64,000 nt of DNA from a virus. Numbering within the stretch: the first letter of the stretch is position 1; each line of letters begins with the position of its first letter. Location: UHGV virus genome UHGV-0326994. One strand, written 5' to 3'. The notes under the pieces were generated by a model. It had not been told where the DNA came from. It worked only from the letters and a program-made list of their open reading frames with translations, and searched no databases. The translations under genes were made by a program, and so were the position numbers. Below, piece after piece: positions 1-64,000 of this stretch.

Positions 1-318
1 AAAGATGAGATAATGTATGCTAAGGCCACTAAAGAGTCATTTGGAGCATTTTTGAAGTATCTTGATAGCTCTATTGATGAAGATGTCTTTGTAATTGGTG
101 GCGCAGGTGTCCTTGTCGATGCTTTACCGCATGCTGATGTAGTGTTCCATACTGTTTTCCATAAAGTTACTGAAGAGGTCACTGTGCATTTACCTTTTGA
201 AAACTTCTTTGAGAAGCTGTATGATAACCGTATATTTACAAAGGTACAGTCAAAACCATCAGAGGATGGTAAAGCAACCTTTGAAATTTATGTTCCACAA
301 GTAAAAGGACACTTTTAA
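1..318 (+). CDS. frd: dihydrofolate reductase, C-terminal part (gene start lies left of window)
   Basis: Frame is open to window start; translation ...VFVIGGAGVLVDALPHADVV... resembles the DHFR C-terminus of T4 Frd; stop overlaps the td start (TAATATG). Confidence 0.75.
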   Translation, partial: KDEIMYAKATKESFGAFLKYLDSSIDEDVFVIGGAGVLVDALPHADVVFHTVFHKVTEEVTVHLPFENFFEKLYDNRIFTKVQSKPSEDGKATFEIYVPQVKGHF

Positions 319-319
319 T

Positions 320-1219
320 ATGTCACAAGCAGATACAAGCTACAAAAATATACTGAACCATGTTTTATCAGTCGGTGAACTGCGTACTACACGAACTGGA
401 GATGTTATCTCTGCATTTGCTCCACCTAAGTTTCGTTTTGATATGCGTACTGGTTTCCCGCTCTTAACATCTAAACAGGTGTTTACACGGCAAGTTGTCG
501 GGGAAGCTTTATGGTTCCTGAACGGTGAGAATAAACTCGGCGAACTCCGTTACCGCACTTGGGGTGAAAATGATGGAGAGCGTTGGACTATCTGGTCAGA
601 TGATTTTAAACGCTGGTTAAGTTCTAATTATTCTTCTGAACAAGATTGGCTAGAAGATGCAGGTGGAAGAATCTACGGGGTTCAGTGGAGAAACTTCGAA
701 GGTCATAATGGTTGTGTTGTAGACCAGTTAGAAACCTTAGTAACGAAGATGAAGGGTGATATCACAGACCGTTACATGCTTGTTAATGCTTGGAATGCAG
801 CAGATATTGCAGCAAACTCGATGGCTTTAGCACCTTGCCATGTTCTGTTTCAGATTTACATTACTAATGAAGGCGAAGTAGATTTGCAATGGTATCAGCG
901 TTCTGTAGACACCTTTTTAGGACTTCCATTTAACATTGCGTCTTATGGTTTTATTCTGGAAGTTCTTTGTAAGATGACTGGATATACTCCACGGTACTTG
1001 ATAGGTGTCTTTGGAGATACTCAGATTTATCATAACCATATGAAGCAGGTTTATGAACTGATGAACAATGAAGAGTTCCATGCACCAACTTTTGAGATTG
1101 GCTTACCACTTAACACTTTAAGTGACTTAAAACATCTCACTGCAAGTGATTTTATTGGTGGCATTAACAACTACCAACATGCAGGAAAGATTGAAGCACC
1201 TTTATCAGTAGGTAAGTAA
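320..1219 (+). CDS. td: thymidylate synthase (uninterrupted, no intron)
   Basis: 299 aa; motifs ALAPCHVLFQ and DLQWYQRSVDTFLGLPFNIASY are the ThyA active-site/folate-binding signatures. Confidence 0.92.
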   Translation: MSQADTSYKNILNHVLSVGELRTTRTGDVISAFAPPKFRFDMRTGFPLLTSKQVFTRQVVGEALWFLNGENKLGELRYRTWGENDGERWTIWSDDFKRWLSSNYSSEQDWLEDAGGRIYGVQWRNFEGHNGCVVDQLETLVTKMKGDITDRYMLVNAWNAADIAANSMALAPCHVLFQIYITNEGEVDLQWYQRSVDTFLGLPFNIASYGFILEVLCKMTGYTPRYLIGVFGDTQIYHNHMKQVYELMNNEEFHAPTFEIGLPLNTLSDLKHLTASDFIGGINNYQHAGKIEAPLSVGK

Positions 1220-1225
1220 AACAAA

Positions 1226-1260
1226 AAGGCTCCCGTAAAAAGGAGCCTTAAATTTTATTT
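1226..1260. terminator. bidirectional rho-independent terminator
   Basis: ggctcc-cgtaaaaa-ggagcc with A-run before and T-run after; between convergent td and the 1255-1626 gene. Confidence 0.7.
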
Positions 1261-1626
1261 TTCAGTATTCTTTGTGTTCTTTTCAGTAATAGCTTGCAAG
1301 GCTGATACTGATTGAGCCAGATTGTTCACGCTGTCAGAGAATTTATCAAGAGTTTTAGTAAGTTTTGCGTTCTCACCCTTAACATTCTCTAACTGAACTT
1401 TCTGGTTCTCCATCCCTAACTGAAGCAATCTCATGTCAGACTGTAAATCACGAATAGCTGAGTAATTAGATTTACTGTAATTATCTAGCTGCTGTAATTT
1501 TGTTGTGATAGACACCTCTTGCTTACCATCCGAAACTTGCATGGTGGTATACATTCCAATAACACTAAAAATACCAACTACAATTGCACCAATATTATTT
1601 TTAAAAGCTTCCTCTAGCCACCTCAT
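1255..1626 (-). CDS. membrane-anchored coiled-coil protein (function unknown)
   Basis: 123 aa; N-terminal hydrophobic segment IGAIVVGIFSVIGMY, remainder Q/L/K-rich heptad-like. Confidence 0.4.
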   Translation of the reverse strand: MRWLEEAFKNNIGAIVVGIFSVIGMYTTMQVSDGKQEVSITTKLQQLDNYSKSNYSAIRDLQSDMRLLQLGMENQKVQLENVKGENAKLTKTLDKFSDSVNNLAQSVSALQAITEKNTKNTEK

Positions 1627-1821
1627 TTATTTCTCCCCCTTAAAAGCTTTTTCTAAGTTATCTACGAACTCATCATCAATAGGTGTGTCTGTTTTACTCG
1701 CAAGGTATCTTGCAAGCCTAAAGAACACTTTCTCAATCATGTATTCACTTAGAAGGGATAAAATGAGTTTCCAGAAGAAGCTACCTAGATTTTTTAGAAG
1801 AATTGCTAGGATTGTAGGCAT
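1627..1821 (-). CDS. small hydrophobic protein (holin-like? unproven)
   Basis: 64 aa ORF abutting the previous gene; hydrophobic N-terminus ILAILLKNLGSFFWKLILSLL. Confidence 0.35.
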   Translation of the reverse strand: MPTILAILLKNLGSFFWKLILSLLSEYMIEKVFFRLARYLASKTDTPIDDEFVDNLEKAFKGEK

Positions 1822-1900
1822 TTAATCACCTCATCAGCCAAGATGGTGAGAATACCCATAAAGAATATTAACACCATCTTAACAATCAGTCAACAAGGGA

Positions 1901-4468
1901 TTAAGCAGTTCTTACCCAAGCCATTAACTTGTAGAACTGGTTAGTAACACTAAATGCTGAACCAGAACCTGTGCTACCAGTGTTACCACTAACTGTGTGG
2001 CTGTGAGCACCAATACCTACAGAGTGGGAATGGTCGCCAGCACCACTTGTAGTACCAGACCAAGTGTGTGTATGGTTACCAGTTGTGTTAGTGTTAGGGA
2101 ATTTATTGTCTCTTCTGTCAAGCCAGTCAAGTGTTCTAGGGAGACTGTTACCAACGGTTGTATAACCATACAAAGCATCACCACCATTAACTAATAACAG
2201 GCCTAAGTGGTGAGCATGGTTACCAGCAGCACTTGTTGTACCACTTACAGAGTGAGTATGCCCACCCGTACTGTTAGTCCCCTTCGTACCATAATCAAAA
2301 GATGAAGTGGTAGCAGAGAAACTATGAGTGTGTGCTGGTAAGTTACCAACAGACAACGTCACAGAGTCTGAACCACCAGTTGTAGCAACATCTGAACCAT
2401 TTGCTGCTGCAATTCTGATAGTTCTCCCAACACCATTGTTCAGGTACGTCCAAGTTAATCCAGGAAGTGCTGTATTAGGGTCAACATTACTGTTAAACCA
2501 CGTTACAATACCTACTGGATAGATTTTATTAAGGTCTGTAGAGTCACTTACTGCCTGTGCAATCTTCTGGTCAGTCTCAGCTTTAGTGTATGCACCGATA
2601 TCTGAAGGGGTTGGTTTCAAGAGACTAGTATAATAATAAGCAATTGTCCCAGCAACATAGCCAGATGGAGCACTGTCAGATGTCTCTGGGGTTTCAAACA
2701 GTTGTACTGTTGCATTATCTGATGACTGAACCCTAGCTGTCGTAGCATTTTGGTAGTTACCAGTTTTGCAATAGATGTCATAATTATCACCAGATGTATT
2801 AACATAGCCAACTTCAAGTACAGTACCATTCGGTGAGTTTTTCCAAGCTACAACATTTAAACCTTTTGGTTTGTTATTCCCTGTTCTAAGAACAATTTCC
2901 GTTTTACAAGCTTGGTCAGGTGTATTATAGTTGAACCCAGACCCACCAAACCACTCGATTACTGCTGTTGATGTTGCTTGTGGCATAGTGACAGTAGCAA
3001 TCTTAGACCATTTAGCCGTACCACTGATATTAAACCCAGTGCTCCTTACTCTTAGATACCTATTATCTGCTGATGACTTGTTATAGTATCGCCCATCAAT
3101 GTTAGTCCAATCAGAAGGTTGAACTTGACCAGTGATAGCAAAATTCTTGTTAGCCACAATTGCTGATGATTCAAGGGCAATTTGAGTGCCAGAGGAGCTG
3201 TTGTTCAAAGTAACCACGTTAGAGTTATTTCCCCCCACACCAATCCACCATCTAGAGGTGTGTGTGGTATCAACACCACGGATATACAAAGGCTGATTTT
3301 GTGTTAAATTCTTCACAATCAAACCTTCATTGTTAGCAACAATAGTTTGTGTATTTGTGAAAGTATTAGCCACATTAATTTTAGCAAGATTACTCAAAGT
3401 GGCTGCTGGAATGTATCTAGAGTCAATGTTAGACCAATCAGAAGGTTGAACTTGACCACCAATTTGGACTGTTCTGCTCATGGTAATGGTGTTACCTAGT
3501 GAGATTTGTGTTTTTGCTAAATAGTTATAGATGTTTACAATATTCTCATCACCGTCATTACCAATGTACCACTTATTAGTTCCATCTGACTTTCTTGCTT
3601 GGATGTACAAAGCCGCAGTTGTATCTACATTTTGAATAGTAATAGCATTAGCATTCTTCTTAATAACAAAGTTAGTGAAAGTATTAGAGCCACTAAATGT
3701 GTTATTACCAGCTAACTGTGCAAATCTCTGATTAGCTACTGTCTGGGTAAAATATCTAGCATCTAAGTTAGCAAAACTTGAAGGTTGAACTTGACCAGCA
3801 ATTTGAAGAGTCCTGTTGACTGTCACCAAATTCTCTAAAATAGCAATTGAAACGTCGGACTTTACATTCTTTAATACAAGATTATGTGTACCTCTATTAT
3901 CATTACCTAGATACCATCTGTTAGTACCATCTGCATCTTGACCACGAAGATAGAGTGGAGCACCTTGAGTGATATTTTTAATAATGAGTGCTTCATTGTC
4001 AGAGAGAATAGCTTGAGTACCCCTAAAGGTATTATTCACAGCTAGTCTTGCATACCTTGCATCATTCTCTTCATTAGTTCTCATGCCAAGCTCATTAGGA
4101 CTTGGTTTATTCAGAGTATGATAGACAGTTGCTGACCTTGAAGCATCTGCAATAGTCAGTTTAAGACCATTTGCGTTAATTTTAAAAGTCTTTAAAACAT
4201 CACCAATATTAATCTCAGAAGAGCCTGTTGGGTTAAATACTACCTTACCACCATAAAGTAACTTAACAATCCCTAAGTCACCCGTCATAGTGCTACCAGC
4301 AATCTGAACAAATCTTTCAAGTTTAAAAGATGCTAAGAAGTCTTGATAGGTCATTCGACGGTCTTCATCACCCAGCATTTCAGGTCTCTTTTTAACTCTG
4401 ACATGAAGAAGGTCGTCTGAACGGATTGTGTCGATTGAGTTTAATTCACTCAACTTGTAATCTGCCAT
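1901..4468 (-). CDS. long tail fibre protein with His-x-His receptor-binding tip
   Basis: Start moved to the ATG at 4468 ([10 protein letters not shown]..., preceded by GAGGAAA RBS); repeated beta-rich segments; C-terminal [35 protein letters not shown] motifs; C-terminus paralogous to the 4515-5702 product. Confidence 0.75.
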
Positions 4469-4480
4469 TATAAATTTTCC

Positions 4481-4506
4481 TCTAAAAAGGGGCTTTATAG
4501 CCCCTG
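4481..4506 (-). terminator. terminator-like hairpin between the two tail fibre genes
   Basis: aggggct-ttat-agcccct followed on the minus strand by TTTTTAGAGG. Confidence 0.55.
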
Positions 4507-4514
4507 TAAAGAAA

Positions 4515-5702
4515 TTAAGCTGTTCTCTGCCATACATACAGTACGAAGGATGGCTGCTCAATGTTGAAAGCTTGTCCACCACCAACACTATTAGTGTTCC
4601 CGCTATGCGTATGTTCAGAAGAAGAAACTGTTACAGTACCATTATGTGTATGCGAACCAATACCAACTGTGTGGCTGTGAGCACCAATACCTACTGTATG
4701 GTTGTGGTTACCTGTTGTGTTGGTTGTGACACTGAAAGAGTGTGTGTGTGCACCAGCGACTTCACAGACAGCATCTGCTGAGTACCATGATTGGTCATTC
4801 CTTGTAGACCAAACCATTGCAGGTCTTTCCGATAGACCACCACCTGCTTCATATGTCAATCTGTGGTTGTGAGCACCAGCAGTACTTGTTGACCCACTAC
4901 CAACATGGTTGTGGTTACCTGTTGTGTTAGTAGTCTTTGTTCCATAATCAAAAGAGTTGGTAGTCTTAGTTCCATAATCAAAAGCTGAAATTGACACAGT
5001 TGCATTATGAGTGTGAGCGCCACCACTAAGAGATACAGAGTGGGAGTGCTGAGGCATATTATTAACTGACAAAGTAACAGTTGAAGCACCAAATACAGAA
5101 CCTGCTGGTCTTGTGTCAGAGTCATAACCAACCAATGCTCTACCCTTTGAAACTAACTCCCAAGTACCTCCACAAATTAAATATGTAGAAGGGTTTGCAG
5201 AGTTCATAGAAAGATGAATAGTACCTACTGGATAAGAAGCCTGAACAGCCTTGTACAAGTTATTTACTGCTCTTGCTGTAGCGTACTTATTTGCATCTTC
5301 ATTATAAAGGTCAGATGTTGTCCAGTTCTGAACATTACTTAAGCCAACCTGTGCCTTAGTTGTATTGTGTGGGTTACTCTTATCCTTGATATGTTGTTGG
5401 ACAAGATTATTAACCTCTTCTGAAGACATAATCTGTAGATTTGCTCTTGCCTCAGCTACATTGACAATATCTGATAAGTTATTTGCAGCGACTAACTGGA
5501 GAGCATTAATAACATTATCTAAACCAATTTGTGTTTTAGTAACACCATGAGGGTTATTTCTTAGGCTTGAGTGTGGAGCAAGTAATTGCTCAAGAGTACA
5601 CCTTTTATCCTCAATACCCTGCTTAAGATGGAAGATATCGCTAAGGTCAATTGGTAAGGCTGCTTGAGGCAAGGCACTAATTTGAATTTCACCTACTGCC
5701 AT
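4515..5702 (-). CDS. tail fibre protein (tail-collar-like domain plus His-x-His tip)
   Basis: 395 aa; [15 protein letters not shown]...[14 protein letters not shown] collar-like motif; [32 protein letters not shown]; internal duplication FDYGTKTTN x2. Confidence 0.75.
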
Positions 5703-5704
5703 TA

Positions 5705-13699
<7,995 letters not shown>

Positions 13700-13700
<1 letters not shown>

Positions 13701-13939
13701 TACATTTTTCCTGCTCTTCTAAGTTCGTTGTAAGCAATTTCCTCTTTATACGACCTCTGAATTTCAAGAAATTGTCTCAATGATAATAAATCAGAGAATG
13801 TCATAGCAAAGAGTTGGTCAAGTGTTTCTTTACACCCTTCCATACCATAAATAGCAAGCACAAATTTCATCTCGTCTGCTTCTTCATAGGTTGCCTCTAC
13901 AGCAGCATCAGTTAGTGGTGTCTGTAGAGTGTTACCCAT
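13700..13939 (-). CDS. tail assembly chaperone (putative)
   Basis: 79 aa acidic ORF between tail tube and tape measure. Confidence 0.4.
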
Positions 13940-13941
13940 GT

Positions 13942-14340
13942 TTACTGAGAAGTTAGGCTTTTGAAAATGCTTGCTTCGAAAAAACTTCCGAAGTTTGCCT
14001 CCAGCGCAAATGCTAAGTAATCAATAAACTCACCATAGTTTGCTTGGAAGTACGTATCAATATTAAGTGGGAAGTCATCAACAGTCGCCCCTTGAAATAG
14101 TAATGTAGCCATTTCTTCTAGGTTAATCTCTTCAATTCTGTCAAAACAAGCTTCAACAAGTTCTTTAAATGGGACCATTGGAGCTTCTTTCTTATCTTTA
14201 TCAGTCAGACTTGACAACATCTGTGCAAATGTTGGAACAACAATCTTACCCAACTTCATAGACATCTTAATACCATCTCTTGCCCCAAGCAGAATGATGT
14301 TTACTTTCTTACCATTAATTACTCTAGATTCTGTTTTCAT
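13942..14340 (-). CDS. tail assembly chaperone (putative)
   Basis: 132 aa ORF between tail tube and tape measure. Confidence 0.4.
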   Translation of the reverse strand: MKTESRVINGKKVNIILLGARDGIKMSMKLGKIVVPTFAQMLSSLTDKDKKEAPMVPFKELVEACFDRIEEINLEEMATLLFQGATVDDFPLNIDTYFQANYGEFIDYLAFALEANFGSFFEASIFKSLTSQ

Positions 14341-14363
14341 TGTGATTCCTTAATACTTTTAAA

Positions 14364-14402
14364 AGAAACAAAAAAGGGGAAGACCTTTTAAAGTCTCCCC
14401 CT
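14364..14402 (-). terminator. terminator-like hairpin after the tail tube gene
   Basis: ggggaagacc...agtctccccc with a T-run on the minus strand. Confidence 0.5.
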
Positions 14403-14413
14403 TATAGGATTTA

Positions 14414-14860
14414 TTAAACCCTTGACGCTGGAATTGTAGAAGTGTAGTCTAACTTCTCACAACCAAAAATCCAAGTTTTAGAGTTCTGGTCACGACCAAG
14501 TTCAATCTGTGGTAATTCCTGCAACCAAGCATTAATACCAGTTGCCAGAACAGAGCCTGATGGGTCGTAGATTACGAAGTTAGAAGAGATATCTTCTTCA
14601 AGTTCCATATTGTCTTGTTTAGCTTGAATTGCAGAAAGCATCTGGTTAGAGAGAGAAGTCTGCATTAGCTCAATCTCAATAGTACCTGTCTTGTCTGCAT
14701 TTCTTGTCAGAGCAACTTGACCACCTGCACCAACAACTGGTGTCACGAGTGGTGATGTTCTCTGTAGACGTAAGAATGAGTCTGGGGCAAAGCCTTCAAT
14801 GGCAATACCATTCCAGCTACATACAACGTCTTTAGGGGAATATTGCTGATACATAGCCAT
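14414..14860 (-). CDS. tail tube protein
   Basis: 148 aa directly downstream of sheath gene; typical size and position. Confidence 0.55.
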   Translation of the reverse strand: MAMYQQYSPKDVVCSWNGIAIEGFAPDSFLRLQRTSPLVTPVVGAGGQVALTRNADKTGTIEIELMQTSLSNQMLSAIQAKQDNMELEEDISSNFVIYDPSGSVLATGINAWLQELPQIELGRDQNSKTWIFGCEKLDYTSTIPASRV

Positions 14861-14875
14861 TCCAATTTACCTCTA

Positions 14876-16228
14876 TTATTCGTAAGCCACTGTACCTTTC
14901 AAGTCAACATCCAAGATAGCCCCTGCTAAGATACCTGCGAAGGTAACATCTTTCAGGATACGAGCTTTCTTGTCTGCCAAAGCAACTTGAGAGGCTTTAG
15001 GAACATTAACTGTGTAAGATGACAGGAAGTTTCTGTTGACTGCTCTTTGTAGAGAGGTTTCAATGACTTGACGAATACGAGTAATACCAGTATCATCATA
15101 AGTAATCTTACCACCCTTCTGGTTAATTAGCAAGTCTCTCAGAGAAGTTTTCAGGTCTGATTCTAACCAGTCAACACCACGGATGATATCAATCCATTCC
15201 CCACCAGAAGTAATCCCTCTACGAACCACTGGAACACCACCATCAAGGTCAATAAAGTTACAGTGACGTGCATCTAAAGCAGATTTCTGAATACTTGTTA
15301 GTGGTCTCTTATTAGTTGGTTGTAGAGAAGCAGCTACACCAGTGAGCTGTGCATTACCCCAAGCAATTGACCCTGCATCATATGGAGCACCATAAGCGAT
15401 GTATGCCATTTCTGGATAGTCTTCTGCTGCTGTGTGATGCCACAAACAAACTGTACGAGTGTACATGCTCTTAGCAAGCTGTGCGGGAACATCATTTGCA
15501 CTAGCTAATTCTGTGCCCTGTAGTGCTGTTACATCTGAGTTAGCTGTAAAGAAGATTTTCTTACGAGCTTGAATCTCAGAAGCCATTGCTAAGACAAACT
15601 GTTGAGTTCTATCTTCGGCTGCAATGAAATACCAGTCAGTTGAATAAGCTTCAATAGCTGCTAGAGCGGTTGATGCTGTATCAGCAGTTGTACTTGCAAT
15701 ATATACAGTCTGTGCTGTGGTTGTTACTTTTACAAAGTCATTGTCACCAGCTTTGGTGATAACCATTGTGGCAGAACCACCACTACCAGTTACGTTCACA
15801 GAAACCTTGTCTTTGATTGTTGGGTCAGCTTCAATCTGTGTTTTAAACTGTTGCAAAACTTTCTCAGCAGTATCTAATTCCACTGCTGTATACTGATATG
15901 GTTGAGAAATTCCACCGCCAGCAGCTACAGTAATTGAGTAGTCTGTACTTTCGGTAACGGCATCAGGAATTGATACAGTATACTGCATAGCACGTCTACC
16001 AATATAAAGCTGAGTTACTTTAGGAGTCTGACTCCAAAGTTGTTTAGCAGCCTTATATGCAGCAGAGTTTTCATCGAAATCTTCAGCAACTTCAGTTAAG
16101 GAAGTGTAACCGCGTACTCTTTCTTCAAAGTTATCTGTTGAAGCTAAGAATAGTGGCAAACCAAAACCTTCTCTTGTAGTTCCTGCGGTGTTCAATGTAA
16201 TATCTACATTAACAATTGGATTCCACAT
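14876..16228 (-). CDS. tail sheath protein
   Basis: 450 aa; typical size and position for a contractile-tail sheath upstream of tube gene. Confidence 0.65.
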   Translation of the reverse strand: MWNPIVNVDITLNTAGTTREGFGLPLFLASTDNFEERVRGYTSLTEVAEDFDENSAAYKAAKQLWSQTPKVTQLYIGRRAMQYTVSIPDAVTESTDYSITVAAGGGISQPYQYTAVELDTAEKVLQQFKTQIEADPTIKDKVSVNVTGSGGSATMVITKAGDNDFVKVTTTAQTVYIASTTADTASTALAAIEAYSTDWYFIAAEDRTQQFVLAMASEIQARKKIFFTANSDVTALQGTELASANDVPAQLAKSMYTRTVCLWHHTAAEDYPEMAYIAYGAPYDAGSIAWGNAQLTGVAASLQPTNKRPLTSIQKSALDARHCNFIDLDGGVPVVRRGITSGGEWIDIIRGVDWLESDLKTSLRDLLINQKGGKITYDDTGITRIRQVIETSLQRAVNRNFLSSYTVNVPKASQVALADKKARILKDVTFAGILAGAILDVDLKGTVAYE

Positions 16229-16828
16229 TTATTTTACCCCTTTGGAGTCTACATCTAGATGGATAGTATATTCTGGTGGCTCTTGTCCTTCTTCGTAAAC
16301 TAATTCACCATCCACAATGACACGTTCAATAATACTTCCACGCTCATCTTTCAGGACTGAATTTTTTACAAGAGTTACAACAAGAGGTGCAGAATTTTCG
16401 AAATCTGTATTGAGATAAGTATAGTCATTCGGTATTGCTCCAGTGTCTAGTACTGTAGCCCCTGTTTCTTCAAGGATTAAATCTCTGACTGAACTCATCT
16501 CTAATCGTTGTTTAAGCTCAAGCATGATGCTGTGAGCACCTTTACCATTTACCGTAATCAATACAGGAATCTGAAAAGCAATTCTGTAGCAAACTACATC
16601 ATCTTCAACAAATTTATCAAGAACCCAACCATAAGGTGTTGCAGCATCTTGACAATATACGGTAATAAATGGCTGGTCAGGTTTTAAACCTTTGTCATTT
16701 GAGTTATCAGAAGGGTAAGCTCTAATTACGTTTGGTCTATTATTTTTATCACGAGCTAGTCTGTGACCAATAACATCCACTAAGGTTCTAACTAGACCTT
16801 TTTCAAGTTCTGCTGTTTCTAACTGCAT
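16229..16828 (-). CDS. structural protein (head-tail joining region), unknown
   Basis: 199 aa ORF between capsid and sheath genes. Confidence 0.3.
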   Translation of the reverse strand: MQLETAELEKGLVRTLVDVIGHRLARDKNNRPNVIRAYPSDNSNDKGLKPDQPFITVYCQDAATPYGWVLDKFVEDDVVCYRIAFQIPVLITVNGKGAHSIMLELKQRLEMSSVRDLILEETGATVLDTGAIPNDYTYLNTDFENSAPLVVTLVKNSVLKDERGSIIERVIVDGELVYEEGQEPPEYTIHLDVDSKGVK

Positions 16829-17204
16829 TCATTTTATCCCTTCTAATAATGATATATTCATAATGGGACGTATGGGCTAATTGCTGTGACCAATCCATAG
16901 TCATAAATACTTCATACTCATGACCATCAATCATAACAATGTCAGACTCATTCCACTCTACATCGTCTGAAGTTCTAAGTTTATATGTGGTATATAGGAT
17001 TCTTGTATCGGTAAGTCTAATACCTTCCGGTAAAGCAATCTGTGTACCATTCTTTACAGAACCTTTGATATATGGCTGGATATTACCTTTGCAGTTAACC
17101 TCAACAATATCTTGTGAAGCTACCCAATCACCATCATCATTATAATAACCATCTTCAGAGACTTTACGCTTTACTATAAAGCTGTGTCTGTTTAAGAGTC
17201 TCAT
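16803..17204 (-). CDS. structural protein (head-tail joining region), unknown
   Basis: 133 aa ORF. Confidence 0.3.
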   Translation of the reverse strand: MRLLNRHSFIVKRKVSEDGYYNDDGDWVASQDIVEVNCKGNIQPYIKGSVKNGTQIALPEGIRLTDTRILYTTYKLRTSDDVEWNESDIVMIDGHEYEVFMTMDWSQQLAHTSHYEYIIIRRDKMNAVRNSRT

Positions 17205-17683
17205 TTCTTAATACCCTTCTTAGTAGAAATTTTATAAGCAAGGTTATCCCTTAAGTCACCTGTCTCAACAAGAGGTGCATTAAAGCCTTTTTTCTTGACT
17301 GTGGAAGGTGCGTTAGGAGGGAGGATAGCAGAATTACCAAAGCCCCTTTTAATTGCCTTTTGAGCATTCTTTGCAAATGCTTCTAAGGTATTTGAAGGGT
17401 CTGTGTTGAGACTGCTAAGTTGCTTATATAGATTCTTCTTAGTCTGCTCTAACAAGGTCTGTCTGTTTAGCATCATAGTGATTTCAAACAACCTACGATA
17501 TACTTTACCAGAAGCTGAAGGAACCCCAATAACTTCTTGTAAATACATTAAAGCAGGATAAGAAAAACCAGAGCTATGTTGACCTTGTTCTTGAAAATAC
17601 CCAACTTGAGCATTAGCCGTTTGCAAGTTCTTCATAGCCCCGACTAATTTTGCTCTAGCGGGGTGAATAACCCTTTTAACCAT
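17201..17683 (-). CDS. head-tail connector/adaptor protein (putative)
   Basis: 160 aa ORF; position only. Confidence 0.3.
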   Translation of the reverse strand: MVKRVIHPARAKLVGAMKNLQTANAQVGYFQEQGQHSSGFSYPALMYLQEVIGVPSASGKVYRRLFEITMMLNRQTLLEQTKKNLYKQLSSLNTDPSNTLEAFAKNAQKAIKRGFGNSAILPPNAPSTVKKKGFNAPLVETGDLRDNLAYKISTKKGIKK

Positions 17684-18132
17684 TATTCATCTCGCTCGAT
17701 AATAAATACGCCATTAACACGGTTGCAGTAATCTCTGCCCTCGTATCTGGCAGCATCACCATATTCTGTGTATTTCTTGACAGAGCAAGGATTTTGACGA
17801 CGCATGTCAATATCGCACTGGTTAATACCACCTGCATAGGGTAGTCCTGAAACAGAGCTTTTAACAAGGTCATCATAAACAGCTTTCAGAGATTTGAATC
17901 TGGAAGAGTTACGTAAATAAACACCACCAACCTTCTCATCTCCCATCTTGGCTACTTGAAAGAGTAAATATTTAAGAGCTTTGATGGCTGCTTTCTTTTC
18001 ATCCTTTCCAGATTCTAGATAGAACCACTCTAGCACAGACTGCTCAATAAGAATTTCATCATTATTGGTGTCTGTGCAGAGGATTCTTACTCTATCAAGA
18101 GGGTTATTGGCTGGGTCGCCTGTATAACACAT
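17683..18132 (-). CDS. head completion protein (putative)
   Basis: 149 aa ORF immediately after major capsid gene. Confidence 0.3.
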   Translation of the reverse strand: MCYTGDPANNPLDRVRILCTDTNNDEILIEQSVLEWFYLESGKDEKKAAIKALKYLLFQVAKMGDEKVGGVYLRNSSRFKSLKAVYDDLVKSSVSGLPYAGGINQCDIDMRRQNPCSVKKYTEYGDAARYEGRDYCNRVNGVFIIERDE

Positions 18133-18153
18133 TCATAACCCTCCTTAAGAATA

Positions 18154-19257
18154 TTAGTCTTTAGCGTCAGCACGAACATCTACCAGCAACTGAGGACGAG
18201 TACAGTATGGCAGCATGTAAGAGTGAGCTTCGAAGTCAATACCTTCGTCACGGTCTTTTTCGTATTCGAATACGTACAGTTCCTGACCAAGTGTATTTGC
18301 GTAACCCATCTTAGGACATGGACCATAAGCCACTTCGAAGATGTTGTTTGCTTCACCCAGCATAGAAACGTTAGGGAAGGCATGACCAACACCAACAGTT
18401 GCTGCTGCACCATCAATGCTCACCAGAGTGTGAACCTTACCGCGCTTGTCTTTGAACTTACCGTTGTACTGGACAAACTTAACACCACCGTAGTAGAAGG
18501 TGTTCATATGAGCCTGAACGCCGTCAGTACCACCAGTTCTCAGAGAACCAGTAATCTGTTGCCAAGCCAGCGGAGTCTGCTGTGCAAGATAAGCATCACG
18601 AATCTTAGGATGTTTAGTCAGCTTGCTGAAGAACACACGGTCAACAACTACGTGAATTTCTTCACCGTTGATTACAGTGCCAGTCTTAGCTTCATCTTCC
18701 ATGTGCATACGCAGTTCTTCAATAGAAGCATCGATATCAGCATTAGGGTTGTCAAGGTCGAAGTAAACAGTCTTCTTCTCAACATCGAACTGCTTGTACA
18801 GGTCAGCGTACAGAGTACCACGAGCATCGACAACTTTACCCTTCAGAGCTTGCATAAACAGGAACTCACGAGTAATATCGAACTTGGTACGAATCTTCAT
18901 CAGCTTCTTAGCACGTACTACAGCTTCAGTAGTAAGCTCGTTTGCAGTGCCTGGCTGACGTACACCCTGAATTTCATCAGGAGTGATGCTTTCAACTTCT
19001 TTGAAGTACATCATTGGGAAGCTGATTTGACGAACACGCTCAGGTGCGCTAGTCTCTGCTTTACGGCTGTCACGGTCTACCGCATCAAGCAAGCTAACAT
19101 CCCAATCAGTCAAGTCCATAAGGAAAGTAGTTTGGGTGATTGGTGCTGAACGGAACAGACCTAAGTTGGAAATATACCCATAAGTATTTGGGATAGACTG
19201 GACTTCACCAGTCAGGTCAGCAAGGAAAAATCTGCTTTTTTCAGAATTAGTCAACAT
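18154..19257 (-). CDS. major capsid protein
   Basis: 367 aa; follows decoration-like and protease genes; high codon-adapted composition. Confidence 0.7.
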   Translation of the reverse strand: MLTNSEKSRFFLADLTGEVQSIPNTYGYISNLGLFRSAPITQTTFLMDLTDWDVSLLDAVDRDSRKAETSAPERVRQISFPMMYFKEVESITPDEIQGVRQPGTANELTTEAVVRAKKLMKIRTKFDITREFLFMQALKGKVVDARGTLYADLYKQFDVEKKTVYFDLDNPNADIDASIEELRMHMEDEAKTGTVINGEEIHVVVDRVFFSKLTKHPKIRDAYLAQQTPLAWQQITGSLRTGGTDGVQAHMNTFYYGGVKFVQYNGKFKDKRGKVHTLVSIDGAAATVGVGHAFPNVSMLGEANNIFEVAYGPCPKMGYANTLGQELYVFEYEKDRDEGIDFEAHSYMLPYCTRPQLLVDVRADAKD

Positions 19258-19290
19258 TGTAAAATTCTCCAGAATGTCTTATTATTGTTA

Positions 19291-19668
19291 TTACAGGCCA
19301 GTTGGTACGAAATCAATACCTTTAGCAGCCAGAGCTGTCTTGACTGCATCAGCATCAACACCTGATTCAAGAGTAAGCAGGTCTTTTAGCTCTGCGTCAC
19401 GGTAAATACCAACAACTTTCAACTGACCGTGGTAAGACAGTTGCAGGTCTGCATAAAAGTTAACGATACATACTGAATCAGCCTGAGCTTCTTGCCCTGC
19501 TGTAACCTTAGTACCGTCTGCTTTCAGAACTTCACCTACACGGTATTCTGTTGAAGCAACCGGAGTGTACTCTTTACGAGAGTGGCCTGTTGGGGTAATC
19601 TGTTCCCAAAGAATGATATCATTCAGAGGTTCTCTTTTACCTAACTTAGTAAAACCTTGATATGCCAT
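19291..19668 (-). CDS. head decoration protein (putative)
   Basis: 125 aa ORF directly upstream of major capsid gene. Confidence 0.45.
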   Translation of the reverse strand: MAYQGFTKLGKREPLNDIILWEQITPTGHSRKEYTPVASTEYRVGEVLKADGTKVTAGQEAQADSVCIVNFYADLQLSYHGQLKVVGIYRDAELKDLLTLESGVDADAVKTALAAKGIDFVPTGL

Positions 19669-19679
19669 TATTGTGTTCC

Positions 19680-21026
19680 TTATTTGATAAGAGATTTTAG
19701 AGCATTCTGGAGAGCCAGTTTGCGTTGTTCAGCGGTGTCTTCGGAAGCATTCTTAGCTGGTTCTTTTTCTTCTTCAACCAAATCAGCTTCGCCGTCATTA
19801 CCCACTTCTTCCATAGCATTGGAATGTTCAAGAACAGCACCAGCAGTTTCTTTCAGCTTGGTAATTTCTGATTCTTTTTCTTCCATTGCAGAAGCATGGG
19901 ACGCGATAGTTTCATTAAGTTTCTGGTTAGCACCTTCCATAGCATTCATAAACAGAACACTCAGAGGGTTATCAAGACCAGCACCTAAAATAGTCGTTGC
20001 AGCTTCTTTTGCGTCAAATCCAAAAGCTTCAGCAGAAGCAGAAATCTTATTAGTCAAATCTGACAAAGCAGCTTCCTGTTCTTTAGCTTTCATTTGAGCA
20101 ACCTGAAGACGCAAAGCTTCTAGTTCTTGCTTTTCTTGTTCAGTCATTTCTTCACCTGAATTGTTAACGTTTAAACTTACAGGAGCCTCTTCAGAACCTT
20201 GTAAGTAATTTAAGAAATCATCTTGAGACATGATTGAGTTAATTAAACCAAGTTCAAGAGCTTCCTGAGCAGAATAAACATTCGCCTCAGTATTCTTTAC
20301 AGCTTCTTCAGAGAGATTACGCGATTCAGCTACAAATCCTGTAAAGGTTGCGTAGGTATCATTAATTCTCTTTTGAAGTCTTTCTTTGCTTTCTTCTGAA
20401 AGTGCTTGGAATGGTGAACCCATACCTTTAAACTCACCAGCTTTGATGACGTTAATTGTTACGCCATTCTTTTCAAATGCCTTAGTTAATTCCTGATGAA
20501 CCATGATTACACCAATAGAACCAACATCTGCATCTGGTGATGCAATAATTTCTTCAGCAGAAGATGCAAGAGCGTATGCAGCGGAACAAGCGAACTCATC
20601 TACATAGGCAATAATTTTCTTTTGGCCTCTTGAAGCCATGATGTGACGTGCTAATTCAAAGCAACCTGAAGCTTCACCACCACCAGAATCGATGTGCAGA
20701 ACAATAGTCTTGATTGACTCATCTGCTAAAGCTTCGTCAAAGCCTCTACGTAAACCTTCGTAAGAGCTTAAGCCACCTGTACACATTGCATCAATGAATG
20801 TCATACGATGGGTTAAACCACCCATAATAGGGATAATAGCAATATCATCTTTTACTTTTAAAAGACTTCTTGCTTCACCTTTGGGTTTATCAAAGTTTAC
20901 TGCTGCTTGGACATCACCCAGCAATCTGTTATTCACATAAGTTGCTGCTGAGTGAGCTAATGATTCAGTGGCTAGTAAAGGTTGGTTGAATAATCTATCA
21001 GCAAGTCTGAAGATATTCGAACTCAT
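19680..21026 (-). CDS. prohead protease/scaffold (S49 SppA-like peptidase)
   Basis: 448 aa; IVLHIDSGGGEASG...DEFACSAAYALASSA S49 motifs; acidic coiled-coil C-terminus typical of scaffold fusion. Confidence 0.7.
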   Translation of the reverse strand: MSSNIFRLADRLFNQPLLATESLAHSAATYVNNRLLGDVQAAVNFDKPKGEARSLLKVKDDIAIIPIMGGLTHRMTFIDAMCTGGLSSYEGLRRGFDEALADESIKTIVLHIDSGGGEASGCFELARHIMASRGQKKIIAYVDEFACSAAYALASSAEEIIASPDADVGSIGVIMVHQELTKAFEKNGVTINVIKAGEFKGMGSPFQALSEESKERLQKRINDTYATFTGFVAESRNLSEEAVKNTEANVYSAQEALELGLINSIMSQDDFLNYLQGSEEAPVSLNVNNSGEEMTEQEKQELEALRLQVAQMKAKEQEAALSDLTNKISASAEAFGFDAKEAATTILGAGLDNPLSVLFMNAMEGANQKLNETIASHASAMEEKESEITKLKETAGAVLEHSNAMEEVGNDGEADLVEEEKEPAKNASEDTAEQRKLALQNALKSLIK

Positions 21027-21037
21027 TTTTACTCACC

Positions 21038-21370
21038 CTATTTGTTTAAATCTACAGAGACTGAAGAGATAACATAGATACCTTCTTCAGCAAAGAATTG
21101 AGGTTTGCTAAGAGCACCAGTTGCCACGCATTTATCGTTAGCATCCCACAAGCTATAGTGTGAGACCGTTGCAGAAGCTGGAACAGTAATATTAACTGTG
21201 TCTTCTGAGGCAATTAAGCCATTATCCGGTTCAGAAAAATAAATAGCCACTGGCTGAGTAACCTTATTTGCTGTAGGGTCTGCCGTTGGGTCTACATTGT
21301 GTAAAATAATAGTCGTTGGGGTTAGCGTGGCGAGGATTTTATTCTTACCATCAATAGTTAATGTTCCCAT
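21038..21370 (-). CDS. hypothetical head-module protein
   Basis: 110 aa ORF. Confidence 0.3.
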   Translation of the reverse strand: MGTLTIDGKNKILATLTPTTIILHNVDPTADPTANKVTQPVAIYFSEPDNGLIASEDTVNITVPASATVSHYSLWDANDKCVATGALSKPQFFAEEGIYVISSVSVDLNK

Positions 21371-21870
21371 TAATTAAACCTTACTTTTTGTTTAAGGACT
21401 GTTGAATGGTTACCAGATTCATCTACCACATTTACAATCATATCATATACTTTACCTTTGACAAGTACTTTGTAATCATTTTGTGAAAAAATGTATTCAA
21501 GTCTGTTTGTTTCTTTATTAACTGTCATTGGAGATTGAAATGCAGTGTCGAGGGTAATGAAAGCGGCTTCAATGCTATTAACATTGATACGTTTATTCTC
21601 GCAGTTATATAACTTTACACCCAAAAGGCATGAACTGTCAAATGGAATTTTAACAATTTCACTACAATTTCCTGAAATAAACGATTTTCCACTCATTGGT
21701 GCATCAAGTAACCTACAAATAGTGAAAACGTCAGAGGTTCCCCCATCACTAACATAACCTGAAAGGTTGACCCTTGAGCCAACCTCTACAGATAACTTGT
21801 CAGTGATGATAAGAACACCTCTATACGAATGCACTCGTGTAGCATTTGAAATAGAGATAACTTCAGCCAT
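21370..21870 (-). CDS. hypothetical head-module protein
   Basis: 166 aa ORF between portal and protease. Confidence 0.3.
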   Translation of the reverse strand: MAEVISISNATRVHSYRGVLIITDKLSVEVGSRVNLSGYVSDGGTSDVFTICRLLDAPMSGKSFISGNCSEIVKIPFDSSCLLGVKLYNCENKRINVNSIEAAFITLDTAFQSPMTVNKETNRLEYIFSQNDYKVLVKGKVYDMIVNVVDESGNHSTVLKQKVRFN

Positions 21871-23345
21871 TATTTATTTGCCTTATTTGCTGTGCTTGGG
21901 TCTTTCGCTGAAGGTGTCTTTGCAGTACCTTCTCCAGCGGTCTTATAACCATCTCCTGAGCGGCTTTGGCTATTTGGAGAAAGCTTCTCAGATACTGGTT
22001 GAGACTCATCAGCAGGAGGAAGACCAATATGCTCTCTAAGCTTGTTAGATAGCTCTTTGTCAACTTCCAAAGCACCTACTGCAACAGTCTTCTGGATATA
22101 AGAACCAATTACTTCAAGGTCTGGAGTTTCGATATCATCATATGTAATCTGCACATGTTCTTCATCATCCCACATATTAAGAGCATAAGTCTGTGCAACT
22201 AAATCACGGTTAATTACGTTCTTAATTTGCTTCAGCAGAATATCTACTGACATTGCCAGTAAGCTTGTCTTAGAATCTGCAAGAGAGAATGAACCATATT
22301 TTGACTGACCCATAGCAAGAACATCTGACATGAATGCCATCATAATCTGCTTGGAATATCTGTCAATGATAGAACCTGTGTCATATGCTTTAGCACCCTG
22401 TCTAGAAACTAATGAGAACTCAAAAATATCCTCTTTAGTATCTGGGTCGATATATCTAGGCCAGATTAAACCTGCTCTATCATTAGCAATCATGTCATTG
22501 ACAACAGTTTTGCAGTATTGTACGAAAGCTTTCTTTTCAGGTTCTGCGTTTTCATCGAGATAATCTGGTGGTAAACCAATCTTTGGCATACCTACCAAGT
22601 CTCTTGAAACACCAACAGCTTCATACTCTTCAATCTGTACTTTATACTTCCACGGTACATAAGCATTAAGTAATGGTGAACGACCTTCTGGGTTTCCATA
22701 TTCATCATCATACTTAAACAGCATGAATTTAGCTCGTGGAAGTTTTCTTGTTAGTGGTCTTTCTCCGAGATTAATTGCTCCAGCAATATGTGAAACATTT
22801 CTCAGATTCTGTCTAACACCAGTAACTTTTCTAAAGTCTTCGTCAAAATACCACTTATCAAGTGTTGACTGGTTTCTGATTGGTAATTTAGCCCATCCGA
22901 TTAAACCATCATCAAATTTTGACTGGTACTTTCCTTTCTTACCCTGACGTTTCTTATAAACCTTTTCATTAACACAGAACCCATAAGTGCAGAATGACAT
23001 TACAGAATTAATAAAATCTGCCCAATCATGCTCCATGTCATCCATTAAAGAATTAAAGAAGTCTGCTCTTTCAAGCATTTTAGGGTCTTGCTCTTTTCCC
23101 TTTGGAGGTACGAATCTCCAGTTGACTTTTCTGACAAACATCTTAATAATATTTACAGATGCTGCTACAGCAGGGTCACGCATCATTAATTGGAAAGTTT
23201 TAATACTTTCAGGGAACCTTAGTGCCTGACGAGGTTCTTCATAGATTCTTCCATTCTTAACCTTCAGACCCAAAGAACCTACTTCACCCATTCTAAATGG
23301 TGGTAAGCTTTCTTGTGTTTCTGTAATATCTGCCATTCTTCTCAC
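21870..23345 (-). CDS. portal protein (putative)
   Basis: 491 aa directly downstream of large terminase; start may be the internal MADITE codon. Confidence 0.6.
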   Translation of the reverse strand: MRRMADITETQESLPPFRMGEVGSLGLKVKNGRIYEEPRQALRFPESIKTFQLMMRDPAVAASVNIIKMFVRKVNWRFVPPKGKEQDPKMLERADFFNSLMDDMEHDWADFINSVMSFCTYGFCVNEKVYKKRQGKKGKYQSKFDDGLIGWAKLPIRNQSTLDKWYFDEDFRKVTGVRQNLRNVSHIAGAINLGERPLTRKLPRAKFMLFKYDDEYGNPEGRSPLLNAYVPWKYKVQIEEYEAVGVSRDLVGMPKIGLPPDYLDENAEPEKKAFVQYCKTVVNDMIANDRAGLIWPRYIDPDTKEDIFEFSLVSRQGAKAYDTGSIIDRYSKQIMMAFMSDVLAMGQSKYGSFSLADSKTSLLAMSVDILLKQIKNVINRDLVAQTYALNMWDDEEHVQITYDDIETPDLEVIGSYIQKTVAVGALEVDKELSNKLREHIGLPPADESQPVSEKLSPNSQSRSGDGYKTAGEGTAKTPSAKDPSTANKANK

Positions 23346-23352
23346 CTAGCTA

Positions 23353-24969
23353 TCAACGTCTAAGCCCCTCATATGGGTTTCCCCTCACTAAGTCTGTGTG
23401 AGCGCCCATTGATGGTGGCTTGAATAATTTAACTTCGTTAAGACTGTTGAAAGCATCACTGGTAGCATCCACTTGGTCATCTTTAGTTTTACCATCACCA
23501 CAAAAGCCTTCAAGCTCTTGGAAGTAAGCTTCATTCCAACTACCTCTCAAGACTTTTACAAGCCCAGCTTCAGAAGCAGCAGAAAACCCCGCAAATCGGG
23601 TAACTTTGTCTTTGTTTGTTGGTTTAGCTCTTGCTCGATAACCTTTCTCGGCAAGTTTCCTGATGAGGGATGTTGCGTAGGATTTACCAGCAGCGCCTGG
23701 GTCTTGAGGGATAAAAATACCAGTTCGCTTACCGTCACTTTCAGCAGTCAAATTAATTTGTGTTTCGACTCCAGAGGGTCTATCTCTAAATCTTACTACA
23801 TCAATGATATAATAGCAACCGTCTTTTTTAGATTTACCCATCTTAACACCTGCTGTCCAGTCTGGATTAGGGTTAATCTCAGATGGTAAAGTTGCTGCTA
23901 AGTCCCATGCTCTGACATCGAATATGTCTTCTGGGAGTGAATCAACAATCTCACACCACTGTCTTTGCCAATAGTTTGAACCTTCTGCACGAGCCTTCCA
24001 GTTACCGAAGCGAAGTCTTGCAACGTTTACAGGGGTGTTGTTTTCCAACTTACCACGATACTTTGGTTCTAAGAAGTCAAGAATTGGGTTATCATCAATC
24101 GTACCAGAGATGAAGGTGTATGTTTGAGGAATCTCAAGAGGGAACATTTCAAGAATCTTGTCTCTTTCCCAATCAGAGACCATCACACCATCATTCATCA
24201 CATACCAACGGATACGACCACACTTTTCAGGGTCTGGATAACCTTCTTCATCTAAGAATGGTTCTACCCAATCATAAATAAAATGGTCTCTGTCTGGGTT
24301 CATGGAAATCTTCATGTATGAGTCACCTTCAGCACCAGAACGTAGACGAGTCTGTAGGTATGAAATCTGTGAAGCAGAGAAGTGTGTACCTTCGTCAAAG
24401 TAAATAGCTGAGTACTCAATACCCTGATGACCTTCAGCGTGCTTTTCAAGTTCTAGATAGGTGAACTTGATAGTTGCCCCAGAAGGGAATGTGATAGTCA
24501 TCTTCTGCTCGTGAGGAACCCCACCAAACTTGCCAAACAGTTTCTTTGCAGCAGGCCACAAACCACCTTGTAACTGTGTCGTGTTTCGACGGAAATATAC
24601 AGCATTATAATTAGGGTCTTCGATAAATCTTAAAGAGTCCATTAATAATGCAGCAGTTTTACCAGCACCAGCAGCACCACCATATAGAACCAAGTCAGCA
24701 TTGGTATTTAAAAAGACCTCTTGAGAACCCGGCTGAGGGGCTACATAATTCTTATCAGTCATTAATTTGAAGATAAGTCTAACTTGGTCTGGTGTGTATC
24801 TTAATAAAGTCAGAATTTGAGTTGGAAGGAATTTAGAGGGGTCTTTACCGAATGATTTAATAATTTCTTTTACTTCATCAGAAAGCCCCAACTCTCCAGC
24901 TAGGACTTTCCTAACATCTTCCACTCGCTTCTGCTTAACAGCGTTTAAGTCCATTAAGCACCTCCGCAA
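23353..24969 (-). CDS. terminase large subunit
   Basis: 538 aa; Walker A VLYGGAAGAGKT; nuclease-type C-terminal region. Confidence 0.85.
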   Translation of the reverse strand: MRRCLMDLNAVKQKRVEDVRKVLAGELGLSDEVKEIIKSFGKDPSKFLPTQILTLLRYTPDQVRLIFKLMTDKNYVAPQPGSQEVFLNTNADLVLYGGAAGAGKTAALLMDSLRFIEDPNYNAVYFRRNTTQLQGGLWPAAKKLFGKFGGVPHEQKMTITFPSGATIKFTYLELEKHAEGHQGIEYSAIYFDEGTHFSASQISYLQTRLRSGAEGDSYMKISMNPDRDHFIYDWVEPFLDEEGYPDPEKCGRIRWYVMNDGVMVSDWERDKILEMFPLEIPQTYTFISGTIDDNPILDFLEPKYRGKLENNTPVNVARLRFGNWKARAEGSNYWQRQWCEIVDSLPEDIFDVRAWDLAATLPSEINPNPDWTAGVKMGKSKKDGCYYIIDVVRFRDRPSGVETQINLTAESDGKRTGIFIPQDPGAAGKSYATSLIRKLAEKGYRARAKPTNKDKVTRFAGFSAASEAGLVKVLRGSWNEAYFQELEGFCGDGKTKDDQVDATSDAFNSLNEVKLFKPPSMGAHTDLVRGNPYEGLRR

Positions 24970-24975
24970 ATAGAA

Positions 24976-25176
24976 TTATTCAGAGTCTGTAGCAGTCTCT
25001 TCTTTCTTAACTTTGAACTTTGCATCAACAGCATCAAGAAGTTCATCCATAGATGCTTCTTTGATATCGATACCAGTGGCTACAGATAGTCTGTCTGCAA
25101 TTGCCATGATAGTATTCTGCATAAACTCTAACTTCTTGTTAGCTTCATAAAGTTCTTTATAAACGGTCTCGCTCAT
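24976..25176 (-). CDS. small protein upstream of terminase (function unknown)
   Basis: 66 aa; RBS GGAGAAAACATAATG; preceded by terminator hairpin. Confidence 0.35.
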   Translation of the reverse strand: MSETVYKELYEANKKLEFMQNTIMAIADRLSVATGIDIKEASMDELLDAVDAKFKVKKEETATDSE

Positions 25177-25210
25177 TATGTTTTCTCCAAATAATTAATT
25201 TTGTTTCTCC

Positions 25211-25236
25211 TTAAAAAAGACGGCACAGAGACCGTC
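25211..25236 (-). terminator. terminator hairpin upstream of the 24976-25176 gene
   Basis: gacggc-acagag-accgtc followed on the minus strand by TTTTTTAAGGAG. Confidence 0.55.
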
Positions 25237-25398
25237 AAGAAGAAACCACAATGTACGTCAGAGACATACTGTATAAGGCTTCTTATAAAGTATAACTCTG
25301 TAAAAAAGCCCTGTCTAAAAATACTCTTCGGTAGCGAAAGGAAGAATACTTATAGCAGGGCGTTATTATTATTTTAATTGAGAGAGAGTAAAATAACT

Positions 25399-25474
25399 TG
25401 GAGAATCCGAAGGGACTCGAACCCTTATAAACCTGTTTTGCAGACAGGCACATAGCCATTTCTGTCACGGATTC
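25399..25474 (-). tRNA. tRNA-Cys (anticodon GCA)
   Basis: Hand-folded cloverleaf; anticodon loop CTGCAAA; T-arm GGGTTCGAGTCCC; CCA encoded. Confidence 0.75.
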
Positions 25475-25478
25475 AAAT

Positions 25479-25571
25479 TGGAGGAAGATACCAGACTTGA
25501 ACTGGTACACCGATTTCTCAGCTACTGGCAGTTTAGCAAACTGCTCCCTTACCTTTTAGGGTTAATCTTCC
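25479..25571 (-). tRNA. tRNA-Ser (anticodon GCU), class II
   Basis: 93 nt; acceptor GGAAGAT/ATCTTCC; anticodon loop TTGCTAA; long variable arm; CCA encoded. Confidence 0.65.
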
Positions 25572-25572
25572 A

Positions 25573-26307
25573 TTATTTCTGTAATGCGCTCTTCATTTCT
25601 GGTGTTGCAATAGTGTCAATCACACCAGTTTTACAAGCATCATCAAACCAGTCTGGTAAGATACCTGCTAAGAACCCATTGATATTCGTTTTAAGGTACT
25701 CTGCAATAAGGGCAGCTTCTTCTTCAATCATTTGCACAACTTCATCTGCATAAGCTGTAATCTTTGAGATACCTTCATTAATCTTACTAACAGCCTGATT
25801 AGCTAAATCAGAAACAGTATCAAGACCTTTGTCAATAGCATCTTGTAAGTCACTTAATACGTCATTGACGCTGTCTAATGTGCCGTTAATAGCATCAATA
25901 GCTTTTTGACCATACTCTGTAGCAACACCCATGATACCGCTGAATGGTGTACAACCAACTTGTTCTCCCGCTGCACCCATAACATTGGAATACCCCTTTG
26001 CTACCTGCATACGTGATGAAAACTCGTCAATAGACTTTTGACCGTAGTCTGTTAGGGTCTTAGTAGTTGCTGTAGTGCTTGTCAGACTAGTTGTAAAGCT
26101 GTTTAGAAGGACTGTTGTAAGTCCAGCGGCAACAAGTTTTTCCTTCATTGTAGGGTCTGTTACAGAGCTAATAGAGCTTACAAGTGATGTAGAGGCAGAT
26201 ACGGTTCCACCGAGAACTGCTGCACCAGTAATAAGTGGGTTAGAAAACCCTTTACCGGTTTTTAAGAGATTAAAAATCTCCTTACCTTGTTCTGTCATCT
26301 CTTTCAT
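25573..26307 (-). CDS. hypothetical S/T-rich protein embedded in tRNA array
   Basis: 244 aa ORF between tRNA-Ser and tRNA-Phe. Confidence 0.4.
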   Translation of the reverse strand: MKEMTEQGKEIFNLLKTGKGFSNPLITGAAVLGGTVSASTSLVSSISSVTDPTMKEKLVAAGLTTVLLNSFTTSLTSTTATTKTLTDYGQKSIDEFSSRMQVAKGYSNVMGAAGEQVGCTPFSGIMGVATEYGQKAIDAINGTLDSVNDVLSDLQDAIDKGLDTVSDLANQAVSKINEGISKITAYADEVVQMIEEEAALIAEYLKTNINGFLAGILPDWFDDACKTGVIDTIATPEMKSALQK

Positions 26308-26323
26308 TAAGCACCTTTAAAAT

Positions 26324-26399
26324 TGGTAGTCCAGTGGGATTTGAACCCTCTTCTCATGTTTTTCAGACACGCGCTTTAACCATATAAGCTACTTGGACT
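26324..26399 (-). tRNA. tRNA-Phe (anticodon GAA)
   Basis: Anticodon loop CTGAAAA; T-arm GGGTTCAAATCCC; CCA encoded. Confidence 0.7.
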
Positions 26400-26405
26400 A
26401 TAAAT

Positions 26406-26481
26406 TGGGGTGACCTACGGGATTTGAACCCGTATAGACCATGTTCACAGCATGGGTCATTACCATTTATGATAAGGCCAC
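26406..26481 (-). tRNA. tRNA-His (anticodon GUG)
   Basis: Anticodon stem-loop CCATG CTGTGAA CATGG; discriminator C; CCA encoded. Confidence 0.7.
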
Positions 26482-26512
26482 ATTTAAGGACTCTCGTAAG
26501 AACCCTTAGAAG

Positions 26513-26588
26513 TGGCAGCGGCATAAGGATTTGAACCTTAATAGGACAGCTTCAGAGACTGTTGCATTGCCAGTTATGCTATACCGCT
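26513..26588 (-). tRNA. tRNA-Gln (anticodon CUG)
   Basis: Anticodon loop CTCTGAA; T-arm TAAGGTTCAAATCCTTA; CCA encoded. Confidence 0.65.
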
Positions 26589-26593
26589 AAATT

Positions 26594-26672
26594 TGGTACT
26601 CCATATCGGATTCGAACCGATACATAACACAGATTTTAAGTCTGGCCTCTCTGCCAATTGGAGTAATGGAGC
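26594..26672 (-). tRNA. tRNA with Leu-type anticodon UAA but class-I length (tentative)
   Basis: 79 nt; acceptor and T-arm good, CCA encoded, discriminator A; D-loop CAATTGGCAGA; 4 bp anticodon stem with loop CTTAAAA. Confidence 0.45.
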
Positions 26673-26674
26673 AT

Positions 26675-26750
26675 TGGCGGGGGATGTTGGAATTGAACCA
26701 ACTTCTTCGATTTCAAAGACCGAGGTTTTAACCTTGTAAACTAATCCCCT
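26675..26750 (-). tRNA. tRNA-Gln (anticodon UUG)
   Basis: Anticodon stem-loop TCGGT CTTTGAA ATCGA; A1-C72 mismatch; CCA encoded. Confidence 0.6.
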
Positions 26751-26758
26751 TTAAATCT

Positions 26759-27316
26759 TTACTTTCTTAGTGGATGAATAAAGAATGCCAACATAACTCT
26801 TTCCCTTGAGAATGCTCTTTCTTCTGGGACAACACTTTTAAGTTTCCATCCAACATAAATTCTCCAGTAGAATTGTTTACCAAAGATTTTAATTGACGGG
26901 ATAAAAGCGAATAAACCCCAAGCATTACTGTTCCACATTAGGAGATAACCTGTCTGATTATCTTCAGGGTTAGAACTTACGTTGATATTACCTTTCCACT
27001 TAGTAACATCTTTTACATCTCTTCCTAACACATGGTAAGAGAAGTTATAAGCTTTGTTTCTCCAGAGCCATCCAACTCTCTGCATGTAAACACCGAGCTT
27101 ACCAATCTTTCTAATCTTAGCCCATCGTTTGATATGACCTGCATCACCATCAATTGGGTTGTCATATGTCTCCATCCATCTGAAACCAAAAGGTAGATGG
27201 CCTTTCTTCTCACTGTAAAATGGGACTACGAAAGGTGCTAAGATAACTGCTAAGATTGCTGCAAATGGCTCTAACAAAGCTAAGAAAATCCATGAAGCAT
27301 ACTTAAAATATCTCAT
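26759..27316 (-). CDS. membrane protein embedded in tRNA array
   Basis: 185 aa; N-terminal hydrophobic segment WIFLALLEPFAAILAVILAPFVV. Confidence 0.4.
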   Translation of the reverse strand: MRYFKYASWIFLALLEPFAAILAVILAPFVVPFYSEKKGHLPFGFRWMETYDNPIDGDAGHIKRWAKIRKIGKLGVYMQRVGWLWRNKAYNFSYHVLGRDVKDVTKWKGNINVSSNPEDNQTGYLLMWNSNAWGLFAFIPSIKIFGKQFYWRIYVGWKLKSVVPEERAFSRERVMLAFFIHPLRK

Positions 27317-27555
27317 TGTCTAATCCTAGTAAGGAGGTAAACATTATTATCTGTTTCTGAGTTTTCTGGTAAAGCTGTCTCAAAATTGACGCTTTTAAAT
27401 TGTCTCCCACCAAAGTAATGACCAATAAATTTTTGTACTTTTATTGGGTCACATTCCCAGCCGACTTTCAAGAAAATGTGGGTATCTATAGTGGGAACCC
27501 TTACAAACTCAATGCTATTGGAATTTTCATGTTCAACGACTATTAACGTTTGCAT
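27313..27555 (-). CDS. hypothetical protein
   Basis: 80 aa ORF overlapping previous stop (ATGA). Confidence 0.35.
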   Translation of the reverse strand: MQTLIVVEHENSNSIEFVRVPTIDTHIFLKVGWECDPIKVQKFIGHYFGGRQFKSVNFETALPENSETDNNVYLLTRIRQ

Positions 27556-27573
27556 AAACCCCTCTTACTTGTC

Positions 27574-27649
27574 TGGCGCAGGATAAGGGATTCGAACCCC
27601 TATTAACAGCTTCGTAGACTGTTGCTCTATCCATTTGAACTAATCCTGC
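27574..27649 (-). tRNA. tRNA-Arg (anticodon ACG)
   Basis: Acceptor GCAGGAT/ATCCTGC; anticodon loop CTACGAA; CCA encoded. Confidence 0.75.
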
Positions 27650-27757
27650 TTACCTACGAGAACACCATACAGTTTTTCACAAACTTTGTTTTTACGTCTG
27701 TTTAGGTATGACGCTCTAAACTTTTTTGCGATGGACTTATTACTCATAGTGCTCTCC

Positions 27758-27835
27758 TAAAAAATTGGTGTTCCAAGACGGATTCGAACCGTCACTAGTA
27801 CAAGGTTTGAGCTTGCATCCTCTGCCAATTGGGAT
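27758..27835 (-). tRNA. tRNA with Leu anticodon CAA, class-I length
   Basis: 78 nt; D-arm TCC CAATTGGCAGA GGA; anticodon stem-loop GCAAG CTCAAAC CTTGT; discriminator A; CCA encoded; only ~6 nt variable loop. Confidence 0.55.
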
Positions 27836-27836
27836 A

Positions 27837-27911
27837 CTGGAACATGGTACTCACTAAAGGACTTGAACCTTTTTCTTCATCTTGTAAGGGTGGTGTTTTA
27901 CCATATAAACT
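27837..27911 (-). tRNA. tRNA-like gene, possible anticodon UAC (Val), weak anticodon stem
   Basis: Good acceptor (ACTCGCT/AGTGAGT), T-arm and CCA, but the anticodon stem pairs at only 3 of 5 positions. Confidence 0.4.
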
Positions 27912-28007
27912 AAGCGAGTGTGAAAGAGGTCTGAAGTTGTGCCACTAACTCAACTCCGTGGAATTTGTTACGGTCTTCAGTTGACTCAAAGTGGTCTTTC
28001 ACTTGAC

Positions 28008-28083
28008 CTCTGAATTGGTGCTCCCACAAGGATTCGAACCCTGATAAGTTGCTTACAAGGCAACCGTAATAGCCAATTATACG
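28008..28083 (-). tRNA. tRNA-Thr (anticodon UGU)
   Basis: Anticodon stem-loop GTTGC CTTGTAA GCAAC; CCA encoded. Confidence 0.7.
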
Positions 28084-28090
28084 ATAGGAG

Positions 28091-28165
28091 CATTAATTTG
28101 GAGCATCCAGAGGGAATCGAACCCTCAACCTCAGTTTGGAAGACTGTAATTTTCCCGTTTAAACT
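28091..28165 (-). tRNA. tRNA-Gly (anticodon UCC)
   Basis: Acceptor GCATCCA/TGGATGC; anticodon loop CTTCCAA; CCA encoded. Confidence 0.7.
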
Positions 28166-28171
28166 ATGGAT

Positions 28172-28247
28172 GCACTAATTGGTGGAGTCACTGAGAATTG
28201 AACTCAGTTCCCAAGTTTGCAAAACTCGAATTTTAACCATATAAACT
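28172..28247 (-). tRNA. tRNA-Ala (anticodon UGC)
   Basis: Acceptor GGGGTCA with G3-U70 pair typical of tRNA-Ala; anticodon loop TTTGCAA; CCA encoded. Confidence 0.7.
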
Positions 28248-28253
28248 ATGACC

Positions 28254-34828: not shown

Positions 34829-36207
34829 TTAAAGCAAAGACTTACCCAGACTTCAAAGAGTTCGTAAAGGGTTTCGTTGCAAATGTAAAGGCTGGTAAGA
34901 GGTATGATTTTAGAACATATCAAGAGGCTATTTTGCCACTTACTTATAGTTCGTATTGGCCTGAAGCTGATATTGCAGAAGTTGAGAAGTTTGACTACAA
35001 ACCAGACTACAAAGTCCCATTTAGAGATGATTTGCTTTACAGCATCGGTGCTCAAATGAGAACTTCTGATTTCTTCATGGATTTGCAATACGCAATTATC
35101 AATGGTAAAGACGTTGATACTGTTTATTGTGAATGGCTGGCAAGAGTTAAACCATTCTCAATGTTAAATGCTAAGCTGAAAGATGCCATTAAACCACCAG
35201 CAATCACTCAGCAACCAACAAATCAAACAGTCAATGAGGGTGGTAAACTTACCCTTAGTGTTGTTGCATCTAATGCCACTGGCTATCAGTGGAAGAAGGA
35301 TGGTGAGGACATCTCCAGTGCCACCTCTGCAACTTACACAAAACAGTCAGTGGTTCCTTCTGATGCTGGTTCATACACTTGTGTTGTATCTGGAGAGGGT
35401 GGAACAAGTGTCACATCAGATGCAGCAACAGTTACTGTGAATGCCTTACCAGTGATTACTAAGCAACCTTCTAACCAGACTATCAATGAAGGTGGAAACA
35501 TCAGCTTAGCAGTTACTGCAACAGGTGCAACTGGTTACCAGTGGAAGAAAGATGGTTCTGACATCCCTTCAGCTACAAAGGCCACATATAGCAAATCTGG
35601 TGCACTTCCAGCAGATGCTGGTTCCTATACTTGCGTTGTAACAGGTGCTGGAGGTTCTGTCACTTCTAACCCTGCAACCGTTACTGTAAAAGCTTTACCA
35701 GTTATCACTCAACAGCCAACTGCAAAAACGGTTAACGAGGGTGGTACGCTAACCCTTAATATCGCTGCAACTGGTGCAACAGGCTACCAGTGGAGCAAAG
35801 ATAACGTAAATATTGAGGGAGCAAAATCTGCAACCTTTACCAAAGCTAGTGTAACACCTGCTGATGCTGGGTCTTACAAATGTACGGTAACTGGCGCAGG
35901 TGGAAATGTAGTCTCTAACGCTGCTGTAGTCACTGTTAATGCGCTTCCTGTAATCACTCAACAACCAGCCAATCAGGAAATCACTGAAGGTGAGACCTTA
36001 ACTCTGAATGTTGTGGCAACAGGTGCAACAGGTTATCAGTGGAAGAAGGGTGGCACGAACATTCCTAGTGCAACTGCTGCAACTTACACCAAAGAGAGTG
36101 CAACCACTGATGATGCAGGAAGCTACACTTGTGTAGTTACTGGCGCAGGTGGCTCTGTAACATCTAGTGCGGCAACAGTTACAGTTAACCCAGCAGGGGA
36201 GGCATAA
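34825..36207 (+). CDS. protein with N-terminal domain plus five tandem Ig-like (BIg-type) repeats
   Basis: 460 aa; five ~80 aa repeats of pattern ITQQPxNQTxNEGGxLTL...TGATGYQWKKDG...AGSYTCVVTGAGGSVTS...TVTVNALPV. Confidence 0.6.
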   Translation: MIKAKTYPDFKEFVKGFVANVKAGKRYDFRTYQEAILPLTYSSYWPEADIAEVEKFDYKPDYKVPFRDDLLYSIGAQMRTSDFFMDLQYAIINGKDVDTVYCEWLARVKPFSMLNAKLKDAIKPPAITQQPTNQTVNEGGKLTLSVVASNATGYQWKKDGEDISSATSATYTKQSVVPSDAGSYTCVVSGEGGTSVTSDAATVTVNALPVITKQPSNQTINEGGNISLAVTATGATGYQWKKDGSDIPSATKATYSKSGALPADAGSYTCVVTGAGGSVTSNPATVTVKALPVITQQPTAKTVNEGGTLTLNIAATGATGYQWSKDNVNIEGAKSATFTKASVTPADAGSYKCTVTGAGGNVVSNAAVVTVNALPVITQQPANQEITEGETLTLNVVATGATGYQWKKGGTNIPSATAATYTKESATTDDAGSYTCVVTGAGGSVTSSAATVTVNPAGEA

Positions 36208-36671
36208 TGCAACTCTCAAGAAAAGGTTTAGACGCTATTAAGTTCTTCGAAGGTCTGAAGTTAGAAGCTTACGAAGACTCTGCCGGAATCCCAACAATTG
36301 GGTATGGGACAATCCGTATTAACGGAAAACCTGTTAAGATGGGAATGAAAATTACTGCTGAACAAGCTGAACAGTATCTTCTCGCGGATGTTGAGAAGTT
36401 TGTTGCAGCAGTGAACAAAGCTATCAAGGTTCCAACTACTCAGAACGAGTTCGATGCACTTGTAAGTGAAACATACAACATCGGTATCACAGCTATGCAG
36501 GATTCTACATTTATCAAGCGCCACAACGCTGGTAATAAGGTAGGTTGTGCAGAAGCTATGCAGTGGTGGAACAAGGTTACAGTCAAAGGTCAGAAGGTCA
36601 CTTCAAATGGACTGAAAAACAGACGCAGAATGGAAGCTGACATTTATCTTGACAGTGTATACCCAAAGTAA
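36207..36671 (+). CDS. endolysin (T4-type lysozyme, GH24)
   Basis: 154 aa; FEGLKLEAYEDSAGIPTIGYGT catalytic motif; start overlaps the upstream stop (TAATG); terminator follows. Confidence 0.85.
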   Translation: MQLSRKGLDAIKFFEGLKLEAYEDSAGIPTIGYGTIRINGKPVKMGMKITAEQAEQYLLADVEKFVAAVNKAIKVPTTQNEFDALVSETYNIGITAMQDSTFIKRHNAGNKVGCAEAMQWWNKVTVKGQKVTSNGLKNRRRMEADIYLDSVYPK

Positions 36672-36680
36672 TATCTTCAT

Positions 36681-36710
36681 AGGCTCCTTCGGGAGCCTTT
36701 TTTATTTTCT
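36681..36710 (+). terminator. rho-independent terminator after the endolysin gene
   Basis: ggctcc-ttcg-ggagcc then ttttttatttt. Confidence 0.75.
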
Positions 36711-36722
36711 AAGGAGAAAACT

Positions 36723-37121
36723 ATGAAGCTTTGGGCTAGTGACTTTGGGACTTTTAAGTACACCCGTAATGGTTCAATGGTGAGAATCATTGGCAGCCAG
36801 ATTGTAGTAAATGGTGATGAGGTTTCTACAAAGTTCACTGTAGAGTTAGCTGAGCTATCACCTATTACCCGTGCTAAAGATGGGCTTTTCAGGTTCGAGA
36901 TTTACAAAGTAGATGAGTATGGTCGTTTCAACCCTCTTGGAGAAAGTGGATTAGATATTATTTCTGAACACCCATTGACAGCAGAGCAATTGTCAGGTTA
37001 CTATAAAACCATCCTTGAAAGAGAGTTAGCAACTCATGAGTGTGAAGCAAGATACCATATTGAACGTTGCGAAACACTCAAAGAAAAGATAAAACTAGCA
37101 GAGAGAGGTTTTTATGAATAA
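36723..37121 (+). CDS. hypothetical protein
   Basis: 132 aa ORF. Confidence 0.35.
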   Translation: MKLWASDFGTFKYTRNGSMVRIIGSQIVVNGDEVSTKFTVELAELSPITRAKDGLFRFEIYKVDEYGRFNPLGESGLDIISEHPLTAEQLSGYYKTILERELATHECEARYHIERCETLKEKIKLAERGFYE

Positions 37122-37509
37122 TAACAGTCATATCCATGTTAAAGTTGATGCCAGTCGTTACAGCGAAAATGAAGAATTAGACCTGAAAGATGCTATTCTT
37201 TTTGAGAAGAATGGTAACCTTCATTTGCATTTTGAAGGTACAAACACATATCTCCACAGATGCCGAGATGATGCCGATGGTTGTCCTGTTTTTGCTTGGT
37301 ACAATTTAGAGTTCCCTCTTTATGCAATCCACTACCCAGATGGTGGAGAGGACTGGACTACTCAATCAATCTTTGATGAGCTTAATGGTGTTCCAGTTGA
37401 GCAAGAAGAGCAAGAACCTGTTGAACTAACCTTCACCTTCATCAAAGAAGAGAAGGTAGGTGATTTGTCTGTAACTGAAGCAATTCAAGTCTCACAGGTT
37501 ATTCGTTAA
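37114..37509 (+). CDS. hypothetical protein
   Basis: 131 aa ORF, overlapping start. Confidence 0.35.
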   Translation: MNNNSHIHVKVDASRYSENEELDLKDAILFEKNGNLHLHFEGTNTYLHRCRDDADGCPVFAWYNLEFPLYAIHYPDGGEDWTTQSIFDELNGVPVEQEEQEPVELTFTFIKEEKVGDLSVTEAIQVSQVIR

Positions 37510-37802
37510 TGAGTAAAGTACAGGTTATTTTCCCTATTTGTGACTTCTCACTAGAGCGTGAACTTGACCTGTACGAAGAAATTACTGACGAAATCATCTG
37601 GTCTGTTGTAGAAGAGGCTATCAAGAAACTGTATGGTGGCCTCTTAAATCCATCAAGTAAAAAGCTCAACACCAAACAAGTAGCTGATACGTACACTTCA
37701 TATGATGCCTACAACAAACCTTTTGAAAATACCTGCTTTGACCTTATGGTAGGTAATAATAAAGTCAACTATTTCTTCGTCAGAGAGTTTAACGATGAGT
37801 AA
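37509..37802 (+). CDS. hypothetical protein
   Basis: 97 aa ORF. Confidence 0.35.
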   Translation: MSKVQVIFPICDFSLERELDLYEEITDEIIWSVVEEAIKKLYGGLLNPSSKKLNTKQVADTYTSYDAYNKPFENTCFDLMVGNNKVNYFFVREFNDE

Positions 37803-38139
37803 GCTCCATGTCACAGTGTACAAAAACTTCTCAGATATCAAAGAGTCTTTAACCAACAAGCTTGACTTACAACGGAAAAGACTCTTTTTAATGTATGACA
37901 TCGACAACTACAACCATCCTAAAGAGTTTAACTACAAAGATGGTACAAAGGTCGTTGAATTTGAAGATTCTGTAACGGTGTATGTTAAACACGACTTACC
38001 AGCAAAGTACATAGGCATGTTAGAGTACTATATATTCAAACATACTGGTATGCGTGGTGAATCTGTCAAGATATCTTCTATAGAAGTTTTTGAGAAACCA
38101 AACACACAACTTAAAAAATATTTAATGAGGAAACTGTAA
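37795..38139 (+). CDS. hypothetical protein
   Basis: 114 aa ORF. Confidence 0.35.
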   Translation: MSKLHVTVYKNFSDIKESLTNKLDLQRKRLFLMYDIDNYNHPKEFNYKDGTKVVEFEDSVTVYVKHDLPAKYIGMLEYYIFKHTGMRGESVKISSIEVFEKPNTQLKKYLMRKL

Positions 38140-38720
38140 TGTCCGAAGAGCAACAAAGTATCACTCCACAAGTGACATTAGTACAACATTTTGGAAACAT
38201 TGAAGGGTGTATTGCACTTTTTCAACCAAACATCAATTCTCCTGCAAAAGTCTGTAAGTTGACTATGAATGTCAACAATATCAGTGTTTGTCTTGTTGAT
38301 GAAGTCCAATACTTCAAATTCAATGACAGAGAGGTTGATGCTGCACTATTGAAGTATCGAGCAAGCCTCGAAAAAGACATTGACCATAAAGAACTTGTAA
38401 CACTGTTTGGTGACCTACACAAGCTTCTTGAAAAGGTTATGAAGCGCACATACTACATGAACAATGGTTCAATTATCACCACTTTGATTTCACCATGTAT
38501 CTCAGAACCTATCCTGACTGATGATGGTGGGTATTACGTGGTAGCATCAGCAGATTCTGATTGGTGGATGAAAAATACAGCACTGAAGACGGTTATTGAG
38601 GCTATTCGTGAACACATCCCTTCATTTAGCCCGTGGAAAGGTAAAGGTGACGAGTTTATCGCACTATTGAGTGAAGAGAGCAACAAACGCAGTGCATTAC
38701 TGCCTAAAAAATACTCTTGA
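38139..38720 (+). CDS. hypothetical protein
   Basis: 193 aa ORF. Confidence 0.4.
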   Translation: MSEEQQSITPQVTLVQHFGNIEGCIALFQPNINSPAKVCKLTMNVNNISVCLVDEVQYFKFNDREVDAALLKYRASLEKDIDHKELVTLFGDLHKLLEKVMKRTYYMNNGSIITTLISPCISEPILTDDGGYYVVASADSDWWMKNTALKTVIEAIREHIPSFSPWKGKGDEFIALLSEESNKRSALLPKKYS

Positions 38721-38803
38721 CCGAGTATACAGTACTGATTATGATGGGAGCTATTGAGAGGTAGTTCCCTTTTTAGTTTCTAGAGAAACACTACGGTGAA
38801 AGA

Positions 38804-39022
38804 ATGAAAAAACTAACTACAGTTGAAGATTACTACAAACTGTCTCTATTAGAACAGTATCGTAGAAGCCAGAACATAAGAAAGTGCTATGGTAAACACG
38901 CTGAAGGTGACTTCTACCATTGCTACGATGCAGATTTAAAAGGTGTAACACCTAGAGGGAAAGTCCTGCAAAGGCTTGTTGACCTTGAGTGGAATAAACG
39001 ATTGAGAGGGATTGGGAAATGA
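38804..39022 (+). CDS. hypothetical protein
   Basis: 72 aa ORF. Confidence 0.3.
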   Translation: MKKLTTVEDYYKLSLLEQYRRSQNIRKCYGKHAEGDFYHCYDADLKGVTPRGKVLQRLVDLEWNKRLRGIGK

Positions 39023-39522
39023 TTTACGAAGAAAGATACAAAATAGATTACCAGAAGACTGGTCATCATACTTCTCTTAGAGTAACCAAACCAAATGGAG
39101 ATACTGGTATCATAGCACATTTTGGTGGTGATTATTGGTACGGTACAGGTTGCTTTGAAGGCTACACTCAAGAATACTTGAAAGCTTTTTACAGGGACTT
39201 TACAAACGACTACAACAGAGTTGTTGAAGAGAAGAATAAGTGTATTAAGCATGAACACTATGCCAAAGGTTGTCTAAGTACGGTGATGGTTCTGGCATTC
39301 TTCTTAGCAATGTTATTAGTAGTGTCAGCAATCAGTTCCATAGCTCAAGACTTGACCATTGCACAGATTACTTCAAAGCTGCATGATATTTGGTACTTGT
39401 ACGCTGTTCCTTTAGCTGGTATCATCATCTCACTAATGAGATTCAGAGTTCATAAGAAGCGACTTAAGGACTCGGAGATTAAACTTGAAGAGGTAAGTAA
39501 AGAATGCAACCTACAATTATAG
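39019..39522 (+). CDS. membrane protein (two C-terminal TM segments)
   Basis: 167 aa; hydrophobic VMVLAFFLAMLLVVSAISSI and IWYLYAVPLAGIIISL. Confidence 0.4.
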   Translation: MIYEERYKIDYQKTGHHTSLRVTKPNGDTGIIAHFGGDYWYGTGCFEGYTQEYLKAFYRDFTNDYNRVVEEKNKCIKHEHYAKGCLSTVMVLAFFLAMLLVVSAISSIAQDLTIAQITSKLHDIWYLYAVPLAGIIISLMRFRVHKKRLKDSEIKLEEVSKECNLQL

Positions 39523-39598
39523 CTGTATGTGTTCGTTTTGCAATCGCTGAAATGATTAACAAGGCAATCTTAAAAGATGCCTATGGAGAGACTAAGTA

Positions 39599-39823
39599 AT
39601 GATTAAGACACCTGTACCAATTTTTGGATTTCCTTCTATAGAAGAGTTCAAAGTTTATCTTGACAAAAACTTCTACAATGAGCAGCCTGTTACTTTACTG
39701 AAGAGTGACTTATCAGAACTTCTTGATATGGTTATCAAGGCAACTTCTGAGAAGGAACCTGAACAGAAAGCTGAGAAGAAGACTAGTAAGAAATCCGATA
39801 AGAAGACTGAAAAGTCTGAGTAA
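39599..39823 (+). CDS. hypothetical protein with K/E-rich tail
   Basis: 74 aa ORF followed by a hairpin. Confidence 0.3.
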   Translation: MIKTPVPIFGFPSIEEFKVYLDKNFYNEQPVTLLKSDLSELLDMVIKATSEKEPEQKAEKKTSKKSDKKTEKSE

Positions 39824-39875
39824 CGGTTTAGGGGGTTACTTGATAGCCCCTTTGTAGAACTTAGAAGGTAGCGAA

Positions 39876-40340
39876 ATGAAAATTAAAGAAGTAGTCCAAA
39901 AAGCAATGCTTAATAATTCAACTAAAGATGAAATGTACAAAGAGATTTGTGATAAGTTGAATTGTTCAAGACATGCTGCTAAGGCTCTTGTACATTGTTT
40001 TATCTGGGAATGCTCAGAAGCTTATATGCAATATGTAGCATTTGAAAGTTCTCACTTACTAGGTGATGTAGAAGCTGGTGAGAAGCTAAAAGAATCTGAA
40101 GTGAAAACAGTTCCTAGAGTTGGTAATACATACCATCTTAAAGATTTCAAGACTGGAAAGATTGTTGCAAAGGGTGTAGTAGAGTTTGTCTATCATGACG
40201 GTAAATACTTACTTAAAATATTTGAGTATGATAGCCACTACACACACTTGTGTGGTCTTACACTCTTAGTGACAGAAGAAGACCTCATCAAAAACAATGA
40301 CAACAAGTTTGCAGTCCCAGATTACCAAGTTTTACGATAA
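39876..40340 (+). CDS. hypothetical protein
   Basis: 154 aa ORF. Confidence 0.35.
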   Translation: MKIKEVVQKAMLNNSTKDEMYKEICDKLNCSRHAAKALVHCFIWECSEAYMQYVAFESSHLLGDVEAGEKLKESEVKTVPRVGNTYHLKDFKTGKIVAKGVVEFVYHDGKYLLKIFEYDSHYTHLCGLTLLVTEEDLIKNNDNKFAVPDYQVLR

Positions 40341-40353
40341 TGGTGTGATAGTT

Positions 40354-40902
40354 ATGGAAAAAGATAACTTAAAAGAAGTTGAAGGTAACTACCTAGTACT
40401 TGACTGGAGTGATGTTAGAGAAGCACTTTCTAAAGAAAGTCTTGGCATACTAGAACAGCTTGTCTTCTCGGTACGACATATCAGAGAAGTGAAGAATGGT
40501 AAAGAGCCACTTGAAGGAATCTTTGTAGAAAAGTCTTATCCATTCTATGAAGACACTTTACAGAAAGTTAAAATGTACTTTAAACAGAAGAACCGTAAAG
40601 TGGTCACTATGGTATCTCTTGGTGGACAGAATATGTCTGTGATGGAAGATATCAACCCTAAGAGACCGAGTAAAGGTGTTTGTATAAAAATCACAGGTCA
40701 TGAAGAGTATATCTCAGTGGATGACTTTAGTGCATTCTGTAATGGCTCTTGTGTCTTTAATGGTTTTCACTATGATATCCGAGTGTACCCAATCAAGGGA
40801 GATGATATCATGATGCAGGTATTCGATAACAACAATGGATTCACTCATTTTTATCAGACCACCAAGTCATCACTAAAGACAGTTCTGGAAACACTGACTT
40901 AA
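40354..40902 (+). CDS. hypothetical protein
   Basis: Start moved to the ATG just after the upstream stop; last plus-strand gene; terminator follows. Confidence 0.35.
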   Translation: MEKDNLKEVEGNYLVLDWSDVREALSKESLGILEQLVFSVRHIREVKNGKEPLEGIFVEKSYPFYEDTLQKVKMYFKQKNRKVVTMVSLGGQNMSVMEDINPKRPSKGVCIKITGHEEYISVDDFSAFCNGSCVFNGFHYDIRVYPIKGDDIMMQVFDNNNGFTHFYQTTKSSLKTVLETLT

Positions 40903-40911
40903 AATATCTTA

Positions 40912-40948
40912 AGAGCCTCCTTAATTGGGGGCTTTTTAATTTTTATAA
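40912..40948 (+). terminator. rho-independent terminator at the end of the plus-strand unit
   Basis: agcctcc-ttaatt-gggggct then ttttaatttttat. Confidence 0.6.
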
Positions 40949-41282
40949 AATTTTATCGGTTGTCCCAACCTCTGGGTCACCATCATATGTGAACAAAATA
41001 TCTACCCTTCTTAACAACCTTCTTAATCTTACTCTCTATATAGTTATATAGTACTATATAGTATCTTAGTATCTATCTAGTGGTCTTAATAGCCATCTGT
41101 ATAACCCTTCTAACTAGCCCTCTAAACACTCTTCTAACAAGCCTTCTTAACAACCTATACAATCACCTTAACCACCTCTCTATACCCTCTTAGAAGCTCC
41201 TATACACCTCTTAATCTCTATGTCAGCTATGATACCCTCTATAGGTGTTCACTAGGTATTACTAAGCCTCTATATAGACTGT

Positions 41283-41790
41283 TTTAACAAACTTAACAGG
41301 AATATCTTTACAGACCTTATCTCACAAGGTCTAACACGGTACTAACAAGGTATCTTATAAGCCTGTTTCCACCTGTATTTTTAAAAGACTGTCTAGGTAA
41401 TTATTCAGAATTTTAAAATTTTTATAAAATAGGACTATCAAGTCATTTTTTAGGGTCTTTGAAGGAACTGAAAAATATCTGTAGAAGATGTATATCTGCT
41501 TGGTAGCCCTTAACATCCCTGTAACATCCCCTTTGCAGAATTTTAAAATATCCTTAACAATCTCTTAACAGCTCTTACACCTTCTTAACATCTCTTCAGA
41601 GGTCTTAACAGTTTCTTAACAGGACTAACAAGGGTGTAACAAGTTCTTAACAAGTGCTGAATAGTCTTTACAGAGGCTTAACAGATGACTAACAAGAGCT
41701 AACAAGTTAATTTTTAAGAGTTATTTTGTTAAGAAAATTAACAAGTTCCTAACAAGTGTTTAATCTTTTTAACAAGCTATTAACATGGTC
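41283..41790. repeat. iteron-like array of TAACA(A/G) direct repeats
   Basis: About 19 copies of (C)TTAACA(G/A) or CTAACAAG, densest in 41550-41790 at roughly 11-20 bp spacing. Confidence 0.6.
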
Positions 41791-41979
41791 ACTATCTCTT
41801 TCTTATCGTTCCCTTCCCCTTCTCAGTGATTCTCTAAACATACCTCTTAAAAGCTCTCTATAGCTCTTTATAAGCCCTTTTAAGCCTCTTCCTAGTATCT
41901 ACACCCCAACTGTACAGATACCTTTTTATAGAGCTTTACAGGAGCTTTAAAGGCTATGTCAAAGACTCTTACAAGGCTT

Positions 41980-42090
41980 TTACGTGGTCTTAACAGAGAT
42001 TTAACAAGGGGCTAACAAGTTGCTAACAAGTGCCTTGAAAGAATAACTATGTAGGGATTGTTAAGAAATTGTTAAGAAAATGTTAAGGGG
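41980..42090. repeat. second iteron cluster with inverted copies
   Basis: tcttaacag, tttaacaagg, ctaacaagtt, ctaacaagtg followed by inverted ttgttaag x2 and atgttaag. Confidence 0.6.
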
Positions 42091-42504
42091 GCTAGCATTT
42101 ACGTAACTTTTAAGCTACTTCAAAGTAACTTTATAGCCCCTATAACATACTTTTTAGTGACTATCAAGGGGATTGTTTAACTATTCACAAGATACTAACG
42201 AGATAATAAAGCTTATAACCTTATAAGATTCTTTTAAGCCTCTATAAAGCCCTGTAAAGAGCTTTTTAGGGTGAGTTAATGCAATCCCTTAAGTTAGGTT
42301 GATAAGGCTGTTATAGCGCTTTATAGAGCGTTTAAGGGATTGGTAACAATACCAATTAGTGGGCCATCCCCTTTCTGGGGTTATTGGCTTGTATTTAAGT
42401 TGATTTGATAAAAGGCTATAGAGTAGACTATAGAGTTATTGCTTTTAAGGTCTGATAAGATTCTGAAAAGGTGAGGAAAGGGATTGTATAAGGATTGGAT
42501 AGAT

Positions 42505-42558
42505 GTAAAAAAGCCCCTGTGAGGGGCTGTATAAAGGTATCTGGGGCTAAATAGCCCC
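42505..42558 (-). terminator. tandem GC hairpins, terminator at the end of the small-gene island
   Basis: agcccct-gtg-aggggct with TTTTTT on the minus strand, plus ggggct-aaat-agcccc. Confidence 0.65.
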
Positions 42559-42568
42559 GTTGCGTCGA

Positions 42569-42817
42569 TTAGTTGCAACCTTGCTTATTGTAGTACAGGG
42601 AGACAATCAAATCACCCCAATAATGGTAATGATACTCATCGTTCAACGCCTCTTTTACTGCATCTTTCCAGAAGTCATCAGTGGGGTTATAGTCTGGGAT
42701 AACTTGCTTGATAACTGTCTTCACTAATGAAAAGCATTCATCAGTTCCACCAATATCAAATTTAACGTCCAGAGTGTAGCAGCCATAAGAATTTACAATT
42801 GCGCGGATAGTTGCCAT
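42569..42817 (-). CDS. small-gene island protein 1
   Basis: 82 aa; preceded by type-A cassette and GGAGATTCTAAAATG. Confidence 0.45.
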   Translation of the reverse strand: MATIRAIVNSYGCYTLDVKFDIGGTDECFSLVKTVIKQVIPDYNPTDDFWKDAVKEALNDEYHYHYWGDLIVSLYYNKQGCN

Positions 42818-42883
42818 TTTAGAATCTCCAGTTTAGGATTTTATTTAGTGGGGAAGGTCATTCCCTCCCCGTTGATTAGTAAT
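42818..42883 (-). repeat. intergenic cassette, type A
   Basis: gccattttagaatctccagtttaggattttatttagtggggaaggtcattccctccccgttgat. Confidence 0.7.
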
Positions 42884-43147
42884 TTACTGCATATTGGCGT
42901 ATGTTGCAAGCCTTTTTTCGTTGTATTTTGTCAGAATCTCACAAGATAAAACATCATATTTTGTAACTGCTTTACCTTTGTCGAGGTCAAAGAATCCGAA
43001 CGCTTTACCGTCTTTGAATCCGACAACTTCGTAAGATTCTTTAACGATTTCACCATTGAACAAATCGCTTTCGATGCGGTGAAACAGTGCTACGTCTTCT
43101 TTGTCAGTTGCAATTTGTAAAAGTGTGGTCAGTTCGACGTGTTCCAT
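42884..43147 (-). CDS. small-gene island protein 2
   Basis: 87 aa; preceded by type-A cassette. Confidence 0.45.
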   Translation of the reverse strand: MEHVELTTLLQIATDKEDVALFHRIESDLFNGEIVKESYEVVGFKDGKAFGFFDLDKGKAVTKYDVLSCEILTKYNEKRLATYANMQ

Positions 43148-43212
43148 TTCGAATCTCCAGTTTAGGATTTTATTTAGTGGGGAAGGTCATTCCCTCCCCG
43201 TTGATTGACAAT
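43148..43212 (-). repeat. intergenic cassette, type A
   Basis: Near-identical copy of the 42818 cassette. Confidence 0.7.
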
Positions 43213-43743
43213 TTACAGATTTTTGATTGTCTCGTCAATATCTTTTTCAATATCTTTTAAAGTTTTTTCTAAGTTCTTGATATTGAACGTTAAACCTTCA
43301 CCGAGAGTCTTAGAGTAACCGCTAGGGCGTAAATCATGCAGCTTGATTTCTTCCACATTAGATAAGTTTACCATCTCACCATTTGCAGCATAGGCTATAG
43401 ATACAGTGTTTTCAGGCGCGTTGTAAAATTTGTTCAAGGACTTGATAGAACGTTCATAAGCCATTTTATAACCGTTTAAAAGGCTTTTAACGTGGTTGTG
43501 AACGTTTTTACACTCATCCAAGTAAATTTCTAAGAATAACGGTAATAATTCCGCGACAGCTTGCATAAAGTGAGAGACTACAACGGTTGCAACATTACGA
43601 CGATGAACGTAATAAGCCCCTTTTTCTGATTTGGTAATGGTTGCGAAATGTACACCATTACAACGAAATTCATAGGTATCTTTAACAGGCTTTGACATTA
43701 CAGCATTTGAACGAATGAAGTTGATAGCTTGAAATTTGTTCAT
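43213..43743 (-). CDS. small-gene island protein 3
   Basis: 176 aa; preceded by type-A cassette variant. Confidence 0.45.
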   Translation of the reverse strand: MNKFQAINFIRSNAVMSKPVKDTYEFRCNGVHFATITKSEKGAYYVHRRNVATVVVSHFMQAVAELLPLFLEIYLDECKNVHNHVKSLLNGYKMAYERSIKSLNKFYNAPENTVSIAYAANGEMVNLSNVEEIKLHDLRPSGYSKTLGEGLTFNIKNLEKTLKDIEKDIDETIKNL

Positions 43744-43830
43744 TTTAGAATCTCCAGTTTAGGACTTTATTTAGTGGGGAGGTTATTGCCTTCCCGTTGA
43801 TTAGTAATTTACTTGTTTTGATAGTCGATT
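43744..43830 (-). repeat. intergenic cassette, type A variant
   Basis: Same framework; hairpin variant ggggaggttattgccttccc. Confidence 0.65.
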
Positions 43831-43963
43831 GCAAGTAATTTTTTGAGCTTATCTATAAAGAATCTTTTAAGTTAATCCCTTTTAGATAAACCCCCTCGAA
43901 CAAATGTACTATTGTCAAGGGGTATCGTCAAGTGATTTTTTAAAGTTTTTTGTAAGTTATTGA

Positions 43964-44305
43964 TTAACTGATGAATATTTTTTCAGGCTTTACATAGCTG
44001 ATACGCTGACTTTTTAGCAGGTCATTCCAGATTAGCGCGGCAATATGAGAATAGCCGGATTCACGTAAAAGTTTCATTGTTTTACTTCTCGTCTCAAAGC
44101 GGCTTGCGTAGTATTCACTGTTCAAGGTTGTTTTGTTCCCTTCGTTATCTGTATGGATGATTTGCATCACTTGAAAGGGGCTTACATCCTCACCTTTATT
44201 CCACTGCTCAAAGTATTTTAGGCACTGCATAGGCGATATCTTATCACTTACTTGAGTTGACCAAGATGAACCCTCTTTATCAGTAATTACAGTTACATAA
44301 GCCAT
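43964..44305 (-). CDS. small-gene island protein 4
   Basis: 113 aa; preceded by type-A cassette. Confidence 0.45.
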   Translation of the reverse strand: MAYVTVITDKEGSSWSTQVSDKISPMQCLKYFEQWNKGEDVSPFQVMQIIHTDNEGNKTTLNSEYYASRFETRSKTMKLLRESGYSHIAALIWNDLLKSQRISYVKPEKIFIS

Positions 44306-44394
44306 TTTAGAATCTCCAGTTTAGGACTTTATTTAGTGGGGAAGGTCATTCCCTCCCCGTTGATTGACAATTTACAGATTTTTATCAGGATTGT
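44306..44394 (-). repeat. intergenic cassette, type A
   Basis: Near-identical to the 43148 copy. Confidence 0.7.
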
Positions 44395-44628
44395 CTAGTC
44401 TTTTTCAATGATAATTTCATACTGACCATCTACGCTGTCAAAATAGACACCATCTTCATCTTCTGTCTTGAAGTAGCATTGTATGTCATCACTGGCGGGG
44501 TAGTCTTGTCTTGCTATCTGACAGACCTGAACGGCATTTTCTTTACTCCCCGTAAACTCCTCAAGCCCTTTAAAATCACATGAATGACCATTACAAATAG
44601 AAAGGATAAGATAAACGGTTGTAAGCAT
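44395..44628 (-). CDS. small Cys-containing protein with hydrophobic N-terminus
   Basis: 77 aa; MLTTVYLILSICNGHSC N-terminus; no cassette upstream. Confidence 0.35.
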   Translation of the reverse strand: MLTTVYLILSICNGHSCDFKGLEEFTGSKENAVQVCQIARQDYPASDDIQCYFKTEDEDGVYFDSVDGQYEIIIEKD

Positions 44629-44694
44629 GATTTAAGCCTCTTAAAAGCCCCTGTGAGGGGCTAATCAGTGTTTATAAGGTAATTGCATAGGTTT

Positions 44695-45237
44695 TTAGAA
44701 AAAACTCTTTAAATCCTCTTCTGCGATGTTTCCCGTTAGTGTGTCCATGATGTCACAAAAAACCTGAATACTGTCCGACTGTTGAACACTTTTAGCAAGT
44801 AGTTCTAATGTCTCATCAAGATAGTTCATATTTTGGTTATCCAGTGAAGGAAGACAAAAAGGTGAATACATAGCGTTAAACTCTGTTGTATAGACCTTTT
44901 TAATCCAGTTTACATCAAAGTACTCTGTAAAACTCGCTACACTCGACATATTATCACAAGAATAATCATCATTTAGCTCATCCTCTGGAATATCGAGTTC
45001 TAAGATAACAATATTTTGAGTCTTCATCTGAAAAGCTGCGGTGATAGTGGCATTGCCTAGAGCTTGCTGGATACCTTCAGAGATTATTTCTTCCTCATCA
45101 TCGCCATAGATTTTATTTTCTGGATACACGTAAAAATTGCCGTCCATATCCGAACAATTCCATGCGCCTGATGGTTTATCACCGTTATTAATAAGGTTGA
45201 GGAAATTTTCTTGAGTAGTACCGTGAAAACATTTCAT
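44695..45237 (-). CDS. small-gene island protein 5 (acidic)
   Basis: 180 aa; preceded by type-B cassette. Confidence 0.45.
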   Translation of the reverse strand: MKCFHGTTQENFLNLINNGDKPSGAWNCSDMDGNFYVYPENKIYGDDEEEIISEGIQQALGNATITAAFQMKTQNIVILELDIPEDELNDDYSCDNMSSVASFTEYFDVNWIKKVYTTEFNAMYSPFCLPSLDNQNMNYLDETLELLAKSVQQSDSIQVFCDIMDTLTGNIAEEDLKSFF

Positions 45238-45324
45238 TTTAGAATCTCCTAGTTTAAGGATTGAGTGGTAAAGCTCTTTATCTGGGGCTTACTTTATCGA
45301 ACTATAAGCCCCCTGTAAAGTACT
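45238..45324 (-). repeat. intergenic cassette, type B
   Basis: tagaatctcctagtttaaggattgagtggtaaagctctttatctggggcttactttatcgaactataagccccctgtaaagtacttta. Confidence 0.7.
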
Positions 45325-45573
45325 TTATTTAACTTTCTTTGAGAAAATTAGTTTAACTGCAACCGTAGGAATCTCGTCAGCGCTTGTAACTAGCATTACT
45401 TTTTGAGTAACCAACTTATAACCGTTCTTTGCAGCGTATGCGGTAAAACGGTTAACGTTGTAACTATAAGTTTTTGGTGTGCTATCTGGCATGTGGTAAA
45501 GAAAAGGTTTACCCAAATTTTCTTCTTGTGTCAACAGTCGGCAGGTATCAGGTATATTGAAATAGTTCATCAT
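45325..45573 (-). CDS. small-gene island protein 6
   Basis: 82 aa; preceded by type-B cassette. Confidence 0.45.
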   Translation of the reverse strand: MMNYFNIPDTCRLLTQEENLGKPFLYHMPDSTPKTYSYNVNRFTAYAAKNGYKLVTQKVMLVTSADEIPTVAVKLIFSKKVK

Positions 45574-45667
45574 TTTTGAATCTCCTAGTTTAAGGATTGA
45601 GTGGTAAAGCTCTTTATCTGGGGCTTAAGATATCAACTTTTAAGCCCCCTGTAAAGTACTTTATCAG
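45574..45667 (-). repeat. intergenic cassette, type B
   Basis: Type-B copy with loop variant cttaagatatcaacttttaagcccc. Confidence 0.7.
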
Positions 45668-45865
45668 TTATTTTTTGACAACTTTTAAAACTGCAAGATA
45701 ACCTAAGCAATAAGAATCACCGAAGAGAGTTCTCCCCATGAAAGAATCCTCTTTGATATCCTTTGCAGTGACAGTTTTTTCTACGCCGTGGGAAAGGACT
45801 ACATCACCAACTTTGATGTCTTTGATGTGTGTTGTTTCAATGGTTAAGCCGTTAATAATAGCCAT
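45668..45865 (-). CDS. small-gene island protein 7
   Basis: 65 aa; preceded by type-A cassette. Confidence 0.4.
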   Translation of the reverse strand: MAIINGLTIETTHIKDIKVGDVVLSHGVEKTVTAKDIKEDSFMGRTLFGDSYCLGYLAVLKVVKK

Positions 45866-45967
45866 TTTAGAATCTCCTAGTTTAAGGACTTTATTTAGTG
45901 GGGAAGGTCATTCCCTCCCCGTTGATGTGCAATTTAGCCTATCTAAAAATCAGTGTCAATAATTTTT
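45866..45967 (-). repeat. intergenic cassette, type A
   Basis: Type-A copy with extended tail ...gttgatgtgcaatttagcctatctaaaaatcagtgtcaat. Confidence 0.7.
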
Positions 45968-46372
45968 TTAGAGTTCTGCGTAAATTGCATCGCAGATATT
46001 ACGGAAGTCATGATTTGACAAATTACGTTGTAACCAAGTGGCGAAGAAATCAGCGATTGCAAAATTAGCATCATACTCGACAGATAACCACACTTTAACA
46101 GCAAATCGGAACATTTTCAAGTCTAACTCTTTATTCATTACCTTAGATTTGCCTAACATGTCGGACATCTCATATTGTGCACCGTCTAGCGTGATACCTG
46201 CTGCAACGTCAGACAATGAGTTTTTTACGTTTTCAACGTCTAAGATAACACTTTGAATCTTCCCGATAATGTTGTGCAATGTTTCATCCGGTGCTGATGA
46301 TGTGATAACATTAATCCGGTTAACGGTCAAACGTGCTTTTAAAATTGATAACTCACGGTTATTAATAGCCAT
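45968..46372 (-). CDS. small-gene island protein 8
   Basis: Start moved to the ATG (MAINN...); the MENLKM extension in the ORF track starts at a TTG inside the cassette. Confidence 0.45.
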   Translation of the reverse strand: MAINNRELSILKARLTVNRINVITSSAPDETLHNIIGKIQSVILDVENVKNSLSDVAAGITLDGAQYEMSDMLGKSKVMNKELDLKMFRFAVKVWLSVEYDANFAIADFFATWLQRNLSNHDFRNICDAIYAEL

Positions 46373-46458
46373 TTTTAAGTTCTCCAATTTAGGATTGAGT
46401 GGTAAAGTTCTTTATCTGGGGCTTACTTTATCGAACTATAAGCCCCTTGTAAAGTACT
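46373..46458 (-). repeat. intergenic cassette, type B (ACTTAAAAATGGC start variant)
   Basis: gccatttttaagttctccaatttaggattgagtggtaaagttctttatctggggcttactttatcgaactataagcccc. Confidence 0.7.
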
Positions 46459-46731
46459 TTATACTAAATGCAGCTTTTTACCTTTTACTATGATGTAACT
46501 AGATGCGCTATTGCTGCATACATCTTGGTAAATTCTGCGCAAACGTCCTTCATAGTGTACTTTCCAACTGGTTGGAATCTTTTTCCCGTATCCTGTAGCA
46601 GTTTTTTGGAGTCCTGCAACTTGCCAATTTAAGATGTGTTGCTCAGCCCGTAAATCTTCAAAGCACATCACACCATCTACATAGTGACGCAAGGTGACAT
46701 TTAAGGTGCGACCGTTGTTAGTAGTATACAT
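46459..46731 (-). CDS. small-gene island protein 9
   Basis: 90 aa; preceded by type-A cassette. Confidence 0.45.
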   Translation of the reverse strand: MYTTNNGRTLNVTLRHYVDGVMCFEDLRAEQHILNWQVAGLQKTATGYGKKIPTSWKVHYEGRLRRIYQDVCSNSASSYIIVKGKKLHLV

Positions 46732-46822
46732 TTTCAGAATCTCCTAGTTTAAGGACTTTATTTAGTGGGGAAGGTCATTCCCTCCCCGTTGATGTGTAAT
46801 TTAACCCATCTAAAAATCAGTG
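46732..46822 (-). repeat. intergenic cassette, type A
   Basis: Near-identical to the 45866 copy, including the ctaaaaatcagtgtcaa tail. Confidence 0.7.
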
Positions 46823-47155
46823 TCAACAGTTATGTTTTCGTTTGCTCAATTCTTGAACAATTACAGCATAGTAGTCTTTTAAGTCACTGATATTTAAAGC
46901 ATTTATCAGAGAATTATAATCATCCACCAACTGAAAATCATCTTTGAAGATGTCACTTATCTGATAGGTTTTCGCTTTATATCTGAAGCTCATCTCTAGC
47001 CGCTTTATTTGCTCATCGCTTAAACGCTCCAGAAAGCTCCCTACAAGGTTATTGCTAACCTGTTGTGTGATTGCCTTATTTGCTAGATTATAGGCTTTAT
47101 ATGCCTTATAGAGCGCGAAAATGGCAATGATTGCAGTGATACCAGTCATTAACAT
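46823..47155 (-). CDS. small membrane protein
   Basis: 110 aa; N-terminal TM ITAIIAIFALYKAY; overlaps upstream gene stop. Confidence 0.4.
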   Translation of the reverse strand: MLMTGITAIIAIFALYKAYKAYNLANKAITQQVSNNLVGSFLERLSDEQIKRLEMSFRYKAKTYQISDIFKDDFQLVDDYNSLINALNISDLKDYYAVIVQELSKRKHNC

Positions 47156-47445
47156 GGTGTTTCCTCTTTACGTGATACTTTACCATTTACAGTTATCTCA
47201 TAGGATTCTAATAAATCGCTTTTAGACTTTACAGGACTTTTAAAAGTATCATCATAGATATTAACTTGCAATACAGGTTTTTTATATTCCCTGCAACTAT
47301 TCCATAAGCAAATCACTACACGACGGCCTTTTATTTTGCCGTGTAACCATTCCATAACATCATGACTATTCCTTGATGTTTCAATGAAATCAATTTTGTT
47401 AAGTAGCTTGCTTAGATTTTCCCTAACTTTATTTGATAATTTCAT
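47149..47445 (-). CDS. small-gene island protein 10
   Basis: 98 aa; preceded by type-B cassette variant. Confidence 0.4.
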   Translation of the reverse strand: MKLSNKVRENLSKLLNKIDFIETSRNSHDVMEWLHGKIKGRRVVICLWNSCREYKKPVLQVNIYDDTFKSPVKSKSDLLESYEITVNGKVSRKEETPC

Positions 47446-47537
47446 TTTTGAGTCTCCTAGTTTAAGGGCTTTATTTGATAAATCTCTTTATCTGGGGCTA
47501 TCCTACCAGCTTGATAACCCCGTGTAAAGAAATCTAT
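47446..47537 (-). repeat. intergenic cassette, type B variant
   Basis: catttttgagtctcctagtttaagggctttatttgataaatctctttatctggggcta... Confidence 0.6.
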
Positions 47538-48050
47538 TTAGTTCTTAAAGATATTCATCACTGAATCTTTCAACGATTCCAAACGTTCTAATACTTCAGT
47601 TTCTGCGTCTGAATTGCTCACCTCTTCTTTTAGTCTATCCTCTAAATCATCACCGTCACGATAGCACCAATCGAAAGCATAACCAAGATAAAAACTTTCT
47701 AAAACCGTGTTACCGTTTGCATCCACAACTTTCGCGGCAAGGTTGTACTCTGAAGCCTCTAAATCTCTTTCGAGTTCTTTCTGTAAGCTGGTGTAAGCCT
47801 CTTTTGATGGATTTTCCCGACCTTGTTTTGCATAGTCACTTGAAAGCTGTTTCAGGCTGTAATGTAAAGGGATTGCATATTTAAATCCATTACGCTGATA
47901 AATAGGATTTTTAACAGTAACACCGCCTTGATGGTTGTCTGTAAATTCCCAATTATCAAGGTTATGGCTTGCTTCGTAGCAATTAACAGCTTCGTAAATG
48001 ATGGAAAATTTTTCTTTTACAACTTCAAAGGTAGCGTCTACAGTTTTCAT
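47538..48050 (-). CDS. small-gene island protein 11 (acidic)
   Basis: 170 aa; preceded by type-B cassette. Confidence 0.45.
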   Translation of the reverse strand: MKTVDATFEVVKEKFSIIYEAVNCYEASHNLDNWEFTDNHQGGVTVKNPIYQRNGFKYAIPLHYSLKQLSSDYAKQGRENPSKEAYTSLQKELERDLEASEYNLAAKVVDANGNTVLESFYLGYAFDWCYRDGDDLEDRLKEEVSNSDAETEVLERLESLKDSVMNIFKN

Positions 48051-48135
48051 TTTTGAATCTCCAGTTTAGGATTTAGTGGTAAAGCTCTTTATCTGGGGCT
48101 TAAGATATCAACTTTTAAGCCCCTTGTAAAGTACT
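48051..48135 (-). repeat. intergenic cassette, type B
   Basis: catttttgaatctccagtttaggatttagtggtaaagctctttatctggggcttaagatatcaacttttaagcccc. Confidence 0.7.
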
Positions 48136-48429
48136 TTATTTGTTAATTTTCAGCTTTGCATAACCTCTCATTGTACGGATGGGCGATGTTAAGGCCATGC
48201 GTCTGATATATGCCTTTTTCGTGTATACGCTTGTCTTCCCGATAGTGTTTACACATGTAAAAAGGTTTACCGGTGAATTTTTTAACTTCAACTGCTTATC
48301 AGCCTTCACGCCCCACCTTACAGCGGATTGTTTCCCGTTGTCAATCACTTTCCCGCATAACTTTTTAGCTATGTTGCGAGCGTCATCACGAGTCTTTGCA
48401 GTAATTACAACGTTTTTGATAATAGCCAT
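48136..48429 (-). CDS. small-gene island protein 12 (basic)
   Basis: Start moved to the ATG (MAII...); the ORF-track start is a TTG inside the cassette. Confidence 0.45.
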   Translation of the reverse strand: MAIIKNVVITAKTRDDARNIAKKLCGKVIDNGKQSAVRWGVKADKQLKLKNSPVNLFTCVNTIGKTSVYTKKAYIRRMALTSPIRTMRGYAKLKINK

Positions 48430-48515
48430 TTTTAAGTTCTCCAATTTAGGATTGAGTGGTAAAGCTCTTTATCTGGGGCTTACTTTATCGAACTATAAGC
48501 CCCTTGTAAAGTACT
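48430..48515 (-). repeat. intergenic cassette, type B
   Basis: Near-identical to the 46373 copy. Confidence 0.7.
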
Positions 48516-48896
48516 TTATTTAATTTTGAAAATTGTTACATAACCATCACTACCGATTATTTGAGACACTCCAGCTTTTTCTACTTGATAGCCCATATTT
48601 TCAAGATGATAAACAGCATCATCATAACCATATGCGCCGCCTTGATAACGTCTCTTATCGCATCTTACTAATACCTTTCCACGTCCAGCAAGTGCATTCA
48701 GTACAGCTTTTTCACTTGAGAGTGTGCCATCTAACATGGTTGCCGTGTAATGGTTGATTCTATTCCCGTTTACATCATACTTAAAATTGTATGCGTGAAC
48801 AACAATAACGTTGCCTTTGAAATTTTCATCAAGTGACTTCTCCAGTACTTTGCGAAAGTTGTCTTTGTTGATGAATTTCGGTGCACGATAAGCCAT
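48516..48896 (-). CDS. small-gene island protein 13
   Basis: 126 aa; preceded by type-B cassette. Confidence 0.45.
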   Translation of the reverse strand: MAYRAPKFINKDNFRKVLEKSLDENFKGNVIVVHAYNFKYDVNGNRINHYTATMLDGTLSSEKAVLNALAGRGKVLVRCDKRRYQGGAYGYDDAVYHLENMGYQVEKAGVSQIIGSDGYVTIFKIK

Positions 48897-48985
48897 TTTT
48901 GAATCTCCTAGTTTAAGGTTAGTTAGTAAAGCTCTTTATCTGGGGCTTACTTTATCGAACTATAAGCCCCTTGTAAAGTACTTTA
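48897..48985 (-). repeat. intergenic cassette, type B
   Basis: gccatttttgaatctcctagtttaaggttagttagtaaagctctttatctggggcttactttatcgaactataagcccc. Confidence 0.7.
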
Positions 48986-49192
48986 TTAGATATTGTAGTA
49001 ATAAACTGCTGTCTGTCTTATGTACTTTCTTGTATTTCTTGTAAGGTAGCAATTAGAGTTTATAGCTGTTTCTACATAGTTGCAATAGTCAGCTTCTGAT
49101 ATTCTGGACCATACGTCACAGATTTTCATGTAAAAACGTTTTACCTTTGTGTTAACGTTAGTTGTAACCATCAATTCGCGACTGTACAGCAT
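48986..49192 (-). CDS. small-gene island protein 14
   Basis: 68 aa; preceded by degenerate cassette. Confidence 0.35.
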   Translation of the reverse strand: MLYSRELMVTTNVNTKVKRFYMKICDVWSRISEADYCNYVETAINSNCYLTRNTRKYIRQTAVYYYNI

Positions 49193-49260
49193 TTTTAGAT
49201 TCTCCAGTTTAGGAAGTGGGCTTGATTGCCCGTCTGATGCAAATATTAGATAACCATACT
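49193..49260 (-). repeat. degenerate cassette copy
   Basis: catttttagattctccagtttaggaagtgggcttgattgcccgtctgatgc; 5' part conserved, hairpin replaced. Confidence 0.5.
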
Positions 49261-49419
49261 CAAAGAGTCAATAGGAATTTTAAAAATATTTTTGGCAAAA
49301 ATGTAATGAAACGGGTGCGCGCGAATACCACAAAACAGAACACAAATCAAGAATTATTTTCCAATCCGCTACAAATTTTTCTGTTGACTTTTCTTTTCGG
49401 ATGTGGTAGCCTTGTGAGA

Positions 49420-49640
49420 AATGGCGACATTCCCACCTGCACCCACCTACCTGCACAATTCTAAAATGATTTTTCTTGCCCGACCTGAGCGGGGTCTGCA
49501 CGTTTTGAAAATAAAAAAGCTCTTTGGAGATTATCTGCACAGTTTGAAAATGAATTTTCTCTTTGGAGTTCAAAATTTTCTCTACAGATTTCTCTAGAGA
49601 AATACACCTGCACAATCCTGAAATAAAAAAGCCCTCCTTA
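49420..49640. repeat. three direct repeats CTGCACA(A/G)T(T/C)(C/T)TGAAAATGA-like
   Basis: cacctacctgcacaattctaaaatga, ttatctgcacagtttgaaaatga, acacctgcacaatcctgaaataaaaaag. Confidence 0.5.
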
Positions 49641-49699
49641 CCTGAAAAATTTACCAGATAAGAAAGGCTTAGTCTATTGTGAATATCCTACAGAGTTTC

Positions 49700-50485
49700 T
49701 TAGTTCTTTGCGTCTAAGAAGGTAACTTCCGGTGAAGAGAAAATTTCCTCAACATCCTCATCAGTTCTTGCATAGATATATGTATCTGCATCACTGCCAA
49801 ATGTTACTGCAATCCTGTGATTGTTCTTTGACAGGTGGGTAACTAGAGCGTTACTTAGAGACATCTTTTCAACCGGAGGGTTACTTTGATGTATCTTGCC
49901 TTTTCTTCGTCTGAAGAGGGTAACTGCATCATTAGTGAACACTACTACACCTGCAAAGTATTCTGGTTCACAGTAGTTCTTCCAACCTGAGCGTAACTTG
50001 TGGTACATCTCTCCTTCGTAGACATACAGATACACATCTACACTCTTCATCACCTGATTGATAATAACTGTGACAGCTTGAGGGTCAAGTCCACCGATTC
50101 CTGCGCCAATCATAGGTAAACCAACTTTCTTTAACTGGTTCACTTCACAGTATCTGTTGAGCTGGTTCAAAGATGACTCTAAAGCACTGTATCGGGCATC
50201 TTTACCAGTCTTAAGCTGAGTGTAAAGGTTAGCTATACGACCTTGTTTTAAACGTGCTACAGAGAAATTACCTAGCAAATTTTCACAGGGTTTGTGGCCT
50301 ATACCACCTGCATACAGATAAACTTCTGTATCAGTCTCATATGCTTTTGGGTAAAGTTTAGAAATCTTGTCAGCGATACCTGCACCCATTAAGTTCATAC
50401 AGTTGCAACCGTGACCGATGACGTCAAACTTACCTTTATCAAATGCTGCAAAGATATCACCATTGATGATTTTTACAATACCCAT
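49700..50485 (-). CDS. macro-domain protein (ADP-ribose binding/processing) with C-terminal extension
   Basis: 261 aa; N-terminal IINGDIF...VIGHGCNCMNLMGAGIADKI...GLPMIGAGIGGLDP resembles the macro-domain core; C-terminal ~90 aa of unknown fold. Confidence 0.6.
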   Translation of the reverse strand: MGIVKIINGDIFAAFDKGKFDVIGHGCNCMNLMGAGIADKISKLYPKAYETDTEVYLYAGGIGHKPCENLLGNFSVARLKQGRIANLYTQLKTGKDARYSALESSLNQLNRYCEVNQLKKVGLPMIGAGIGGLDPQAVTVIINQVMKSVDVYLYVYEGEMYHKLRSGWKNYCEPEYFAGVVVFTNDAVTLFRRRKGKIHQSNPPVEKMSLSNALVTHLSKNNHRIAVTFGSDADTYIYARTDEDVEEIFSSPEVTFLDAKN

Positions 50486-50686
50486 TTAACATCTCTCCCA
50501 AGATTCTTTATCTTCTGAAGGTTTTACACGTTGTCCTTCGTGGTCTACCCAGATACACCCGCAGCCTTCACAGATTACTGGCATTGCATAACCAGCTTTA
50601 AAGTCATCTTCAGTGATAAGACCTTTTAAGTCTCCTGTATCACGTCCGAACATTTCGATAGAACAGTCTTTGCAGAAGTCAGCCAC
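50486..50686 (-). CDS. small Cys-rich (zinc-ribbon-like) protein
   Basis: 66 aa; CKDC...CEGCGC. Confidence 0.4.
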   Translation of the reverse strand: MADFCKDCSIEMFGRDTGDLKGLITEDDFKAGYAMPVICEGCGCIWVDHEGQRVKPSEDKESWERC

Positions 50687-50912
50687 GAATAATTACCTCT
50701 TGAGTGATAATACCTTTACCACAACGACTTTTAAAATCTTCTAATGGTTCAGAGAAGAAGTCACGGAAATGGTTACTATACTCACGTTTCAGCACCTTCT
50801 TGTAAGTTAACACATCTTTTTCTGCAAACGGGATGACTTCATTTCTCCCTATGAATACTGCTGAACTTACAATCTTACGAGTCTTTTTATTTCTGGCTAG
50901 TATTACTTTCAT
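50679..50912 (-). CDS. hypothetical protein
   Basis: 77 aa ORF with coupled start. Confidence 0.3.
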   Translation of the reverse strand: MKVILARNKKTRKIVSSAVFIGRNEVIPFAEKDVLTYKKVLKREYSNHFRDFFSEPLEDFKSRCGKGIITQEVIIRG

Positions 50913-51213
50913 AGTTTACCTTCTCAGTTAGCTCATATAAATCAACATGCTCAATACTGTCAATGTTGATATTAATCTTTTTGAAACGTTCTATCACTTC
51001 GTTGTCAGTCATCCATATTAGACACCAATGATTCTGAATGGATTCTTCAAGAAGGTCAACACAATCTTTAAAAGTTTTTGTATCACTTCTTGTTCCGACT
51101 ACTGCGATTGTTCCATATAACCACTTACCATTACCATAGGTTACTTGTGCTACACCAACTTCTTTATCGTTCTCATAGTAAACGGCTACAAAGTCTCTCC
51201 CATTAATCTTCAT
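50887..51213 (-). CDS. hypothetical protein
   Basis: 108 aa ORF. Confidence 0.35.
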   Translation of the reverse strand: MKINGRDFVAVYYENDKEVGVAQVTYGNGKWLYGTIAVVGTRSDTKTFKDCVDLLEESIQNHWCLIWMTDNEVIERFKKININIDSIEHVDLYELTEKVNYESNTSQK

Positions 51214-51215
51214 AG

Positions 51216-51485
51216 TTACTTCCTCGTTTTAAGAACTGCTAAGATTTCTTTAGAGTCTGGTAAGAACCATGTGTAGTGATTCTCTTTGATTTCTGGATGA
51301 GTGTCAACCTTTATTTTGCAGTCTTTACCAACATGCTTAAGCTGTGCTGTGACACCCTGCATAAAGATATGACACATCACATTATCCATAATGGTTGGTA
51401 TGAAGTCAATTCGCATATAAGTTTCTTTTGGTCGTGGTAACAGTAAGTACCCTTCTACGTAAAAAGTATCTTCATTCTCTGTCAT
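51216..51485 (-). CDS. hypothetical protein
   Basis: 89 aa ORF. Confidence 0.35.
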   Translation of the reverse strand: MTENEDTFYVEGYLLLPRPKETYMRIDFIPTIMDNVMCHIFMQGVTAQLKHVGKDCKIKVDTHPEIKENHYTWFLPDSKEILAVLKTRK

Positions 51486-51751
51486 TACTGTTTATTTCCT
51501 AATAAAATCATATCAATAAGGTTGTTAGCTTTGATTGTACACTGGTAGAATCCATCACGATAAAACTCTAGGGCTGCTGCCACATCACTACCAGTATTAC
51601 CTTTGATAGTGAATCTTGAGTCTTCTTGAGTGTACTTATCACTCTCACTTACTTGGGAGTTTTTGAATGTACTGCTCACTTTGTTCGTTGAACACCCTGA
51701 CATAATTATCAGTAACACAAACATTATAAAACTCTGGCTTAGTTTTTTCAT
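51485..51751 (-). CDS. lipoprotein, candidate o-spanin
   Basis: 88 aa; signal peptide with lipobox LLIIMSGC; gene starts inside the 3' end of the upstream ORF in another frame. Confidence 0.45.
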   Translation of the reverse strand: MKKLSQSFIMFVLLIIMSGCSTNKVSSTFKNSQVSESDKYTQEDSRFTIKGNTGSDVAAALEFYRDGFYQCTIKANNLIDMILLGNKQ

Positions 51752-51992
51752 ATGTTAGTACCTCTTTTGTATGCTTGTTCTTAGCAAGCACGTCTTTCAA
51801 ATCATTTTTGTAATTGGTGCTCAGTGTAGCTAATCCTTCCTGATAAGCGTCTTTAGCAACACTTATTAGCCTCTCATTGCTTAACTCAGCTTCAGCAACT
51901 TGGTAGTCTCTGTAAGAGTATCCTCCCCAGACACCTGCCCCAACTAAGAAAACAATTATGAAAGTAGCTTGACAAAACTCTTTAAATGTCAT
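51645..51992 (-). CDS. N-terminally anchored periplasmic protein, candidate i-spanin
   Basis: 115 aa; single N-terminal TM FIIVFLVGAGVWGGY followed by a charged helical region; overlaps the lipoprotein gene by 107 nt. Confidence 0.45.
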   Translation of the reverse strand: MTFKEFCQATFIIVFLVGAGVWGGYSYRDYQVAEAELSNERLISVAKDAYQEGLATLSTNYKNDLKDVLAKNKHTKEVLTYEKTKPEFYNVCVTDNYVRVFNEQSEQYIQKLPSK

Positions 51993-52017
51993 TTAACAAT
52001 CTCCTGAAATGAAAAAG

Positions 52018-52042
52018 GCTCCCGAAGGAGCCTGTATCTTAA
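52018..52042 (-). terminator. rho-independent terminator
   Basis: ggctcc-cgaa-ggagcc with a T-run on the minus strand. Confidence 0.65.
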
Positions 52043-52044
52043 CC

Positions 52045-52509
52045 TTAACCGAGGACTTTAGCAAGGACATTTGCAGCCATCGAAGAAGCTTTTGCAGCAG
52101 CAGCTACCCCAGCTTTGACGGTGCTATCCTTGATAGCAGATACCGTTGCAGCATCAGTAAAGAGATAAGTAGTTGTTTTAGAACCACTTGTAAAGGAAAG
52201 CATAAGAGCAGTTTCCAGATTGAAAGAGCGATACGGAGCACCTTCTTTAACGATACCTTCAGCACCTAACTCTGAAGCCATACCCATATCATAGATAGTC
52301 ATCAGGTTTTCTTTGTGTGCAGTCGTTGAACCAGCACCTTTGACGTGTTTCTTAACATTCAGAAGAGCACGATACTCTCGGATGTTACCATCTGCTTTTA
52401 CATTGACAGCACGGAAGATTTTACCCTCAAAGTTGCTTTTGATAATGTTACGAACTACTTCAGATTTGTTTGCCGTAACATCCAGTGCTACCGTAATGAT
52501 ATTGTTCAT
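52045..52509 (-). CDS. hypothetical protein
   Basis: 154 aa ORF followed by a terminator hairpin. Confidence 0.35.
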   Translation of the reverse strand: MNNIITVALDVTANKSEVVRNIIKSNFEGKIFRAVNVKADGNIREYRALLNVKKHVKGAGSTTAHKENLMTIYDMGMASELGAEGIVKEGAPYRSFNLETALMLSFTSGSKTTTYLFTDAATVSAIKDSTVKAGVAAAAKASSMAANVLAKVLG

Positions 52510-52519
52510 AAGTTTTCTC

Positions 52520-53215
52520 TCAATGTTTAACTAACATGGTTTTAATGTGTGGAAGGATTCTGTTTACCTTCTGAACATTCTTCTCTGTATCTTCTATAAA
52601 ACATACTATATCAAAGTAAGGCAGAATGCAAGACTGAATCATCCGTACTTTTAAACTTTCTGCACTTATAGAGTTAGTTCCAAAACCACGCATAAAAAGC
52701 ATGTAGTCATGCTCTGTGTTATGCCTTAAAAACATCTCAGTAGGTATTCTCTGAGATTCACCCCTTGCTGTCAAGAGTCCAATGGCAGCATGATTAGCAA
52801 TTGCATCAATAATATTGAAAACATACGTTGGTTTTGCTCTTACAGAGTCAAGAAGGTTAGTATACTGTGAAAATGACCCATCAGTCAATTCCGTTGAGCA
52901 ATCTTCGTGATTAAAATTTGTAAGAACACCATCAATATCTGCCAAGATAAGGTTGCCTTTCTCCACAAGGTCTTTATTGACTATGACTAAACTATCACGC
53001 CTTACACCTATAGTTTGTCCAGTCTCTTTGTCCATAACGTTCACAATTGGTTCTGATGTGTGGAACTCTTCAAGTGAACATACAACCTCTCTTGCAGTGT
53101 CTTCAAAGTCTCTACACTGCTCTGTAGTCCATATGCCAGAATCAATACCTAATTCATGAGGATGCAAGTCATAAGCATGGCACAGTACTTCATCAGACTT
53201 TCTTAATTTTTTCAT
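52520..53215 (-). CDS. HAD-superfamily phosphatase-like protein
   Basis: 231 aa; motif I LILADIDGVLTNF (DxDGx). Confidence 0.45.
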   Translation of the reverse strand: MKKLRKSDEVLCHAYDLHPHELGIDSGIWTTEQCRDFEDTAREVVCSLEEFHTSEPIVNVMDKETGQTIGVRRDSLVIVNKDLVEKGNLILADIDGVLTNFNHEDCSTELTDGSFSQYTNLLDSVRAKPTYVFNIIDAIANHAAIGLLTARGESQRIPTEMFLRHNTEHDYMLFMRGFGTNSISAESLKVRMIQSCILPYFDIVCFIEDTEKNVQKVNRILPHIKTMLVKH

Positions 53216-53741
53216 GGTTTACCTTAGAAATGTTTGTTGCAAATTCACATTGAGCAATAACTTTCATATTGTTATAGACATCTTGAGAGTATTTCTTAGC
53301 TTTAGGAATTTTGTATGAATACCCAGCATTATAAGATGCTAAAACTTTTTGTAAAGTCTTCTTTGACTTTGGCTGACCATGTACCTTCGTCCAAAACTCA
53401 AGCTCTTTGTGTGTTTCTTTTGCGGCATAATCAAAATCTTTTAAAAGTTTCTTTTTAGCCACATTAGGACTAATTTTGTTACGCTTTACAACAGTCTTCA
53501 AGTGATTCTGGAAAATACCATAGTCATGTGTCTTTTTATTCTCTACCTTCAGACCTAACTCTGACTCTTGTAAGGCTATAGCAGCTAGAGTGATACCCCA
53601 ACCTTTACCCATATTATTCTCACCATACTGGTAAGCTTTTAACATGTTTACTTTTTGGCTAATTGATAGCTCTGGGCAGTCAACTGCATAAGATAAGTGT
53701 GCTGTAAACATTAAGCACAAACCTAGAATCAATTTCTTCAT
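53193..53741 (-). CDS. secreted lytic-transglycosylase-like protein
   Basis: 182 aa; signal peptide MKKLILGLCLMFTAHLSYA; SLT-like ALQESELG...YGIFQ motif. Confidence 0.45.
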   Translation of the reverse strand: MKKLILGLCLMFTAHLSYAVDCPELSISQKVNMLKAYQYGENNMGKGWGITLAAIALQESELGLKVENKKTHDYGIFQNHLKTVVKRNKISPNVAKKKLLKDFDYAAKETHKELEFWTKVHGQPKSKKTLQKVLASYNAGYSYKIPKAKKYSQDVYNNMKVIAQCEFATNISKVNHEKIKKV

Positions 53742-53841
53742 TGGTTCTCCTGTTTAGTTTATCGTGACAACAATTATACAGTACTCTGCACAAAATACAA
53801 ATAAAAAAGGCCGCCGAAGCAGCCTTTTAAGAAATTACTTA

Positions 53842-54951
53842 TTAGATTTCACGTTTACGTTGAGAGATGAGTTCACCAGCAGTGCCAACGATGACATGCA
53901 AAGCTTCAGTCTTACCATCCCATGCTTTCAGCACTTTACGTTGGTTATCAACGATTGCTGCAACTTCATAACGAGAGGAACGCATCTTCATATCGTTGTA
54001 ATCAGTTGGGACAGATACAACATCTCGTGGATGGACACGAACCTTCAGAATTGTATCACCTGAGAAGCAACGAACATAATCCCAAGCACCAACATGAAGA
54101 CCCTGAGAGCAAGTCACATTACGGTTATTATCAACCATCCAACGTGGCATTTCTACAATGTTACCCAAGTCATTAGGTACTCTGTAGGTGTGGGAGTCAA
54201 CCAGCTTGCCTTCACGAGTAGAGACTTTCTTCCAACCAATGATGTAGCCTTCTTCATCAATTTCAACATCAAGGTGAGATACGAAGCCCCAAAGTTGTTC
54301 TACAGAATCTTTAGATGGGTTTTCCATCAGTTTTTCGAAGAACATTACAAGTCGTTCAAAGCCTTTATCACCAGTCTTCATCATGTGAAGAATACGGTCA
54401 ACCAGAGTAGAACGCATCTCAACAGCACCGTAGAATAACTTGTCACCTTTGATTGTGATAGCACCCTGAGTGAAGTTTTCGATAGACTTACGAATGTTCA
54501 TCAGTTCAAAGGCTTTCTTGAACTCACCTTTCACAACATGAACTACAATCTCTTGATAGTTCGGATGAGTAGACTCAACAATTTCAGATTCTGAACCGTA
54601 AGTCATAATTACAGAGTCACCAGTAATCATGTACTCAATCTTGTCATCTTTCTGCATAGCTTCATGCAGTTTATTTACCGGAGCTTTCTGTACAGAATCT
54701 TTAACAACCTTTTCAACTGGCTTGTCAGCTTTCTTTTTAAAGGTCTTAGCAACTTGTTTCAAAGTCTTTGTAGCTGGTGTAGAAGTTGCCTTCTTCTTCC
54801 CTTTTAAGGTTGCTTCATGACGCTCTACAGCACGACCGACTGAACGGGTTGAAGTATTGAATTTCTGTGCAATAGCTGTTTTGGTCAGCTTACCTTCTTT
54901 AACCAGTTTGTAAATTTCTGCGTCAATCTGTGCTTTAGTTTTAGTAGTCAT
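53842..54951 (-). CDS. rIIB: rIIB-like protein
   Basis: 369 aa immediately downstream of rIIA with basic N-terminus; call rests on synteny and size. Confidence 0.55.
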   Translation of the reverse strand: MTTKTKAQIDAEIYKLVKEGKLTKTAIAQKFNTSTRSVGRAVERHEATLKGKKKATSTPATKTLKQVAKTFKKKADKPVEKVVKDSVQKAPVNKLHEAMQKDDKIEYMITGDSVIMTYGSESEIVESTHPNYQEIVVHVVKGEFKKAFELMNIRKSIENFTQGAITIKGDKLFYGAVEMRSTLVDRILHMMKTGDKGFERLVMFFEKLMENPSKDSVEQLWGFVSHLDVEIDEEGYIIGWKKVSTREGKLVDSHTYRVPNDLGNIVEMPRWMVDNNRNVTCSQGLHVGAWDYVRCFSGDTILKVRVHPRDVVSVPTDYNDMKMRSSRYEVAAIVDNQRKVLKAWDGKTEALHVIVGTAGELISQRKREI

Positions 54952-55000
54952 CTTATTACTCTCTCTTGTCAGTTAATAAATCATTTTGTGAGGCTATTCT

Positions 55001-55020
55001 AAGGGGCTTCAAAGCCCCTT
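55001..55020 (-). terminator. GC hairpin between rIIA and rIIB (weak terminator or attenuator)
   Basis: aaggggct-tcaa-agcccctt; no clear U-run. Confidence 0.35.
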
Positions 55021-55030
55021 GTCAAACATT

Positions 55031-57397
55031 TTAATCGTAAATTGTAGTCCCTTCTGGAACACACTTCACATCAAAGCCTAAGAACTTACTCACTTCGATA
55101 GGTGACACTTTATTCCAATCTAAATGAGAAAGCAAGAAGTTTTCTTGTTTTCTTTTTGAAAGATAGTTTGTCACCTTAATGACCATACGGTCACCAGCTT
55201 TCTTAATTTTCTTGTACAGCTTTGTGTCGTTGTCAAGGCATTCTTTCAAAGTTTGCAATCTACTAACAGTGTAAGTGTATGCAAACGGTGCAGCAACGTA
55301 TTGGATTTTACCGAACATTGCCTCTACAGCCTCTTCATTACCTTCTAGGAAGATAGTTTTGTTTGTATCCCGTGAATAGCAATAACCACGAGAAATCTTC
55401 CTGTTATTGAATGTAAAGTTTCTGGCAATAATCCAGCTACTTGTAAGGTCAAGAACACCATTCATGTAGATGCGTGTCATATACCTGTTATGATTAATCC
55501 AATGAACATCAGTTAAGCTGTCGTTCAAGAGCTTCTCATCTACTTCAATCCAGTCTTCTGGTATCTTTTTCCAATTTGCTTTTCGGAAAACATAGACTGT
55601 CTTTCCAATAACATTTGCAACTGACTTAGCTACATCTTCTGGAGATGAGCAAAAACACTCACCATCAACTGTGTCACCAACTGCCTTAATGTAAAGCTGA
55701 GGTTCTTCAATTGTGTCTAAGTCTTCTGATACCTCTTTGTAGGAGGCTACACCTTCTGCTGGGACAGCTTTCCAGAGTTTTACAACACCTCTTACAGCTT
55801 CTTTACGCTGGTAATGGTGTTCCTTATCAGACATTTTCACAATCTTTAACAAGCTTTTATCAAGTCTGTGCAGATTGATTAAGTCATCTAACTCTTTTTC
55901 AGTAGAGAATACAAAGACAATACCATTGTATCTGTGAAACAGACCTGACTCACTGGCATAGTCTCGACATGCACCACGCAAGATTTGGTTGCGTCCTACA
56001 GTCTTCTCAGTACCATTTTTATTGCGACGGTCATTAATAACAAACAAAAACTGTTCAATTTGGCTTTTACGCATTGCGCCAAAGATATTGAACATACTTG
56101 CCTCTTGAGTGTAGGAAAGTGCTGTTGCACGAATCTTACTCTCTAAAGAGTTGAACTTGACATAAGCAACCGGATTGTACAGGAAGTCAACTTTAGGGAT
56201 ATTGTTTCCTTTGCTGTCAACCTTAATATTGCCTTTACCATCACGTTCATAAATAACTGAGCCGTCTTCTGCGTAAATAATCCCCCGACGAATGTTTAGT
56301 AATTCTTCTTCCAGAGACTCAAGTTTAACACCACCCCACTCTAGCTTTGGACACACAGCATTAAACATCTCTCGTGAGTTCAAACGTAACTCAGCATAAG
56401 CCTGTGCAGCGTCCATGAGTGTAGGTTGATTATTAACCCCCTTAATAACATCCCTTGTAATCGCTTCAGTTATCTTTTTAGTAGCCTCAATGATAACATT
56501 TTTTGTCGTATCATTCATCTGCAATGCTTCACGAGAAGCTGCAATAGCAACTGAACCAATAGGCATGTAAATGTTTACAAGGTCTACACTCCTACGGAAA
56601 AATTCTGGCAAGACTTTGAAGAAATCATCTCCAAGTAGCGCTTCCATGTTAACTGGATAGGCAATATTACCCATCACCACATTAAACTCTGTCCTGTTAC
56701 CACTAGAACGCCAGCTTTGCTTATGAATCATGGCATCATAGACACCCTCTTCACGGGCAATGACGTTCATATCTGCTAATACATCGTCGTACACAATATT
56801 ACTTTCTGGTTTTACAGCAAAGTATGAGTATACATTACCAGCTTCTTCAAAGAACTTTGAGATACGATGGTCAGCAACTGCTACACGTACAGCTAAACCA
56901 TTAGGCTCTTTTGTTGGGTTAGTGGTTAGCTTGGTTACTTGAGGAATACCATTCTCAAGATAAACAGAGTATTTATTAACAACACCATCAACGTAGCTCG
57001 ATACTGTGAATGACTGAGCAATTGCAAACGGTGACTTTGAACCGATACCCATTGCACCAATGTAGTCATTAGAGTCATTCTTTGTAGAAGCCCCGTAGTT
57101 TAGATACAAACTCATAACTTTATCATGAGTCAATCCAGTTCCAAAATCACGAACTTCAAAGTAAGGCTCAAAACGAGTAGGCAAATGCACATGGAATGGG
57201 ATGTTCTCTTTTCCAGCTTCTTTCTGAGCATCTACTGCGTTACATGACAGTTCACGAATAACTGCCCTTTCTTTAAATGTATATACACCAGAACTCAAAA
57301 GGCTGAACATTTCAGGTGTCATTGTAATCTGTGCTTGAGACGTCTCTAAAGAAGTTGAACTTTTAATCACTTCTGCGTGGTCGTTTACCATGCGCAT
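55031..57397 (-). CDS. rIIA: rIIA-like protein (GHKL ATPase-like N-terminus)
   Basis: 788 aa; N-terminal RELSCNAVDA...DFGTGL...GAMGIGSKS ATPase-lid motifs as in rIIA. Confidence 0.7.
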   Translation of the reverse strand: MRMVNDHAEVIKSSTSLETSQAQITMTPEMFSLLSSGVYTFKERAVIRELSCNAVDAQKEAGKENIPFHVHLPTRFEPYFEVRDFGTGLTHDKVMSLYLNYGASTKNDSNDYIGAMGIGSKSPFAIAQSFTVSSYVDGVVNKYSVYLENGIPQVTKLTTNPTKEPNGLAVRVAVADHRISKFFEEAGNVYSYFAVKPESNIVYDDVLADMNVIAREEGVYDAMIHKQSWRSSGNRTEFNVVMGNIAYPVNMEALLGDDFFKVLPEFFRRSVDLVNIYMPIGSVAIAASREALQMNDTTKNVIIEATKKITEAITRDVIKGVNNQPTLMDAAQAYAELRLNSREMFNAVCPKLEWGGVKLESLEEELLNIRRGIIYAEDGSVIYERDGKGNIKVDSKGNNIPKVDFLYNPVAYVKFNSLESKIRATALSYTQEASMFNIFGAMRKSQIEQFLFVINDRRNKNGTEKTVGRNQILRGACRDYASESGLFHRYNGIVFVFSTEKELDDLINLHRLDKSLLKIVKMSDKEHHYQRKEAVRGVVKLWKAVPAEGVASYKEVSEDLDTIEEPQLYIKAVGDTVDGECFCSSPEDVAKSVANVIGKTVYVFRKANWKKIPEDWIEVDEKLLNDSLTDVHWINHNRYMTRIYMNGVLDLTSSWIIARNFTFNNRKISRGYCYSRDTNKTIFLEGNEEAVEAMFGKIQYVAAPFAYTYTVSRLQTLKECLDNDTKLYKKIKKAGDRMVIKVTNYLSKRKQENFLLSHLDWNKVSPIEVSKFLGFDVKCVPEGTTIYD

Positions 57398-57425
57398 AAT
57401 ACTTTCCTCTTAGTTTACTGTTAAA

Positions 57426-57602
57426 TTACTTATTAAACATTTTACCAGAACCACCACACATAGGGCAACAACCTGCTCTTGTATACCCTTCTCCGCTACA
57501 GTAGTCACACTTTTTGTGTTCTGCAAAGTACTTACAAAGAAGGCAAACAAATATTGCTACACTACCAAGTGACAGTAAAATTTCTATCCAATATGCTTGC
57601 AT
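57426..57602 (-). CDS. small membrane protein with two CxxCxGxG zinc-finger motifs (not in ORF track)
   Basis: 58 aa MQAYWIEILLSLGSVAIFVCLL...CDYCSGEG...CPMCGGSG; GAGGTGA RBS 4 nt upstream of ATG. Confidence 0.45.
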   Translation of the reverse strand: MQAYWIEILLSLGSVAIFVCLLCKYFAEHKKCDYCSGEGYTRAGCCPMCGGSGKMFNK

Positions 57603-57931
57603 GACTCACCTCTCATGTTTTTGTAAAGGATAAAGCTTCTGTCATGAACGATACTTGTAGATACTGCAAAGTTACTTTCAAGCATCTGTTTGTTTGGATT
57701 GTAGAAGCTTTCTTTAAACTCGTCAAGTGCAAATTGGTGATGTTGTGGAAGACCTTTTACACAAACCTTTATTGTGATTGCTGCTGCAACCTTTCCAGTC
57801 AGTTCTTCTTTAGCTGCTACTAAAATTTTGTTGAGGAACTTATGACCATCTTCAGGCTTTTTGATGTTCTCCCAACGTTCTTCTAAGACAATGTTGATGT
57901 TCATTTCTTTGATTTTCATATCTTTTACCAA
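57584..57931 (-). CDS. hypothetical protein
   Basis: 115 aa ORF. Confidence 0.35.
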   Translation of the reverse strand: MVKDMKIKEMNINIVLEERWENIKKPEDGHKFLNKILVAAKEELTGKVAAAITIKVCVKGLPQHHQFALDEFKESFYNPNKQMLESNFAVSTSIVHDRSFILYKNMRGESCKHIG

Positions 57932-58269
57932 GTCCAGTTAACAAGTATGCCATCAAAACCTTTTGCTAAAGGTACACCCTCGTGTTCATAAAATTCAGGA
58001 TTAACTTCGAATCCACGATTTTCAATATACTCTATCATGTATTTCATTACAAAGCTAATCTCTTCATAGTCATCTGGGTCTCTGCCAAAGAACTGTTCTA
58101 TGACAAACATACCTTCTTTTGTAGCAAATTGACAGTGGTGATTGTAGATACCTTCACAGAACTTTTCAAACTTTTCTTTACCGAGAACTTCAAGGATGTC
58201 TGTATAGGCAACTTGCAAATACTTAGGTTGTACAGGCTTCTTATTAAACCATATAGAAAGATTATCCAT
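57925..58269 (-). CDS. hypothetical protein
   Basis: 114 aa ORF preceded by a terminator. Confidence 0.35.
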   Translation of the reverse strand: MDNLSIWFNKKPVQPKYLQVAYTDILEVLGKEKFEKFCEGIYNHHCQFATKEGMFVIEQFFGRDPDDYEEISFVMKYMIEYIENRGFEVNPEFYEHEGVPLAKGFDGILVNWTW

Positions 58270-58283
58270 AGCATTCTCCAGAA

Positions 58284-58308
58284 ATTAAAAAGGCTCCCGT
58301 AGGAGCCT
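58284..58308 (-). terminator. rho-independent terminator after nadV
   Basis: ggctcc-cgta-ggagcc with TTTTT on the minus strand. Confidence 0.65.
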
Positions 58309-58322
58309 CTTATCATATACTT

Positions 58323-60104
58323 TTAAAGCTGCTTGTCAATATTATTTCGAATATCACCAAGAGATGTGTAGCCATACTGCTCAGAATCACTAAAGACTAA
58401 GCGTAGAGCACAAGCTGGATGTTCAAGTGCATCTGCAAAGCTCTGGAATCCATAACCATCTACAGCTTTCAGTTTATCACCATCCCACATAGGTGCTACA
58501 CCACCAAAAGCAGACTTCTTAACACCGCTATCTGTTTTAGGGTCTTTTGCAAGCATAATCTCTTTACCACCAATGCTTGCAAGAGTCGCTTTAACAGCAA
58601 ATGCAAAGGTGTCACGAGTCATGTACTGGTAAGTGTAAGAGCCTACGCCAAACACTACGTTAGAGCTTGCAAAACCCATTTCATACAGACGCTTCAGGAT
58701 TTCGTTTGCACGTTCCAGTGTGATAGAGTCACCATAGATAAGGCCAATGTGTTCATCCAGTACCTTAAAACCTTTGGAGTTGATAGTCCCTCCGAAGATG
58801 TTATACAGGGTCTTAATAGCCCCATCAATCTCTGCTACAGGGCGTGTTACAACGTTTGCAGAACCAACCATATAAGCGTTCTTCAACAGCACTGTATCAG
58901 CAACTTCAAAGTCTTCTCTGTCAACAACCATTTCGTAGCCTTCTGACAGTAGCCATCCAGCAATACCATAGCTGATGTTTTCAAGCTTCATATTCAGAAC
59001 AGCATTCAACATTGTGTCGCTGGCTTCCAACTTACTAAGGTGCTCATAATAAGCCTTTTTAGCGCACTCTAAGTGGATTGCTTTATAACCTGTGACAATA
59101 TGTACAGGGTCTCCAGAGTCAGGACGAATTACCAGTTTACCGTCACGTTCCATAATCTCTTTGCGAAGTGCTGGTAAGATTTCTGACACAGTTCTCCAGA
59201 AGTTATAAGTATCTGAAACAACACTTGCAATACCAGTCGGGTAAGTCTTTGTTAAGAAACGACGGAAGGTCTGCAACTCACCTTTAAAGCGTCTTTCCTC
59301 TTCAATCAATTCATTACCACCTTCCCAAGCAATGTTTGCACACATTACAGAGTGTTCAGTGGCTGGTACAGAACCACCAATATCAGAGACTGGGTAAGAC
59401 TGTCCGTAGATGCGTTTAGCTGTATATACAGCAGGGAAGCTATCAGTCCCTTTAAAGCTGGTCAAGTGACCTACAGCATTAAATGCGTCATCAGTAAAGC
59501 CGGACATACCACGCATAGCAAAGTCATGGCACTGATAAGGTAAATGTAAGTCATTGTCACAAGTAAGGTCAGCCCACTTCTTACAGATGCGTTTGTAGTG
59601 CAATGCAATAGTTGCAATGGTACAAGCCTTCCAAATCTCAGCAGAGAAAGCATCTTCCAGATAACCTGCTACCCAATGAAAACCTGAAACAGTGTTCTGG
59701 AAGACAATCATTGGTACACGCATCGGAACAACTGTACCTTCTTCTACAGCGTATACCTCAACTGGCAGATAGCCTAAGTCGTGAAGTGCTTCCCAATGTT
59801 CTCGACCAATAGCATCTTTACCAAGAACACCGTTCATGACTTCTAAGATTTCGTCAATTGCTTCTTTTTTATCACGTTCAAAGAAAGTGGCGTTCCAATG
59901 GTCTATCAAGTAATCTTTAACAAAACGTTGAATACCAAAAGCTACTACACCGTCAATTGCTAAGGGGCTGTTAAACCATTTGTCGCTACGTGGTGTCAGG
60001 TTGAACATCAAGTACTCTGTTGCGCTAGGATACTGGTAAACATGACCAGATTTGTAAGCATCTGCATTTAAACCTGCTGGTACTGCGTAAAGTGATTTAG
60101 TCAT
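58323..60104 (-). CDS. nadV: nicotinamide phosphoribosyltransferase (Nampt/NadV)
   Basis: 593 aa; size and N-terminal AYKSGH motif typical of Nampt; adjacent to PRPP synthetase. Confidence 0.8.
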   Translation of the reverse strand: MTKSLYAVPAGLNADAYKSGHVYQYPSATEYLMFNLTPRSDKWFNSPLAIDGVVAFGIQRFVKDYLIDHWNATFFERDKKEAIDEILEVMNGVLGKDAIGREHWEALHDLGYLPVEVYAVEEGTVVPMRVPMIVFQNTVSGFHWVAGYLEDAFSAEIWKACTIATIALHYKRICKKWADLTCDNDLHLPYQCHDFAMRGMSGFTDDAFNAVGHLTSFKGTDSFPAVYTAKRIYGQSYPVSDIGGSVPATEHSVMCANIAWEGGNELIEEERRFKGELQTFRRFLTKTYPTGIASVVSDTYNFWRTVSEILPALRKEIMERDGKLVIRPDSGDPVHIVTGYKAIHLECAKKAYYEHLSKLEASDTMLNAVLNMKLENISYGIAGWLLSEGYEMVVDREDFEVADTVLLKNAYMVGSANVVTRPVAEIDGAIKTLYNIFGGTINSKGFKVLDEHIGLIYGDSITLERANEILKRLYEMGFASSNVVFGVGSYTYQYMTRDTFAFAVKATLASIGGKEIMLAKDPKTDSGVKKSAFGGVAPMWDGDKLKAVDGYGFQSFADALEHPACALRLVFSDSEQYGYTSLGDIRNNIDKQL

Positions 60105-60116
60105 CTTTTAGTCTCT

Positions 60117-60141
60117 CTCAAAATGGGGCTATGAAGCCCCT
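60117..60141 (-). terminator. hairpin between prs and nadV
   Basis: ggggct-atga-agcccc followed on the minus strand by ATTTTGAGAG. Confidence 0.5.
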
Positions 60142-60149
60142 ATAAAGTT

Positions 60150-61046
60150 TTAATCAAGGTTTGCTACAGTAACTTGACCATAATGTGTTAACCCACGGTC
60201 TTTAGCTTCCCCTAAAGAGTTTGTAGTGTAGATATGGTCAATACCATTGTCAAGTAAGTTTTCAACACCTTTAGAGAAGATACCATGTGTTACATAGAGT
60301 TCCACACGTTTTGCACCTGCTTCACGTAGGTGTTTCGCTGCCTCTATGAAGGTTCGTCCTCCATCACAAATATCATCCAGAATCATGACTGTTTTATCTG
60401 TCAAATCAACATCATCAAGGATTCGCATACCAGTGATTTCACCAGTCTTGAGGTTACGTACTTTAGACATTGTGATGTATGGCTTATCCACTTCTTTAGC
60501 AGTCTCTGCAATCTTCTTAGCAGCACCTGCATCTGGGGCTACTAAGTAATCAACCAGTGGGTCATTTGCATAGTGGACTGCAATTTCCTTTTGAGGAATA
60601 CTCTGGAAGCAGTTAAACAGGTTATCTGGTACATAGCTGTGAGGGTCAACTGCACAGACTGCATCAAAACCCATTGCATTAACCTGTTGTGCAAACACTT
60701 TCAAAGCTGCTGCATCGCCTTTAAACATGTGACGGTCATAACGTGCATTTGGCAAATAGTAAAAGATAATGGTCTTCATAGCAAACTTATGGGGTACTAA
60801 ATCATCAATTGCTTCTTTAGCAAGTGCCACAGCAAACAATGTGTCTTTATCATAACCTTTTACAATCATAATCACATTGTTGATGGATGATGCTGCATAA
60901 GCAGTGAAATCAACAAACTCTGGTGAAAAGTGTCCACCAATCTCACCAGAAGGGAATTGGATGATGTTAAACTCTTCTTCGTGAGTCCCTTTAGTGGGTG
61001 AATGGACTGTAACACGGATAGATGTTTTCATAGTTTTCTCTCTCAA
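60150..61046 (-). CDS. prs: ribose-phosphate pyrophosphokinase (PRPP synthetase)
   Basis: 298 aa; PRPP-binding motif VMILDDICDGGRTF and flexible-loop region. Confidence 0.8.
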   Translation of the reverse strand: MREKTMKTSIRVTVHSPTKGTHEEEFNIIQFPSGEIGGHFSPEFVDFTAYAASSINNVIMIVKGYDKDTLFAVALAKEAIDDLVPHKFAMKTIIFYYLPNARYDRHMFKGDAAALKVFAQQVNAMGFDAVCAVDPHSYVPDNLFNCFQSIPQKEIAVHYANDPLVDYLVAPDAGAAKKIAETAKEVDKPYITMSKVRNLKTGEITGMRILDDVDLTDKTVMILDDICDGGRTFIEAAKHLREAGAKRVELYVTHGIFSKGVENLLDNGIDHIYTTNSLGEAKDRGLTHYGQVTVANLD

Positions 61047-61321
61047 TCAAAAGTTACGTTTGTTACTGCCATTGCAGATTTGCATTTTGCAGGGTCTACA
61101 ATGTGATAAAGTACACTACAGTTGCCTGTGCTGTCTGGTACAGGCTTTACCCATTGTTGCTTGACAGTTGGTTCTCCTAAATCTTTGTATGAACCATCTG
61201 TAAAATTGTTTAACATCTCAAGTGCAATTGGTTCTGGAACATGACCTCGTATCATGTACATCTCACAACCATTACCACCTTCGCTAACTAATGGTAAAAT
61301 CTCCCACTTTTCTTTAGCCAT
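61043..61321 (-). CDS. hypothetical protein
   Basis: 92 aa ORF overlapping the prs start. Confidence 0.35.
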   Translation of the reverse strand: MAKEKWEILPLVSEGGNGCEMYMIRGHVPEPIALEMLNNFTDGSYKDLGEPTVKQQWVKPVPDSTGNCSVLYHIVDPAKCKSAMAVTNVTFD

Positions 61322-61829
61322 TGTAAGTTGCCCTATAAACTGTCTCGAACTTCAACAGGAGAGATATTGCCAAATCTGTATAGTTGTTGTCAAGAACATC
61401 TGGCATATTATTTTTGATATATTTCTCTTGTTCTTCATAGGTCATCTTAGGGGTGCTTAGAAGGTTATTTCCTTGCTTCTGGTTGTCAAGTTTAGTCTGG
61501 ATAAACCAGTTTGCACAGTGATGCTCACCACCCTTTGTAACAGGTTTGTGGTGGCCTAATGTGAAGGATTGACTACCTGTGTATCTGCAAAGTTTATTGA
61601 GCACTGTAATGGTGTTCTTCACAACAAACAATTCATACAGATTATCTATAGTGTAGTGTGGGTAATAACGGAATAGTGCTCTTTCACGAGTACTTTCACG
61701 ATTCCAGAGAATCATGTGATTGGAGTTTGAGGGGTCGTATTGATGGGAGTCAATGAACTCTTGACGTTCCTCAAAGCTGAGTCTTAACACTGACATTGCA
61801 GCAGAACGTTTCAGGTTTGACAGATACAT
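61314..61829 (-). CDS. hypothetical protein (possible His-Me nuclease-like; weak)
   Basis: 171 aa; GHHKPVTKGGEHHCANW segment. Confidence 0.3.
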   Translation of the reverse strand: MYLSNLKRSAAMSVLRLSFEERQEFIDSHQYDPSNSNHMILWNRESTRERALFRYYPHYTIDNLYELFVVKNTITVLNKLCRYTGSQSFTLGHHKPVTKGGEHHCANWFIQTKLDNQKQGNNLLSTPKMTYEEQEKYIKNNMPDVLDNNYTDLAISLLLKFETVYRATYNG

Positions 61830-61880
61830 TTTATCTCCAAAATAAAAAGGGAACCTTTACAGTCCCCTTATAGTATCTGT

Positions 61881-62201
61881 TTACTGAGCTACTTTCAAGA
61901 TGCTTGTGAATGAGATTTCACTCTCATCCATAAACTCTTTTGCTTCTCCAGTAACTTTTACAAAGTTATCTAGGCAGATAATCTTCTTATCTTTCTTGCT
62001 GTAGGTTAGCTTAACCTTTTCAATATCTTTCTTAGAGCTTTTCTCTTCATTGAAGAGTTTTACAGCTTCTTTGAATGGTAGATATGAACCATCATTGTCA
62101 CTAATGAACCCTGTACCACAATAGTAGTAGTTATACTCTTTAGCCATAAATTGGCACAGTACGAAAATCTGTAATTTACGAGTGTTATAAACTTTGCTCA
62201 T
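61881..62201 (-). CDS. hypothetical protein
   Basis: 106 aa ORF. Confidence 0.35.
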   Translation of the reverse strand: MSKVYNTRKLQIFVLCQFMAKEYNYYYCGTGFISDNDGSYLPFKEAVKLFNEEKSSKKDIEKVKLTYSKKDKKIICLDNFVKVTGEAKEFMDESEISFTSILKVAQ

Positions 62202-62203
62202 GA

Positions 62204-62536
62204 TTATTTAGCCTTCTTGTTACGTTTACGGTTACGAGCTTTTTTAGCTGCACGTTTAATTGCTGCTGCACCAGTTGGTCGATGTGCTTGTTTCTTACCA
62301 CCTTTACCACGACCTACGTAGATGCTTTTCATAATCTCATTAGCCAGATTCTCATCCATCTTGAAGTTTTGCATAAGATGGGTCACATCAACACCAGTGA
62401 GCATACCTAATGATGCCAATGCTGCTTTTACTTTTGATTTAAAACTGTTCCAGATTCCCATTTCACTATCTCTCAAACTTTTATACAGAAGTTGATTAAC
62501 TCTTCTGGAGTAATACCGACTCTCCACATTCCACAA
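62204..62536 (-). CDS. small protein with highly basic C-terminal tail
   Basis: 110 aa; C-terminus RGKGGKKQAHRPTGAAAIKRAAKKARNRKRNKKAK; true start may be an internal Met. Confidence 0.35.
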   Translation of the reverse strand: MWNVESRYYSRRVNQLLYKSLRDSEMGIWNSFKSKVKAALASLGMLTGVDVTHLMQNFKMDENLANEIMKSIYVGRGKGGKKQAHRPTGAAAIKRAAKKARNRKRNKKAK

Positions 62537-62704
62537 AAGAGGTTTGTTTTGTAGTACTCTCCAAACTTTTCATCTAAGACTAGAAATACACCTGCTCCAA
62601 CTATACAAGCAAGAGATTCTAAACCATCCTTCCCGTGGTTATCAGATGTAAACTTAGTCCACTCATCTAATAACTCACTGTTGTATGTGTATAGCCCTGC
62701 TATA

Positions 62705-63190
62705 CTACTCTGCTCGCCATTGACAGTCGCCTTGCCACCCATACTCTTTTCTCCAGAGGTTTTGGTTATCAGAACCACGATATGGTTTAACTGTTGGTTT
62801 AGAAGAATCATACTTACCATCAATCACCACGTCAACATATTTCATCACATCTAAGTGGATTTTTTCGTGCAGTTGAAAACCAGTCCAAAGCCATATAGAC
62901 TTTTCTGGATAAACAGTTTTAATACGCTTACATATGTTGGTGACTTCTTGAATGTTTCTGTCATCAAGAGGCTCTCCACCAAGTATTGACAACCCACTGA
63001 TGGCCTCATCATCCATTAATTTAATGATGCCGTAAAGGTTTGCATAAGTAAACACTTTACCAGCATTAAACTTCCAAGACTCCCTGTTAAAGCAGCCTTC
63101 ACAGTGATGTTTGCAGCCAGCTACGAAGAGGCTCACACGAACCCCTTCACCATTAGCTGTGTCAAATGGTCGAATCTCCATGTAATTCAT
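62705..63190 (-). CDS. nrdG: anaerobic ribonucleotide reductase activating protein (radical SAM)
   Basis: 161 aa; CxxxCxxC cluster FVAGCKHHCEGCFN and glycine-rich SAM motif. Confidence 0.8.
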   Translation of the reverse strand: MNYMEIRPFDTANGEGVRVSLFVAGCKHHCEGCFNRESWKFNAGKVFTYANLYGIIKLMDDEAISGLSILGGEPLDDRNIQEVTNICKRIKTVYPEKSIWLWTGFQLHEKIHLDVMKYVDVVIDGKYDSSKPTVKPYRGSDNQNLWRKEYGWQGDCQWRAE

Positions 63191-63199
63191 CTAGTTACC

Positions 63200-63499
63200 T
63201 CACCAATACATATAAGTGCTCTGAGCAGCTTTCTTTGGAGACTTGCTGTCAATGTCAAAATCTTCATCTAAGAAGGATGTCTTAGAAAGCTGACTGATTT
63301 GTGTTCTTGTAAGACGTTTAGTAGCCTTCTTAATCTCTCTACAAGGCTGACTTGTAAAGTCATAAGAGCCACCTTTTCTGGACATCATATCAGAATGGAA
63401 GTAGACATCTGAAGCATTTTCTCTGTTACGTACTTCATTCCTCCACTCATAGAGTCCGTTAACGTTCTTTAAACCTTTTCTTCGAATTGTTTTACTCAT
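63200..63499 (-). CDS. hypothetical basic protein
   Basis: 99 aa ORF. Confidence 0.35.
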   Translation of the reverse strand: MSKTIRRKGLKNVNGLYEWRNEVRNRENASDVYFHSDMMSRKGGSYDFTSQPCREIKKATKRLTRTQISQLSKTSFLDEDFDIDSKSPKKAAQSTYMYW

Positions 63500-63891
63500 T
63501 CAAATACCACCTGACAAGGAACTTGTTTAGTAATAAATTCTTCACAGTGTTCTTTAATGAAGTTTTGTAATGGCACACAGTCTTGTGCACACGTCATTAG
63601 CATAATGTACTCTGGATTCATAATATTTTCAATGGTGTAGAAGACAACATTGTCAAATAATTCATGACCGTCTTCTTCAGACCAAGTTCCAGTGACTATA
63701 GCTAATTTGTCAAGCAATTCATTAGGCAAAGCTACACCATCTTCTGCGGAATCACTTAGAACGTTGTCACCCATGTACAATGTGAAGACCGTATGGAATG
63801 TTGAGTATCTTACGTGATTCTTTTCGCAAGAGCCACACTCTGAGGCGTAATCTTTAATCCACTCTAACTGTTTTTTGTTCAACTTAATCAT
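63496..63891 (-). CDS. hypothetical Cys-containing protein
   Basis: 131 aa ORF with coupled stop/start. Confidence 0.35.
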   Translation of the reverse strand: MIKLNKKQLEWIKDYASECGSCEKNHVRYSTFHTVFTLYMGDNVLSDSAEDGVALPNELLDKLAIVTGTWSEEDGHELFDNVVFYTIENIMNPEYIMLMTCAQDCVPLQNFIKEHCEEFITKQVPCQVVFE

Positions 63892-64000
63892 AATTTCACC
63901 TTAGTTGGTAATGCACTGAATGCTATAGCTAACCCTAAAAATGGTTTGAAGCATGACCATAAATCCATCTGACCATGATATGCGAAACTCCATTGTGGGT

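What the first reader, a model, noticed from the sequence alone, without database searches (positions are those of the whole stretch)
1901..5702. Two paralogous tail fibres with His-x-His tips and an internal duplication
Both fibre proteins end in repeated H-x-H motifs and share C-terminal sequence; H-x-H arrays are known metal-binding sites in the T4 gp37 needle tip. The 395 aa protein has an exact duplication [19 protein letters not shown]. The short fibre gene ends with a terminator hairpin placed 13 nt before the start of the long fibre gene, suggesting regulated read-through. Two fibres with related tips fit dual receptor specificity or a recent host-range module exchange.
Basis: partly seen in the sequence, partly recalled or inferred. 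Interest (0 to 1): 0.5.

Follow-up and report, generated by a model that had tools for sequence, protein, structure and literature searches.

The report
FelixO1-type phage short and long tail fibres
These are the two well-known receptor-binding tail fibres of a FelixO1-like phage, both ending in a T4 gp37-type histidine-rich needle tip, so the finding is real but ordinary and already described for close relatives.

Summary
Window 5702-4515 (-) encodes a 395-aa short fibre (STF). Window 4468-1901 (-) encodes an 855-aa long fibre (LTF). The 895-aa ORF starting at GTG 4588 is an ORF-listing artefact.

The window is a Felixounavirus. Both fibres match the T4 gp37 tip (PDB 2XGF, E 3e-27 and 6e-22). 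They carry 9 and 6 H-x-H motifs and align with each other (35% identity over 282 aa, E 2e-26).

All of this is published for orthologues: FelixO1 gp76/gp77 with terminator t76, VpaE1 gp74/75, Sf14 gp52/53 and the Bas63 gp26/gp27 cryo-EM structure.

- The receptor-contacting head lies between the ascending and descending H-x-H runs, not at the C-terminus. The two heads in this phage are unrelated.
- The FDYGTKTTN pair is an old repeat with 0-4 copies in relatives, also present in T4 gp37. It is not a fresh duplication.
- The hairpin is conserved in all 45 relatives, but its T-run is weak or absent. It belongs to a genome-wide set of GGGGCT-N4-AGCCCC hairpins. Nothing supports regulated read-through.

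New but minor:
- Head cassettes swap between the STF and LTF genes in relatives.
- This LTF carries a swapped mid-fibre beta-sandwich cassette.
- The LTF Shine-Dalgarno is predicted to pair with the sequence just after the STF stop codon.

The parts
4515..5702 (-). Short tail fibre (STF) gene, 395 aa. Orthologue of FelixO1 gp76 and Bas63 gp26.
5568..5702 (-). STF N-terminal baseplate-binding region (aa 1-45). It is weakly similar to the LTF N-terminus.
   Evidence: Invariant across 12 relatives. Weak STF/LTF N-terminal similarity, E 0.024. A structurally conserved baseplate-binding domain is described for Bas63 gp26/gp27 (PMC12609058). The boundary is approximate.
5058..5255 (-). STF collar domain, N-terminal part (aa 150-215, YPVGT...).
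   Evidence: Pfam PF21939 Gp10_C over aa 154-261. Aligns to the T4 gp10 and gp37 collar.
4863..5057 (-). STF ascending needle strand (aa 216-280). It holds 4 H-x-H motifs and the two FDYGTKTTN repeats.
   Evidence: Alignment to 2XGF. H-x-H positions. Domain limits are inferred from that alignment.
4923..4982 (-). Tandem 10-aa repeat [10 protein letters not shown] / [10 protein letters not shown] (aa 241-260).
   Evidence: TRF period 30, 2 copies, 93% match. Sequence read directly. Relatives carry 0-4 copies. Aligns to T4 [18 protein letters not shown].
4749..4862 (-). STF head (receptor-contacting) segment, aa 281-318: [38 protein letters not shown].
4605..4748 (-). STF descending needle strand (aa 319-366), with 5 H-x-H motifs including the [17 protein letters not shown] repeats.
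4518..4604 (-). STF C-terminal strand that returns to the collar (aa 367-395, ...[10 protein letters not shown]).
   Evidence: Conserved in all relatives. Aligns with the LTF C-terminus.
4469..4514 (-). 46-nt STF-LTF intergenic region. It contains the UUUCUUUAC flank, the hairpin, the U-run and the AGAGGA Shine-Dalgarno.
   Evidence: Among 21 distinct type-1 haplotypes, only 9 of 46 sites vary, and 4 of those are the loop.
4488..4505 (-). Conserved GC-rich hairpin AGGGGCU-AUAA-AGCCCCU. The equivalent site is annotated as a Rho-independent terminator in wV8 and as t76 in FelixO1.
   Evidence: RNA fold MFE -18.6 kcal/mol for the 71-nt context. Present in all 45 relatives, with a conserved stem and a free loop.
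4475..4482 (-). LTF Shine-Dalgarno region (UAGAGGAA). It is predicted to pair with UUUCUUUA at 4514-4507, directly after the STF stop codon.
   Evidence: MFE structure. Lowest predicted SD accessibility of 58 gene starts in the window (0.10 against a median of 0.51). The outer helix is 90% paired across 17 distinct relatives. This is a hypothesis only.
1901..4468 (-). Long tail fibre (LTF) gene, 855 aa. Orthologue of FelixO1 gp77 and Bas63 gp27.
   Evidence: phrog_4277 full length, E 0. Pfam gp37_trimer x3, E 3e-57. PDB 2XGF E 6e-22. Relatives annotate the same MADYKL start.
3050..4306 (-). LTF rod (aa ~55-473). It has three ~110-aa repeats, each ending in GQVQPS (aa 225, 338, 447).
   Evidence: Three Pfam gp37_trimer stretches. 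Direct DNA repeats D2 and D7 spaced ~330 nt apart. Weak match to the T7 gp17 pyramid domain, 4A0T E 0.004. Compared with the T4 gp34 rod in PMC12609058.
2573..3049 (-). LTF mid-fibre 'knob' cassette (aa ~474-632), long form. It is one of three alternative cassettes in relatives. Predicted as a beta-sandwich.
2342..2551 (-). LTF collar, N-terminal part (aa 640-709, [10 protein letters not shown]...).
   Evidence: Aligns to the STF collar. Pfam Gp10_C E 0.0027, below the curated cutoff.
2210..2341 (-). LTF ascending needle strand (aa 710-753), with 3 H-x-H motifs and one [10 protein letters not shown] unit.
   Evidence: 84% nt identity to T4 gene 37 over 80 nt.
2075..2209 (-). LTF head segment, aa 754-798: [45 protein letters not shown].
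1991..2074 (-). LTF descending needle strand (aa 799-826), with 3 H-x-H motifs. [10 protein letters not shown] is encoded by 33 nt that are 97% identical to the STF copy.
   Evidence: D1; STF nt 1009-1041 against LTF nt 2449-2481. Pfam Phage_fiber repeat at aa 818-830.
1904..1990 (-). LTF C-terminal strand that returns to the collar (aa 827-855, ...[10 protein letters not shown]).
   Evidence: Invariant in Felixounavirus relatives. Aligns with the STF C-terminus.
5705..6007 (-). 100-aa protein immediately upstream. By gene order it corresponds to Bas63 gp25, the LTF platform on the baseplate.
   Evidence: phrog_4141, E 9.5e-62, no assigned function. Conserved synteny in all relatives. The upstream proteins of 285 aa and 489 aa match the lengths of Bas63 wedge 1 and wedge 2 (PMC12609058). 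The assignment rests on order only.

Best explanation
The region encodes the two host-recognition fibres of a FelixO1-like (Felixounavirus) myophage.

Both are expected to be homotrimers that dock on the baseplate by a related N-terminal domain. Both end in a T4 gp37-type tip. In that tip the chain leaves a collar, runs up a six-stranded needle, forms a small head that touches the receptor, and runs back down to the collar. The H-x-H motifs on the ascending and descending strands (4+5 in the STF, 3+3 in the LTF) face the trimer axis. By homology with T4 gp37, each ring of six histidines binds one metal ion (Fe2+ in T4) and stiffens the needle.

Specificity lies in the head, which sits between the H-x-H runs. 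The heads of the two fibres in this phage are unrelated, so the virion most likely carries two different receptor specificities, with LPS core or O-antigen glycans as the probable targets. By analogy with T4 and Bas63, the LTF would act first and the STF second.

The conserved needle repeats that flank the head (the FDYGTK..GxHxH region and [10 protein letters not shown]) act as homology anchors. Through them, heads are exchanged between phages and between the STF and LTF genes. A second exchangeable cassette, a mid-fibre beta-sandwich, is what separates this LTF from its nearest relative.

The two genes are co-transcribed. The intergenic hairpin is a conserved, general-purpose punctuation element, most likely a weak terminator and/or an mRNA stabiliser. 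The LTF is expressed by constitutive read-through.

Shown here: gene identities, homology, motif counts, mosaicism and hairpin conservation. Inferred: metal binding, trimer geometry, receptor identities, order of action and the function of the hairpin.
For: Taxon and orthology:
- 259 phage records match the region, and 371 records match window 6000-30000, where 226 of them are 95-99% identical (best about 96%, including FelixO1).
- Synteny with FelixO1 ORF72-80 and wV8.

gp37-type tip:
- 2XGF E 3e-27 and 6e-22, with the H-x-H motifs aligned.
- Pfam Gp10_C, gp37_trimer and Phage_fiber.
- The H-x-H counts far exceed chance.
- The collar/needle/head architecture was seen by cryo-EM for Bas63 gp26/gp27, and both fibres are on the virion (PMC12609058; Sf14 in PMC11821841).

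Heads are variable and the flanks conserved.

Cassette exchange:
- The SPJ41 STF head is 96.2% nt identical to the BPS17W1 LTF head over 186 nt.
- FelixO1 STF and LTF tips are 81% identical over 270 nt.
- The NBEco005 LTF tip is 89.2% identical to T4 gene 37 over 288 nt.
- In the window, only the flanks are shared between the STF and LTF (33 nt at 97%, 81 nt at 73%).
- The LTF mid-fibre cassette is swapped relative to LF82P9.

Hairpin:
- It is conserved in 45 of 45 relatives, with a free loop.
- It is annotated as a terminator in wV8 and FelixO1.
- The 15 nt before the ATG leave no room for a promoter, and the scan found no sigma-70-like site on the minus strand between 4089 and 6449.
- Similar hairpins sit at four other intergenic junctions.
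Against: - Metal binding and trimer geometry were not tested here. Density for the Bas63 fibres was too poor for side chains (PMC12609058).
- No receptor has been assigned to either fibre in any Felixounavirus (PMC8594841 says the receptor is elusive).
- Host-range mutations reported in one Felixounavirus LTF map to aa 497 and 534. That is the mid-fibre cassette region rather than the head (PMC6669636), so the head may not be the only determinant.
- If the hairpin were only a terminator, its conservation in Mooglevirus without any U-tract is unexplained.
- Late promoters of this phage group are unknown, so an internal promoter of a non-sigma-70 type cannot be excluded.
Confidence: 0.85

Rival explanations
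1. The extended intergenic structure couples LTF translation to STF translation. The LTF Shine-Dalgarno is locked in a helix with the U-rich tract directly after the STF stop codon, stacked on the GC hairpin. A ribosome terminating on the STF would melt that helix and expose the SD. LTF synthesis would then track, or be capped by, STF synthesis. This can hold alongside weak termination.
For: - The MFE and centroid structures pair UUUCUUUA with UAGAGGAA.
- The LTF SD is the least accessible of 58 gene starts in the window (0.10 against a median of 0.51). Other genes preceded by terminator hairpins score about 0.42.
- The same pairing is predicted for the sequence-divergent FelixO1 type (accessibility 0.04).
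- RNAalifold places the outer helix in the consensus structure. It is 90% paired in 17 distinct sequences, with UA<->AU double changes at two pairs. 0 of 500 shuffles reach the observed values, and the slid controls are lower.
- The 9-nt 5' flank is invariant in 21 haplotypes, while 45-75% of neighbouring third-codon sites vary.
Against: - Per-sequence folding predicts an accessible SD in SPJ41 (0.70), Suspvirus (0.85-0.91) and several Mooglevirus phages (0.43-0.71).
- A U-rich tract and a purine-rich SD pair easily by chance.
- The double changes amount to one or two events between clades.
- The fold z-score is only -2.6, and -1.4 for FelixO1.
- There are no expression data.
Confidence: 0.3
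2. One reading: the hairpin is a terminator whose read-through is regulated so as to control long-fibre expression.
For: - A GC-rich stem followed by UUUUU sits between the genes.
- It is annotated as a Rho-independent terminator in wV8 and listed as t76 in FelixO1.
- The FelixO1 paper states that it is unknown how transcription passes such terminators (PMC3185647).
- LTF occupancy on Bas63 virions is variable, from 0 to 6 fibres (PMC12609058).
Against: - No antiterminator element, alternative structure or regulator site is evident, and there is no Rfam match.
- The U-tract is short here, so the site fails the consensus scan. It reads UCUUUCU in FelixO1 and is absent in Mooglevirus.
- The same type of hairpin recurs at four other junctions, which argues for a general element rather than a fibre-specific one.
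- Genes 76 and 77 fall in the same temporal class in the FelixO1 RT-PCR data.
Confidence: 0.12
3. The tip similarity between the two fibres reflects a recent duplication or gene conversion within this genome, so both fibres have essentially the same specificity.
For: - In FelixO1 itself the STF and LTF heads are of the same type (81% nt over 270 nt).
- A 33-nt stretch is 97% identical between the two genes in the window.
Against: - In this window the head segments do not align.
- Overall tip identity is 35% at the protein level.
- DNA similarity is confined to the two flanks.
Confidence: 0.05
4. The C-terminal resemblance is only Gly/Thr/His-rich low complexity, without real homology.
For: The needle sequence is compositionally biased (G, S, T, H).
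Against: - Composition-adjusted BLASTP gives E 2e-26.
- Both proteins match a solved structure with the motifs in register.
- The collar parts at either end of the tip (YPVG... and ...VWQRTA / ...AWVRTA) also align.
- The curated Pfam domain Gp10_C scores above its cutoff for the STF.
Confidence: 0.02

Closest known systems
Bas63 (JohannRWettstein) STF gp26 and LTF gp27, cryo-EM, Sci Adv 2025 (PMC12609058)
   Same: Same genus, same gene order (wedge 2, wedge 1, LTF platform, STF, LTF). Both fibres have a related baseplate-binding N-terminus and a gp37-like tip with collar, needle and head carrying H-x-H motifs. The LTF has a rod of repeated domains.
   Different: Bas63 (warpig-like alleles) has 7 H-x-H motifs in the STF and an LTF of about 783 aa with the short mid-fibre cassette. 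Here the STF has 9 H-x-H motifs, which is the commoner architecture (29 of 44 relatives). The LTF has a 60-aa longer cassette and a different head.
FelixO1 gp76/gp77 and terminator t76 (Whichard et al. 2010, PMC3185647); wV8 gp82/gp83
   Same: Orthologous genes. Both were noted as gp37-like at the C-terminus. A hairpin is annotated as a Rho-independent terminator between them.
   Different: FelixO1 carries the same head type on both fibres, whereas this phage carries two unrelated heads. The FelixO1 hairpin has a different stem variant and a poorer U-tract.
T4 gp37 receptor-binding tip (PDB 2XGF, Bartual et al. 2010)
   Same: Collar-needle-head topology, H-x-H motifs, the DxGTK repeats, and sequence homology at E 1e-22 to 1e-27. 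Up to 84% nt identity in the needle flanks.
   Different: T4 gp37 is the distal quarter of a four-protein fibre and needs the chaperones gp38 and gp57A. Here each fibre is a single protein with its own baseplate-binding end, and no gp38-like gene lies adjacent (the downstream ORFs encode 64-aa and 123-aa holin-like membrane proteins). Motif counts are 9 and 6 against 7 in T4, and the heads differ.
[quoted passage not shown]
   Same: Same subfamily, with two co-oriented fibre genes and a gp37-like distal region. The dual-receptor hypothesis is stated there.
   Different: Sequences are more divergent (STF about 63-69% identical to Mooglevirus relatives). The Mooglevirus intergenic hairpin lacks a U-tract.
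Adhesin swapping in T-even phages by recombination at conserved 'His-box' motifs (Tetart et al. 1998; cited from my own knowledge, paper not held in the library)
   Same: A variable receptor-binding segment is flanked by conserved GxHxH-containing motifs that serve as recombination anchors. Exchange crosses phage families.
   Different: In this family the exchange also occurs between two paralogous fibre genes of one locus, STF and LTF. I did not find that stated in the papers I read.

Membership tests
T4 gp37-type receptor-binding tip (collar-needle-head) | Significant sequence similarity to the solved tip (gp37 residues 785-1026, PDB 2XGF) | tested here: met
   phmmer E 3.3e-27 (STF aa 145-367) and 6e-22 (LTF aa 698-835).
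T4 gp37-type receptor-binding tip (collar-needle-head) | H-x-H motifs on both the ascending and the descending strand around a central head segment | tested here: met
   STF 4+5 and LTF 3+3, in register with the T4 motifs.
T4 gp37-type receptor-binding tip (collar-needle-head) | Collar domain split by the needle insertion (N-terminal part before the needle, last strand at the C-terminus) | tested here: met
   Pfam Gp10_C E 1e-18 for the STF. The LTF scores below the cutoff (E 0.0027) but aligns to the STF collar. The conserved C-terminal strands are ...VWQRTA and ...AWVRTA.
T4 gp37-type receptor-binding tip (collar-needle-head) | Intertwined homotrimer with metal ions (Fe2+ in T4) held by rings of six histidines | not testable with these tools
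   Only monomer prediction is available here. The Bas63 cryo-EM supports the trimeric needle at domain level, without side chains or metal identification (PMC12609058).
T4 gp37-type receptor-binding tip (collar-needle-head) | Dependence on dedicated chaperones (gp38, gp57A) | not tested
   The adjacent ORFs are a 100-aa baseplate protein upstream and 64-aa and 123-aa membrane proteins downstream. None hit a chaperone family. The genome was not searched for a gp57A-like gene.
Felixounavirus STF/LTF pair (FelixO1 gp76/gp77, Bas63 gp26/gp27) | Orthology and synteny: wedge genes, 100-aa protein, STF, hairpin, LTF, two small membrane proteins, then a convergent td gene | tested here: met
Intrinsic (Rho-independent) terminator | GC-rich stem-loop directly downstream of a gene | tested here: met
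   A 7-bp stem with 5 G-C pairs and a 4-nt loop, 10 nt after the STF stop codon.
Intrinsic (Rho-independent) terminator | Run of U residues immediately after the stem | tested here: inconclusive
   UUUUU follows here, but its first U is in the stem, so the consensus scan did not report the site. Most relatives have UUUU, FelixO1 has UCUUUCU, and Mooglevirus has UAGAAAG or UAUAAAG, i.e. no tract.
Intrinsic (Rho-independent) terminator | Transcript 3' ends at the U-run in vivo or in vitro | not testable with these tools
   No transcript-end data were found for any Felixounavirus. PMC3185647 reports only per-gene RT-PCR timing.
Translational coupling by SD occlusion | SD of the downstream gene base-paired with sequence that lies within reach of a ribosome terminating on the upstream gene | tested here: inconclusive
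   Predicted in this window and in most Felixounavirus relatives (accessibility 0.02-0.24). Not predicted in SPJ41, Suspvirus or some Mooglevirus phages. Weak covariation.

The most novel reading that the evidence does not exclude
Two linked readings remain open.

(1) The STF-LTF junction may be more than a terminator. It could be a conserved two-tier RNA structure in which the LTF ribosome-binding site is masked by the sequence right after the STF stop codon. Long-fibre synthesis would then be translationally coupled to, or capped by, short-fibre synthesis. This could relate to the sub-stoichiometric LTF occupancy seen on Bas63 virions.

(2) The locus may work as a two-slot cassette system. 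The same head modules, bounded by the needle repeats, move between the short-fibre and long-fibre genes. A given receptor specificity can then be presented on either a 43-nm or a 63-nm fibre.
Probability: 0.3. Interest if true: 0.35.

Novelty: already known. Interest (0 to 1): 0.15.

Why it matters
For annotation, these are the host-range determinants of a FelixO1-like phage, a group used in Salmonella and E. coli diagnostics and biocontrol. Knowing that specificity sits in the mid-tip head (STF aa 281-318, LTF aa 754-798), and perhaps also in the LTF mid-fibre cassette (aa 474-632), shows where to engineer or compare host range. The conserved needle flanks mark natural splice points for head swaps, including swaps with T4 gp37. 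Nothing here changes current understanding. The possible SD-masking structure is a small, testable addition about how the ratio of the two fibres is set.

Tried and rejected
- The 895-aa ORF from GTG 4588 was rejected as the LTF. It overlaps the STF, has no SD, and every relative starts at MADYKL.
- Low complexity as the cause of the similarity was rejected.
- A recent duplication for FDYGTKTTN was rejected. The copies show synonymous differences, and relatives and T4 carry 0-4 copies.
- The promoter/terminator consensus scan did not call the hairpin. It found no sigma-70-like site on the minus strand between 4089 and 6449.
- Rfam gave no family for the junction.
- A PDB profile search with the LTF cassette found nothing.
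- A correlation between needle-strand spans in the STF was not significant with my crude head-finding rule (rho 0.38). Only the count of FDYG repeats against descending H-x-H motifs correlated (rho 0.67, p 0.02), across 11 architectures that are not independent.
- My first conservation test of the intergenic region selected sequences by a motif. I checked against the full lists that no near-variants had been excluded.
- The PhageMaP Bas63 preprint gave no fibre-specific essentiality statement in its text.
- The T4 tip paper (PMC2996694) is not held in the library.


Full report
WHAT IS THERE

The window is a FelixO1-like myophage. The fibre region matches 259 phage records, almost all Felixounavirus. 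Window 6000-30000 matches 371 phage records; in 226 of them the best match is 95-99% identical, and the top hits (FelixO1, P54 and others) are about 96%. Gene order is that of FelixO1 ORF72-80 and wV8 78-87.

The short fibre (STF) is 5702..4515 on the minus strand, 395 aa. The long fibre (LTF) starts at ATG 4468 (MADYKL...), 9 nt after an AGAGGA Shine-Dalgarno, and ends at 1901, giving 855 aa. The 895-aa ORF from GTG 4588 is a mechanical artefact that overlaps the STF.

CHECK OF THE OBSERVATION

- H-x-H motifs: 9 in the STF and 6 in the LTF, all in the last ~180 residues. Shuffles give 1.4 and 0.3 on average, and none of 20,000 reach the observed counts.
- Tip similarity: the two proteins align over 282 residues at 35% identity, E 2e-26 with composition adjustment.
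- Duplication: [20 protein letters not shown] is present at aa 241-260 (window 4982-4923). The DNA copies differ at two synonymous sites and in the tenth codon.
- Hairpin: AGGGGCT-ATAA-AGCCCCT lies at 4505-4488, 10 nt after the STF stop codon. Its T-run ends 15 nt before the LTF ATG, not 13 nt.

IDENTITY OF THE TIPS

Both proteins hit the crystal structure of the T4 gp37 receptor-binding tip, with the H-x-H motifs in register (2XGF; E 3e-27 and 6e-22). Pfam finds the collar domain Gp10_C in the STF. In the LTF it finds three gp37_trimer repeats plus the Phage_fiber repeat.

In T4 the chain rises from a collar through a needle, forms a small head and returns. The di-histidine motifs bind Fe ions along the needle axis. 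This is summarised in PMC12609058, which shows the same collar/needle/head layout by cryo-EM for the orthologous Bas63 fibres gp26 (STF, 430 A) and gp27 (LTF, 630 A).

Mapping by alignment gives the following layout:

| Part | STF (aa) | LTF (aa) |
|---|---|---|
| Ascending strand | 216-280 (4 H-x-H) | 710-753 (3 H-x-H) |
| Head | 281-318 | 754-798 |
| Descending strand | 319-366 (5 H-x-H) | 799-826 (3 H-x-H) |
| Collar strand | 367-395 | 827-855 |

The receptor-contacting part therefore lies in the middle of the histidine-rich region, not at the C-terminus. What the two fibres share is scaffold. Their heads do not align.

ALREADY PUBLISHED

- FelixO1 gp76 and gp77 were both described as gp37-like in 2010, and terminator t76 was listed between them (PMC3185647).
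- VpaE1 gp74/75 were described the same way in 2015 (PMC4690856).
- Sf14 (2025) reports two fibre types 'which may bind different receptors' (PMC11821841).
- Bas63 (2025) gives the structure and counts the H-x-H motifs.

THE 'DUPLICATION'

I compared 45 Ounavirinae loci: 13 from GenBank and 31 from IMG/VR, plus the window. All Felixounavirus, Mooglevirus and Suspvirus STFs carry 2-4 copies of an xDYGxKxTxx unit. Kolesnikvirus carries none. T4 gp37 has [19 protein letters not shown] at the same place.

The repeat is therefore an old building block of the ascending needle strand. Its copy number tends to rise with the number of descending GxHxH units (rho 0.67 over 11 architectures that are not independent). 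The 4+5 H-x-H architecture seen here is the commonest one (29 of 44 relatives).

MODULE EXCHANGE

Heads fall into discrete types that recombine freely with the rest of the fibre. Heads also move between the two genes:
- The SPJ41 STF head is 96.2% identical at DNA level to the BPS17W1 LTF head (186 nt).
- The reciprocal pair (BPS17W1 STF against SPJ41 LTF) is 87% identical.
- FelixO1 carries one head type on both fibres.
- NBEco005-type LTFs carry a needle and head 89% identical in DNA to T4 gene 37.

In the window, the STF and LTF share only the flanks: 33 nt at 97% encoding [10 protein letters not shown], and 81 nt at 73% around FDYGTK. This matches the classical picture of His-box-mediated adhesin swapping in T-even phages (from my own knowledge; that paper is not held in the library).

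The LTF also has a second exchangeable module between the last GQVQPS repeat and [12 protein letters not shown], in three forms of 183, ~121 and ~124 aa. This window has the long form. Against its nearest relative LF82P9, the LTF is 95-100% identical over aa 1-360, 73-77% over aa 361-450 and 88-100% over aa 631-855, but only 4-44% over aa 451-630. No deposited phage has this full-length combination.

THE HAIRPIN

A GC-rich hairpin follows the STF stop codon in all 45 relatives. The stem is conserved and the four loop bases vary freely. Kolesnikvirus has a different, canonical terminator followed by a 60-nt spacer with a promoter-like site.

Within 21 distinct Felixounavirus type-1 haplotypes, only 9 of 46 intergenic positions vary, and 4 of those are the loop. 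By contrast, 30/40 and 18/40 third-codon positions vary in the flanking 120 nt.

The U-tract is short here, so the site fails the consensus scan. It is poorer in FelixO1 and absent in Mooglevirus. The same GGGGCT-N4-AGCCCC design occurs at four other junctions between co-oriented genes in the window, against 0.03 expected by chance. No Rfam family matches.

The LTF must be expressed by read-through. Only 15 nt separate the T-run from the ATG, and the scan found no sigma-70-like site on the minus strand between 4089 and 6449. I found no sign of regulation.

A SIDE OBSERVATION

Folding the junction pairs the LTF Shine-Dalgarno (UAGAGGAA) with UUUCUUUA immediately after the STF stop codon, stacked on the hairpin. 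This is the least accessible SD of 58 gene starts in the window. The pairing recurs in the divergent FelixO1 type and appears in the RNAalifold consensus. There it is 90% paired, with two pairs showing UA<->AU double changes, and no shuffle reaches the observed values.

Against this, single-sequence folding does not predict sequestration in SPJ41, Suspvirus or some Mooglevirus phages. U-rich and purine-rich tracts also pair easily by chance. I rate translational coupling at about 0.3.

VERDICT

The finding is real, correctly located and correctly linked to T4 gp37. It describes the standard, published fibre pair of the genus. The 'regulated read-through' and 'internal duplication' readings are not supported. 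Interest is low.

Noticed in passing
window 4489-4504, 34419-34432, 42543-42558, 55003-55018, 60125-60140: Five GGGGC-loop-GCCCC hairpins, four of them of the exact form GGGGCT-N4-AGCCCC, against 0.03 expected by chance. Four (4489, 34419, 55003, 60125) lie in short gaps between co-oriented genes; 42543 lies in a small-ORF region where it overlaps listed ORFs. Several have no T-run. This looks like a genome-wide family of punctuation hairpins.
   Followed up: partly
window 1226-1249: A strong bidirectional terminator-like hairpin (AAGGCTCC...GGAGCCTT, fold z-score -4.5) lies between the convergent holin-like gene (1255-1626, -) and thymidylate synthase (320-1219, +). It corresponds to FelixO1 t79/t80.
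   Followed up: partly
L003 (NBEco005) LTF nt 1980-2267; also L019, L022: In some Felixounavirus LTFs the needle and head are 89% identical in DNA to T4 gene 37 (288 nt). This indicates exchange of a receptor-binding tip between Straboviridae and Ounavirinae.
   Followed up: partly
L006 (SPJ41) STF nt 748-933 vs L004 (BPS17W1) LTF nt 2164-2349: The same head cassette (96.2% nt identity) sits in the short-fibre gene of one phage and in the long-fibre gene of another, with the reciprocal arrangement for a second head type. FelixO1 has one head type on both fibres.
   Followed up: yes
   Followed up: partly
window 5340-5375 and 5520-5555 (STF aa 50-61 and 110-121): The motif NPHxxTKxQ(V/I)GL is repeated. 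The N-terminal third of the STF matches virion proteins of jumbo phages (Goslar, Ralstonia RP12/FLC, Serratia Moabite) and Streptococcus prophages. It appears to be a widely shared helix-turn fibre module.
   Followed up: no
window 1255-1821: Two small membrane proteins (64 aa and 123 aa, the latter annotated as 'holin' in some relatives) follow the LTF on the same strand. There is no gp38-like chaperone or adhesin gene next to the gp37-like fibres.
   Followed up: partly
window 6000-30000 vs GU169904.1: A GenBank record named 'Staphylococcus phage SA1' (147 kb) matches 98% of this FelixO1-like structural region at 95.8% identity. The record probably contains a FelixO1-like contaminant or chimera.
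   Followed up: no
L010/L011 (Kolesnikvirus) nt 4075-4161: At the same junction, Erwinia and Salmonella Kolesnikvirus phages have a canonical terminator (GGACTC-TTCG-GAGTCC followed by TTTTTATT). A promoter-like TTGCTT-N16-(TG)A-GATAAT follows, ahead of a different, H-x-H-free 502-aa fibre gene.
   Followed up: no

Follow-up and report, generated by a model that had tools for sequence, protein, structure and literature searches.

The window analysed here, a 64-kb stretch of phage DNA out of a genome of about 88 kb, contains a 1609-bp region (positions 40903-42511) that is gene-free and crowded with copies of the short motif TAACA. This raises the question of what the region does for the phage and what kind of protein, if any, would read the repeats. 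By sequence identity, the window is from a Felixounavirus, a Felix-O1-type myovirus of the Ounavirinae: 256 phage records are about 90% identical to it, and nearly all of them are named Felixounavirus or enterobacterial relatives. The hosts in this phage group are mostly gut bacteria.

The gene-free region lies between convergent terminators

An ORF scan of the region revealed no reading frame longer than 53 aa. The small ORFs at 41355-41516 (minus strand), 41080-41193 (plus strand), and 41756-41863 (plus strand) contain stops or frameshifts in most relatives, being intact in 9-10 of 25 close sequences (window counted) and in 1-2 of 5 across genera, and a coding role was thus rejected for all three. 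An earlier reading of this DNA, made from the sequence only and without database searches (hereafter, the sequence-only reading), had stated that the gap holds no credible ORF and that it marks a convergent transcription boundary. Both statements hold, the latter given terminator-like hairpins on the two sides (Table 1), and terminators are annotated at the same two places in AYO145A and Mordin.

Table 1 Features of the gene-free region and its borders (window coordinates; DTR, direct terminal repeat).
Feature	Position	Strand	Remarks
Rho-independent terminator ending the plus-strand gene cluster	40911..40936	+	10-pair stem, then T run
Left unique non-coding block, adjoining the DTR at the conventional left genome end	40937..41499		TATATAGT x3, TTTTTATAAAAT x2, 7 scattered TAACA
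Invariant 13-mer TGTATATCTGCTT, directly outside one DTR edge; candidate cutting/recognition site	41489..41501	+	identical in four genera
Short DTR, ~590 bp, single copy here (as in a concatemer or collapsed assembly)	41500..42092		predicted by homology to relatives' ends
Main array, 17 TGTTA direct repeats (plus strand: TAACA)	41510..41786	-	sets of 2-3 at 9-11 bp; 20-39 bp between sets
Repeat-poor DTR middle	41790..41985		no TAACA/TGTTA; motifs of type CTnTAnAG or CTTTTAAG
Four TGTTA repeats at exact 11-bp spacing	41990..42029	-	boxes of 17.9, 10.5, and 11.8 bits
Three inverted TGTTA repeats, TTGTTAAGAAATTGTTAAGAAAATGTTAA, abutting the predicted physical genome end	42058..42086	+	two overlapping boxes, 22.6 and 22.8 bits
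Conserved block across the other DTR edge, AAATGTTAAGGGGGC/TAGCATTTACGTAAC	42080..42110		Pr103Blw and NBEco005 record starts at 42092
Right unique non-coding block, adjoining the DTR at the conventional right genome end	42093..42511		inverted repeat and 24-nt palindromic module
Rho-independent terminator ending the minus-strand gene island	42512..42528	-	7-pair stem, then T run

The region corresponds to the genome ends of related phages

The ends of five related phages were located in the window by homology. The 581-bp DTR that PhageTerm assigned to Pr103Blw, annotated at both ends of its record, maps to 42092..41502, and NBEco005, whose record ends overlap exactly over 651 bp, gives the same two edges (42092/41502). 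The record ends of GE_vB_7A map to 42086/41504, and those of MET-P1-301 to about 41514/42073. For UAB_Phi87, the published DTR was determined by Bal31 digestion and run-off sequencing; its sequence, as given in a supplementary figure (the 87,603-bp GenBank version does not open at the physical end), aligns end to end with 42084..41500 at 86.5% identity. These five independent phages put their ends at 41500-41514 and 42073-42092, i.e., at fixed, sequence-specific edges that are uncertain by 2-8 nt between methods (41500/41502 and 42084/42092). By homology with Pr103Blw and NBEco005, which have the repeat at both record ends, and with UAB_Phi87, whose ends were determined experimentally, the same sequence is predicted at both ends of the virion DNA of this phage.

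As the DTR matches the mapped ends of relatives, the gene-free stretch is very probably the concatemer junction, where the terminal repeat and the physical genome ends of this isolate are placed by homology, and its two DTR edges are the predicted terminase cutting sites. The sequence-only reading had missed that its densest arrays lie within this DTR, thus in the physical genome end and terminase cutting region. The assembly of this phage is best opened at about 42092 and closed at about 41502. The terminal repeat and packaging junction are already known from close relatives, and in this respect the region itself is ordinary once identified.

Conserved sequences mark both edges. The 13-mer TGTATATCTGCTT, shared by four genera including Erwinia phage phiEa21-4, occurs a single time in the window, and the record end of Pr103Blw and the mapped end of UAB_Phi87 lie at 41502 and 41500, respectively. 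The block across the other edge has the pattern AAATGT.AA.G.GGCTA.C....CGTAA, whose lettered positions do not vary among four genera. Read from outside inwards, the two edges both have TAGCCC(CC)TTAACAT; symmetric cutting at them was considered, and no common cut geometry could be established, with the reported cuts differing by 2-8 nt.

The non-coding blocks on the two sides of the DTR differ in conservation. Among 24 distinct Felixounavirus sequences (window counted), the left block has a mean identity of 0.96, exceeding that of the DTR (0.90) and of the sampled ends of the flanking genes, and it is also found in Mooglevirus and Suspvirus. The left block, and not the arrays, is the best-conserved part of the region, and the actual site recognised by terminase could be located there. 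The direct repeats TATATAGT that had been noticed in it were recovered as three copies starting at 41037, 41045, and 41055 (span 41037-41062), and TTTTTATAAAAT occurs at 40940 and 41419. The right block is the least conserved part of the region (mean identity 0.78), with a variable patch at 42330-42390. Its 11-nt inverted repeat, reported by the sequence-only reading, is real, although the arms (42282-42292 and 42332-42342) lie a few bases from where they had been placed; when folded as single-stranded DNA it reached -13 kcal/mol (z = -2.8), and it is poorly kept in other genera. The palindromic 24-nt module at 42336-42359 is the same as a stretch inside the UAB_Phi87 DTR (24/24 positions).

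A structured non-coding RNA was also considered and rejected, as neither a known RNA family nor a conserved covarying structure was detected. There was no Rfam match at E ≤1 on either strand, and an alifold sliding scan, whose z-scores are inflated by the column-shuffle control, mainly returned a terminator (40902-40976), a window in the DTR (41651-41748), and a hairpin specific to the analysed phage (about 42282-42342).

The large terminase subunit (TerL) is encoded at 23353-24969 (phrog_979, E = 3e-233), 17 kb from the gene-free region. A published tree puts the terminases of Felix-O1-type phages in their own repeat-ended group (PMC4837284). No small terminase subunit could be recognised in the window, and none is present in the recent annotation of the relative P54. 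Upstream of TerL are small genes without annotation, from which two candidates for this subunit were rejected, i.e., a 66-aa protein without a family match and a 244-aa coiled-coil protein assigned to DUF7217, for which the PDB gave no meaningful match.

The terminal repeat carries helically phased TGTTA arrays

TAACA occurs 30 times on the plus strand and 5 times on the minus strand of the region, a density of 18.6 per kb compared with 1.8 per kb elsewhere (about tenfold), and the top enriched k-mers have Poisson p values of 1e-15 to 1e-20. A search for the repeat motif across the window, as the sequence-only reading had suggested, placed 13 of 18 TAACAAG (on that strand) and 7 of 8 TAACAAGT in the region. 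The repeats described between 41283 and 41790 are present, whereas their number was not about 19 (there are 21 TAACA, 15 of them fitting YTAACAR). The second cluster was found as described, with four copies at 41991-42024 followed by three inverted copies at 42059-42085, and so was the spacing of about one per helical turn, mostly exactly 11 bp.

Read on the other strand, the motif is TGTTA, with direct repeats in sets of 2-4 that are mostly 11 bp apart and otherwise 9-10, 20, or 31-39 bp apart. A total of 25 such elements are distributed over the ~590-bp DTR. Phase analysis of the main array gave 10.3 bp as the best helical period, with a coherence R of 0.8-0.9 (0.82; >99.9th percentile of random placements). 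The repeat-poor middle of the DTR has the direct-repeat families D8, D10, D11, and D13.

Across three alignable genera the TGTTA motif positions are conserved at 0.94 versus 0.76 for the spacers (p = 1e-9), and the spacing pattern of the main array is kept in Mordin, Sf14, SUSP1, and SUSP2. Nearly all indels of at least 3 nt within the DTR measure 10-11 or 20-23 nt, with a single one of 48 nt, and the copy number in the block at 41990..42029 differs among relatives via 11- or 22-nt indels. The motif also recurs in phiEa21-4, whose terminus escaped megablast. With a motif better conserved than its spacers, helical phasing, and indels of about 11-nt multiples, the idea of a landing pad for a DNA-binding protein gained support, and the repeats are probably protein-binding sites.

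The arrays resemble sites of the host regulator ArcA-P

Published ArcA-P sites contain 2-5 elements with the core TGTTA, placed 11 bp from centre to centre or 22 bp apart; phosphorylation of ArcA occurs mainly when oxygen is absent, and ArcA-P binds multi-element sites cooperatively (PMC3798270, PMC4173790). We scored the window with an 18-bp matrix derived from 115 ChIP-derived E. coli ArcA boxes (training scores 9.6-21.6 bits). The region has 22 boxes of at least 9 bits, 13 of at least 12, and 7 of at least 15, the highest scoring 22.8. At the 12-bit threshold the density is 8.1 per kb in the region versus 0.19 per kb elsewhere, and the inside-to-outside ratio in density is 42x at 12 bits and 87x at 15 bits. 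Ten 18-bp boxes of 10.4-17.9 bits make up the main array, and the two tip boxes (22.6 and 22.8 bits) score higher than all the 115 E. coli training boxes. Equivalent boxes of 20.4-22.8 bits are found at the same end of the terminus region in other genera, and the enrichment is repeated in Mordin, Sf14, SUSP1, SUSP2, and phiEa21-4. Exact TGTTA-N6-TGTTA boxes are similarly concentrated, with 14 of 15 in the region and one in the other 62 kb of the window.

The units were also examined for A/T-rich flanks and spacers like those of the 10-bp ArcA element ATGTTAAAAA. Of 35 array units, 21 have a T before the core and 21 have an A after it, both favourable for ArcA. Outside these two bases, the flanks are no more ArcA-like than those of random TGTTA sites. 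The summed flank score is -2.2, compared with -2.1 for random TGTTA sites; the spacers, 50% A+T, have more G+C than those of chromosomal ArcA sites.

Other regulators of this type were compared using consensus boxes: PmrA, PhoP, PhoB, CpxR, OmpR, KdpE, and CreB boxes had zero matches in the region, and RstA-type boxes were found outside it only. A phmmer search of all stop-to-stop segments in the window (64 of ~88 kb), using approximate queries, returned only noise (E >1) for an OmpR/PhoB-type DNA-binding domain, on which a phage-encoded ArcA-like domain was rejected. The array grammar is that of OmpR/PhoB-type winged-helix regulators and, among those checked, matches only ArcA-P. The binder could be host ArcA-P or a phage protein of the same specificity, and we rate the chance that ArcA-P itself binds the arrays as slightly short of even. 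Felix-O1-type phages are routinely grown in aerated culture, and given that ArcA is phosphorylated mainly without oxygen, ArcA-P is therefore not essential for packaging.

Our literature search found nothing linking ArcA to phage genome ends. The papers on Felix O1-type DTRs, searched for an origin as well as for repeats, give only length or sequence, and neither internal repeats nor a host regulator are mentioned in the literature searched. To our knowledge, no host two-component regulator has been described that acts at the terminus of a phage genome. Compared with this literature, the likely new element is the internal structure of the DTR, i.e., a helically phased array with the site grammar of ArcA.

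A proposed protein array at the genome ends and its alternatives

We hold with moderate confidence that the region is a Felix-O1-type concatemer junction and DTR with an ArcA-type protein array at the ends. The virion DNA would have the DTR at both ends, the second copy being made by extension from staggered nicks as in T7-type phages, and the two convergent terminators would hold transcription off the region. The TGTTA repeats, all on one helix face, would be coated by a head-to-tail protein array over the DTR, its strongest sites lying right at the two tips of the genome. The resulting nucleoprotein cap would mark and organise the ends for terminase cutting and DTR duplication; once the DNA has been ejected, it may also protect these ends or regulate them. 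Most likely, the binder would be host ArcA-P, coupling the phage ends to the oxygen state of the host, or else a phage protein with the same specificity; we infer the binding, the identity of the binder, and the effect of binding from the sequence. A role of the binder in terminus organisation or packaging is a tentative assignment.

A classical packaging site, with TGTTA arrays read by a phage small terminase or packaging factor as in P1 pac, SPP1 pac, or lambda cosB, and resembling ArcA sites by chance through the 5-bp core and the spacing of one turn, is somewhat unlikely in our estimate. It agrees with arrays that abut both cut sites, with growth in air where ArcA-P is low, and with unit flanks that carry no ArcA-specific information. 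In a group without a known small terminase the specificity must come from an unassigned protein, and the unannotated small genes upstream of TerL count in favour of this reading. However, the core is unchanged in four genera with otherwise diverged termini, whereas a co-evolving protein and site would be freer to drift, and no OmpR/PhoB-type domain was found by phmmer in the ORFs of the window with the queries and coverage given above. A decoy or redox switch apart from packaging, by which the arrays soak up ArcA-P or let ArcA-P silence the terminus without oxygen (their position in the DTR doubling their number), would fit the very high density and scores of the ArcA-type boxes, cooperative binding of ArcA-P to multi-element sites, and hosts that are mostly gut bacteria. 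We consider it improbable: the strongest boxes are exactly at both tips in mirror orientation, which suggests an end-related role, and a lytic phage has no obvious gain from relieving host repression.

The iteron-type replication origin proposed by the sequence-only reading, where an initiator binds the repeats, melts AT-rich tracts, and starts replication at or near the genome ends, was not supported, and the tests leave it a small chance. The direct repeats are many and phased, there are conserved AT-rich tracts at 41395-41432, 41536-41549, and 41705-41745, and strand composition switches near 42040, all as an origin might have. However, the repeats have a conserved core of only 5-7 bp, spaced at 11 bp, unlike iterons of 17-22 bp, and no initiator gene or domain is nearby, the flanking genes being members of families whose function is unknown. 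A perfect DnaA box is absent, and matches with one mismatch are not enriched (4 versus ~2 expected). Cumulative GC skew, which had been suggested as a check, follows the direction of transcription and is confounded by gene orientation, giving no origin signal, and a genome terminus accounts fully for the region. That the repeats are functionless products of slippage or unequal recombination between the two terminal copies is very improbable: the 11- and 22-nt indels common among relatives are what such events could leave, while a core conserved well above its spacers, a spacing pattern that is the same across genera, and the recurrence of the motif in phiEa21-4, with a terminus not found by megablast, all speak against it.

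Comparison with known systems

The DTR of UAB_Phi87, Felix O1, FO1a, and Pr103Blw is the direct counterpart, with the same edges, flanking genes, and convergent terminators; DTR lengths in Felixounavirus differ (581, about 591, 608, and 651 bp) by 11- and 22-nt steps. In T7, short repeats likewise form arrays next to the terminal repeat. Unlike those of T7-type phages, the arrays described here are inside the DTR and have a response-regulator site grammar. The repeats of T7 (160 bp) and T3 (231 bp) have fixed, sequence-specific ends as here, whereas the DTR of the phage in this study, a myovirus without a recognisable small terminase subunit, is 3-4 times longer. Each junction in a T7-type concatemer contains a single repeat copy, the other being generated when DNA is extended from staggered nicks (PMC5557969, PMC10438801).

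Chromosomal E. coli ArcA-P sites (icdA, astC, acs, and others) are TGTTA direct repeats at 11 or 22 bp, as are the arrays, whose matrix scores are within and above the chromosomal range. They have 2-5 elements, compared with 25 over ~590 bp in the DTR, and the ArcA-like arrays, as predicted here, are located on phage DNA at a genome end instead of a promoter, with spacers richer in G+C.

P1 pac, lambda cosB, and SPP1 pac also have short repeats flanking the cut made by terminase, and a host architectural protein can be involved; they span 100-200 bp, contain few elements, and adjoin the terminase genes. In contrast, TerL is 17 kb away in the phage analysed here, which packages by way of a direct terminal repeat instead of a cos or headful mechanism. 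Iteron origins and parC-type centromeres share with the proposed array the many phased direct repeats that would nucleate a protein array. However, no Rep or ParR-type gene is adjacent here, the unit length and core differ from those of iterons, and parC-type partition would serve no need in a lytic phage.

Implications for Felix-O1-type phages

The array is kept across four phage genera with hosts in Escherichia, Salmonella, Shigella, Citrobacter, and Erwinia. Possibly, though we put it forward with less than even confidence, the DTR of Ounavirinae is made of ~25 ArcA elements, with the strongest known ArcA boxes exactly at the two tips, by which the phage would recruit or soak up the oxygen and redox sensor of its host at its DNA ends. 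Such recruitment would link the recognition or protection of the ends, or developmental timing, to the anaerobic state of the gut. If ArcA-P binds, phage genome ends would depend on a host factor in a new way, and the binding would help to explain how DNA is marked in a phage group without a recognisable small terminase subunit. It would also give a molecular handle on phage behaviour in aerated culture versus the oxygen-poor gut, and would bear on the use of Felix-O1-type phages in the biocontrol of Salmonella and E. coli.

The non-coding region is a phage terminus

The window comes from a Felixounavirus. As the sequence-only reading had proposed, no credible ORF lies between 40903 and 42511 (longest ORF ≤53 aa), and both borders carry terminator-like hairpins. 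At ~90% identity the region matches 256 phage records, almost all of them of phages infecting Escherichia, Salmonella, Shigella and Citrobacter. None of the 256 has a credible gene in the corresponding region, and small ORFs within it are interrupted in most relatives. Rfam returned no family match for the region, and a reading as non-coding RNA has no support.

Several phage records begin or end within the region. Given the mapped ends of the records or DNA of five relatives, we conclude that ~41500/41502 to 42084/42092 is a short direct terminal repeat (DTR), and that the 1.6 kb stretch is a concatemer junction. The window holds a single DTR copy, which fits a collapsed assembly, and the repeat is insulated by terminators. 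In phages with such repeats, fixed positions are nicked in a staggered way, and extension from the nicks yields the second copy (PMC5557969, PMC10438801). The UAB_Phi87 repeat, as printed in a supplementary figure, is 608 bp (PMC4837284). The terminal repeat of close relatives is already known, and its identification here is solid and ordinary. The UAB_Phi87 GenBank record (JN225449.1) is not opened at the published physical ends. NJ12 (OQ845959.1) has a 127-bp terminal overlap from window ~41493, probably an assembler artefact, and P54 (PV390658.1), assigned to Tequatrovirus in its taxonomy line, is ~91% identical to the Felixounavirus window over 40700-42700.

Coordinates of features in the window. 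Identities are means over 24 distinct Felixounavirus sequences, window included.
Feature	Position	Strand	Detail
Terminator-like hairpin	40911-40936	+	
Terminator-like hairpin	42528-42512	-	
Unique block left of repeat	40937-41499		identity 0.96
Repeat	~41500/41502 to 42084/42092		identity 0.90
Block right of repeat			identity 0.78
Pr103Blw ends	42092..41502		each end annotated as a 581-bp "short direct terminal repeat", PhageTerm
NBEco005 ends	42092..41502		exact terminal overlap, 651 bp
GE_vB_7A ends	42086 / 41504		record ends
MET-P1-301 ends	~41514 / ~42073		record ends
UAB_Phi87 ends	42084..41500		ends mapped by Bal31 digestion with run-off sequencing; end-to-end alignment, 86.5% identity
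Main array	41511 to 41785		17 pentamer copies
Lone inverted pentamer	41727		
Four-copy block	41991-42028		pentamer
Three inverted pentamers	42059-42085		end 0-7 nt from physical end
11-nt inverted repeat	42282-42292 / 42332-42342		arms
TTTTTATAAAAT	40940, 41419		
CAGAATTTTAAAAT	41406, 41536		left block; inside repeat
GGGATTGGTAACAATACCAATTAG	42336-42359		24-nt palindromic module
CTTTTAAG, CTTATAAG, CTATAAAG	42100-42270		weaker TTAGAAG counterparts
ATCAACGGGGAGGGAATGACCTTCCCCACTAAATAAAGTCCTAAACTGGAGATTCTAAAATG leaders	42805-42900, 43137-43232, 43731-43826, 44293-44388, 45853-45948, 46719-46814	-	six copies
TerL	23353-24969		
66-aa and DUF7217 genes	24976-25176 and 25573-26307	-	
ArcA-type box cluster	1868-1896	-	TTGTTAAGATGGTGTTAA 15.0 bits, TTGTTGACTGATTGTTAA 16.7 bits
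895-aa gene	1901-4588	-	

Phased and conserved pentamer arrays

The pentamer TAACA (TGTTA on the opposite strand) occurs 30 times on the plus and 5 times on the minus strand of the region, or 18.6/kb compared with 1.8/kb outside the region. The region also carries 13 of the window's 18 TAACAAG copies on that strand, and its top-enriched k-mers are all fragments of CTTAACAAG. The four-copy second cluster (41991-42024), the three inverted copies, the three TATATAGT copies and the 11-nt inverted repeat of the sequence-only reading were all recovered. Inside the repeat are 25 pentamers; at the DTR edge opposite the inverted set, the first begins 9 nt inside the end. Spacing is 11 bp, occasionally 9-10, within sets of two to four; successive sets lie 20, 31-33 or 39 bp apart. 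The best period of the main array is 10.3 bp (coherence 0.82; >99.9th percentile of random placements), and helical phasing was likewise found in most related genera tested.

Pentamer positions are more conserved than spacers (0.94 vs 0.76; p = 1e-9), and almost every indel of ≥3 nt within the repeat measures 10-11 or 20-23 nt; one measures 48 nt. Both findings suggest that the pentamer and its helical phase are under selection. Such indels would arise from unit slippage too. A reading of the arrays as functionless slippage products is contradicted by the conserved core. The ORF-free region and spacing pattern also occur in Mooglevirus (Mordin, Sf14) and Suspvirus (SUSP1, SUSP2). The Erwinia phage phiEa21-4 (Kolesnikvirus; L038) has a syntenic 1.2 kb region, missed by megablast, with CTTAACA arrays and the same edge blocks (TGTATATCTGCTT and AAATGT.AA.G.GGCTA.C).

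From edge-block homology, the phiEa21-4 repeat is predicted at L038 17466..17028 (~439 bp); on its far side (16600-16990) ~15-20 TTAGAAG copies were seen by eye, with weaker counterparts in the window. The GGGATTGGTAACAATACCAATTAG module, outside the terminal repeat here, is found identically inside the repeats of UAB_Phi87 (DTR positions 369-392) and SUSP2 (L035), and appears to be a small element or indel moving between terminus blocks. Six copies of a ~65-nt leader, ATCAACGGGGAGGGAATGACCTTCCCCACTAAATAAAGTCCTAAACTGGAGATTCTAAAATG (mean column identity 81%), each directly precede the start codon of a small minus-strand gene and comprise a GC hairpin and then a Shine-Dalgarno sequence; the leaders probably correspond to a 26-bp 'start-associated sequence' described in phage Mordin.

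The repeat follows ArcA-type site grammar

Sites of ArcA-P, the phosphorylated host redox regulator, consist of two 10-bp elements, ATGTTAAAAA-1-ATGTTAAAAA, with TGTTA cores 11 bp apart centre to centre; on the chromosome, most sites comprise 3-5 elements with a spacing of 11 or 22 bp (PMC3798270, PMC4173790). To score the window, we trained an 18-bp information matrix on ArcA boxes defined by ChIP, namely the 115 that could be read from Table S3 of PMC3798270; the training boxes themselves score 9.6 to 21.6 bits. The region has 22 boxes at ≥9 bits (13.7/kb against 0.98/kb elsewhere), 13 at ≥12 bits (8.1 against 0.19) and 7 at ≥15 bits (4.35 against 0.05); shuffled regions gave 0.7 boxes at ≥12 bits (maximum 4). 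In the tip sequence TTGTTAAGAAATTGTTAAGAAAATGTTAA a pair of boxes overlap, and at 22.6 and 22.8 bits they outscore all training boxes. Of the 15 exact TGTTA-N6-TGTTA boxes in the window, 14 fall in the region. Enrichment was seen in five of five relatives, with 10.4/kb vs 0.05/kb at 12 bits in phiEa21-4. The repeat holds a conserved, phased array of ArcA-type grammar. The only other box cluster in the window forms a three-element site in a short gap just downstream of an 895-aa gene.

Candidate binders and rival readings

The repeat density had suggested an iteron-type replication origin. This is not supported and is unlikely: the repeat units are of the wrong size, the neighbourhood has no initiator gene, DnaA boxes show no enrichment and skew gives no information. 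The alternative in that reading, a landing pad for a DNA-binding protein, leads to the question of the binder. Host ArcA-P is the best-matching candidate by sequence, and we propose it tentatively, at somewhat short of even confidence. Consensus boxes of seven other regulators in ArcA's family were absent from the region. Apart from a T ahead of the core and an A behind it, the flanks of the units resemble ArcA sites no better than those of random TGTTA sites do, and array spacers are only 50% A+T. Natural ArcA sites never exceed five elements, whereas the phage repeat has 25 pentamers. ArcA is active mainly without oxygen; phages of Felix-O1 type are routinely grown in air. The main alternative is a putative phage-encoded binder; OmpR/PhoB-type queries found no such domain in ORFs of the window (64 of ~88 kb). 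An ArcA decoy or redox switch is possible, but leaves the tip placement unexplained.

No small terminase subunit is recognisable in the phage group bearing this TerL, so DNA specificity must come from another factor. The very highly conserved left block is an alternative seat of that specificity and may be a terminase recognition site. Within the genus it is better conserved than the sampled flanking-gene ends (0.77-0.95), and it holds TTTTTATAAAAT twice and TATATAGT three times. Just upstream of TerL, at the usual site of a small terminase subunit gene, are genes for a 66-aa protein that matched no family and for a coiled-coil protein of 244 aa (DUF7217), an arrangement also present in phiEa21-4 (gp43-gp45).

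In the model we favour, a winged-helix protein would line one face of the repeat head to tail, with its strongest binding at the two tips, and the resulting nucleoprotein cap would organise the ends for terminase cutting and repeat duplication; alternatively, it may serve end protection or regulation. Our literature search found no paper tying ArcA to phage ends, and in the sources as far as accessible the ArcA-type internal architecture of the terminal repeat appears undescribed. The ArcA reading, a proposal from sequence, is surprising, conserved and cheaply testable; if it holds, it would link a host redox regulator to the ends of these phages.

Follow-up and report, generated by a model that had tools for sequence, protein, structure and literature searches.

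Layout and gene content of the island

The DNA stretch analysed here (the window, 64,000 nucleotides) belongs to the genome of a Felixounavirus, a Felix O1-like myovirus. From position 49271 down to 42506 it carries an island of 16 small genes, all located on the minus strand, whose open reading frames of 65-180 aa span 42569-49192, and a cassette of ~95 nt lies upstream of 14 of them (Table 1). A preliminary description made from the sequence had reported about 16 small genes, 14 of them with a conserved cassette, and both the gene count and the layout are borne out. Six cassettes are of type A (g07, g09, g13, g14, g15, g16), seven are of type B (g02, g03, g04, g05, g08, g10, g11), and the single cassette of g01 is a variant. 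The gene g12 has no cassette but a hairpin and a ribosome site of its own. The start of g06, whose product has a hydrophobic segment at its N-terminus, overlaps the end of g05, so this gene is probably translationally coupled. For g03 and g08, the TTG starts at 48444 and 46387 that yield proteins beginning with MENLKM are artefacts, as that description had stated, because the ATG codons at 48429 and 46372 lie 9 nt downstream of the standard GGAG and give the coding lengths annotated in relatives.

The 16 proteins represent 16 different families of unknown function, and in the PHROG classification each is the only member in the island of its own unknown-function family. The earlier statement that they lack recognisable domains holds at the Pfam level, where none of the 16 reaches the curated cut-off and the single match is a sub-threshold DUF3139 in g06.

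Two canonical terminators bracket the island. The upstream one is the equivalent of Felix O1 terminator t13 and insulates the island from the preceding unit; the closing one corresponds to Felix O1 terminator t23. A terminator-like hairpin between g11 and g12 has a stem identical to that of the final terminator.

Table 1 Features of the island in gene order. SD, ribosome site; TSS, predicted transcription start site; N17, 17-nt spacer.
Feature	Position	Strand	Details
Intrinsic terminator after macro-domain gene	49619..49670	-	17-bp stem, T-run
g01 cassette (first, variant)	49190..49271	-	-35 TTGACT 49271-49266; N17; -10 TAATAT 49248-49243
g01 cassette hairpin	49231-49218	-	GGGCAATCAAGCCC; SD 49205-49202
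g01, 68 aa	48986..49192	-	phrog_5293; ATG 49192
g02 type B cassette	48894..48989	-	-35 TTTACA 48977-48972; -10 TAAAGT 48954-48949
g02 cassette extended hairpin	48986-48926	-	TSS ~48941; SD 48908-48905
g02, 126 aa	48516..48896	-	phrog_4495
g03 type B cassette	48427..48522	-	-35 48510-48505; -10 TAAAGT 48487-48482
g03 cassette extended hairpin	48519-48459	-	TSS ~48474; SD 48442-48439
g03, 97 aa from ATG 48429	48136..48429	-	phrog_5089
g04 type B cassette	48048..48141	-	-35 48130-48125; TG-extended -10 TATCTT 48107-48102
g04 cassette extended hairpin	48139-48079	-	TSS ~48094
g04, 170 aa	47538..48050	-	phrog_4190; Felix O1 ORF16
g05 type B cassette, sequence variant	47443..47539	-	-35 47528-47523; TG-extended -10 TAGGAT 47505-47500
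g05 cassette hairpin	47537-47478	-	13-bp lower stem, 3x3 internal loop, 9-bp upper stem
g05, 98 aa	47149..47445	-	phrog_4401
g06, 110 aa, no cassette	46823..47155	-	start overlaps g05 end
g07 type A cassette	46729..46831	-	-35 TTGACA 46826-46821; -10 TAAATT 46803-46798; 10/12 consensus match
g07 cassette hairpin	46787-46767	-	TSS ~46790; SD 46744-46741
g07, 90 aa	46459..46731	-	phrog_3436
g08 type B cassette	46370..46464	-	-35 46453-46448; -10 TAAAGT 46430-46425; hairpin 46462-46402; TSS ~46417
g08, 134 aa from ATG 46372	45968..46372	-	phrog_4327; Felix O1 ORF20
g09 type A cassette	45863..45966	-	-35 TTGACA 45959-45954; -10 TAAATT 45936-45931
g09 cassette hairpin	45920-45900	-	TSS ~45923
g09, 65 aa	45668..45865	-	phrog_3623
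g10 type B cassette	45571..45666	-	-35 45655-45650; TG-extended -10 TATCTT 45632-45627; hairpin 45664-45604
g10, 82 aa	45325..45573	-	phrog_9030
g11 type B cassette	45235..45331	-	-35 45319-45314; -10 TAAAGT 45296-45291; hairpin 45328-45268
g11, 180 aa	44695..45237	-	phrog_3303; homolog of Bas63 gp107
Terminator-like hairpin between g11 and g12	44643..44663	-	AGCCCCTCACAGGGGCT + TTTT; direct reading of sequence
g12, 77 aa, no cassette	44395..44628	-	phrog_4640
g13 type A cassette	44303..44404	-	-35 TAGACA 44397-44392; -10 44374-44369; hairpin 44358-44338
g13, 113 aa	43964..44305	-	phrog_4318; Felix O1 ORF21
g14 type A cassette	43741..43841	-	-35 TTGCAA 43834-43829; -10 43811-43806
g14 cassette variant hairpin	43795-43776	-	GGGAAGGCAATAACCTCCCC
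g14, 176 aa	43213..43743	-	phrog_4725; Felix O1 ORF22
g15 type A cassette	43145..43245	-	-35 TTGACG 43238-43233; -10 TAAATT 43215-43210; hairpin 43199-43179
g15, 87 aa	42884..43147	-	phrog_7022
g16 type A cassette	42815..42916	-	-35 TTGCAA 42909-42904; -10 42886-42881; hairpin 42870-42850
g16, 82 aa	42569..42817	-	phrog_4559
Terminal half-cassette	42536..42563	-	GCAACGGGGCTATTTAGCCCCAGATACC; left edge type A-like (CAACGGGG), right edge type B-like (GCCCCAGATA)
Intrinsic terminator closing island	42506..42528	-	7-bp stem, six T

The cassettes combine a promoter motif with a conserved hairpin

Over the 90 nt upstream of the genes, pairwise identity is 84% among type A copies (range 79-96%) and 87% among type B copies (range 74-99%), against 56±4% (maximum 74%) for the upstream regions of 54 other genes of the window, demonstrating that the cassettes go beyond generic ribosome-binding regions. 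In profile searches of the 64-kb window and of 49 kb of phage Bas63, full-length copies (E<1e-14) were confined to the island. The motifs quoted in the preliminary description are correct, the type A hairpin having been given there in the plus-strand reading, which corresponds to GGGGAGGGAATGACCTTCCCC on the gene strand. The proposed make-up of hairpin, spacer and start context likewise stands, but it overlooked a sigma-70-like promoter motif present in every copy.

This motif consists of a -35 element, a 17-nt spacer and a -10 element at a fixed position in all 14 cassettes; at 8 nt past the -10, 13 of them have an A and the g05 copy a G, and a generic promoter scan picks up 12. Among 63 unique type B copies, drawn from four genera, neither CTTTACA nor the T, A and T of the -10 (TAnnnT) ever changes, the middle three bases of the -10 are variable, and a G at -14, conserved in at least 90%, creates a TGn extended -10. 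Among 87 unique type A copies, 77 have TTGACA, TTGCAA, TAGACA, TTGACG or TTGACT at the N17 distance, and in 82 the hairpin begins exactly 10 nt past the -10. The motif can extend into the preceding gene: the -35 of the g13 cassette includes the TAG stop codon of g12, the -35 elements of the g15 and g16 cassettes lie within the coding ends of g14 and g15, the TAA stop of g14 provides the first three bases of the following -10, and the g15 stop lies inside the next one. Since every copy holds the -35/N17/-10 arrangement, each unit is probably an autonomous promoter. Against this reading, the g14 and g16 copies match the consensus hexamers at just 8 of 12 positions, and the invariance of the type B -35 could reflect structure and not promoter use, as this element overlaps a paired helix. 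We infer promoter activity and transcription start positions from these motifs; a search of the accessible literature for mapped transcription starts, 3' ends or reporter assays of Ounavirinae cassettes found none.

The hairpin is placed differently in the two types. In type A, a G/C hairpin begins 10 nt beyond the -10, where the 5' end of the mRNA is predicted, and it is kept in all 87 variants despite differing stems (mean -13.5 kcal/mol). In type B, the 5' arm of the hairpin occupies the promoter spacer, the -10 lies in the loop and the 3' arm, and the extended hairpin reaches ~20 bp, interrupted by an internal loop. The z-scores of type B folds range from -3.9 to -5.65 (g03 cassette: -24.3 kcal/mol, z -3.9, core z -5.65), and the proposed structure is 96.4% paired versus 31-55% when the partners are slid. 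Compensatory changes occur at four pairs (GC to UA, n=9 and n=7), and such changes also preserve stem pairing in the divergent g05 hairpin (-27.5 kcal/mol, z -4.4). Counting against this evidence, there are few covariation events and they cluster phylogenetically; the outer stem's seven GC-to-UA changes are orthologous copies of one cassette. The numerous G·U pairs would read as A·C on the opposite strand and therefore argue for selection on the sense-strand RNA, so that structure is conserved at the RNA level; together with the covariation, they suggest that the hairpin acts as RNA.

Variation among relatives is bounded by cassettes

The array is conserved across the subfamily Ounavirinae, in the genera Felixounavirus, Suspvirus, Mooglevirus and Kolesnikvirus, with cassette matches at 1371 places in 289 phage records. 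Islands of the first three genera contain 7-17 HMM-detected cassettes, and each Kolesnikvirus locus contains 4. The gene content is not invariant, and the idea of a plug-in array is supported by relatives that differ by whole cassette-gene units. Comparisons with 15 relatives gave 17 distinct indel events, of which 13 begin and end within cassettes (~1 expected by chance, P about 1e-12). An example, a 3563-bp deletion of g02-g10 in LF82P5, leaves a single cassette and has its right-hand junction in the type B cassette of g11. Genes absent from relatives are g01 (ULIM3, LMP33, ECML-1, EcoM2, Mushroom), g02 (ASO1A, SWJM-02, Felix O1, LF82P5), g03 (Felix O1, ESCO45), g10 (7 of the compared relatives, with B cassettes at both junctions) and g15 (Felix O1, SWJM-02, Bas63, with A/A junctions). 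The terminal half-cassette is the right-hand junction of 3'-end deletions in Mushroom, MBP4696116 and SUT_S920, and Mushroom has an A promoter joined straight onto the hairpin of this half-cassette.

Genes are also moved and re-equipped. Michonne has a duplicated g03, g05 is relocated in Kolesnikvirus MM7, and gene order is reshuffled in Kolesnikvirus. The same gene may stand behind either type: g13 follows A in Felixounavirus and B in Michonne and phiSUSP1, g10 follows B in the window and A in Michonne, and g02 follows B or A. In relatives, the g01 promoter carries a type A hairpin in place of the variant one. Between genera, cassettes within a genome are more alike (0.87-0.88 identity) than those at the same position across genomes (0.72-0.83), and lineage-specific stem variants are common to all copies in one genome; the cassettes thus evolve in concert within a genome. 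Their DNA is ~72-83% identical where the island proteins are just 29-51% identical.

Proposed interpretation as PeSL-type expression modules

These cassettes match the promoter-early stem-loop (PeSL) cassettes of T4-like phages, whose anatomy and behaviour have been described and partly tested, and we consider with good confidence that the island is a Felix O1-like hyperplastic region of early genes organised as autonomous PeSL-type modules. Read from 5' to 3', a cassette has the upstream gene's stop codon within A/T-rich sequence, then a putative promoter of the host sigma-70 type, a stem-loop rich in G/C, and a standardised 5' UTR whose GGAG lies 7-9 nt ahead of the ATG. As the type A hairpin starts 10 nt after the -10, the mRNA would begin ~3 nt before its 8-bp stem, which would probably serve as a 5' stabiliser and, in read-through RNA, as a structured barrier. 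Transcripts from a type B promoter itself would start just past the upper stem and lack the 5' half of the hairpin, whereas in read-through transcripts from upstream the whole ~20-bp interrupted hairpin would fold, so that the upstream message could be attenuated, processed or stabilised at its 3' end. The net effect would be to insulate each gene from its neighbours. Being long, near-identical direct repeats, the cassettes would allow phage or host homologous recombination to delete, insert, swap and homogenise gene units.

A rival reading, in line with the preliminary description's view of the hairpin, is a signal acting purely in RNA, with a single long early transcript that starts from the promoter at 49271, incidental promoter-like hexamers, and cassettes serving as inter-cistronic processing or stability sites (for RNase III, RNase E or a hairpin-binding protein) joined to a standard ribosome site. 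Selection on the sense-strand RNA through G·U pairs and covariation, the absence of U-runs, the overall likeness of type B, which has about 20 bp and a 3x3 internal loop, to an RNase III substrate, and two flanking terminators such as a single unit would have all agree with it. We nevertheless regard it as unlikely, given that an apical loop which otherwise varies keeps the T, A and T of a -10 hexamer unchanged, at a distance of exactly 17 nt from a TTTACA that never varies and with the conserved G at -14, that type A retains a TTGACA-like hexamer at N17 even within the coding ends of unrelated genes, and that the analogous T4-type elements are strong promoters by experiment. Ordinary intrinsic terminators between genes are quite improbable, even though several GenBank relatives are annotated in this way and WebGeSTer or TransTerm features overlie type A hairpins in ASO1A and KhF1: none of the 14 cassette hairpins has the U-run whose absence had already been pointed out, a consensus scan places terminators at the island borders only, the ASO1A feature lies downstream of an annotated promoter and immediately precedes the ribosome site, and the KhF1 annotation is on the non-coding strand. 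In RB49/phi1, a PeSL stem-loop did lower downstream lacZ expression, a terminator-like activity in a reporter assay, but as no hairpin here has a U-run, sequence rules do not support the terminator half of the PeSL model in this island.

High identity within a genome could also come from a recent tandem duplication of one promoter region, leaving passive repeats with no role in plasticity and no selection on the hairpin. This explanation, to which we give very little weight, is largely refuted by the conservation of the array in four genera despite the divergence of the island proteins, by the compensatory stem changes, by the cassette-bounded indels and by the mutually unrelated genes that the repeats flank. 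Least probable of all are integron-like gene cassettes, in which a dedicated site-specific recombinase would act on attC-type sites. Small, co-oriented, unrelated reading frames between structured repeats of ~60-100 nt, gained and lost as whole units, do recall integrons, an analogy also drawn by the PeSL authors. However, the annotations of 19 relatives list no integrase within flanks of 10-49 kb, GTTRRRY/RYYYAAC core sites are not readable in the cassettes, and each unit has its own promoter motif, with the repeat 5' of the gene. Moreover, the sub-segment in which crossovers fall differs between cases, being the whole cassette, the SD module alone or CAACGGGG alone, which argues for homology-driven rather than site-specific exchange.

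PeSL cassettes have so far been reported in T4-like phages only, where gain, loss and shuffling of genes by recombination at such units are already described; the Felix O1-like array extends this known kind.

Expression of island genes in Felix O1

An RNA polymerase gene is lacking in Felix O1, and RT-PCR data show that its island genes are transcribed, four of them (ORF16, ORF20, ORF21 and ORF22, corresponding to g04, g08, g13 and g14) with maximal expression at 5 min; both points favour the PeSL-type early-module reading. The same data assign three cassette-bearing genes to 25 min rather than 5 min, which counts against it. Early anti-host roles may be envisaged for the island genes.

The island and its genes

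A megablast search with positions 42000-50000 matched 260 phage records, nearly all of them Felix O1-like myoviruses (Ounavirinae, Felixounavirus), and the top match was Escherichia phage vB_EcoM_ULIM3, with 91.6% identity over 96% of the query. The window and all relatives compared here belong to the Ounavirinae. The island comprises 16 minus-strand ORFs of 65-180 aa (g01 to g16, within 42569-49192) and has its counterparts in ORF15-ORF23 of Felix O1 and gp98-gp111 of Bas63. A non-coding stretch of about 1.5 kb adjoins it on the side opposite the macro-domain gene.

Coordinates of the island borders and of further features observed in the window
Feature	Position	Remark	Source
Macro-domain 'phosphatase' gene	49700-50485	borders the island	Pfam Macro
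Terminator of the macro-domain gene	49670-49629	island border	terminator scan
Terminator at the island end	42528-42512	other island border	terminator scan
Hairpin AGCCCCTCACAGGGGCT, first copy	44643-44663	then four T	
Hairpin AGCCCCTCACAGGGGCT, second copy	42506-42528	then six T	
g13-g14 spacer	43830-43964	unusually long	
Promoter-like site TTGACG-N17-TACATT	43931-43903	extra site in the g13-g14 spacer	
Coding-end overlap with cassette, g12	44369-44420	type A A-tract and -35	
Coding-end overlap with cassette, g14	43210-43260	type A A-tract and -35	
Coding-end overlap with cassette, g15	42881-42930	type A A-tract and -35	
PeSL-like element, rIIA-rIIB intergenic	54975-55033 (-)	outside the island	
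YTAACAR array	41011-42075	non-coding, past the island terminator	
(A/T)TGTGCAG(G/A)T repeats	49440-49650	non-coding gap upstream of the island	
Tandem repeats of about 250 nt	35197-36190	four copies, inside a coding region	
tRNA gene cluster	25390-31050	large	

The preliminary description had noted no recognisable domains, and this agrees with our searches: none of the 16 proteins reached the Pfam threshold, and in PHROGs each falls into a different family, all of 'unknown function'. A tblastn search also found g11 homologs among Vibrio phages and Pseudomonas PAK_P1-like phages, and a g11 allele with 52% identity occupies the same slot in some Felixounavirus genomes (SUT_S920, CL1); the distribution of g14 is confined to the Ounavirinae. 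The g11 homolog of Bas63, gp107, was reported to be conditionally important on E. coli S17-1 and to have weak structural similarity to the NAD-binding domain of RNA 2'-phosphotransferase (Tpt1-like). A check of this similarity by sequence, comparing g11 with the PDB, gave no meaningful match.

The hairpin AGCCCCTCACAGGGGCT is present twice, before g12 and at the end of the island. No promoter motif belongs to g12 itself, whose transcription would need read-through past the first copy. The g13-g14 spacer contains, besides an extra promoter-like site, a hairpin CCCCTTGA...TCGAGGGG that overlaps a TTGACA, and a tiny ORF is annotated there in some relatives; the spacer may be a degraded cassette or a small RNA.

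Architecture of the cassettes

Fourteen of the 16 ORFs are preceded by a cassette (six of type A, seven of type B and one variant, at g01). Within a type, the 90 nt upstream of the genes are 84% (A) or 87% (B) identical, compared with 56±4% (maximum 74%) for 54 other genes of the window, so that the cassettes clearly align better than generic RBS regions. Even across types A and B, identity is 75% over the final 35 nt (the UTR/SD module), and profile HMMs run over the whole window and 49 kb of Bas63 found full-length cassettes inside the island only. The feature is real, strongly non-random and biologically coherent; the preliminary description was correct in placing 14 of the 16 genes behind a conserved cassette in two variants, and also in treating the TTG-initiated 'MENLKM' starts as artefacts.

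All 14 cassettes carry, at a fixed place and on the gene strand, a sigma-70-type promoter motif with a spacing of about 17 nt, and a generic consensus promoter scan flags 12 of them at these positions. In type A, the order is TTGACA, TTGCAA, TAGACA or TTGACG, 17 nt, TAAATT, 10 nt ending in ATCAAC, the hairpin GGGGAGGGAATGACCTTCCCC and then ACTAAATAAAGTCCTAAACTGGAGATTCTAAAATG. Type B opens with TAAAGTAC, which includes a stop codon, and continues with TTTACA, 17 nt, one of TAAAGT, TATCTT or TAGGAT, and AAGCCCCAGATAAAGAGCTTTACC...GGAGA...ATG; its 17-nt promoter spacer is formed by the 5' arm and loop of the hairpin. The g01 cassette has TTGACT, 17 nt, TAATAT and a hairpin unlike the others. The base 8 nt after the -10 is A in 13 cassettes and G at g05, and GGAG lies 7-9 nt 5' of the ATG. 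Taken together, every cassette of the island would include a promoter alongside its hairpin and start context.

The stop codon of the preceding gene, TAA, opens the type B repeat, and in type A it lies within the -35 or the -10, with the A-tract and -35 often inside the 3' coding end of that gene. Such overlaps were seen in g14, g15 and g12, whose C-termini (...EKDIDETIKNL, ...EKRLATYANMQ and ...IIIEKD, respectively) are consequently dictated in part by the cassette.

Conservation speaks for both elements, a promoter and an RNA hairpin. Islands were collected from 19 relatives in four genera and cassettes were located with nhmmer, yielding 63 unique type B sequences (alignment A1) and 87 unique type A copies. 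In the type B alignment, CTTTACA never varies, nor do the T, A and T of the TAnnnT that lies exactly 17 nt downstream; a G at -14 is conserved in at least 90%, and the middle three bases of TAnnnT and most of the apical loop vary. A TTGACA-like -35 at N17 was found in 77 of the 87 type A copies. Existing annotation touches on these elements in the ASO1A record, where type A copies carry a 'promoter' feature immediately followed by a 'terminator' feature, and in the KhF1 record, where the hairpins are annotated as terminators on the opposite strand.

Conservation of the hairpins

The two types differ in the placement of the hairpin, which lies in the spacer and over the -10 in type B and starts 10 nt after the -10 in type A. 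The extended type B hairpin consists of lower stems of 6 bp and 5 bp split by one mismatch, a 3x3 internal loop, a 9-bp upper stem and an 11-nt loop. Its positions are paired in 96.4% of cases across the 63 sequences, versus 31-55% when the partners are slid, and its fold z-scores range from -3.9 to -5.65. At four pairs the changes are compensatory, as in the shift from GGGG/CCCC to GGTG/CACC in ESCO45 and Kolesnikvirus, although the copies are related to one another and few such events are independent. Many pairs are G·U; since these would be A·C mismatches on the complementary strand, selection acts on the sense-strand transcript. In type A, the hairpin is kept in 87 of 87 copies (-5 to -16.6 kcal/mol, mean -13.5) and begins exactly 10 nt after the -10 in 82 of them, with stems that differ in the length of their G/C runs or are replaced outright.

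An Rfam 15 scan of 41500-50000 returned only a chance-level match (mir-980, E 0.93). A function as intrinsic terminators was rejected, as no cassette has a U-run and the terminator scan finds terminators at the island borders only. A leader peptide in type A was also considered, given that the stem and loop hold GGAGG-GA-ATG followed by a six-codon ORF (MTFPTK and a stop); this idea was dropped, since many variants have ATA in place of the ATG, SD and ATG are 2 nt apart, and the stem buries both.

Gain, loss and exchange of gene units

A blastn search with the type B cassette matched 1371 places in 289 phage records, all of Ounavirinae type, from phages of Escherichia, Salmonella, Shigella, Citrobacter, Erwinia and Cronobacter. 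The number of HMM-detected cassettes per island ranges from 7 (Felix O1) to 17 (Michonne) in Felixounavirus, Suspvirus and Mooglevirus loci and is 4 in each of two Kolesnikvirus loci. Gene maps reveal a syntenic backbone on which whole units are present or absent (g01, g02, g03, g05, g09-g12, g10, g15, g16, and x10, x16, x17 and x20, labels for units in the relatives' maps), so that gene content is far from invariant. In Michonne, g03 is duplicated and x10 occupies a different slot; the Kolesnikvirus order is g04, g07, g11, g05, g12, g14, g10 (homologies checked), and the same gene occurs behind different cassette types across relatives. The reading of the island as a plug-in array was right in substance and incomplete in that the standard signal also includes a promoter motif.

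Comparison of BLAST block ends with 15 relatives defined 17 distinct indel events, 13 of which have both ends in a cassette or in the terminal half-cassette (42563-42536). Cassettes make up 21-26% of the island, and about one such event would be expected by chance (P about 1e-12 to 1e-15). The two flanking blocks typically overlap in the relative by exactly one cassette length. A stretch of 3563 bp (g02-g10) between two B cassettes is missing from LF82P5; in Felix O1 the missing units are g02-g03 (B/B), g09-g12 (A/A) and g15 (A/A); and g10 is absent from seven phages (B/B junctions). Where the cassettes are unlike, crossovers sit in whichever sub-segment is common to both: the loss of g01 and the insertion of x16 crossed over in the SD module, and at the 3' end of the island the crossover lies in CAACGGGG. 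This variation argues for homology-driven over site-specific exchange.

The cassettes evolve in concert. Between genera, copies within a genome are 0.87-0.88 identical, compared with 0.72-0.83 for orthologous positions, which are no closer to each other than non-orthologous ones. GGTG/CACC is common to all four ESCO45 copies, and a C-to-T stem change to all copies of Michonne and phiSUSP1. Next to proteins that share 29-51% identity, the cassettes still have about 72-83%.

A separate arrangement was observed in the Michonne locus (Citrobacter phage, L015 6087-6260), where two tandem type B cassettes without a gene between them lie beside the duplicated g03, the ATG of the first being fused directly to the CTTTACA of the second.

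Relation to known gene cassettes

Promoter-early stem-loop (PeSL) cassettes have so far been described only in T4-type phages: RB49/phi1, T4/PST and KVP40/nt-1 (Arbiol et al. 2010, PMC2839356; Comeau et al. 2014, PMC4122927). According to these studies, their parts are a stop codon set in A/T-rich sequence, a promoter of sigma-70-like type, a G-run/C-run stem-loop whose position relative to the hexamers varies, an SD and a start codon; the cassettes are clustered before ORFans in hyperplastic regions and lie at indel junctions, and for RB49/phi1 promoter and terminator activity and mini-circles were demonstrated. The same authors stated that there was as yet no evidence of such cassette-mediated shuffling outside the T4-like phages.

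The island cassettes have the same parts in the same order (stop/A-T stretch, -35/N17/-10, G-run/C-run stem-loop, SD, start); the stem-loop sits within the spacer, covers the -10 or follows it closely. Of the five positional subclasses reported in phi1, two match types A and B, and TTTACA, the -35 of type B, agrees with TTTACW, the consensus in T4/PST. They are likewise concentrated before ORFans in a hyperplastic region with associated indels and replacements. At the sequence level, promoter hexamers, stem-loop placement, stop and SD edges, a hyperplastic region and element-bounded indels were thus all found. Unlike the PeSLs, they occur in the Ounavirinae and not in T4-like phages, and there is no detectable sequence homology to the RB49, T4 or KVP40 elements, the blastn matches of the cassette being to Ounavirinae-type phages only. 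This makes them an analogue in a new lineage and not a homologue. They differ further in having just two discrete, highly uniform architectures conserved over four genera, a type B stem that reaches about 20 bp with an internal loop, and a conserved 5' UTR and SD module common to both types. By anatomy and behaviour, the island cassettes are PeSL-type regulatory cassettes, here in the Ounavirinae; a literature search found no publication linking the two.

Other systems resemble the island in part. Lambdoid morons, like the island units, are single accessory genes with their own promoter and a downstream structure, but their flanks do not form conserved, repeated linkers and are not regarded as a cause of mobility (Hendrix et al. 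2000, via PMC2839356). Integron attC arrays share more of the layout: small, unrelated, co-oriented genes are separated by conserved structured repeats, and units are gained or lost whole, possibly via circular intermediates as in the PeSL model. In the island, however, the repeat lies on the 5' side and has its own promoter motif and ribosome site, and exchange looks homology-driven. The attC reading was rejected, as no integrase is annotated in the flanks of the 19 relatives and no core sites (RYYYAAC...GTTRRRY) are readable in the type B alignment.

As a side observation, a third PeSL-like element, TTGACA-aggggctttgaagcccct-TAGAAT, lies beyond the island, between rIIA and rIIB. The first 16 nt of aggggctttgaagcccct form the hairpin GGGGCTTTGAAGCCCC, which fills nearly the whole 18-nt spacer, and the element is also present in Bas63 (locus L019, 20744-20808).

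Expression and possible mechanism

In the Felix O1 paper, RT-PCR signal was obtained for island ORFs, peaking at 5 min for ORF16, 20, 21 and 22 and at 25 min for ORF17, 19 and 23, and the phage was reported to encode no RNA polymerase and no known specificity factor. That paper lists 57-bp and 39-bp 'direct repeats' without interpretation; they correspond to parts of types B and A. A literature search for transcriptomics or promoter analyses in Felixounavirus or other Ounavirinae found nothing relevant.

From the motifs and folds, we infer the following transcriptional and RNA steps. Host RNA polymerase would read each unit as an early expression module complete in itself. In type B, transcription would begin at the A that directly follows the upper stem; such RNAs would lack the 5' half of the hairpin, and the full structure could fold in read-through RNA from upstream only. 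As that full structure is under selection, read-through RNA must exist and be acted on, perhaps by attenuation, cleavage or 3'-end protection. The element would in this way uncouple a gene from its upstream neighbour and make the units portable. In type A, about 3 nt would separate the transcript start from the hairpin downstream, a geometry typical of 5' stabilisers such as the 5'-terminal hairpin in the ompA 5' UTR; judged by this geometry, the type A hairpin may act as a 5' stabiliser. The repeats, finally, could serve as homology patches of about 95 bp for recombination, which would explain the clean deletions, insertions, allele swaps and homogenisation; these consequences are seen directly among the relatives.

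For read-through RNA, cleavage by RNase III deserves consideration. In phage T7, RNase III processing hairpins lie between early genes in the region transcribed by the host polymerase; they have no U-runs, consist of two helical segments split by an internal loop and contain no embedded sigma-70 promoter. The cassettes resemble them in inter-cistronic position, absence of a U-run and two helices with an internal loop, and the type B geometry (11-bp lower stem with one mismatch, 3x3 loop, 9-bp upper stem) is compatible with RNase III sites, which measure about two turns of dsRNA and often have an interrupting internal loop; once cut, the upstream mRNA would retain a 3' hairpin. Unlike the T7 sites, they include a promoter motif. 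Folding of the T7 R1.1 region gave a minimum-energy structure of no use for comparison with type B, and the RNase III idea accordingly draws on general resemblance. An extended version, to which we give a low probability, makes type B a bifunctional device, a promoter in the DNA and an RNase III-type hairpin in read-through RNA. The AGA internal loop (e.g. 48474-48472) would coincide with the start site of the promoter, so that initiation and processing would give the same 5' UTR, the upstream mRNA would gain a 3' hairpin, and every gene would be expressed identically wherever it landed. With the cassettes also evolving in concert, the island would amount to an integron analogue that needs no recombinase and is dedicated to trialling small anti-host genes.

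Significance

As PeSL-type cassettes, the elements extend the PeSL concept to a second, unrelated myovirus subfamily, with evidence cleaner than before (single-cassette junctions, concerted evolution and conservation over four genera), generalising a mechanism of phage genome plasticity without overturning expectations. Because Felix O1-like phages are widely used in Salmonella and E. coli typing, biocontrol and therapy, there are practical consequences. Annotators can take from the cassettes the correct start codon and a probable early promoter of about 14 genes per genome, at sites that current records label inconsistently as terminators, promoters or nothing. The cassettes also predict deletion hot spots during production, as in the natural 3.6-kb loss in LF82P5, and may offer natural landing pads with a standard expression context for engineering. 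The island also delimits a small, compact group of early genes with fast turnover that are candidates for roles in host takeover or anti-defence; one of them (the homolog of Bas63 gp107) is already known to be conditionally important.

Other repeats in the window

Several further features were observed. Dense YTAACAR words (CTTAACA, CTAACAAG and the complement TTGTTAAG) occupy a non-coding stretch, with 25 of the 82 matches in the window falling within 1.07 kb, often 11 nt apart and in direct and inverted orientation. This looks like an iteron or protein-binding array, possibly a replication origin, packaging or partition site, and the linear records of several GenBank relatives open near it. 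Within the 420-nt non-coding gap from the macro-gene terminator to the first island promoter, a repeat of about 19-35 nt centred on (A/T)TGTGCAG(G/A)T occurs three to five times, together with small palindromes TTTCTCTACAGA/TCTCTAGAGAAA, and the gap may be a regulatory region for early transcription. The gene with the tandem repeats is annotated in relatives as an immunoglobulin-like domain protein (Bas63 gp124). The tRNA gene cluster, seen as a 30-nt repeat family of T-arm and acceptor-stem segments, is typical of Felix O1-like phages.

Follow-up and report, generated by a model that had tools for sequence, protein, structure and literature searches.

The macro gene of Felix O1-like phages, whose product carries a further domain behind its macrodomain, raises the question of which ADP-ribosylated substrate the protein acts upon and what the additional domain contributes. 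The copy examined here lies in a stretch of 64,000 nt from the virus genome UHGV-0326994 (hereafter the window). A first-pass annotation had given the exact coordinates of the gene but no strand, which was found to be minus, and the motifs that it had quoted in favor of a macrodomain were all located in the translation (GDIF at aa 9-12, VIGHGCNCMNLMGAGIADKI at aa 22-41 and GLPMIGAGIGGL at aa 122-133). The features on which the argument draws are collected in Table 1.

Table 1. Features of the macro gene, its protein and its surroundings in the window.
Feature	Position	Strand	Basis or remark
Macro gene ORF, 261 aa + stop	49700..50485	-	ATG at 50485, stop at 49700; ORF list
Macrodomain, aa 1-157	50015..50485	-	Pfam PF01661, Foldseek, T4 Tk.4 similarity, PADLOC DarG profile
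Macro key residues	D10 (GDIF); H25-G26-C27-N28; loop 1 G34-A35-G36	-	19-homologue alignment
Macro key residues, continued	N86-L87-Y88-T89-Q90; loop 2 G127-A128-G129-I130-G131-G132	-	19-homologue alignment
C-terminal domain, aa 158-261	49703..50014	-	linker helix 158-167, six beta strands 179-239, helix 243-249
Allele replacement stretch	49512..50343		about codon 48 to 190 nt past stop; loss of nucleotide similarity
Intrinsic-terminator-like hairpin	49629..49670	-	17-bp stem then T-rich run; 30 nt after stop; consensus scan
Cys-rich ORF, 66 aa (CxxC...CxxCxC, PHROG 2210)	50486..50686	-	stop codon abuts macro ATG
Polynucleotide kinase-like gene, 231 aa	52520..53215	-	PHROG 3970 'polynucleotide kinase', E 1.9e-133
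Nampt-like gene (PF04095 + PF18127)	58323..60104	-	NARP1 Namat
Prs-like gene (PF00156 + PF14572)	60150..61046	-	NARP1 Adps
tRNA cluster, 25 genes	25399..31165	-	

The distribution of the gene among phages places it within a known lineage. The window belongs to a Felixounavirus: about 200 genomes of this genus share 93-96% identity with the DNA around the gene, Bas63 (JohannRWettstein), another carrier, having about 93% nucleotide identity there, and Felix O1 itself carries the macro gene. Conservation extends over the Felix O1-like phages, with a gene identity of 92-98% in Felixounavirus genomes and of 64-70% in Mooglevirus and Suspvirus. Hundreds of public genomes already contain the gene under the annotation of a macrodomain protein, and the present analysis is therefore a refinement rather than the discovery of a new system. 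The public labels of the protein include "macro domain-containing protein", "putative phosphatase", "O-acetyl-ADP-ribose deacetylase" and "hypothetical", and some records describe it as 'Poa1p-like' or as a 'high-affinity ADP-ribose binding module'; a search of the literature on the macro gene of Felix O1 or Bas63 found no study. By tblastn the macro part occurs in about 2,800 phage records, and the full-length form in only about 277. Most relatives are macro-only proteins of 145-190 aa, and the longer forms have 260-283 aa (79 IMG/VR loci).

The N-terminal part of the window protein is, securely, a macrodomain of the ALC1/TARG1/DarG class. The Pfam family Macro (PF01661) matches aa 25-141 with 30.9 bits (E 2.8e-7, profile positions 2-117 of 118), the curated gathering cut-off of this family being 22 bits. 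An AlphaFold2 model of the full-length protein built from 19 homologues (pLDDT 86.8, pTM 0.85) consists of a macro fold at aa 1-155, a linker helix at 158-167 and a compact domain at 179-249. Structure prediction had been proposed as the check on the macrodomain call, with a non-macro Rossmann-like domain as the competing outcome; the fold obtained is the three-layer alpha/beta/alpha macro fold. When the model was compared with the PDB by Foldseek, the best structure match was Taq DarG (5m3e, E 7.9e-9, TM 0.80), TARG1 superposed at TM 0.81-0.84, and the 50 best matches listed were natural macrodomains, save for a few designed serine hydrolases that we take to be built on a macrodomain scaffold. 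TARG1 is also the best PDB sequence match (E 1.4e-5). Positions 14-146 of the 329 in the PADLOC DarG profile match the macro part (E 3.8e-13), as does NCBIfam NF048014 (DarG; 46.7 bits), and among the PADLOC and NCBIfam profiles DarG was the sole match and was confined to the macro part. Thus, the macrodomain identity proposed in the first-pass annotation is borne out by the Pfam score above cut-off, by the AlphaFold2 model and by the DarG and TARG1 structure matches. The extra domain described there is present as well; the boundary is displaced, as the macro fold ends not at ~170 aa but at about aa 155-157, and the extra part therefore comprises ~105 aa rather than ~90 aa.

Within this class, the family to which the protein belongs includes two phage enzymes that have been linked to defense against DarT2. 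PHROG 335 matches the window protein over aa 1-260 (E 4.8e-112) and also takes in T4 Tk.4 (E 1.3e-65) and PhiKZ gp104 (E 8e-43). The T4 gene tk.4, since renamed adfM, is the single T4 gene needed for DarTG2 resistance, and its deletion sensitizes T4 to DarTG2, the evidence being genetic only (2025 preprint, bioRxiv 10.1101/2025.11.20.689424). [quoted passage not shown] The macro part of the window protein and T4 Tk.4, its closest characterized relative, are 35% identical (BLASTP, E 4e-24, aa 3-157 vs 2-152). The motifs HGCNC, NLYTQ and IGAGIG are common to both, including a Gln in place of the DarG Lys, and both genes are phage orphans without an adjacent darT. The two differ in that Tk.4 (155 aa) is macro-only, whereas the window protein has an extra domain of 105 aa, and in that the genes have unlike neighbors. 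Genetic proof of anti-DarTG2 activity belongs to T4 Tk.4, beside which the window protein is placed by homology.

The ADP-ribose-binding cleft of the window protein is, judging from its sequence, intact, with the GDIF Asp that contacts the adenine in place, as are the two glycine-rich loops for the phosphates; the 19 homologues show little or no variation at D10, G34-A35-G36 and G127-A128-G129-I130-x-G132. N28 and Q90 are invariant in these 19 full-length sequences. The first of these shares a column with DarG N22 and SCO6735 N27, and the conserved Asn (N22/N23) is a likeness to both DarG2 (T. aquaticus, M. tuberculosis) and chimallivirus AdfM (PhiKZ gp104). Q90 aligns with SCO6735 Q85 and, in the other enzymes, with a lysine (DarG K80, PhiKZ K78, TARG1 K84). 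The catalytic Lys of DarG2 (Taq K80, in an F-P-T-K motif) is absent from the window protein, which has Q90 instead, and the TARG1 dyad K84/D125 is absent as well, its counterparts being Q90 and G131.

An enzyme with the same substitution is known from Streptomyces coelicolor. SCO6735 (PDB 5E3B) cleaves DarT-made dT-ADPr on DNA by a Lys-independent mechanism, Q85A being dead and N27S nearly so (PMC9411070). In a MAFFT alignment, for which the sequences of SCO6735 and Bacteroides BT1257 were taken from PDB alignments, the window residues A-N-L-Y-T-Q90 fall on SCO6735 A-N-M-I-G-Q85 and H25-G26-C27-N28 on H24-V25-C26-N27, and T4 Tk.4 N25 and Q84 occupy the SCO6735 N27 and Q85 columns. SCO6735 and BT1257 thus share with the window protein the signature H-x-C-N plus [AF]-N-x-x-x-Q, with N and Q in the same columns. 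They differ from it in that both are cellular, single-domain proteins with an identity of only 22-24%, and SCO6735 has a longer, lysine-bearing mobile loop of its own after the Gln that is not conserved in the window protein. Distant Tk.4-like phage macrodomains also have the [N]-x-Y-[TS]-Q motif. The direct similarity between the window protein and SCO6735 (5e3b) is weak (E 0.34), so that the Gln match rests on the multiple alignment and on transitivity through Tk.4, which matches BT1257 with E 1.3e-9 and 5e3b with E 3.3e-4. With N28 and Q90 in the SCO6735 columns, the branch of phage macrodomains that comprises T4 and Felix O1 belongs to the glutamine type.

The reading preferred here, held with moderate confidence by analogy with these enzymes and in the knowledge that macrodomain substrate range is not readable from sequence (PMC9503650), is that the protein works as an AdfM, using its glutamine-type active site to undo the ADP-ribosylation of phage DNA by DarT2. 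Host DarT2 would attach ADP-ribose to thymidines in single-stranded phage DNA, and the macrodomain would hydrolyze the thymidine-linked ADP-ribose, like T4 Tk.4 (AdfM) and SCO6735. In the course of this reaction Q90, oriented by N28, would keep the distal ribose in place for water-mediated cleavage, which would free ADP-ribose and allow replication to proceed. The removal of ADP-ribosyl marks had been one of the functions suggested when the gene was first annotated; it is the best supported of those suggestions, and is sharpened here by the Tk.4/AdfM membership and the SCO6735 signature.

The C-terminal domain is modeled as a separate, confidently folded and lineage-specific domain, confined to Felix O1-like phages. 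Its pLDDT is 77-91 within the full-length model and 76.7 when the domain is modeled alone, a difference that points to support from the macrodomain. The junction motif N170..P174..F177-x-G179 is conserved; P174 and G179 never vary and Y236 hardly does, and the length and profile of the domain are kept across relatives of 12-53% identity. The domain is under purifying selection, with a dN/dS of 0.19 against 0.07 for the macro part (19 distinct Felixounavirus alleles). When 1.84 billion representative proteins were searched exhaustively with a HMMER profile of the domain, the only matches were the same macrodomain fusion, fragments and spurious repeat proteins. Five of the 11 matches (P0033, P0034, P0036, P0038 and P0039) are large repeat proteins that were rejected as spurious because many unrelated Pfam families matched them through summed weak repeats, and two (P0032 and P0037) are fragments of members of the fusion family. 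A BFVD structure search with the domain returned its own family only, a PDB sequence profile search found nothing, and a Pfam scan gave only a sub-threshold PH match, in two near-identical members; with neither a profile above threshold nor a clear structure match, a PH identity was rejected. A conserved acidic (DNA-mimic) or basic (DNA-binding) character was not found either. The net charge ranges from -6 to +4 and the pI from 4.6 to 9.5 across the family, and the spread in charge speaks against a simple, conserved surface for binding or mimicking DNA.

As part of the preferred reading, the C-terminal domain, always fused to the macrodomain, probably packs against it, since the pTM of the whole chain is high and the model of the domain alone is of lower confidence; this part of the proposal is the more speculative. 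The domain would then be an accessory that adjusts targeting, perhaps by binding the DNA substrate or by engaging a partner from the host or the phage, and would not be a second catalytic unit.

Other tails occur on related macrodomains. The orthologue in Erwinia phage Tian (Kolesnikvirus; locus L003, 2998..3780) has 260 aa, the last 100 of which are missed by the C-domain profile; a relative of 249 aa (L062) ends in an unrelated charged tail; and a further protein (P0027) is a Tk.4-like macrodomain fused to PF20274. Four loci (L003, L035, L036 and L062) were grouped under differing appended tails. Tk.4-like macrodomains thus appear to have gained different tails more than once.

The two-module layout of the window protein, a macrodomain and then a C-terminal domain, is shared with DarG itself, and the protein could be an independent functional mimic of whole DarG, in which the macro part would erase DNA marks and the C-terminal domain would block DarT2 or tether the protein to ssDNA or the replisome. 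This is considered unlikely, if still worth weighing. The C-terminal domain of the window protein has no match to the DarT-binding C-terminal domain of DarG, and homology between the two was rejected; a further difference is that the neighbors of the macro gene include no darT toxin gene.

The allelic history of the locus bears on the preferred reading and on this possibility alike. A divergent allele is present in the Felixounavirus phages Si3, VpaE1 and finno, and at loci L033 and L034 (3143..3936). Protein identity to the window is 97% within its own allele type and 41% for the divergent allele; the genome backbone is 92-94% identical and the flanking genes of both alleles are 92-98% identical, and N28, Q90 and the C-terminal domain are retained by both. 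To judge from this pattern, the 3' four-fifths of the gene, with the whole C-terminal domain, appear to have been exchanged as a cassette. Such replacement is typical of genes under host-imposed diversifying pressure and is as expected for an arms-race locus; together with the dN/dS values it counts in favor of the preferred reading. If the protein were indeed a DarG mimic, the faster evolution of its C-terminal domain and the cassette replacement would represent an arms race with diverse host DarT variants.

A different class of substrate is suggested by the NAD+ genes of the same genome. The Nampt-like and Prs-like genes (58323..61046) stand side by side and correspond to Bas63 genes 79-80, the NARP1 operon (Namat + Adps), which in Felixounavirus Bas63 uses ADP-ribose and nicotinamide to rebuild NAD+; their products are thus not salvage enzymes of the classical kind. 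The macrodomain could act on soluble ADPR-1''-phosphate, O-acetyl-ADP-ribose or ADPR cyclic phosphate, and so feed ADP-ribose to NARP1, which is functional in this close relative of the window phage. The NARP1 intermediate ADPR-PP decays to ADPR cyclic phosphate, and this compound needs a cyclic phosphodiesterase and then a Poa1p-type ADPR-1''-phosphatase. Human TARG1 (OARD1) and yeast Poa1p belong to the same macrodomain class as the window protein, whose HxCNC motif resembles Poa1p HSCNC, and the labels 'phosphatase' and 'Poa1p-like' in public records agree with such a role, as does the view of Iyer et al. that phage macrodomains mainly target soluble ADPr derivatives. However, only aa 17-56 align with Poa1p, and weakly (E 0.011-0.36), and the 'phosphatase' annotations derive from this resemblance only and are inherited. 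A distance of 8 kb separates the macro gene from NARP1, and the two belong to different transcription units, with at least one predicted terminator (52033..52016) in between. To our knowledge T4, which carries the homologue Tk.4, is without NARP1, and the known phenotype of Tk.4 is DarTG2 resistance. A soluble substrate is thus regarded as rather improbable, and the earlier proposal that the macro gene complements NAD+ salvage found no support, as no result obtained here ties the gene to that pathway.

The organization around the gene is consistent with a separate unit. The neighbors of the macro gene are small minus-strand phage ORFs, and it lies downstream of spanins and of the polynucleotide kinase-like gene. 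The hairpin that follows its stop codon suggests that the transcription unit ends with the macro gene. Directly upstream, the 66-aa Cys-rich ORF is found in the same position in 31 related loci, in both alleles; it has no Pfam match, its cysteine pattern is probably that of a zinc ribbon, and it is possibly translationally coupled to the macro gene.

Several features of the flanking DNA were observed in addition. The gap downstream of the macro gene (49193..49699) is unusually long, at about 500 nt, and without a convincing gene, and an Rfam scan of it found no match. A 35-nt element occurs in it three times (49495-49529, 49534-49568 and 49607-49641), the last copy overlapping the terminator hairpin, and the Mordin record has a small opposite-strand ORF annotated in the equivalent region. 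Further along, direct repeats of about 105 nt that are 77-85% identical (48044-48148, 48424-48528 and 48891-48995, with a 29-nt core also at 47471-47499) lie between genes, each ahead of one in a succession of small minus-strand genes, and probably represent promoter or regulatory elements in several copies; short repeat_regions are annotated in the Mordin record at what are presumed to be the corresponding intergenic positions.

It is also doubtful, to much the same degree as for a soluble substrate, that the enzyme reverses ADP-ribosylation of protein or RNA, for example that of the mRNA-modifying CmdTAC, or resets the marks of a phage transferase. TARG1 and SCO6735, which are of the ALC1 class, also act on protein substrates (PMC9411070), and defenses that ADP-ribosylate mRNA exist (PMC11618068). 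The presence of the polynucleotide kinase-like gene at a distance of 2 kb upstream is a hint of a neighborhood concerned with nucleic-acid repair; the product of this gene has no Pfam match at E <= 0.001 and may be a 3'-phosphatase-only relative of T4 PseT, and the Mordin record gives a HAD-like domain for this PHROG 3970 protein. On the other side, no ADP-ribosyltransferase was seen near the macro gene, and the closest structure and profile matches are the DNA-specific DarG enzymes. T-even phages, moreover, carry Tk.4 and yet are restricted by CmdTAC, so that the Tk.4 family is not obviously a counter to CmdTAC.

A non-hydrolyzing ADP-ribose binder, serving as a sponge for TIR-derived signals (gcADPR, His-ADPR) or, as a reader, bringing the C-terminal domain to ADP-ribosylated sites, is highly improbable and was dropped: the missing catalytic Lys of DarG and TARG1, the records that speak of high-affinity binding and the Thoeris II effectors that bind His-ADPR through macrodomains would fit it, but the identical Lys-to-Gln change is found in active SCO6735, where the Gln is essential (PMC9411070), N28 and both loops are invariant, and no phage macrodomain sponge was found in the literature searched.

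Thus, AdfM-type removal of DarT2 marks from phage DNA is the preferred reading, and its glutamine-type, lysine-free active site in the T4 and Felix O1 branch gives N28 and Q90 as mutational targets. The fused orphan domain poses the question of whether an eraser alone suffices or whether phages add a targeting or toxin-binding module, like the bacterial antitoxin. DarTG systems are widespread toxin-antitoxin defenses that stop phage replication by ADP-ribosylating DNA, and the first reports of macrodomain counter-defenses of the AdfM kind, from T4 and nucleus-forming jumbo phages, date from 2025-2026. The protein described here would extend the AdfM family to Felix O1-like phages, a group in wide use for the typing and biocontrol of Salmonella and E. 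coli.

Follow-up and report, generated by a model that had tools for sequence, protein, structure and literature searches.

A conserved 58-residue protein with a predicted membrane helix and predicted DnaJ-like zinc knuckle encoded upstream of rIIA in Felix O1-like phages

The cysteine-rich domain of the DnaJ/Hsp40 proteins (PF00684) is built from four CxxCxGxG repeats that form two zinc sites, and the proteins that carry it also have a J domain, a G/F region and C-terminal substrate-binding domains. Two small proteins make use of only two such motifs. Bacillus Anti-TRAP (RtpA; PDB entries 2bx9 and 3lcz/3ld0) is 53 aa long, forms a single Zn(Cys)4 site from two DnaJ-type motifs and, going by the names of its PDB entries, works purely by binding another protein, TRAP. 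Anti-TRAP is soluble and oligomerises through a C-terminal helix, and we know of no occurrence of its target TRAP in enterobacteria. The second, the plant thylakoid protein FIP (At5g02160), is an organellar protein of eukaryotes, with reports from mosses and higher plants only; it lacks a J domain, has one membrane helix followed by a C-terminal pair of CxxCxGxG motifs on the stromal side of the membrane, which is equivalent to the cytoplasmic side, and binds the membrane protease FtsH5 (PMC5915565).

Here we describe a small gene from a 64,000-nt stretch of the virus genome UHGV-0326994 (hereafter the window), which belongs to a Felix O1-like myovirus of the Ounavirinae, genus Felixounavirus. 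Its 58-aa product has the layout of FIP minus the transit peptide, a likeness of layout only, with FIP taken from its description (PMC5915565). The gene lies directly upstream of rIIA, half of an rIIA/rIIB pair whose mode of action has stayed obscure for about 70 years (PMC11879866). The existence of the gene and its architecture are near certain. Beyond these, we infer its topology, zinc binding, early timing and protein-binding mode, and with moderate confidence we favour the reading that it encodes an accessory, probably early, N-out/C-in inner-membrane protein whose Zn(Cys)4 knuckle faces the cytoplasm and serves to bind another protein.

Position and earlier annotation of the small gene

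Many E. coli, Salmonella and Shigella phages share 94-95% identity with the window over the 3.4 kb around the small ORF. The ORF listing and the sequence place the ORF on the minus strand, running from 57602 to 57426 and encoding MQAYWIEILLSLGSVAIFVCLLCKYFAEHKKCDYCSGEGYTRAGCCPMCGGSGKMFNK. The features of the gene and its immediate neighbours are as follows.

57426..57602, minus strand: small ORF coding sequence, stop included (ATG 57602-57600, TAA 57428-57426)
57606..57612, minus strand: Shine-Dalgarno sequence GAGGTGA, inside the coding sequence of the upstream gene
57584..57602, minus strand: 19-nt overlap of the 3' end of the upstream gene with the start of the small ORF
57534..57590, minus strand: predicted transmembrane helix, residues 5-23, WIEILLSLGSVAIFVCLLC (hydropathy and AlphaFold2)
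57444..57509, minus strand: predicted zinc-knuckle module, residues 32-53, CDYCSGEG-x6-CPMCGGSG, with invariant C32, C35, C46 and C49
57584..57919, minus strand: upstream overlapping gene, 111 aa, PHROG 4262 (phrog_4262, E 1.6e-68)
55031..57397, minus strand: rIIA, PHROG 612 (phrog_612, E 9e-189)

The Shine-Dalgarno sequence, read from 57612 to 57606, offers seven consecutive bases complementary to the 3' end of 16S rRNA and lies 3 nt 5' of the ATG, with its GAGG core 6 nt away; Mooglevirus and Suspvirus relatives have AGGAG or GGAG at the equivalent place. The original prediction had the coordinates of this 58-codon ORF exactly right, the strand being minus, and had likewise picked out GAGGTGA, at a spacing of 4 nt that is in fact 3 nt. 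Its description of the ORF as lying between rIIA and the next gene is accurate at one end, where the stop codon is followed by a 28-nt gap before the rIIA start, but at the other end the first 19 nt of the ORF are inside the upstream gene. This overlap suggests that translation of the small ORF is coupled to that of its neighbour.

Where the prediction erred was in treating the gene as unlisted; it was absent only from a list with an ORF-length cutoff, and it is annotated in public records. Its Felix O1 homologue is ORF131 (Felix01p243, NP_945023.1, "hypothetical membrane protein"), which is equal in length and identical at 54 of 58 positions, the substitutions relative to Felix O1 being V17I, Y20C, Y26F and N36S. 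The protein also matches phrog_3931 with an E value of 6.3e-32, its residues 1-58 falling on positions 1-59 of the 59-position profile. Further homologues are Bas63 gene 83 (bas63_0083, also 54/58 identical), SUSP1 AVU07_agp080, Moogle gp2, mistaenkt mistaenkt_31 and a KhF3 protein annotated as "putative membrane protein". As in the window, the Felix O1, Bas63 and SUSP1 genes overlap the PHROG 4262 gene by 19 nt and stand directly upstream of rIIA. The small gene is, then, already known from GenBank, from PHROGs and from two genome-wide phage screens, and none of the records of Felix O1 ORF131, PHROG 3931, Bas63 gene 83 or SUSP1 agp080 assigns it a function.

Predicted zinc knuckle, membrane helix and topology

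Over the six frames of the 64-kb window CxxCxGxG occurs just twice, against an expectation of 0.2 per shuffled window: as CDYCSGEG (57509-57486) and as CPMCGGSG (57467-57444, both on the minus strand). The four cysteines (C32, C35, C46 and C49) and four glycines (G37, G39, G51 and G53) of these two motifs are invariant among eight diverse family sequences, and the same motif cysteines and glycines are kept in the proteins P0014, P0145, P0130 and P0119. The second cysteine of the "CC" doublet is the motif cysteine; the first, C45, is a proline in P0010. Searched against the sequences of solved structures, the family profile matches the cysteine-rich domain of E. coli DnaJ (1exk, E 2.5e-7) and human DNAJA3 (2ctt, E 6e-5) and, more weakly, Anti-TRAP (2bx9, E 0.033; 3lcz, E 0.076). 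The best Foldseek matches to the AlphaFold2 model are again to Anti-TRAP (3ld0/2bx9), over 27 residues at an rmsd of 1.9-2.0 A, with E values of 0.33-0.92 that are not significant.

An assignment of the two motifs as DnaJ-type zinc fingers had been made from the sequence at the outset; both motifs are indeed present and the family profile matches 1exk, but the protein falls short of DnaJ family membership. It scores 13.1 bits (E 0.12) against the Pfam model DnaJ_CXXCXGXG (PF00684), whose gathering threshold is 32.7, and its 11-14 bits against the NCBIfam DnaJ models, with thresholds of 338-377, amount to sub-threshold noise. It carries two CxxCxGxG repeats in place of the four of PF00684, which allows at most one intramolecular zinc site, and neither a Pfam or NCBIfam match to a J domain nor an HPD motif was found in its 58 residues. 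The small protein is therefore best called DnaJ-like on sequence grounds, not a member of the DnaJ family.

What it shares with the DnaJ cysteine-rich domain (1exk, 2ctt) is the CxxCxGxG motif, the hairpin spacing and the profile similarity; unlike DnaJ/Hsp40 it lacks the J domain, the G/F region and the C-terminal substrate-binding domains, is predicted to be membrane-anchored, and would have one zinc site from two repeats where DnaJ has two from four. The 10-residue spacing between its CxxC pairs is, in the alignments, that of Anti-TRAP and of DnaJ repeats 3-4. The C-terminal 27 residues are those that profile and fold comparison group with the DnaJ cysteine-rich domain and, marginally, with Anti-TRAP. 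The knuckle thus appears to be half a DnaJ cysteine-rich domain with one predicted Zn(Cys)4 site, as in Anti-TRAP. The two proteins are similar in size (about 55 aa) and in building a single site from two DnaJ-type motifs, whereas Anti-TRAP has no transmembrane helix and the similarity is marginal (E 0.03-0.08 by profile, 0.3-0.9 by Foldseek).

The hydrophobic helix predicted at the N-terminus is borne out. Kyte-Doolittle hydropathy averages 2.32 over the most hydrophobic 19 residues, 5-23 (1.97-2.53 in relatives), above the mean of 1.6 over about 19 residues that marks a bitopic protein, and AlphaFold2 places one helix at residues 4-29 followed by short hairpins. This model, built on an eight-sequence alignment with a pLDDT of 74, is only moderately confident. 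E7, S11 and G13 in the helix are invariant, and a search for a conserved face in the transmembrane segment gave no 100-degree periodicity of conservation.

The charges around this helix point to an N-out/C-in orientation. In no family member is there a lysine or arginine N-terminal of the helix, while three to eight lie on its C-terminal side, and the invariant E7 puts an acidic residue at its N-terminal edge. The Pf3 coat protein is a small N-out/C-in protein of this kind and a YidC-type substrate, and zinc sites of the Cys4 kind depend on a reducing compartment. The positive-inside rule and the analogy with Pf3 coat would place the knuckle in the cytoplasm, which we regard as quite likely. 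The assignment is not secure, since the bias in charge is modest, the C-flank next to the membrane carries net negative charge in Mooglevirus and Suspvirus, and some CxxCxGxG proteins are secreted.

These same points lend something to the opposite topology, N-in/C-out, in which a periplasmic cysteine tail would form disulfides or take part in thiol-disulfide exchange and act on a target in the envelope. In addition to the acidic flank in two genera, the otherwise conserved K24 is a serine in P0014, and the CxxCxGxG-repeat proteins P0036, P0105 and P0124 carry signal-peptide or lipoprotein-like leaders. There are precedents as well in the DnaJ-like zinc-finger subunit Moc50, on the non-stromal side of the chloroplast FtsHi complex, and in the thiol-oxidoreductase activity that the published account of ZnJ6 documents for DnaJ-type domains (PMC7865324). 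We nonetheless consider a periplasmic tail unlikely. A helix preceded by no basic residue and edged by an invariant glutamate is the reverse of a signal-anchor n-region, and every lysine and arginine of the protein is found on the C-terminal side.

The probable rIIA transcription unit and the published screens

The gene order in relatives is PRPP synthetase, NadV, one or two small genes, the PHROG 4262 gene, the small ORF, rIIA and rIIB. The identical 19-nt overlap is annotated in Moogle, mistaenkt, PC79-13, Sf14, Bas63, SUSP1, Felix O1 and one metagenomic relative, such that overlap with the PHROG 4262 gene together with a place directly before rIIA is found in the window, in seven annotated relatives and in one metagenomic contig. 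The PHROG 4262 gene is conserved to the same degree as the small ORF and had no match in Pfam, PADLOC or NCBIfam; AlphaFold2 predicts for its product a beta-alpha-beta-alpha arrangement (pLDDT 68) whose resemblance to the IF3 C-terminal domain is non-significant. The PADLOC defence models likewise matched neither the small ORF nor its two upstream neighbours. One predicted protein, P0165, was left out of the PHROG 4262 alignment as a chimera: at 116 aa, on a 95.7-kb contig, it begins with a PRPP-synthetase-like N-terminus and continues into the PHROG 4262 protein's C-terminal half, which implies either a deletion of nadV and its neighbours in that genome or a misassembly.

Two elements near the end of nadV were found by their match to consensus sequences.

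58339-58312, minus strand: sigma-70-like promoter TTGACA-16-TATGAT, overlapping the last codons of nadV
58311-58288, minus strand: 10-bp GC hairpin and T-run, directly after the promoter

Together these consensus matches are a likely candidate for a transcription-unit boundary. Transcripts from this promoter would begin inside the terminator-like hairpin, and the element may be a combined terminator and promoter that provides a 5' stabilising stem. With the next minus-strand terminator-like site at 53828-53805, after rIIB, the genes for PHROG 20372, PHROG 4262, the small protein, rIIA and rIIB probably form one unit driven by host RNA polymerase. The sigma-70-like consensus matches suggest that this unit is probably expressed early; no Felixounavirus transcriptome data that would time its expression were found in the literature searched.

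Just upstream (58323-61046, minus strand) lie the genes for NadV, a nicotinamide phosphoribosyltransferase of 593 aa, and a PRPP-synthetase-like protein of 298 aa. In the Citrobacter phage Moogle a gene for an HNH homing endonuclease stands between the PRPP synthetase gene and nadV (L002 94-585), and it is absent from that place in the window. The Bas63 homologues of these two genes, g80 and g79, are given in the PhageMaP preprint as validated counters to the NAD-depleting defence Sir2-HerA, and the same preprint validates rIIA and rIIB as counters to QatABCD (bioRxiv 10.1101/2024.10.10.617714). The small ORF accordingly has a counter-defence module on either side, NAD salvage on the one and rII on the other.

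This location makes it natural to ask whether the protein is itself a part of the rII system, namely an accessory subunit that anchors rIIA and rIIB, which have no obvious transmembrane segments, to the inner membrane or assists in their assembly. Every Ounavirinae genome examined has the small ORF directly before rIIA. The same holds for the metagenomic homologue P0145, which is only about 30% identical and precedes by 24 nt an rIIA with 82% identity to that of the window, from which it follows that the small protein evolves much faster than rIIA while the layout is kept. In the window, moreover, a scan for promoters and terminators found nothing strong of either kind in the gap from the small ORF to rIIA. 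The gap there holds a weak TTAACA-17-TATTAT whose -10 overlaps the rIIA start codon. In Mooglevirus (L002/L030) and Suspvirus (L003/L004), in contrast, a TTGACA promoter-like sequence about 5-40 nt after the small-ORF stop precedes rIIA and would uncouple its transcription. With a weak remnant of this promoter in the window, transcriptional coupling to rIIA differs between genera. Against an rII role also stands P0130, which has the same architecture on contigs with no rIIA nearby. Phage T4 too has a small ORF immediately upstream of rIIA, rIIA.1, but homology can be rejected, the T4 product being an unrelated soluble protein of 67 aa with no cysteines, and the likeness is positional only.

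The most direct evidence on an rII role comes from published screens. In PhageMaP, barcode insertions with stops in all frames are introduced into phage genes (bioRxiv 10.1101/2024.10.10.617714). The preprint's scores for Bas63 gene 83 are as follows.

S17: 0.25 / 0.11 / 0.48
MG1655: 1.27 / -0.07 / -0.17
TerY-P: 0.10 / 0.51 / 1.16
AVAST4: 0.39 / 0.66 / 0.88
Empty vector: 0.45 / -0.01 / 0.17
QatABCD host: +0.77/+0.66/+0.81

All lie at about zero or above, which in the preprint's scoring makes gene 83 non-essential on the S17, MG1655, TerY-P, AVAST4, QatABCD and empty-vector hosts. On the QatABCD host the scores are negative for rIIA (-1.26/-1.30/-1.61) and rIIB (-1.05/-2.46/-2.45), in contrast to the positive scores of gene 83, so that this rII function does not depend on the small protein (bioRxiv 10.1101/2024.10.10.617714). 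These data weaken the proposal of an accessory rII subunit, which we consider quite improbable, and argue that the neighbour of rIIA is not an obligatory rII component. CRISPRi-ART scored SUSP1 agp080 as "Not Fit" with seven guides, and agp079, the PHROG 4262 gene of the same phage, as "Not Fit" (PMC11879866); for the latter gene the PhageMaP table has no data, the rows of Bas63 gene 82 being empty. On lambda RexAB lysogens, by contrast, knock-downs of rII fail (PMC11879866). Going by these published screens, the small gene is dispensable in the laboratory in two phages, Bas63 and SUSP1.

The same dispensability bears on an older suggestion, made for Felix O1 gp131, that the product is a holin or a lysis-timing protein. 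We judge this very unlikely, and we know of no holin with an invariant Cys4 zinc knuckle such as this protein carries. The suggestion has in its favour that the protein is small, with one hydrophobic helix and a charged C-terminus, and that its gene adjoins the rII "rapid lysis" genes. It was moreover a named candidate in the Felix O1 genome paper, in which Whichard et al. (2010) listed gp131 among five possible holins by "limited criteria" (PMC3185647). However, neither knock-out nor knock-down in two phages brought the fitness loss to be expected of a protein required for lysis or plaque formation, whereas Bas63 genes labelled as endolysin are clearly negative in the PhageMaP scores, and it is Bas63 genes 29 and 153 that carry the holin label in that source (bioRxiv 10.1101/2024.10.10.617714). 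The location also differs from what a holin would suggest, in a unit with sigma-70-like early promoters by the NAD-salvage genes and not beside the endolysin.

Conservation and proposed role

The original prediction had proposed conservation of the reading frame in related phages as a check on the ORF, and that conservation is extensive. Using tblastn, homologues were found in 258 phage records from three Ounavirinae genera, 257 of which cover at least 80% of the protein with an intact frame. Identity ranges from 88-98% in Felixounavirus to about 52-56% in Mooglevirus and about 43% in Suspvirus, the frame being kept across genera at lengths of 57-60 aa. Pooled over 21 distinct Felixounavirus alleles, pN/pS comes to 0.109 in frame, in contrast to 1.8 and 0.95 in the shifted frames, and 29 of the 42 variable sites fall at codon position 3, a pattern that holds across the 158 nt of the ORF that are free of overlap. 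Residues invariant in the alignment of eight diverse sequences are M1, Q2, Y4, W5, E7, L10, S11, G13, L22, K24, C32, C35, G37, G39, C46, P47, C49, G51 and G53, with the serine of P0014 at K24 found later than this alignment. An Rfam scan of 55000-60500 gave no match, and thus no known RNA element explains the conservation.

The small ORF is a genuine gene, conserved and under purifying selection. That it might be a chance or non-coding ORF, short as it is and conserved through the overlapping upstream gene (whose 19 shared nt leave the conservation of residues 1-6 unassignable to one frame) or through regulatory signals of rIIA, is effectively refuted by the pN/pS of 0.11 with third-position variation in the non-overlapping 158 nt, by a frame and motif kept at 43% protein identity across genera and by there being two CxxCxGxG motifs when 0.2 are expected per 64 kb.

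Frameshifted copies of the gene occur in a few deposited or assembled genomes, those of P0003 (phiWec177), P0004 (NJ12), P0005, P0006 and P0013, which read into the alternative frame (…QEQVVALCVVVLVKCLISNLTVN) from shifts at differing positions. These are either sequencing errors or instances of independent inactivation or tolerated loss, consistent with dispensability.

Outside the named phages, the family was sought among 5.8 billion proteins by word index and among 1.84 billion representatives by an exhaustive HMM search. Relatives matching over their full length were few and came essentially from Ounavirinae-like contigs only, one of them being P0014, whose synteny is like that of the window. 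Of the 389 matches listed at E<=1e-3, most of the others are longer multi-repeat CxxCxGxG proteins that match the knuckle only. P0130 and P0119, at 54-59 aa, have the helix and one motif pair and come from unrelated metagenomic contigs without rIIA. The metagenomic proteins P0025 and P0079, of about 96-98 aa, have an N-terminal hydrophobic helix and four CxxCxGxG motifs; these may be membrane-anchored versions of a full DnaJ-type domain, and the phage protein may stand at the minimal end of a broader class yet to be characterised. The Bacillus phage "DnaJ-family Zn finger" proteins reached through a divergent homologue were set aside, as they are about 300-450 aa long and of another architecture.

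Taken as an accessory membrane protein with a cytoplasmic knuckle, the reading we favour, the gene would act as follows. The small ORF would be translated from the minus-strand unit of rIIA, probably coupled to the overlapping PHROG 4262 gene, to yield a 58-aa single-pass inner-membrane protein, most likely inserted N-out/C-in in the manner of Pf3 coat, which would leave about 35 C-terminal residues in the cytoplasm. Within these, residues 32-53 would form a pair of short hairpins, with the four invariant cysteines coordinating a single zinc ion, giving a Zn(Cys)4 knuckle of about 25 residues held a few residues from the cytoplasmic membrane surface. So tethered, the knuckle would bind a host or phage protein at the inner membrane face as an adaptor, a holdase or an inhibitor. 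Protein binding is the default suggested by analogy, with Anti-TRAP, which binds TRAP, and FIP, which binds FtsH5, as the precedents. Any benefit would be limited to particular hosts or conditions.

A more specific version of this proposal, tentative and on present evidence improbable, is that the protein is a minimal counterpart of FIP, a membrane-tethered single zinc knuckle that docks on a host inner-membrane machine and re-tunes it early. Candidate targets would be the FtsH protease, the DnaK/DnaJ system or a membrane-acting defence effector. The original prediction had put forward host chaperones or membrane processes as what the protein may act on.

As a discovery the gene is of low value, being already catalogued and without a laboratory phenotype in the published screens. 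What the present analysis adds is the evidence of selection, the structural class and, by way of existing screen data, a functional separation from rIIA and rIIB. The QatABCD data, in speaking against an obligatory rII role, narrow what merits testing. Where prior annotations say "hypothetical" or "membrane protein", a single-site knuckle of the DnaJ/Anti-TRAP type provides a testable biochemical handle. The gene also serves as a positive control, in that phage ORFs of fewer than 60 codons can be real and strongly selected genes. Were it to prove a counterpart of FIP, it would define a previously unrecognised class of tiny phage effectors based on half a DnaJ cysteine-rich domain, an architecture that recurs sporadically in the unrelated metagenomic elements P0130 and P0119.
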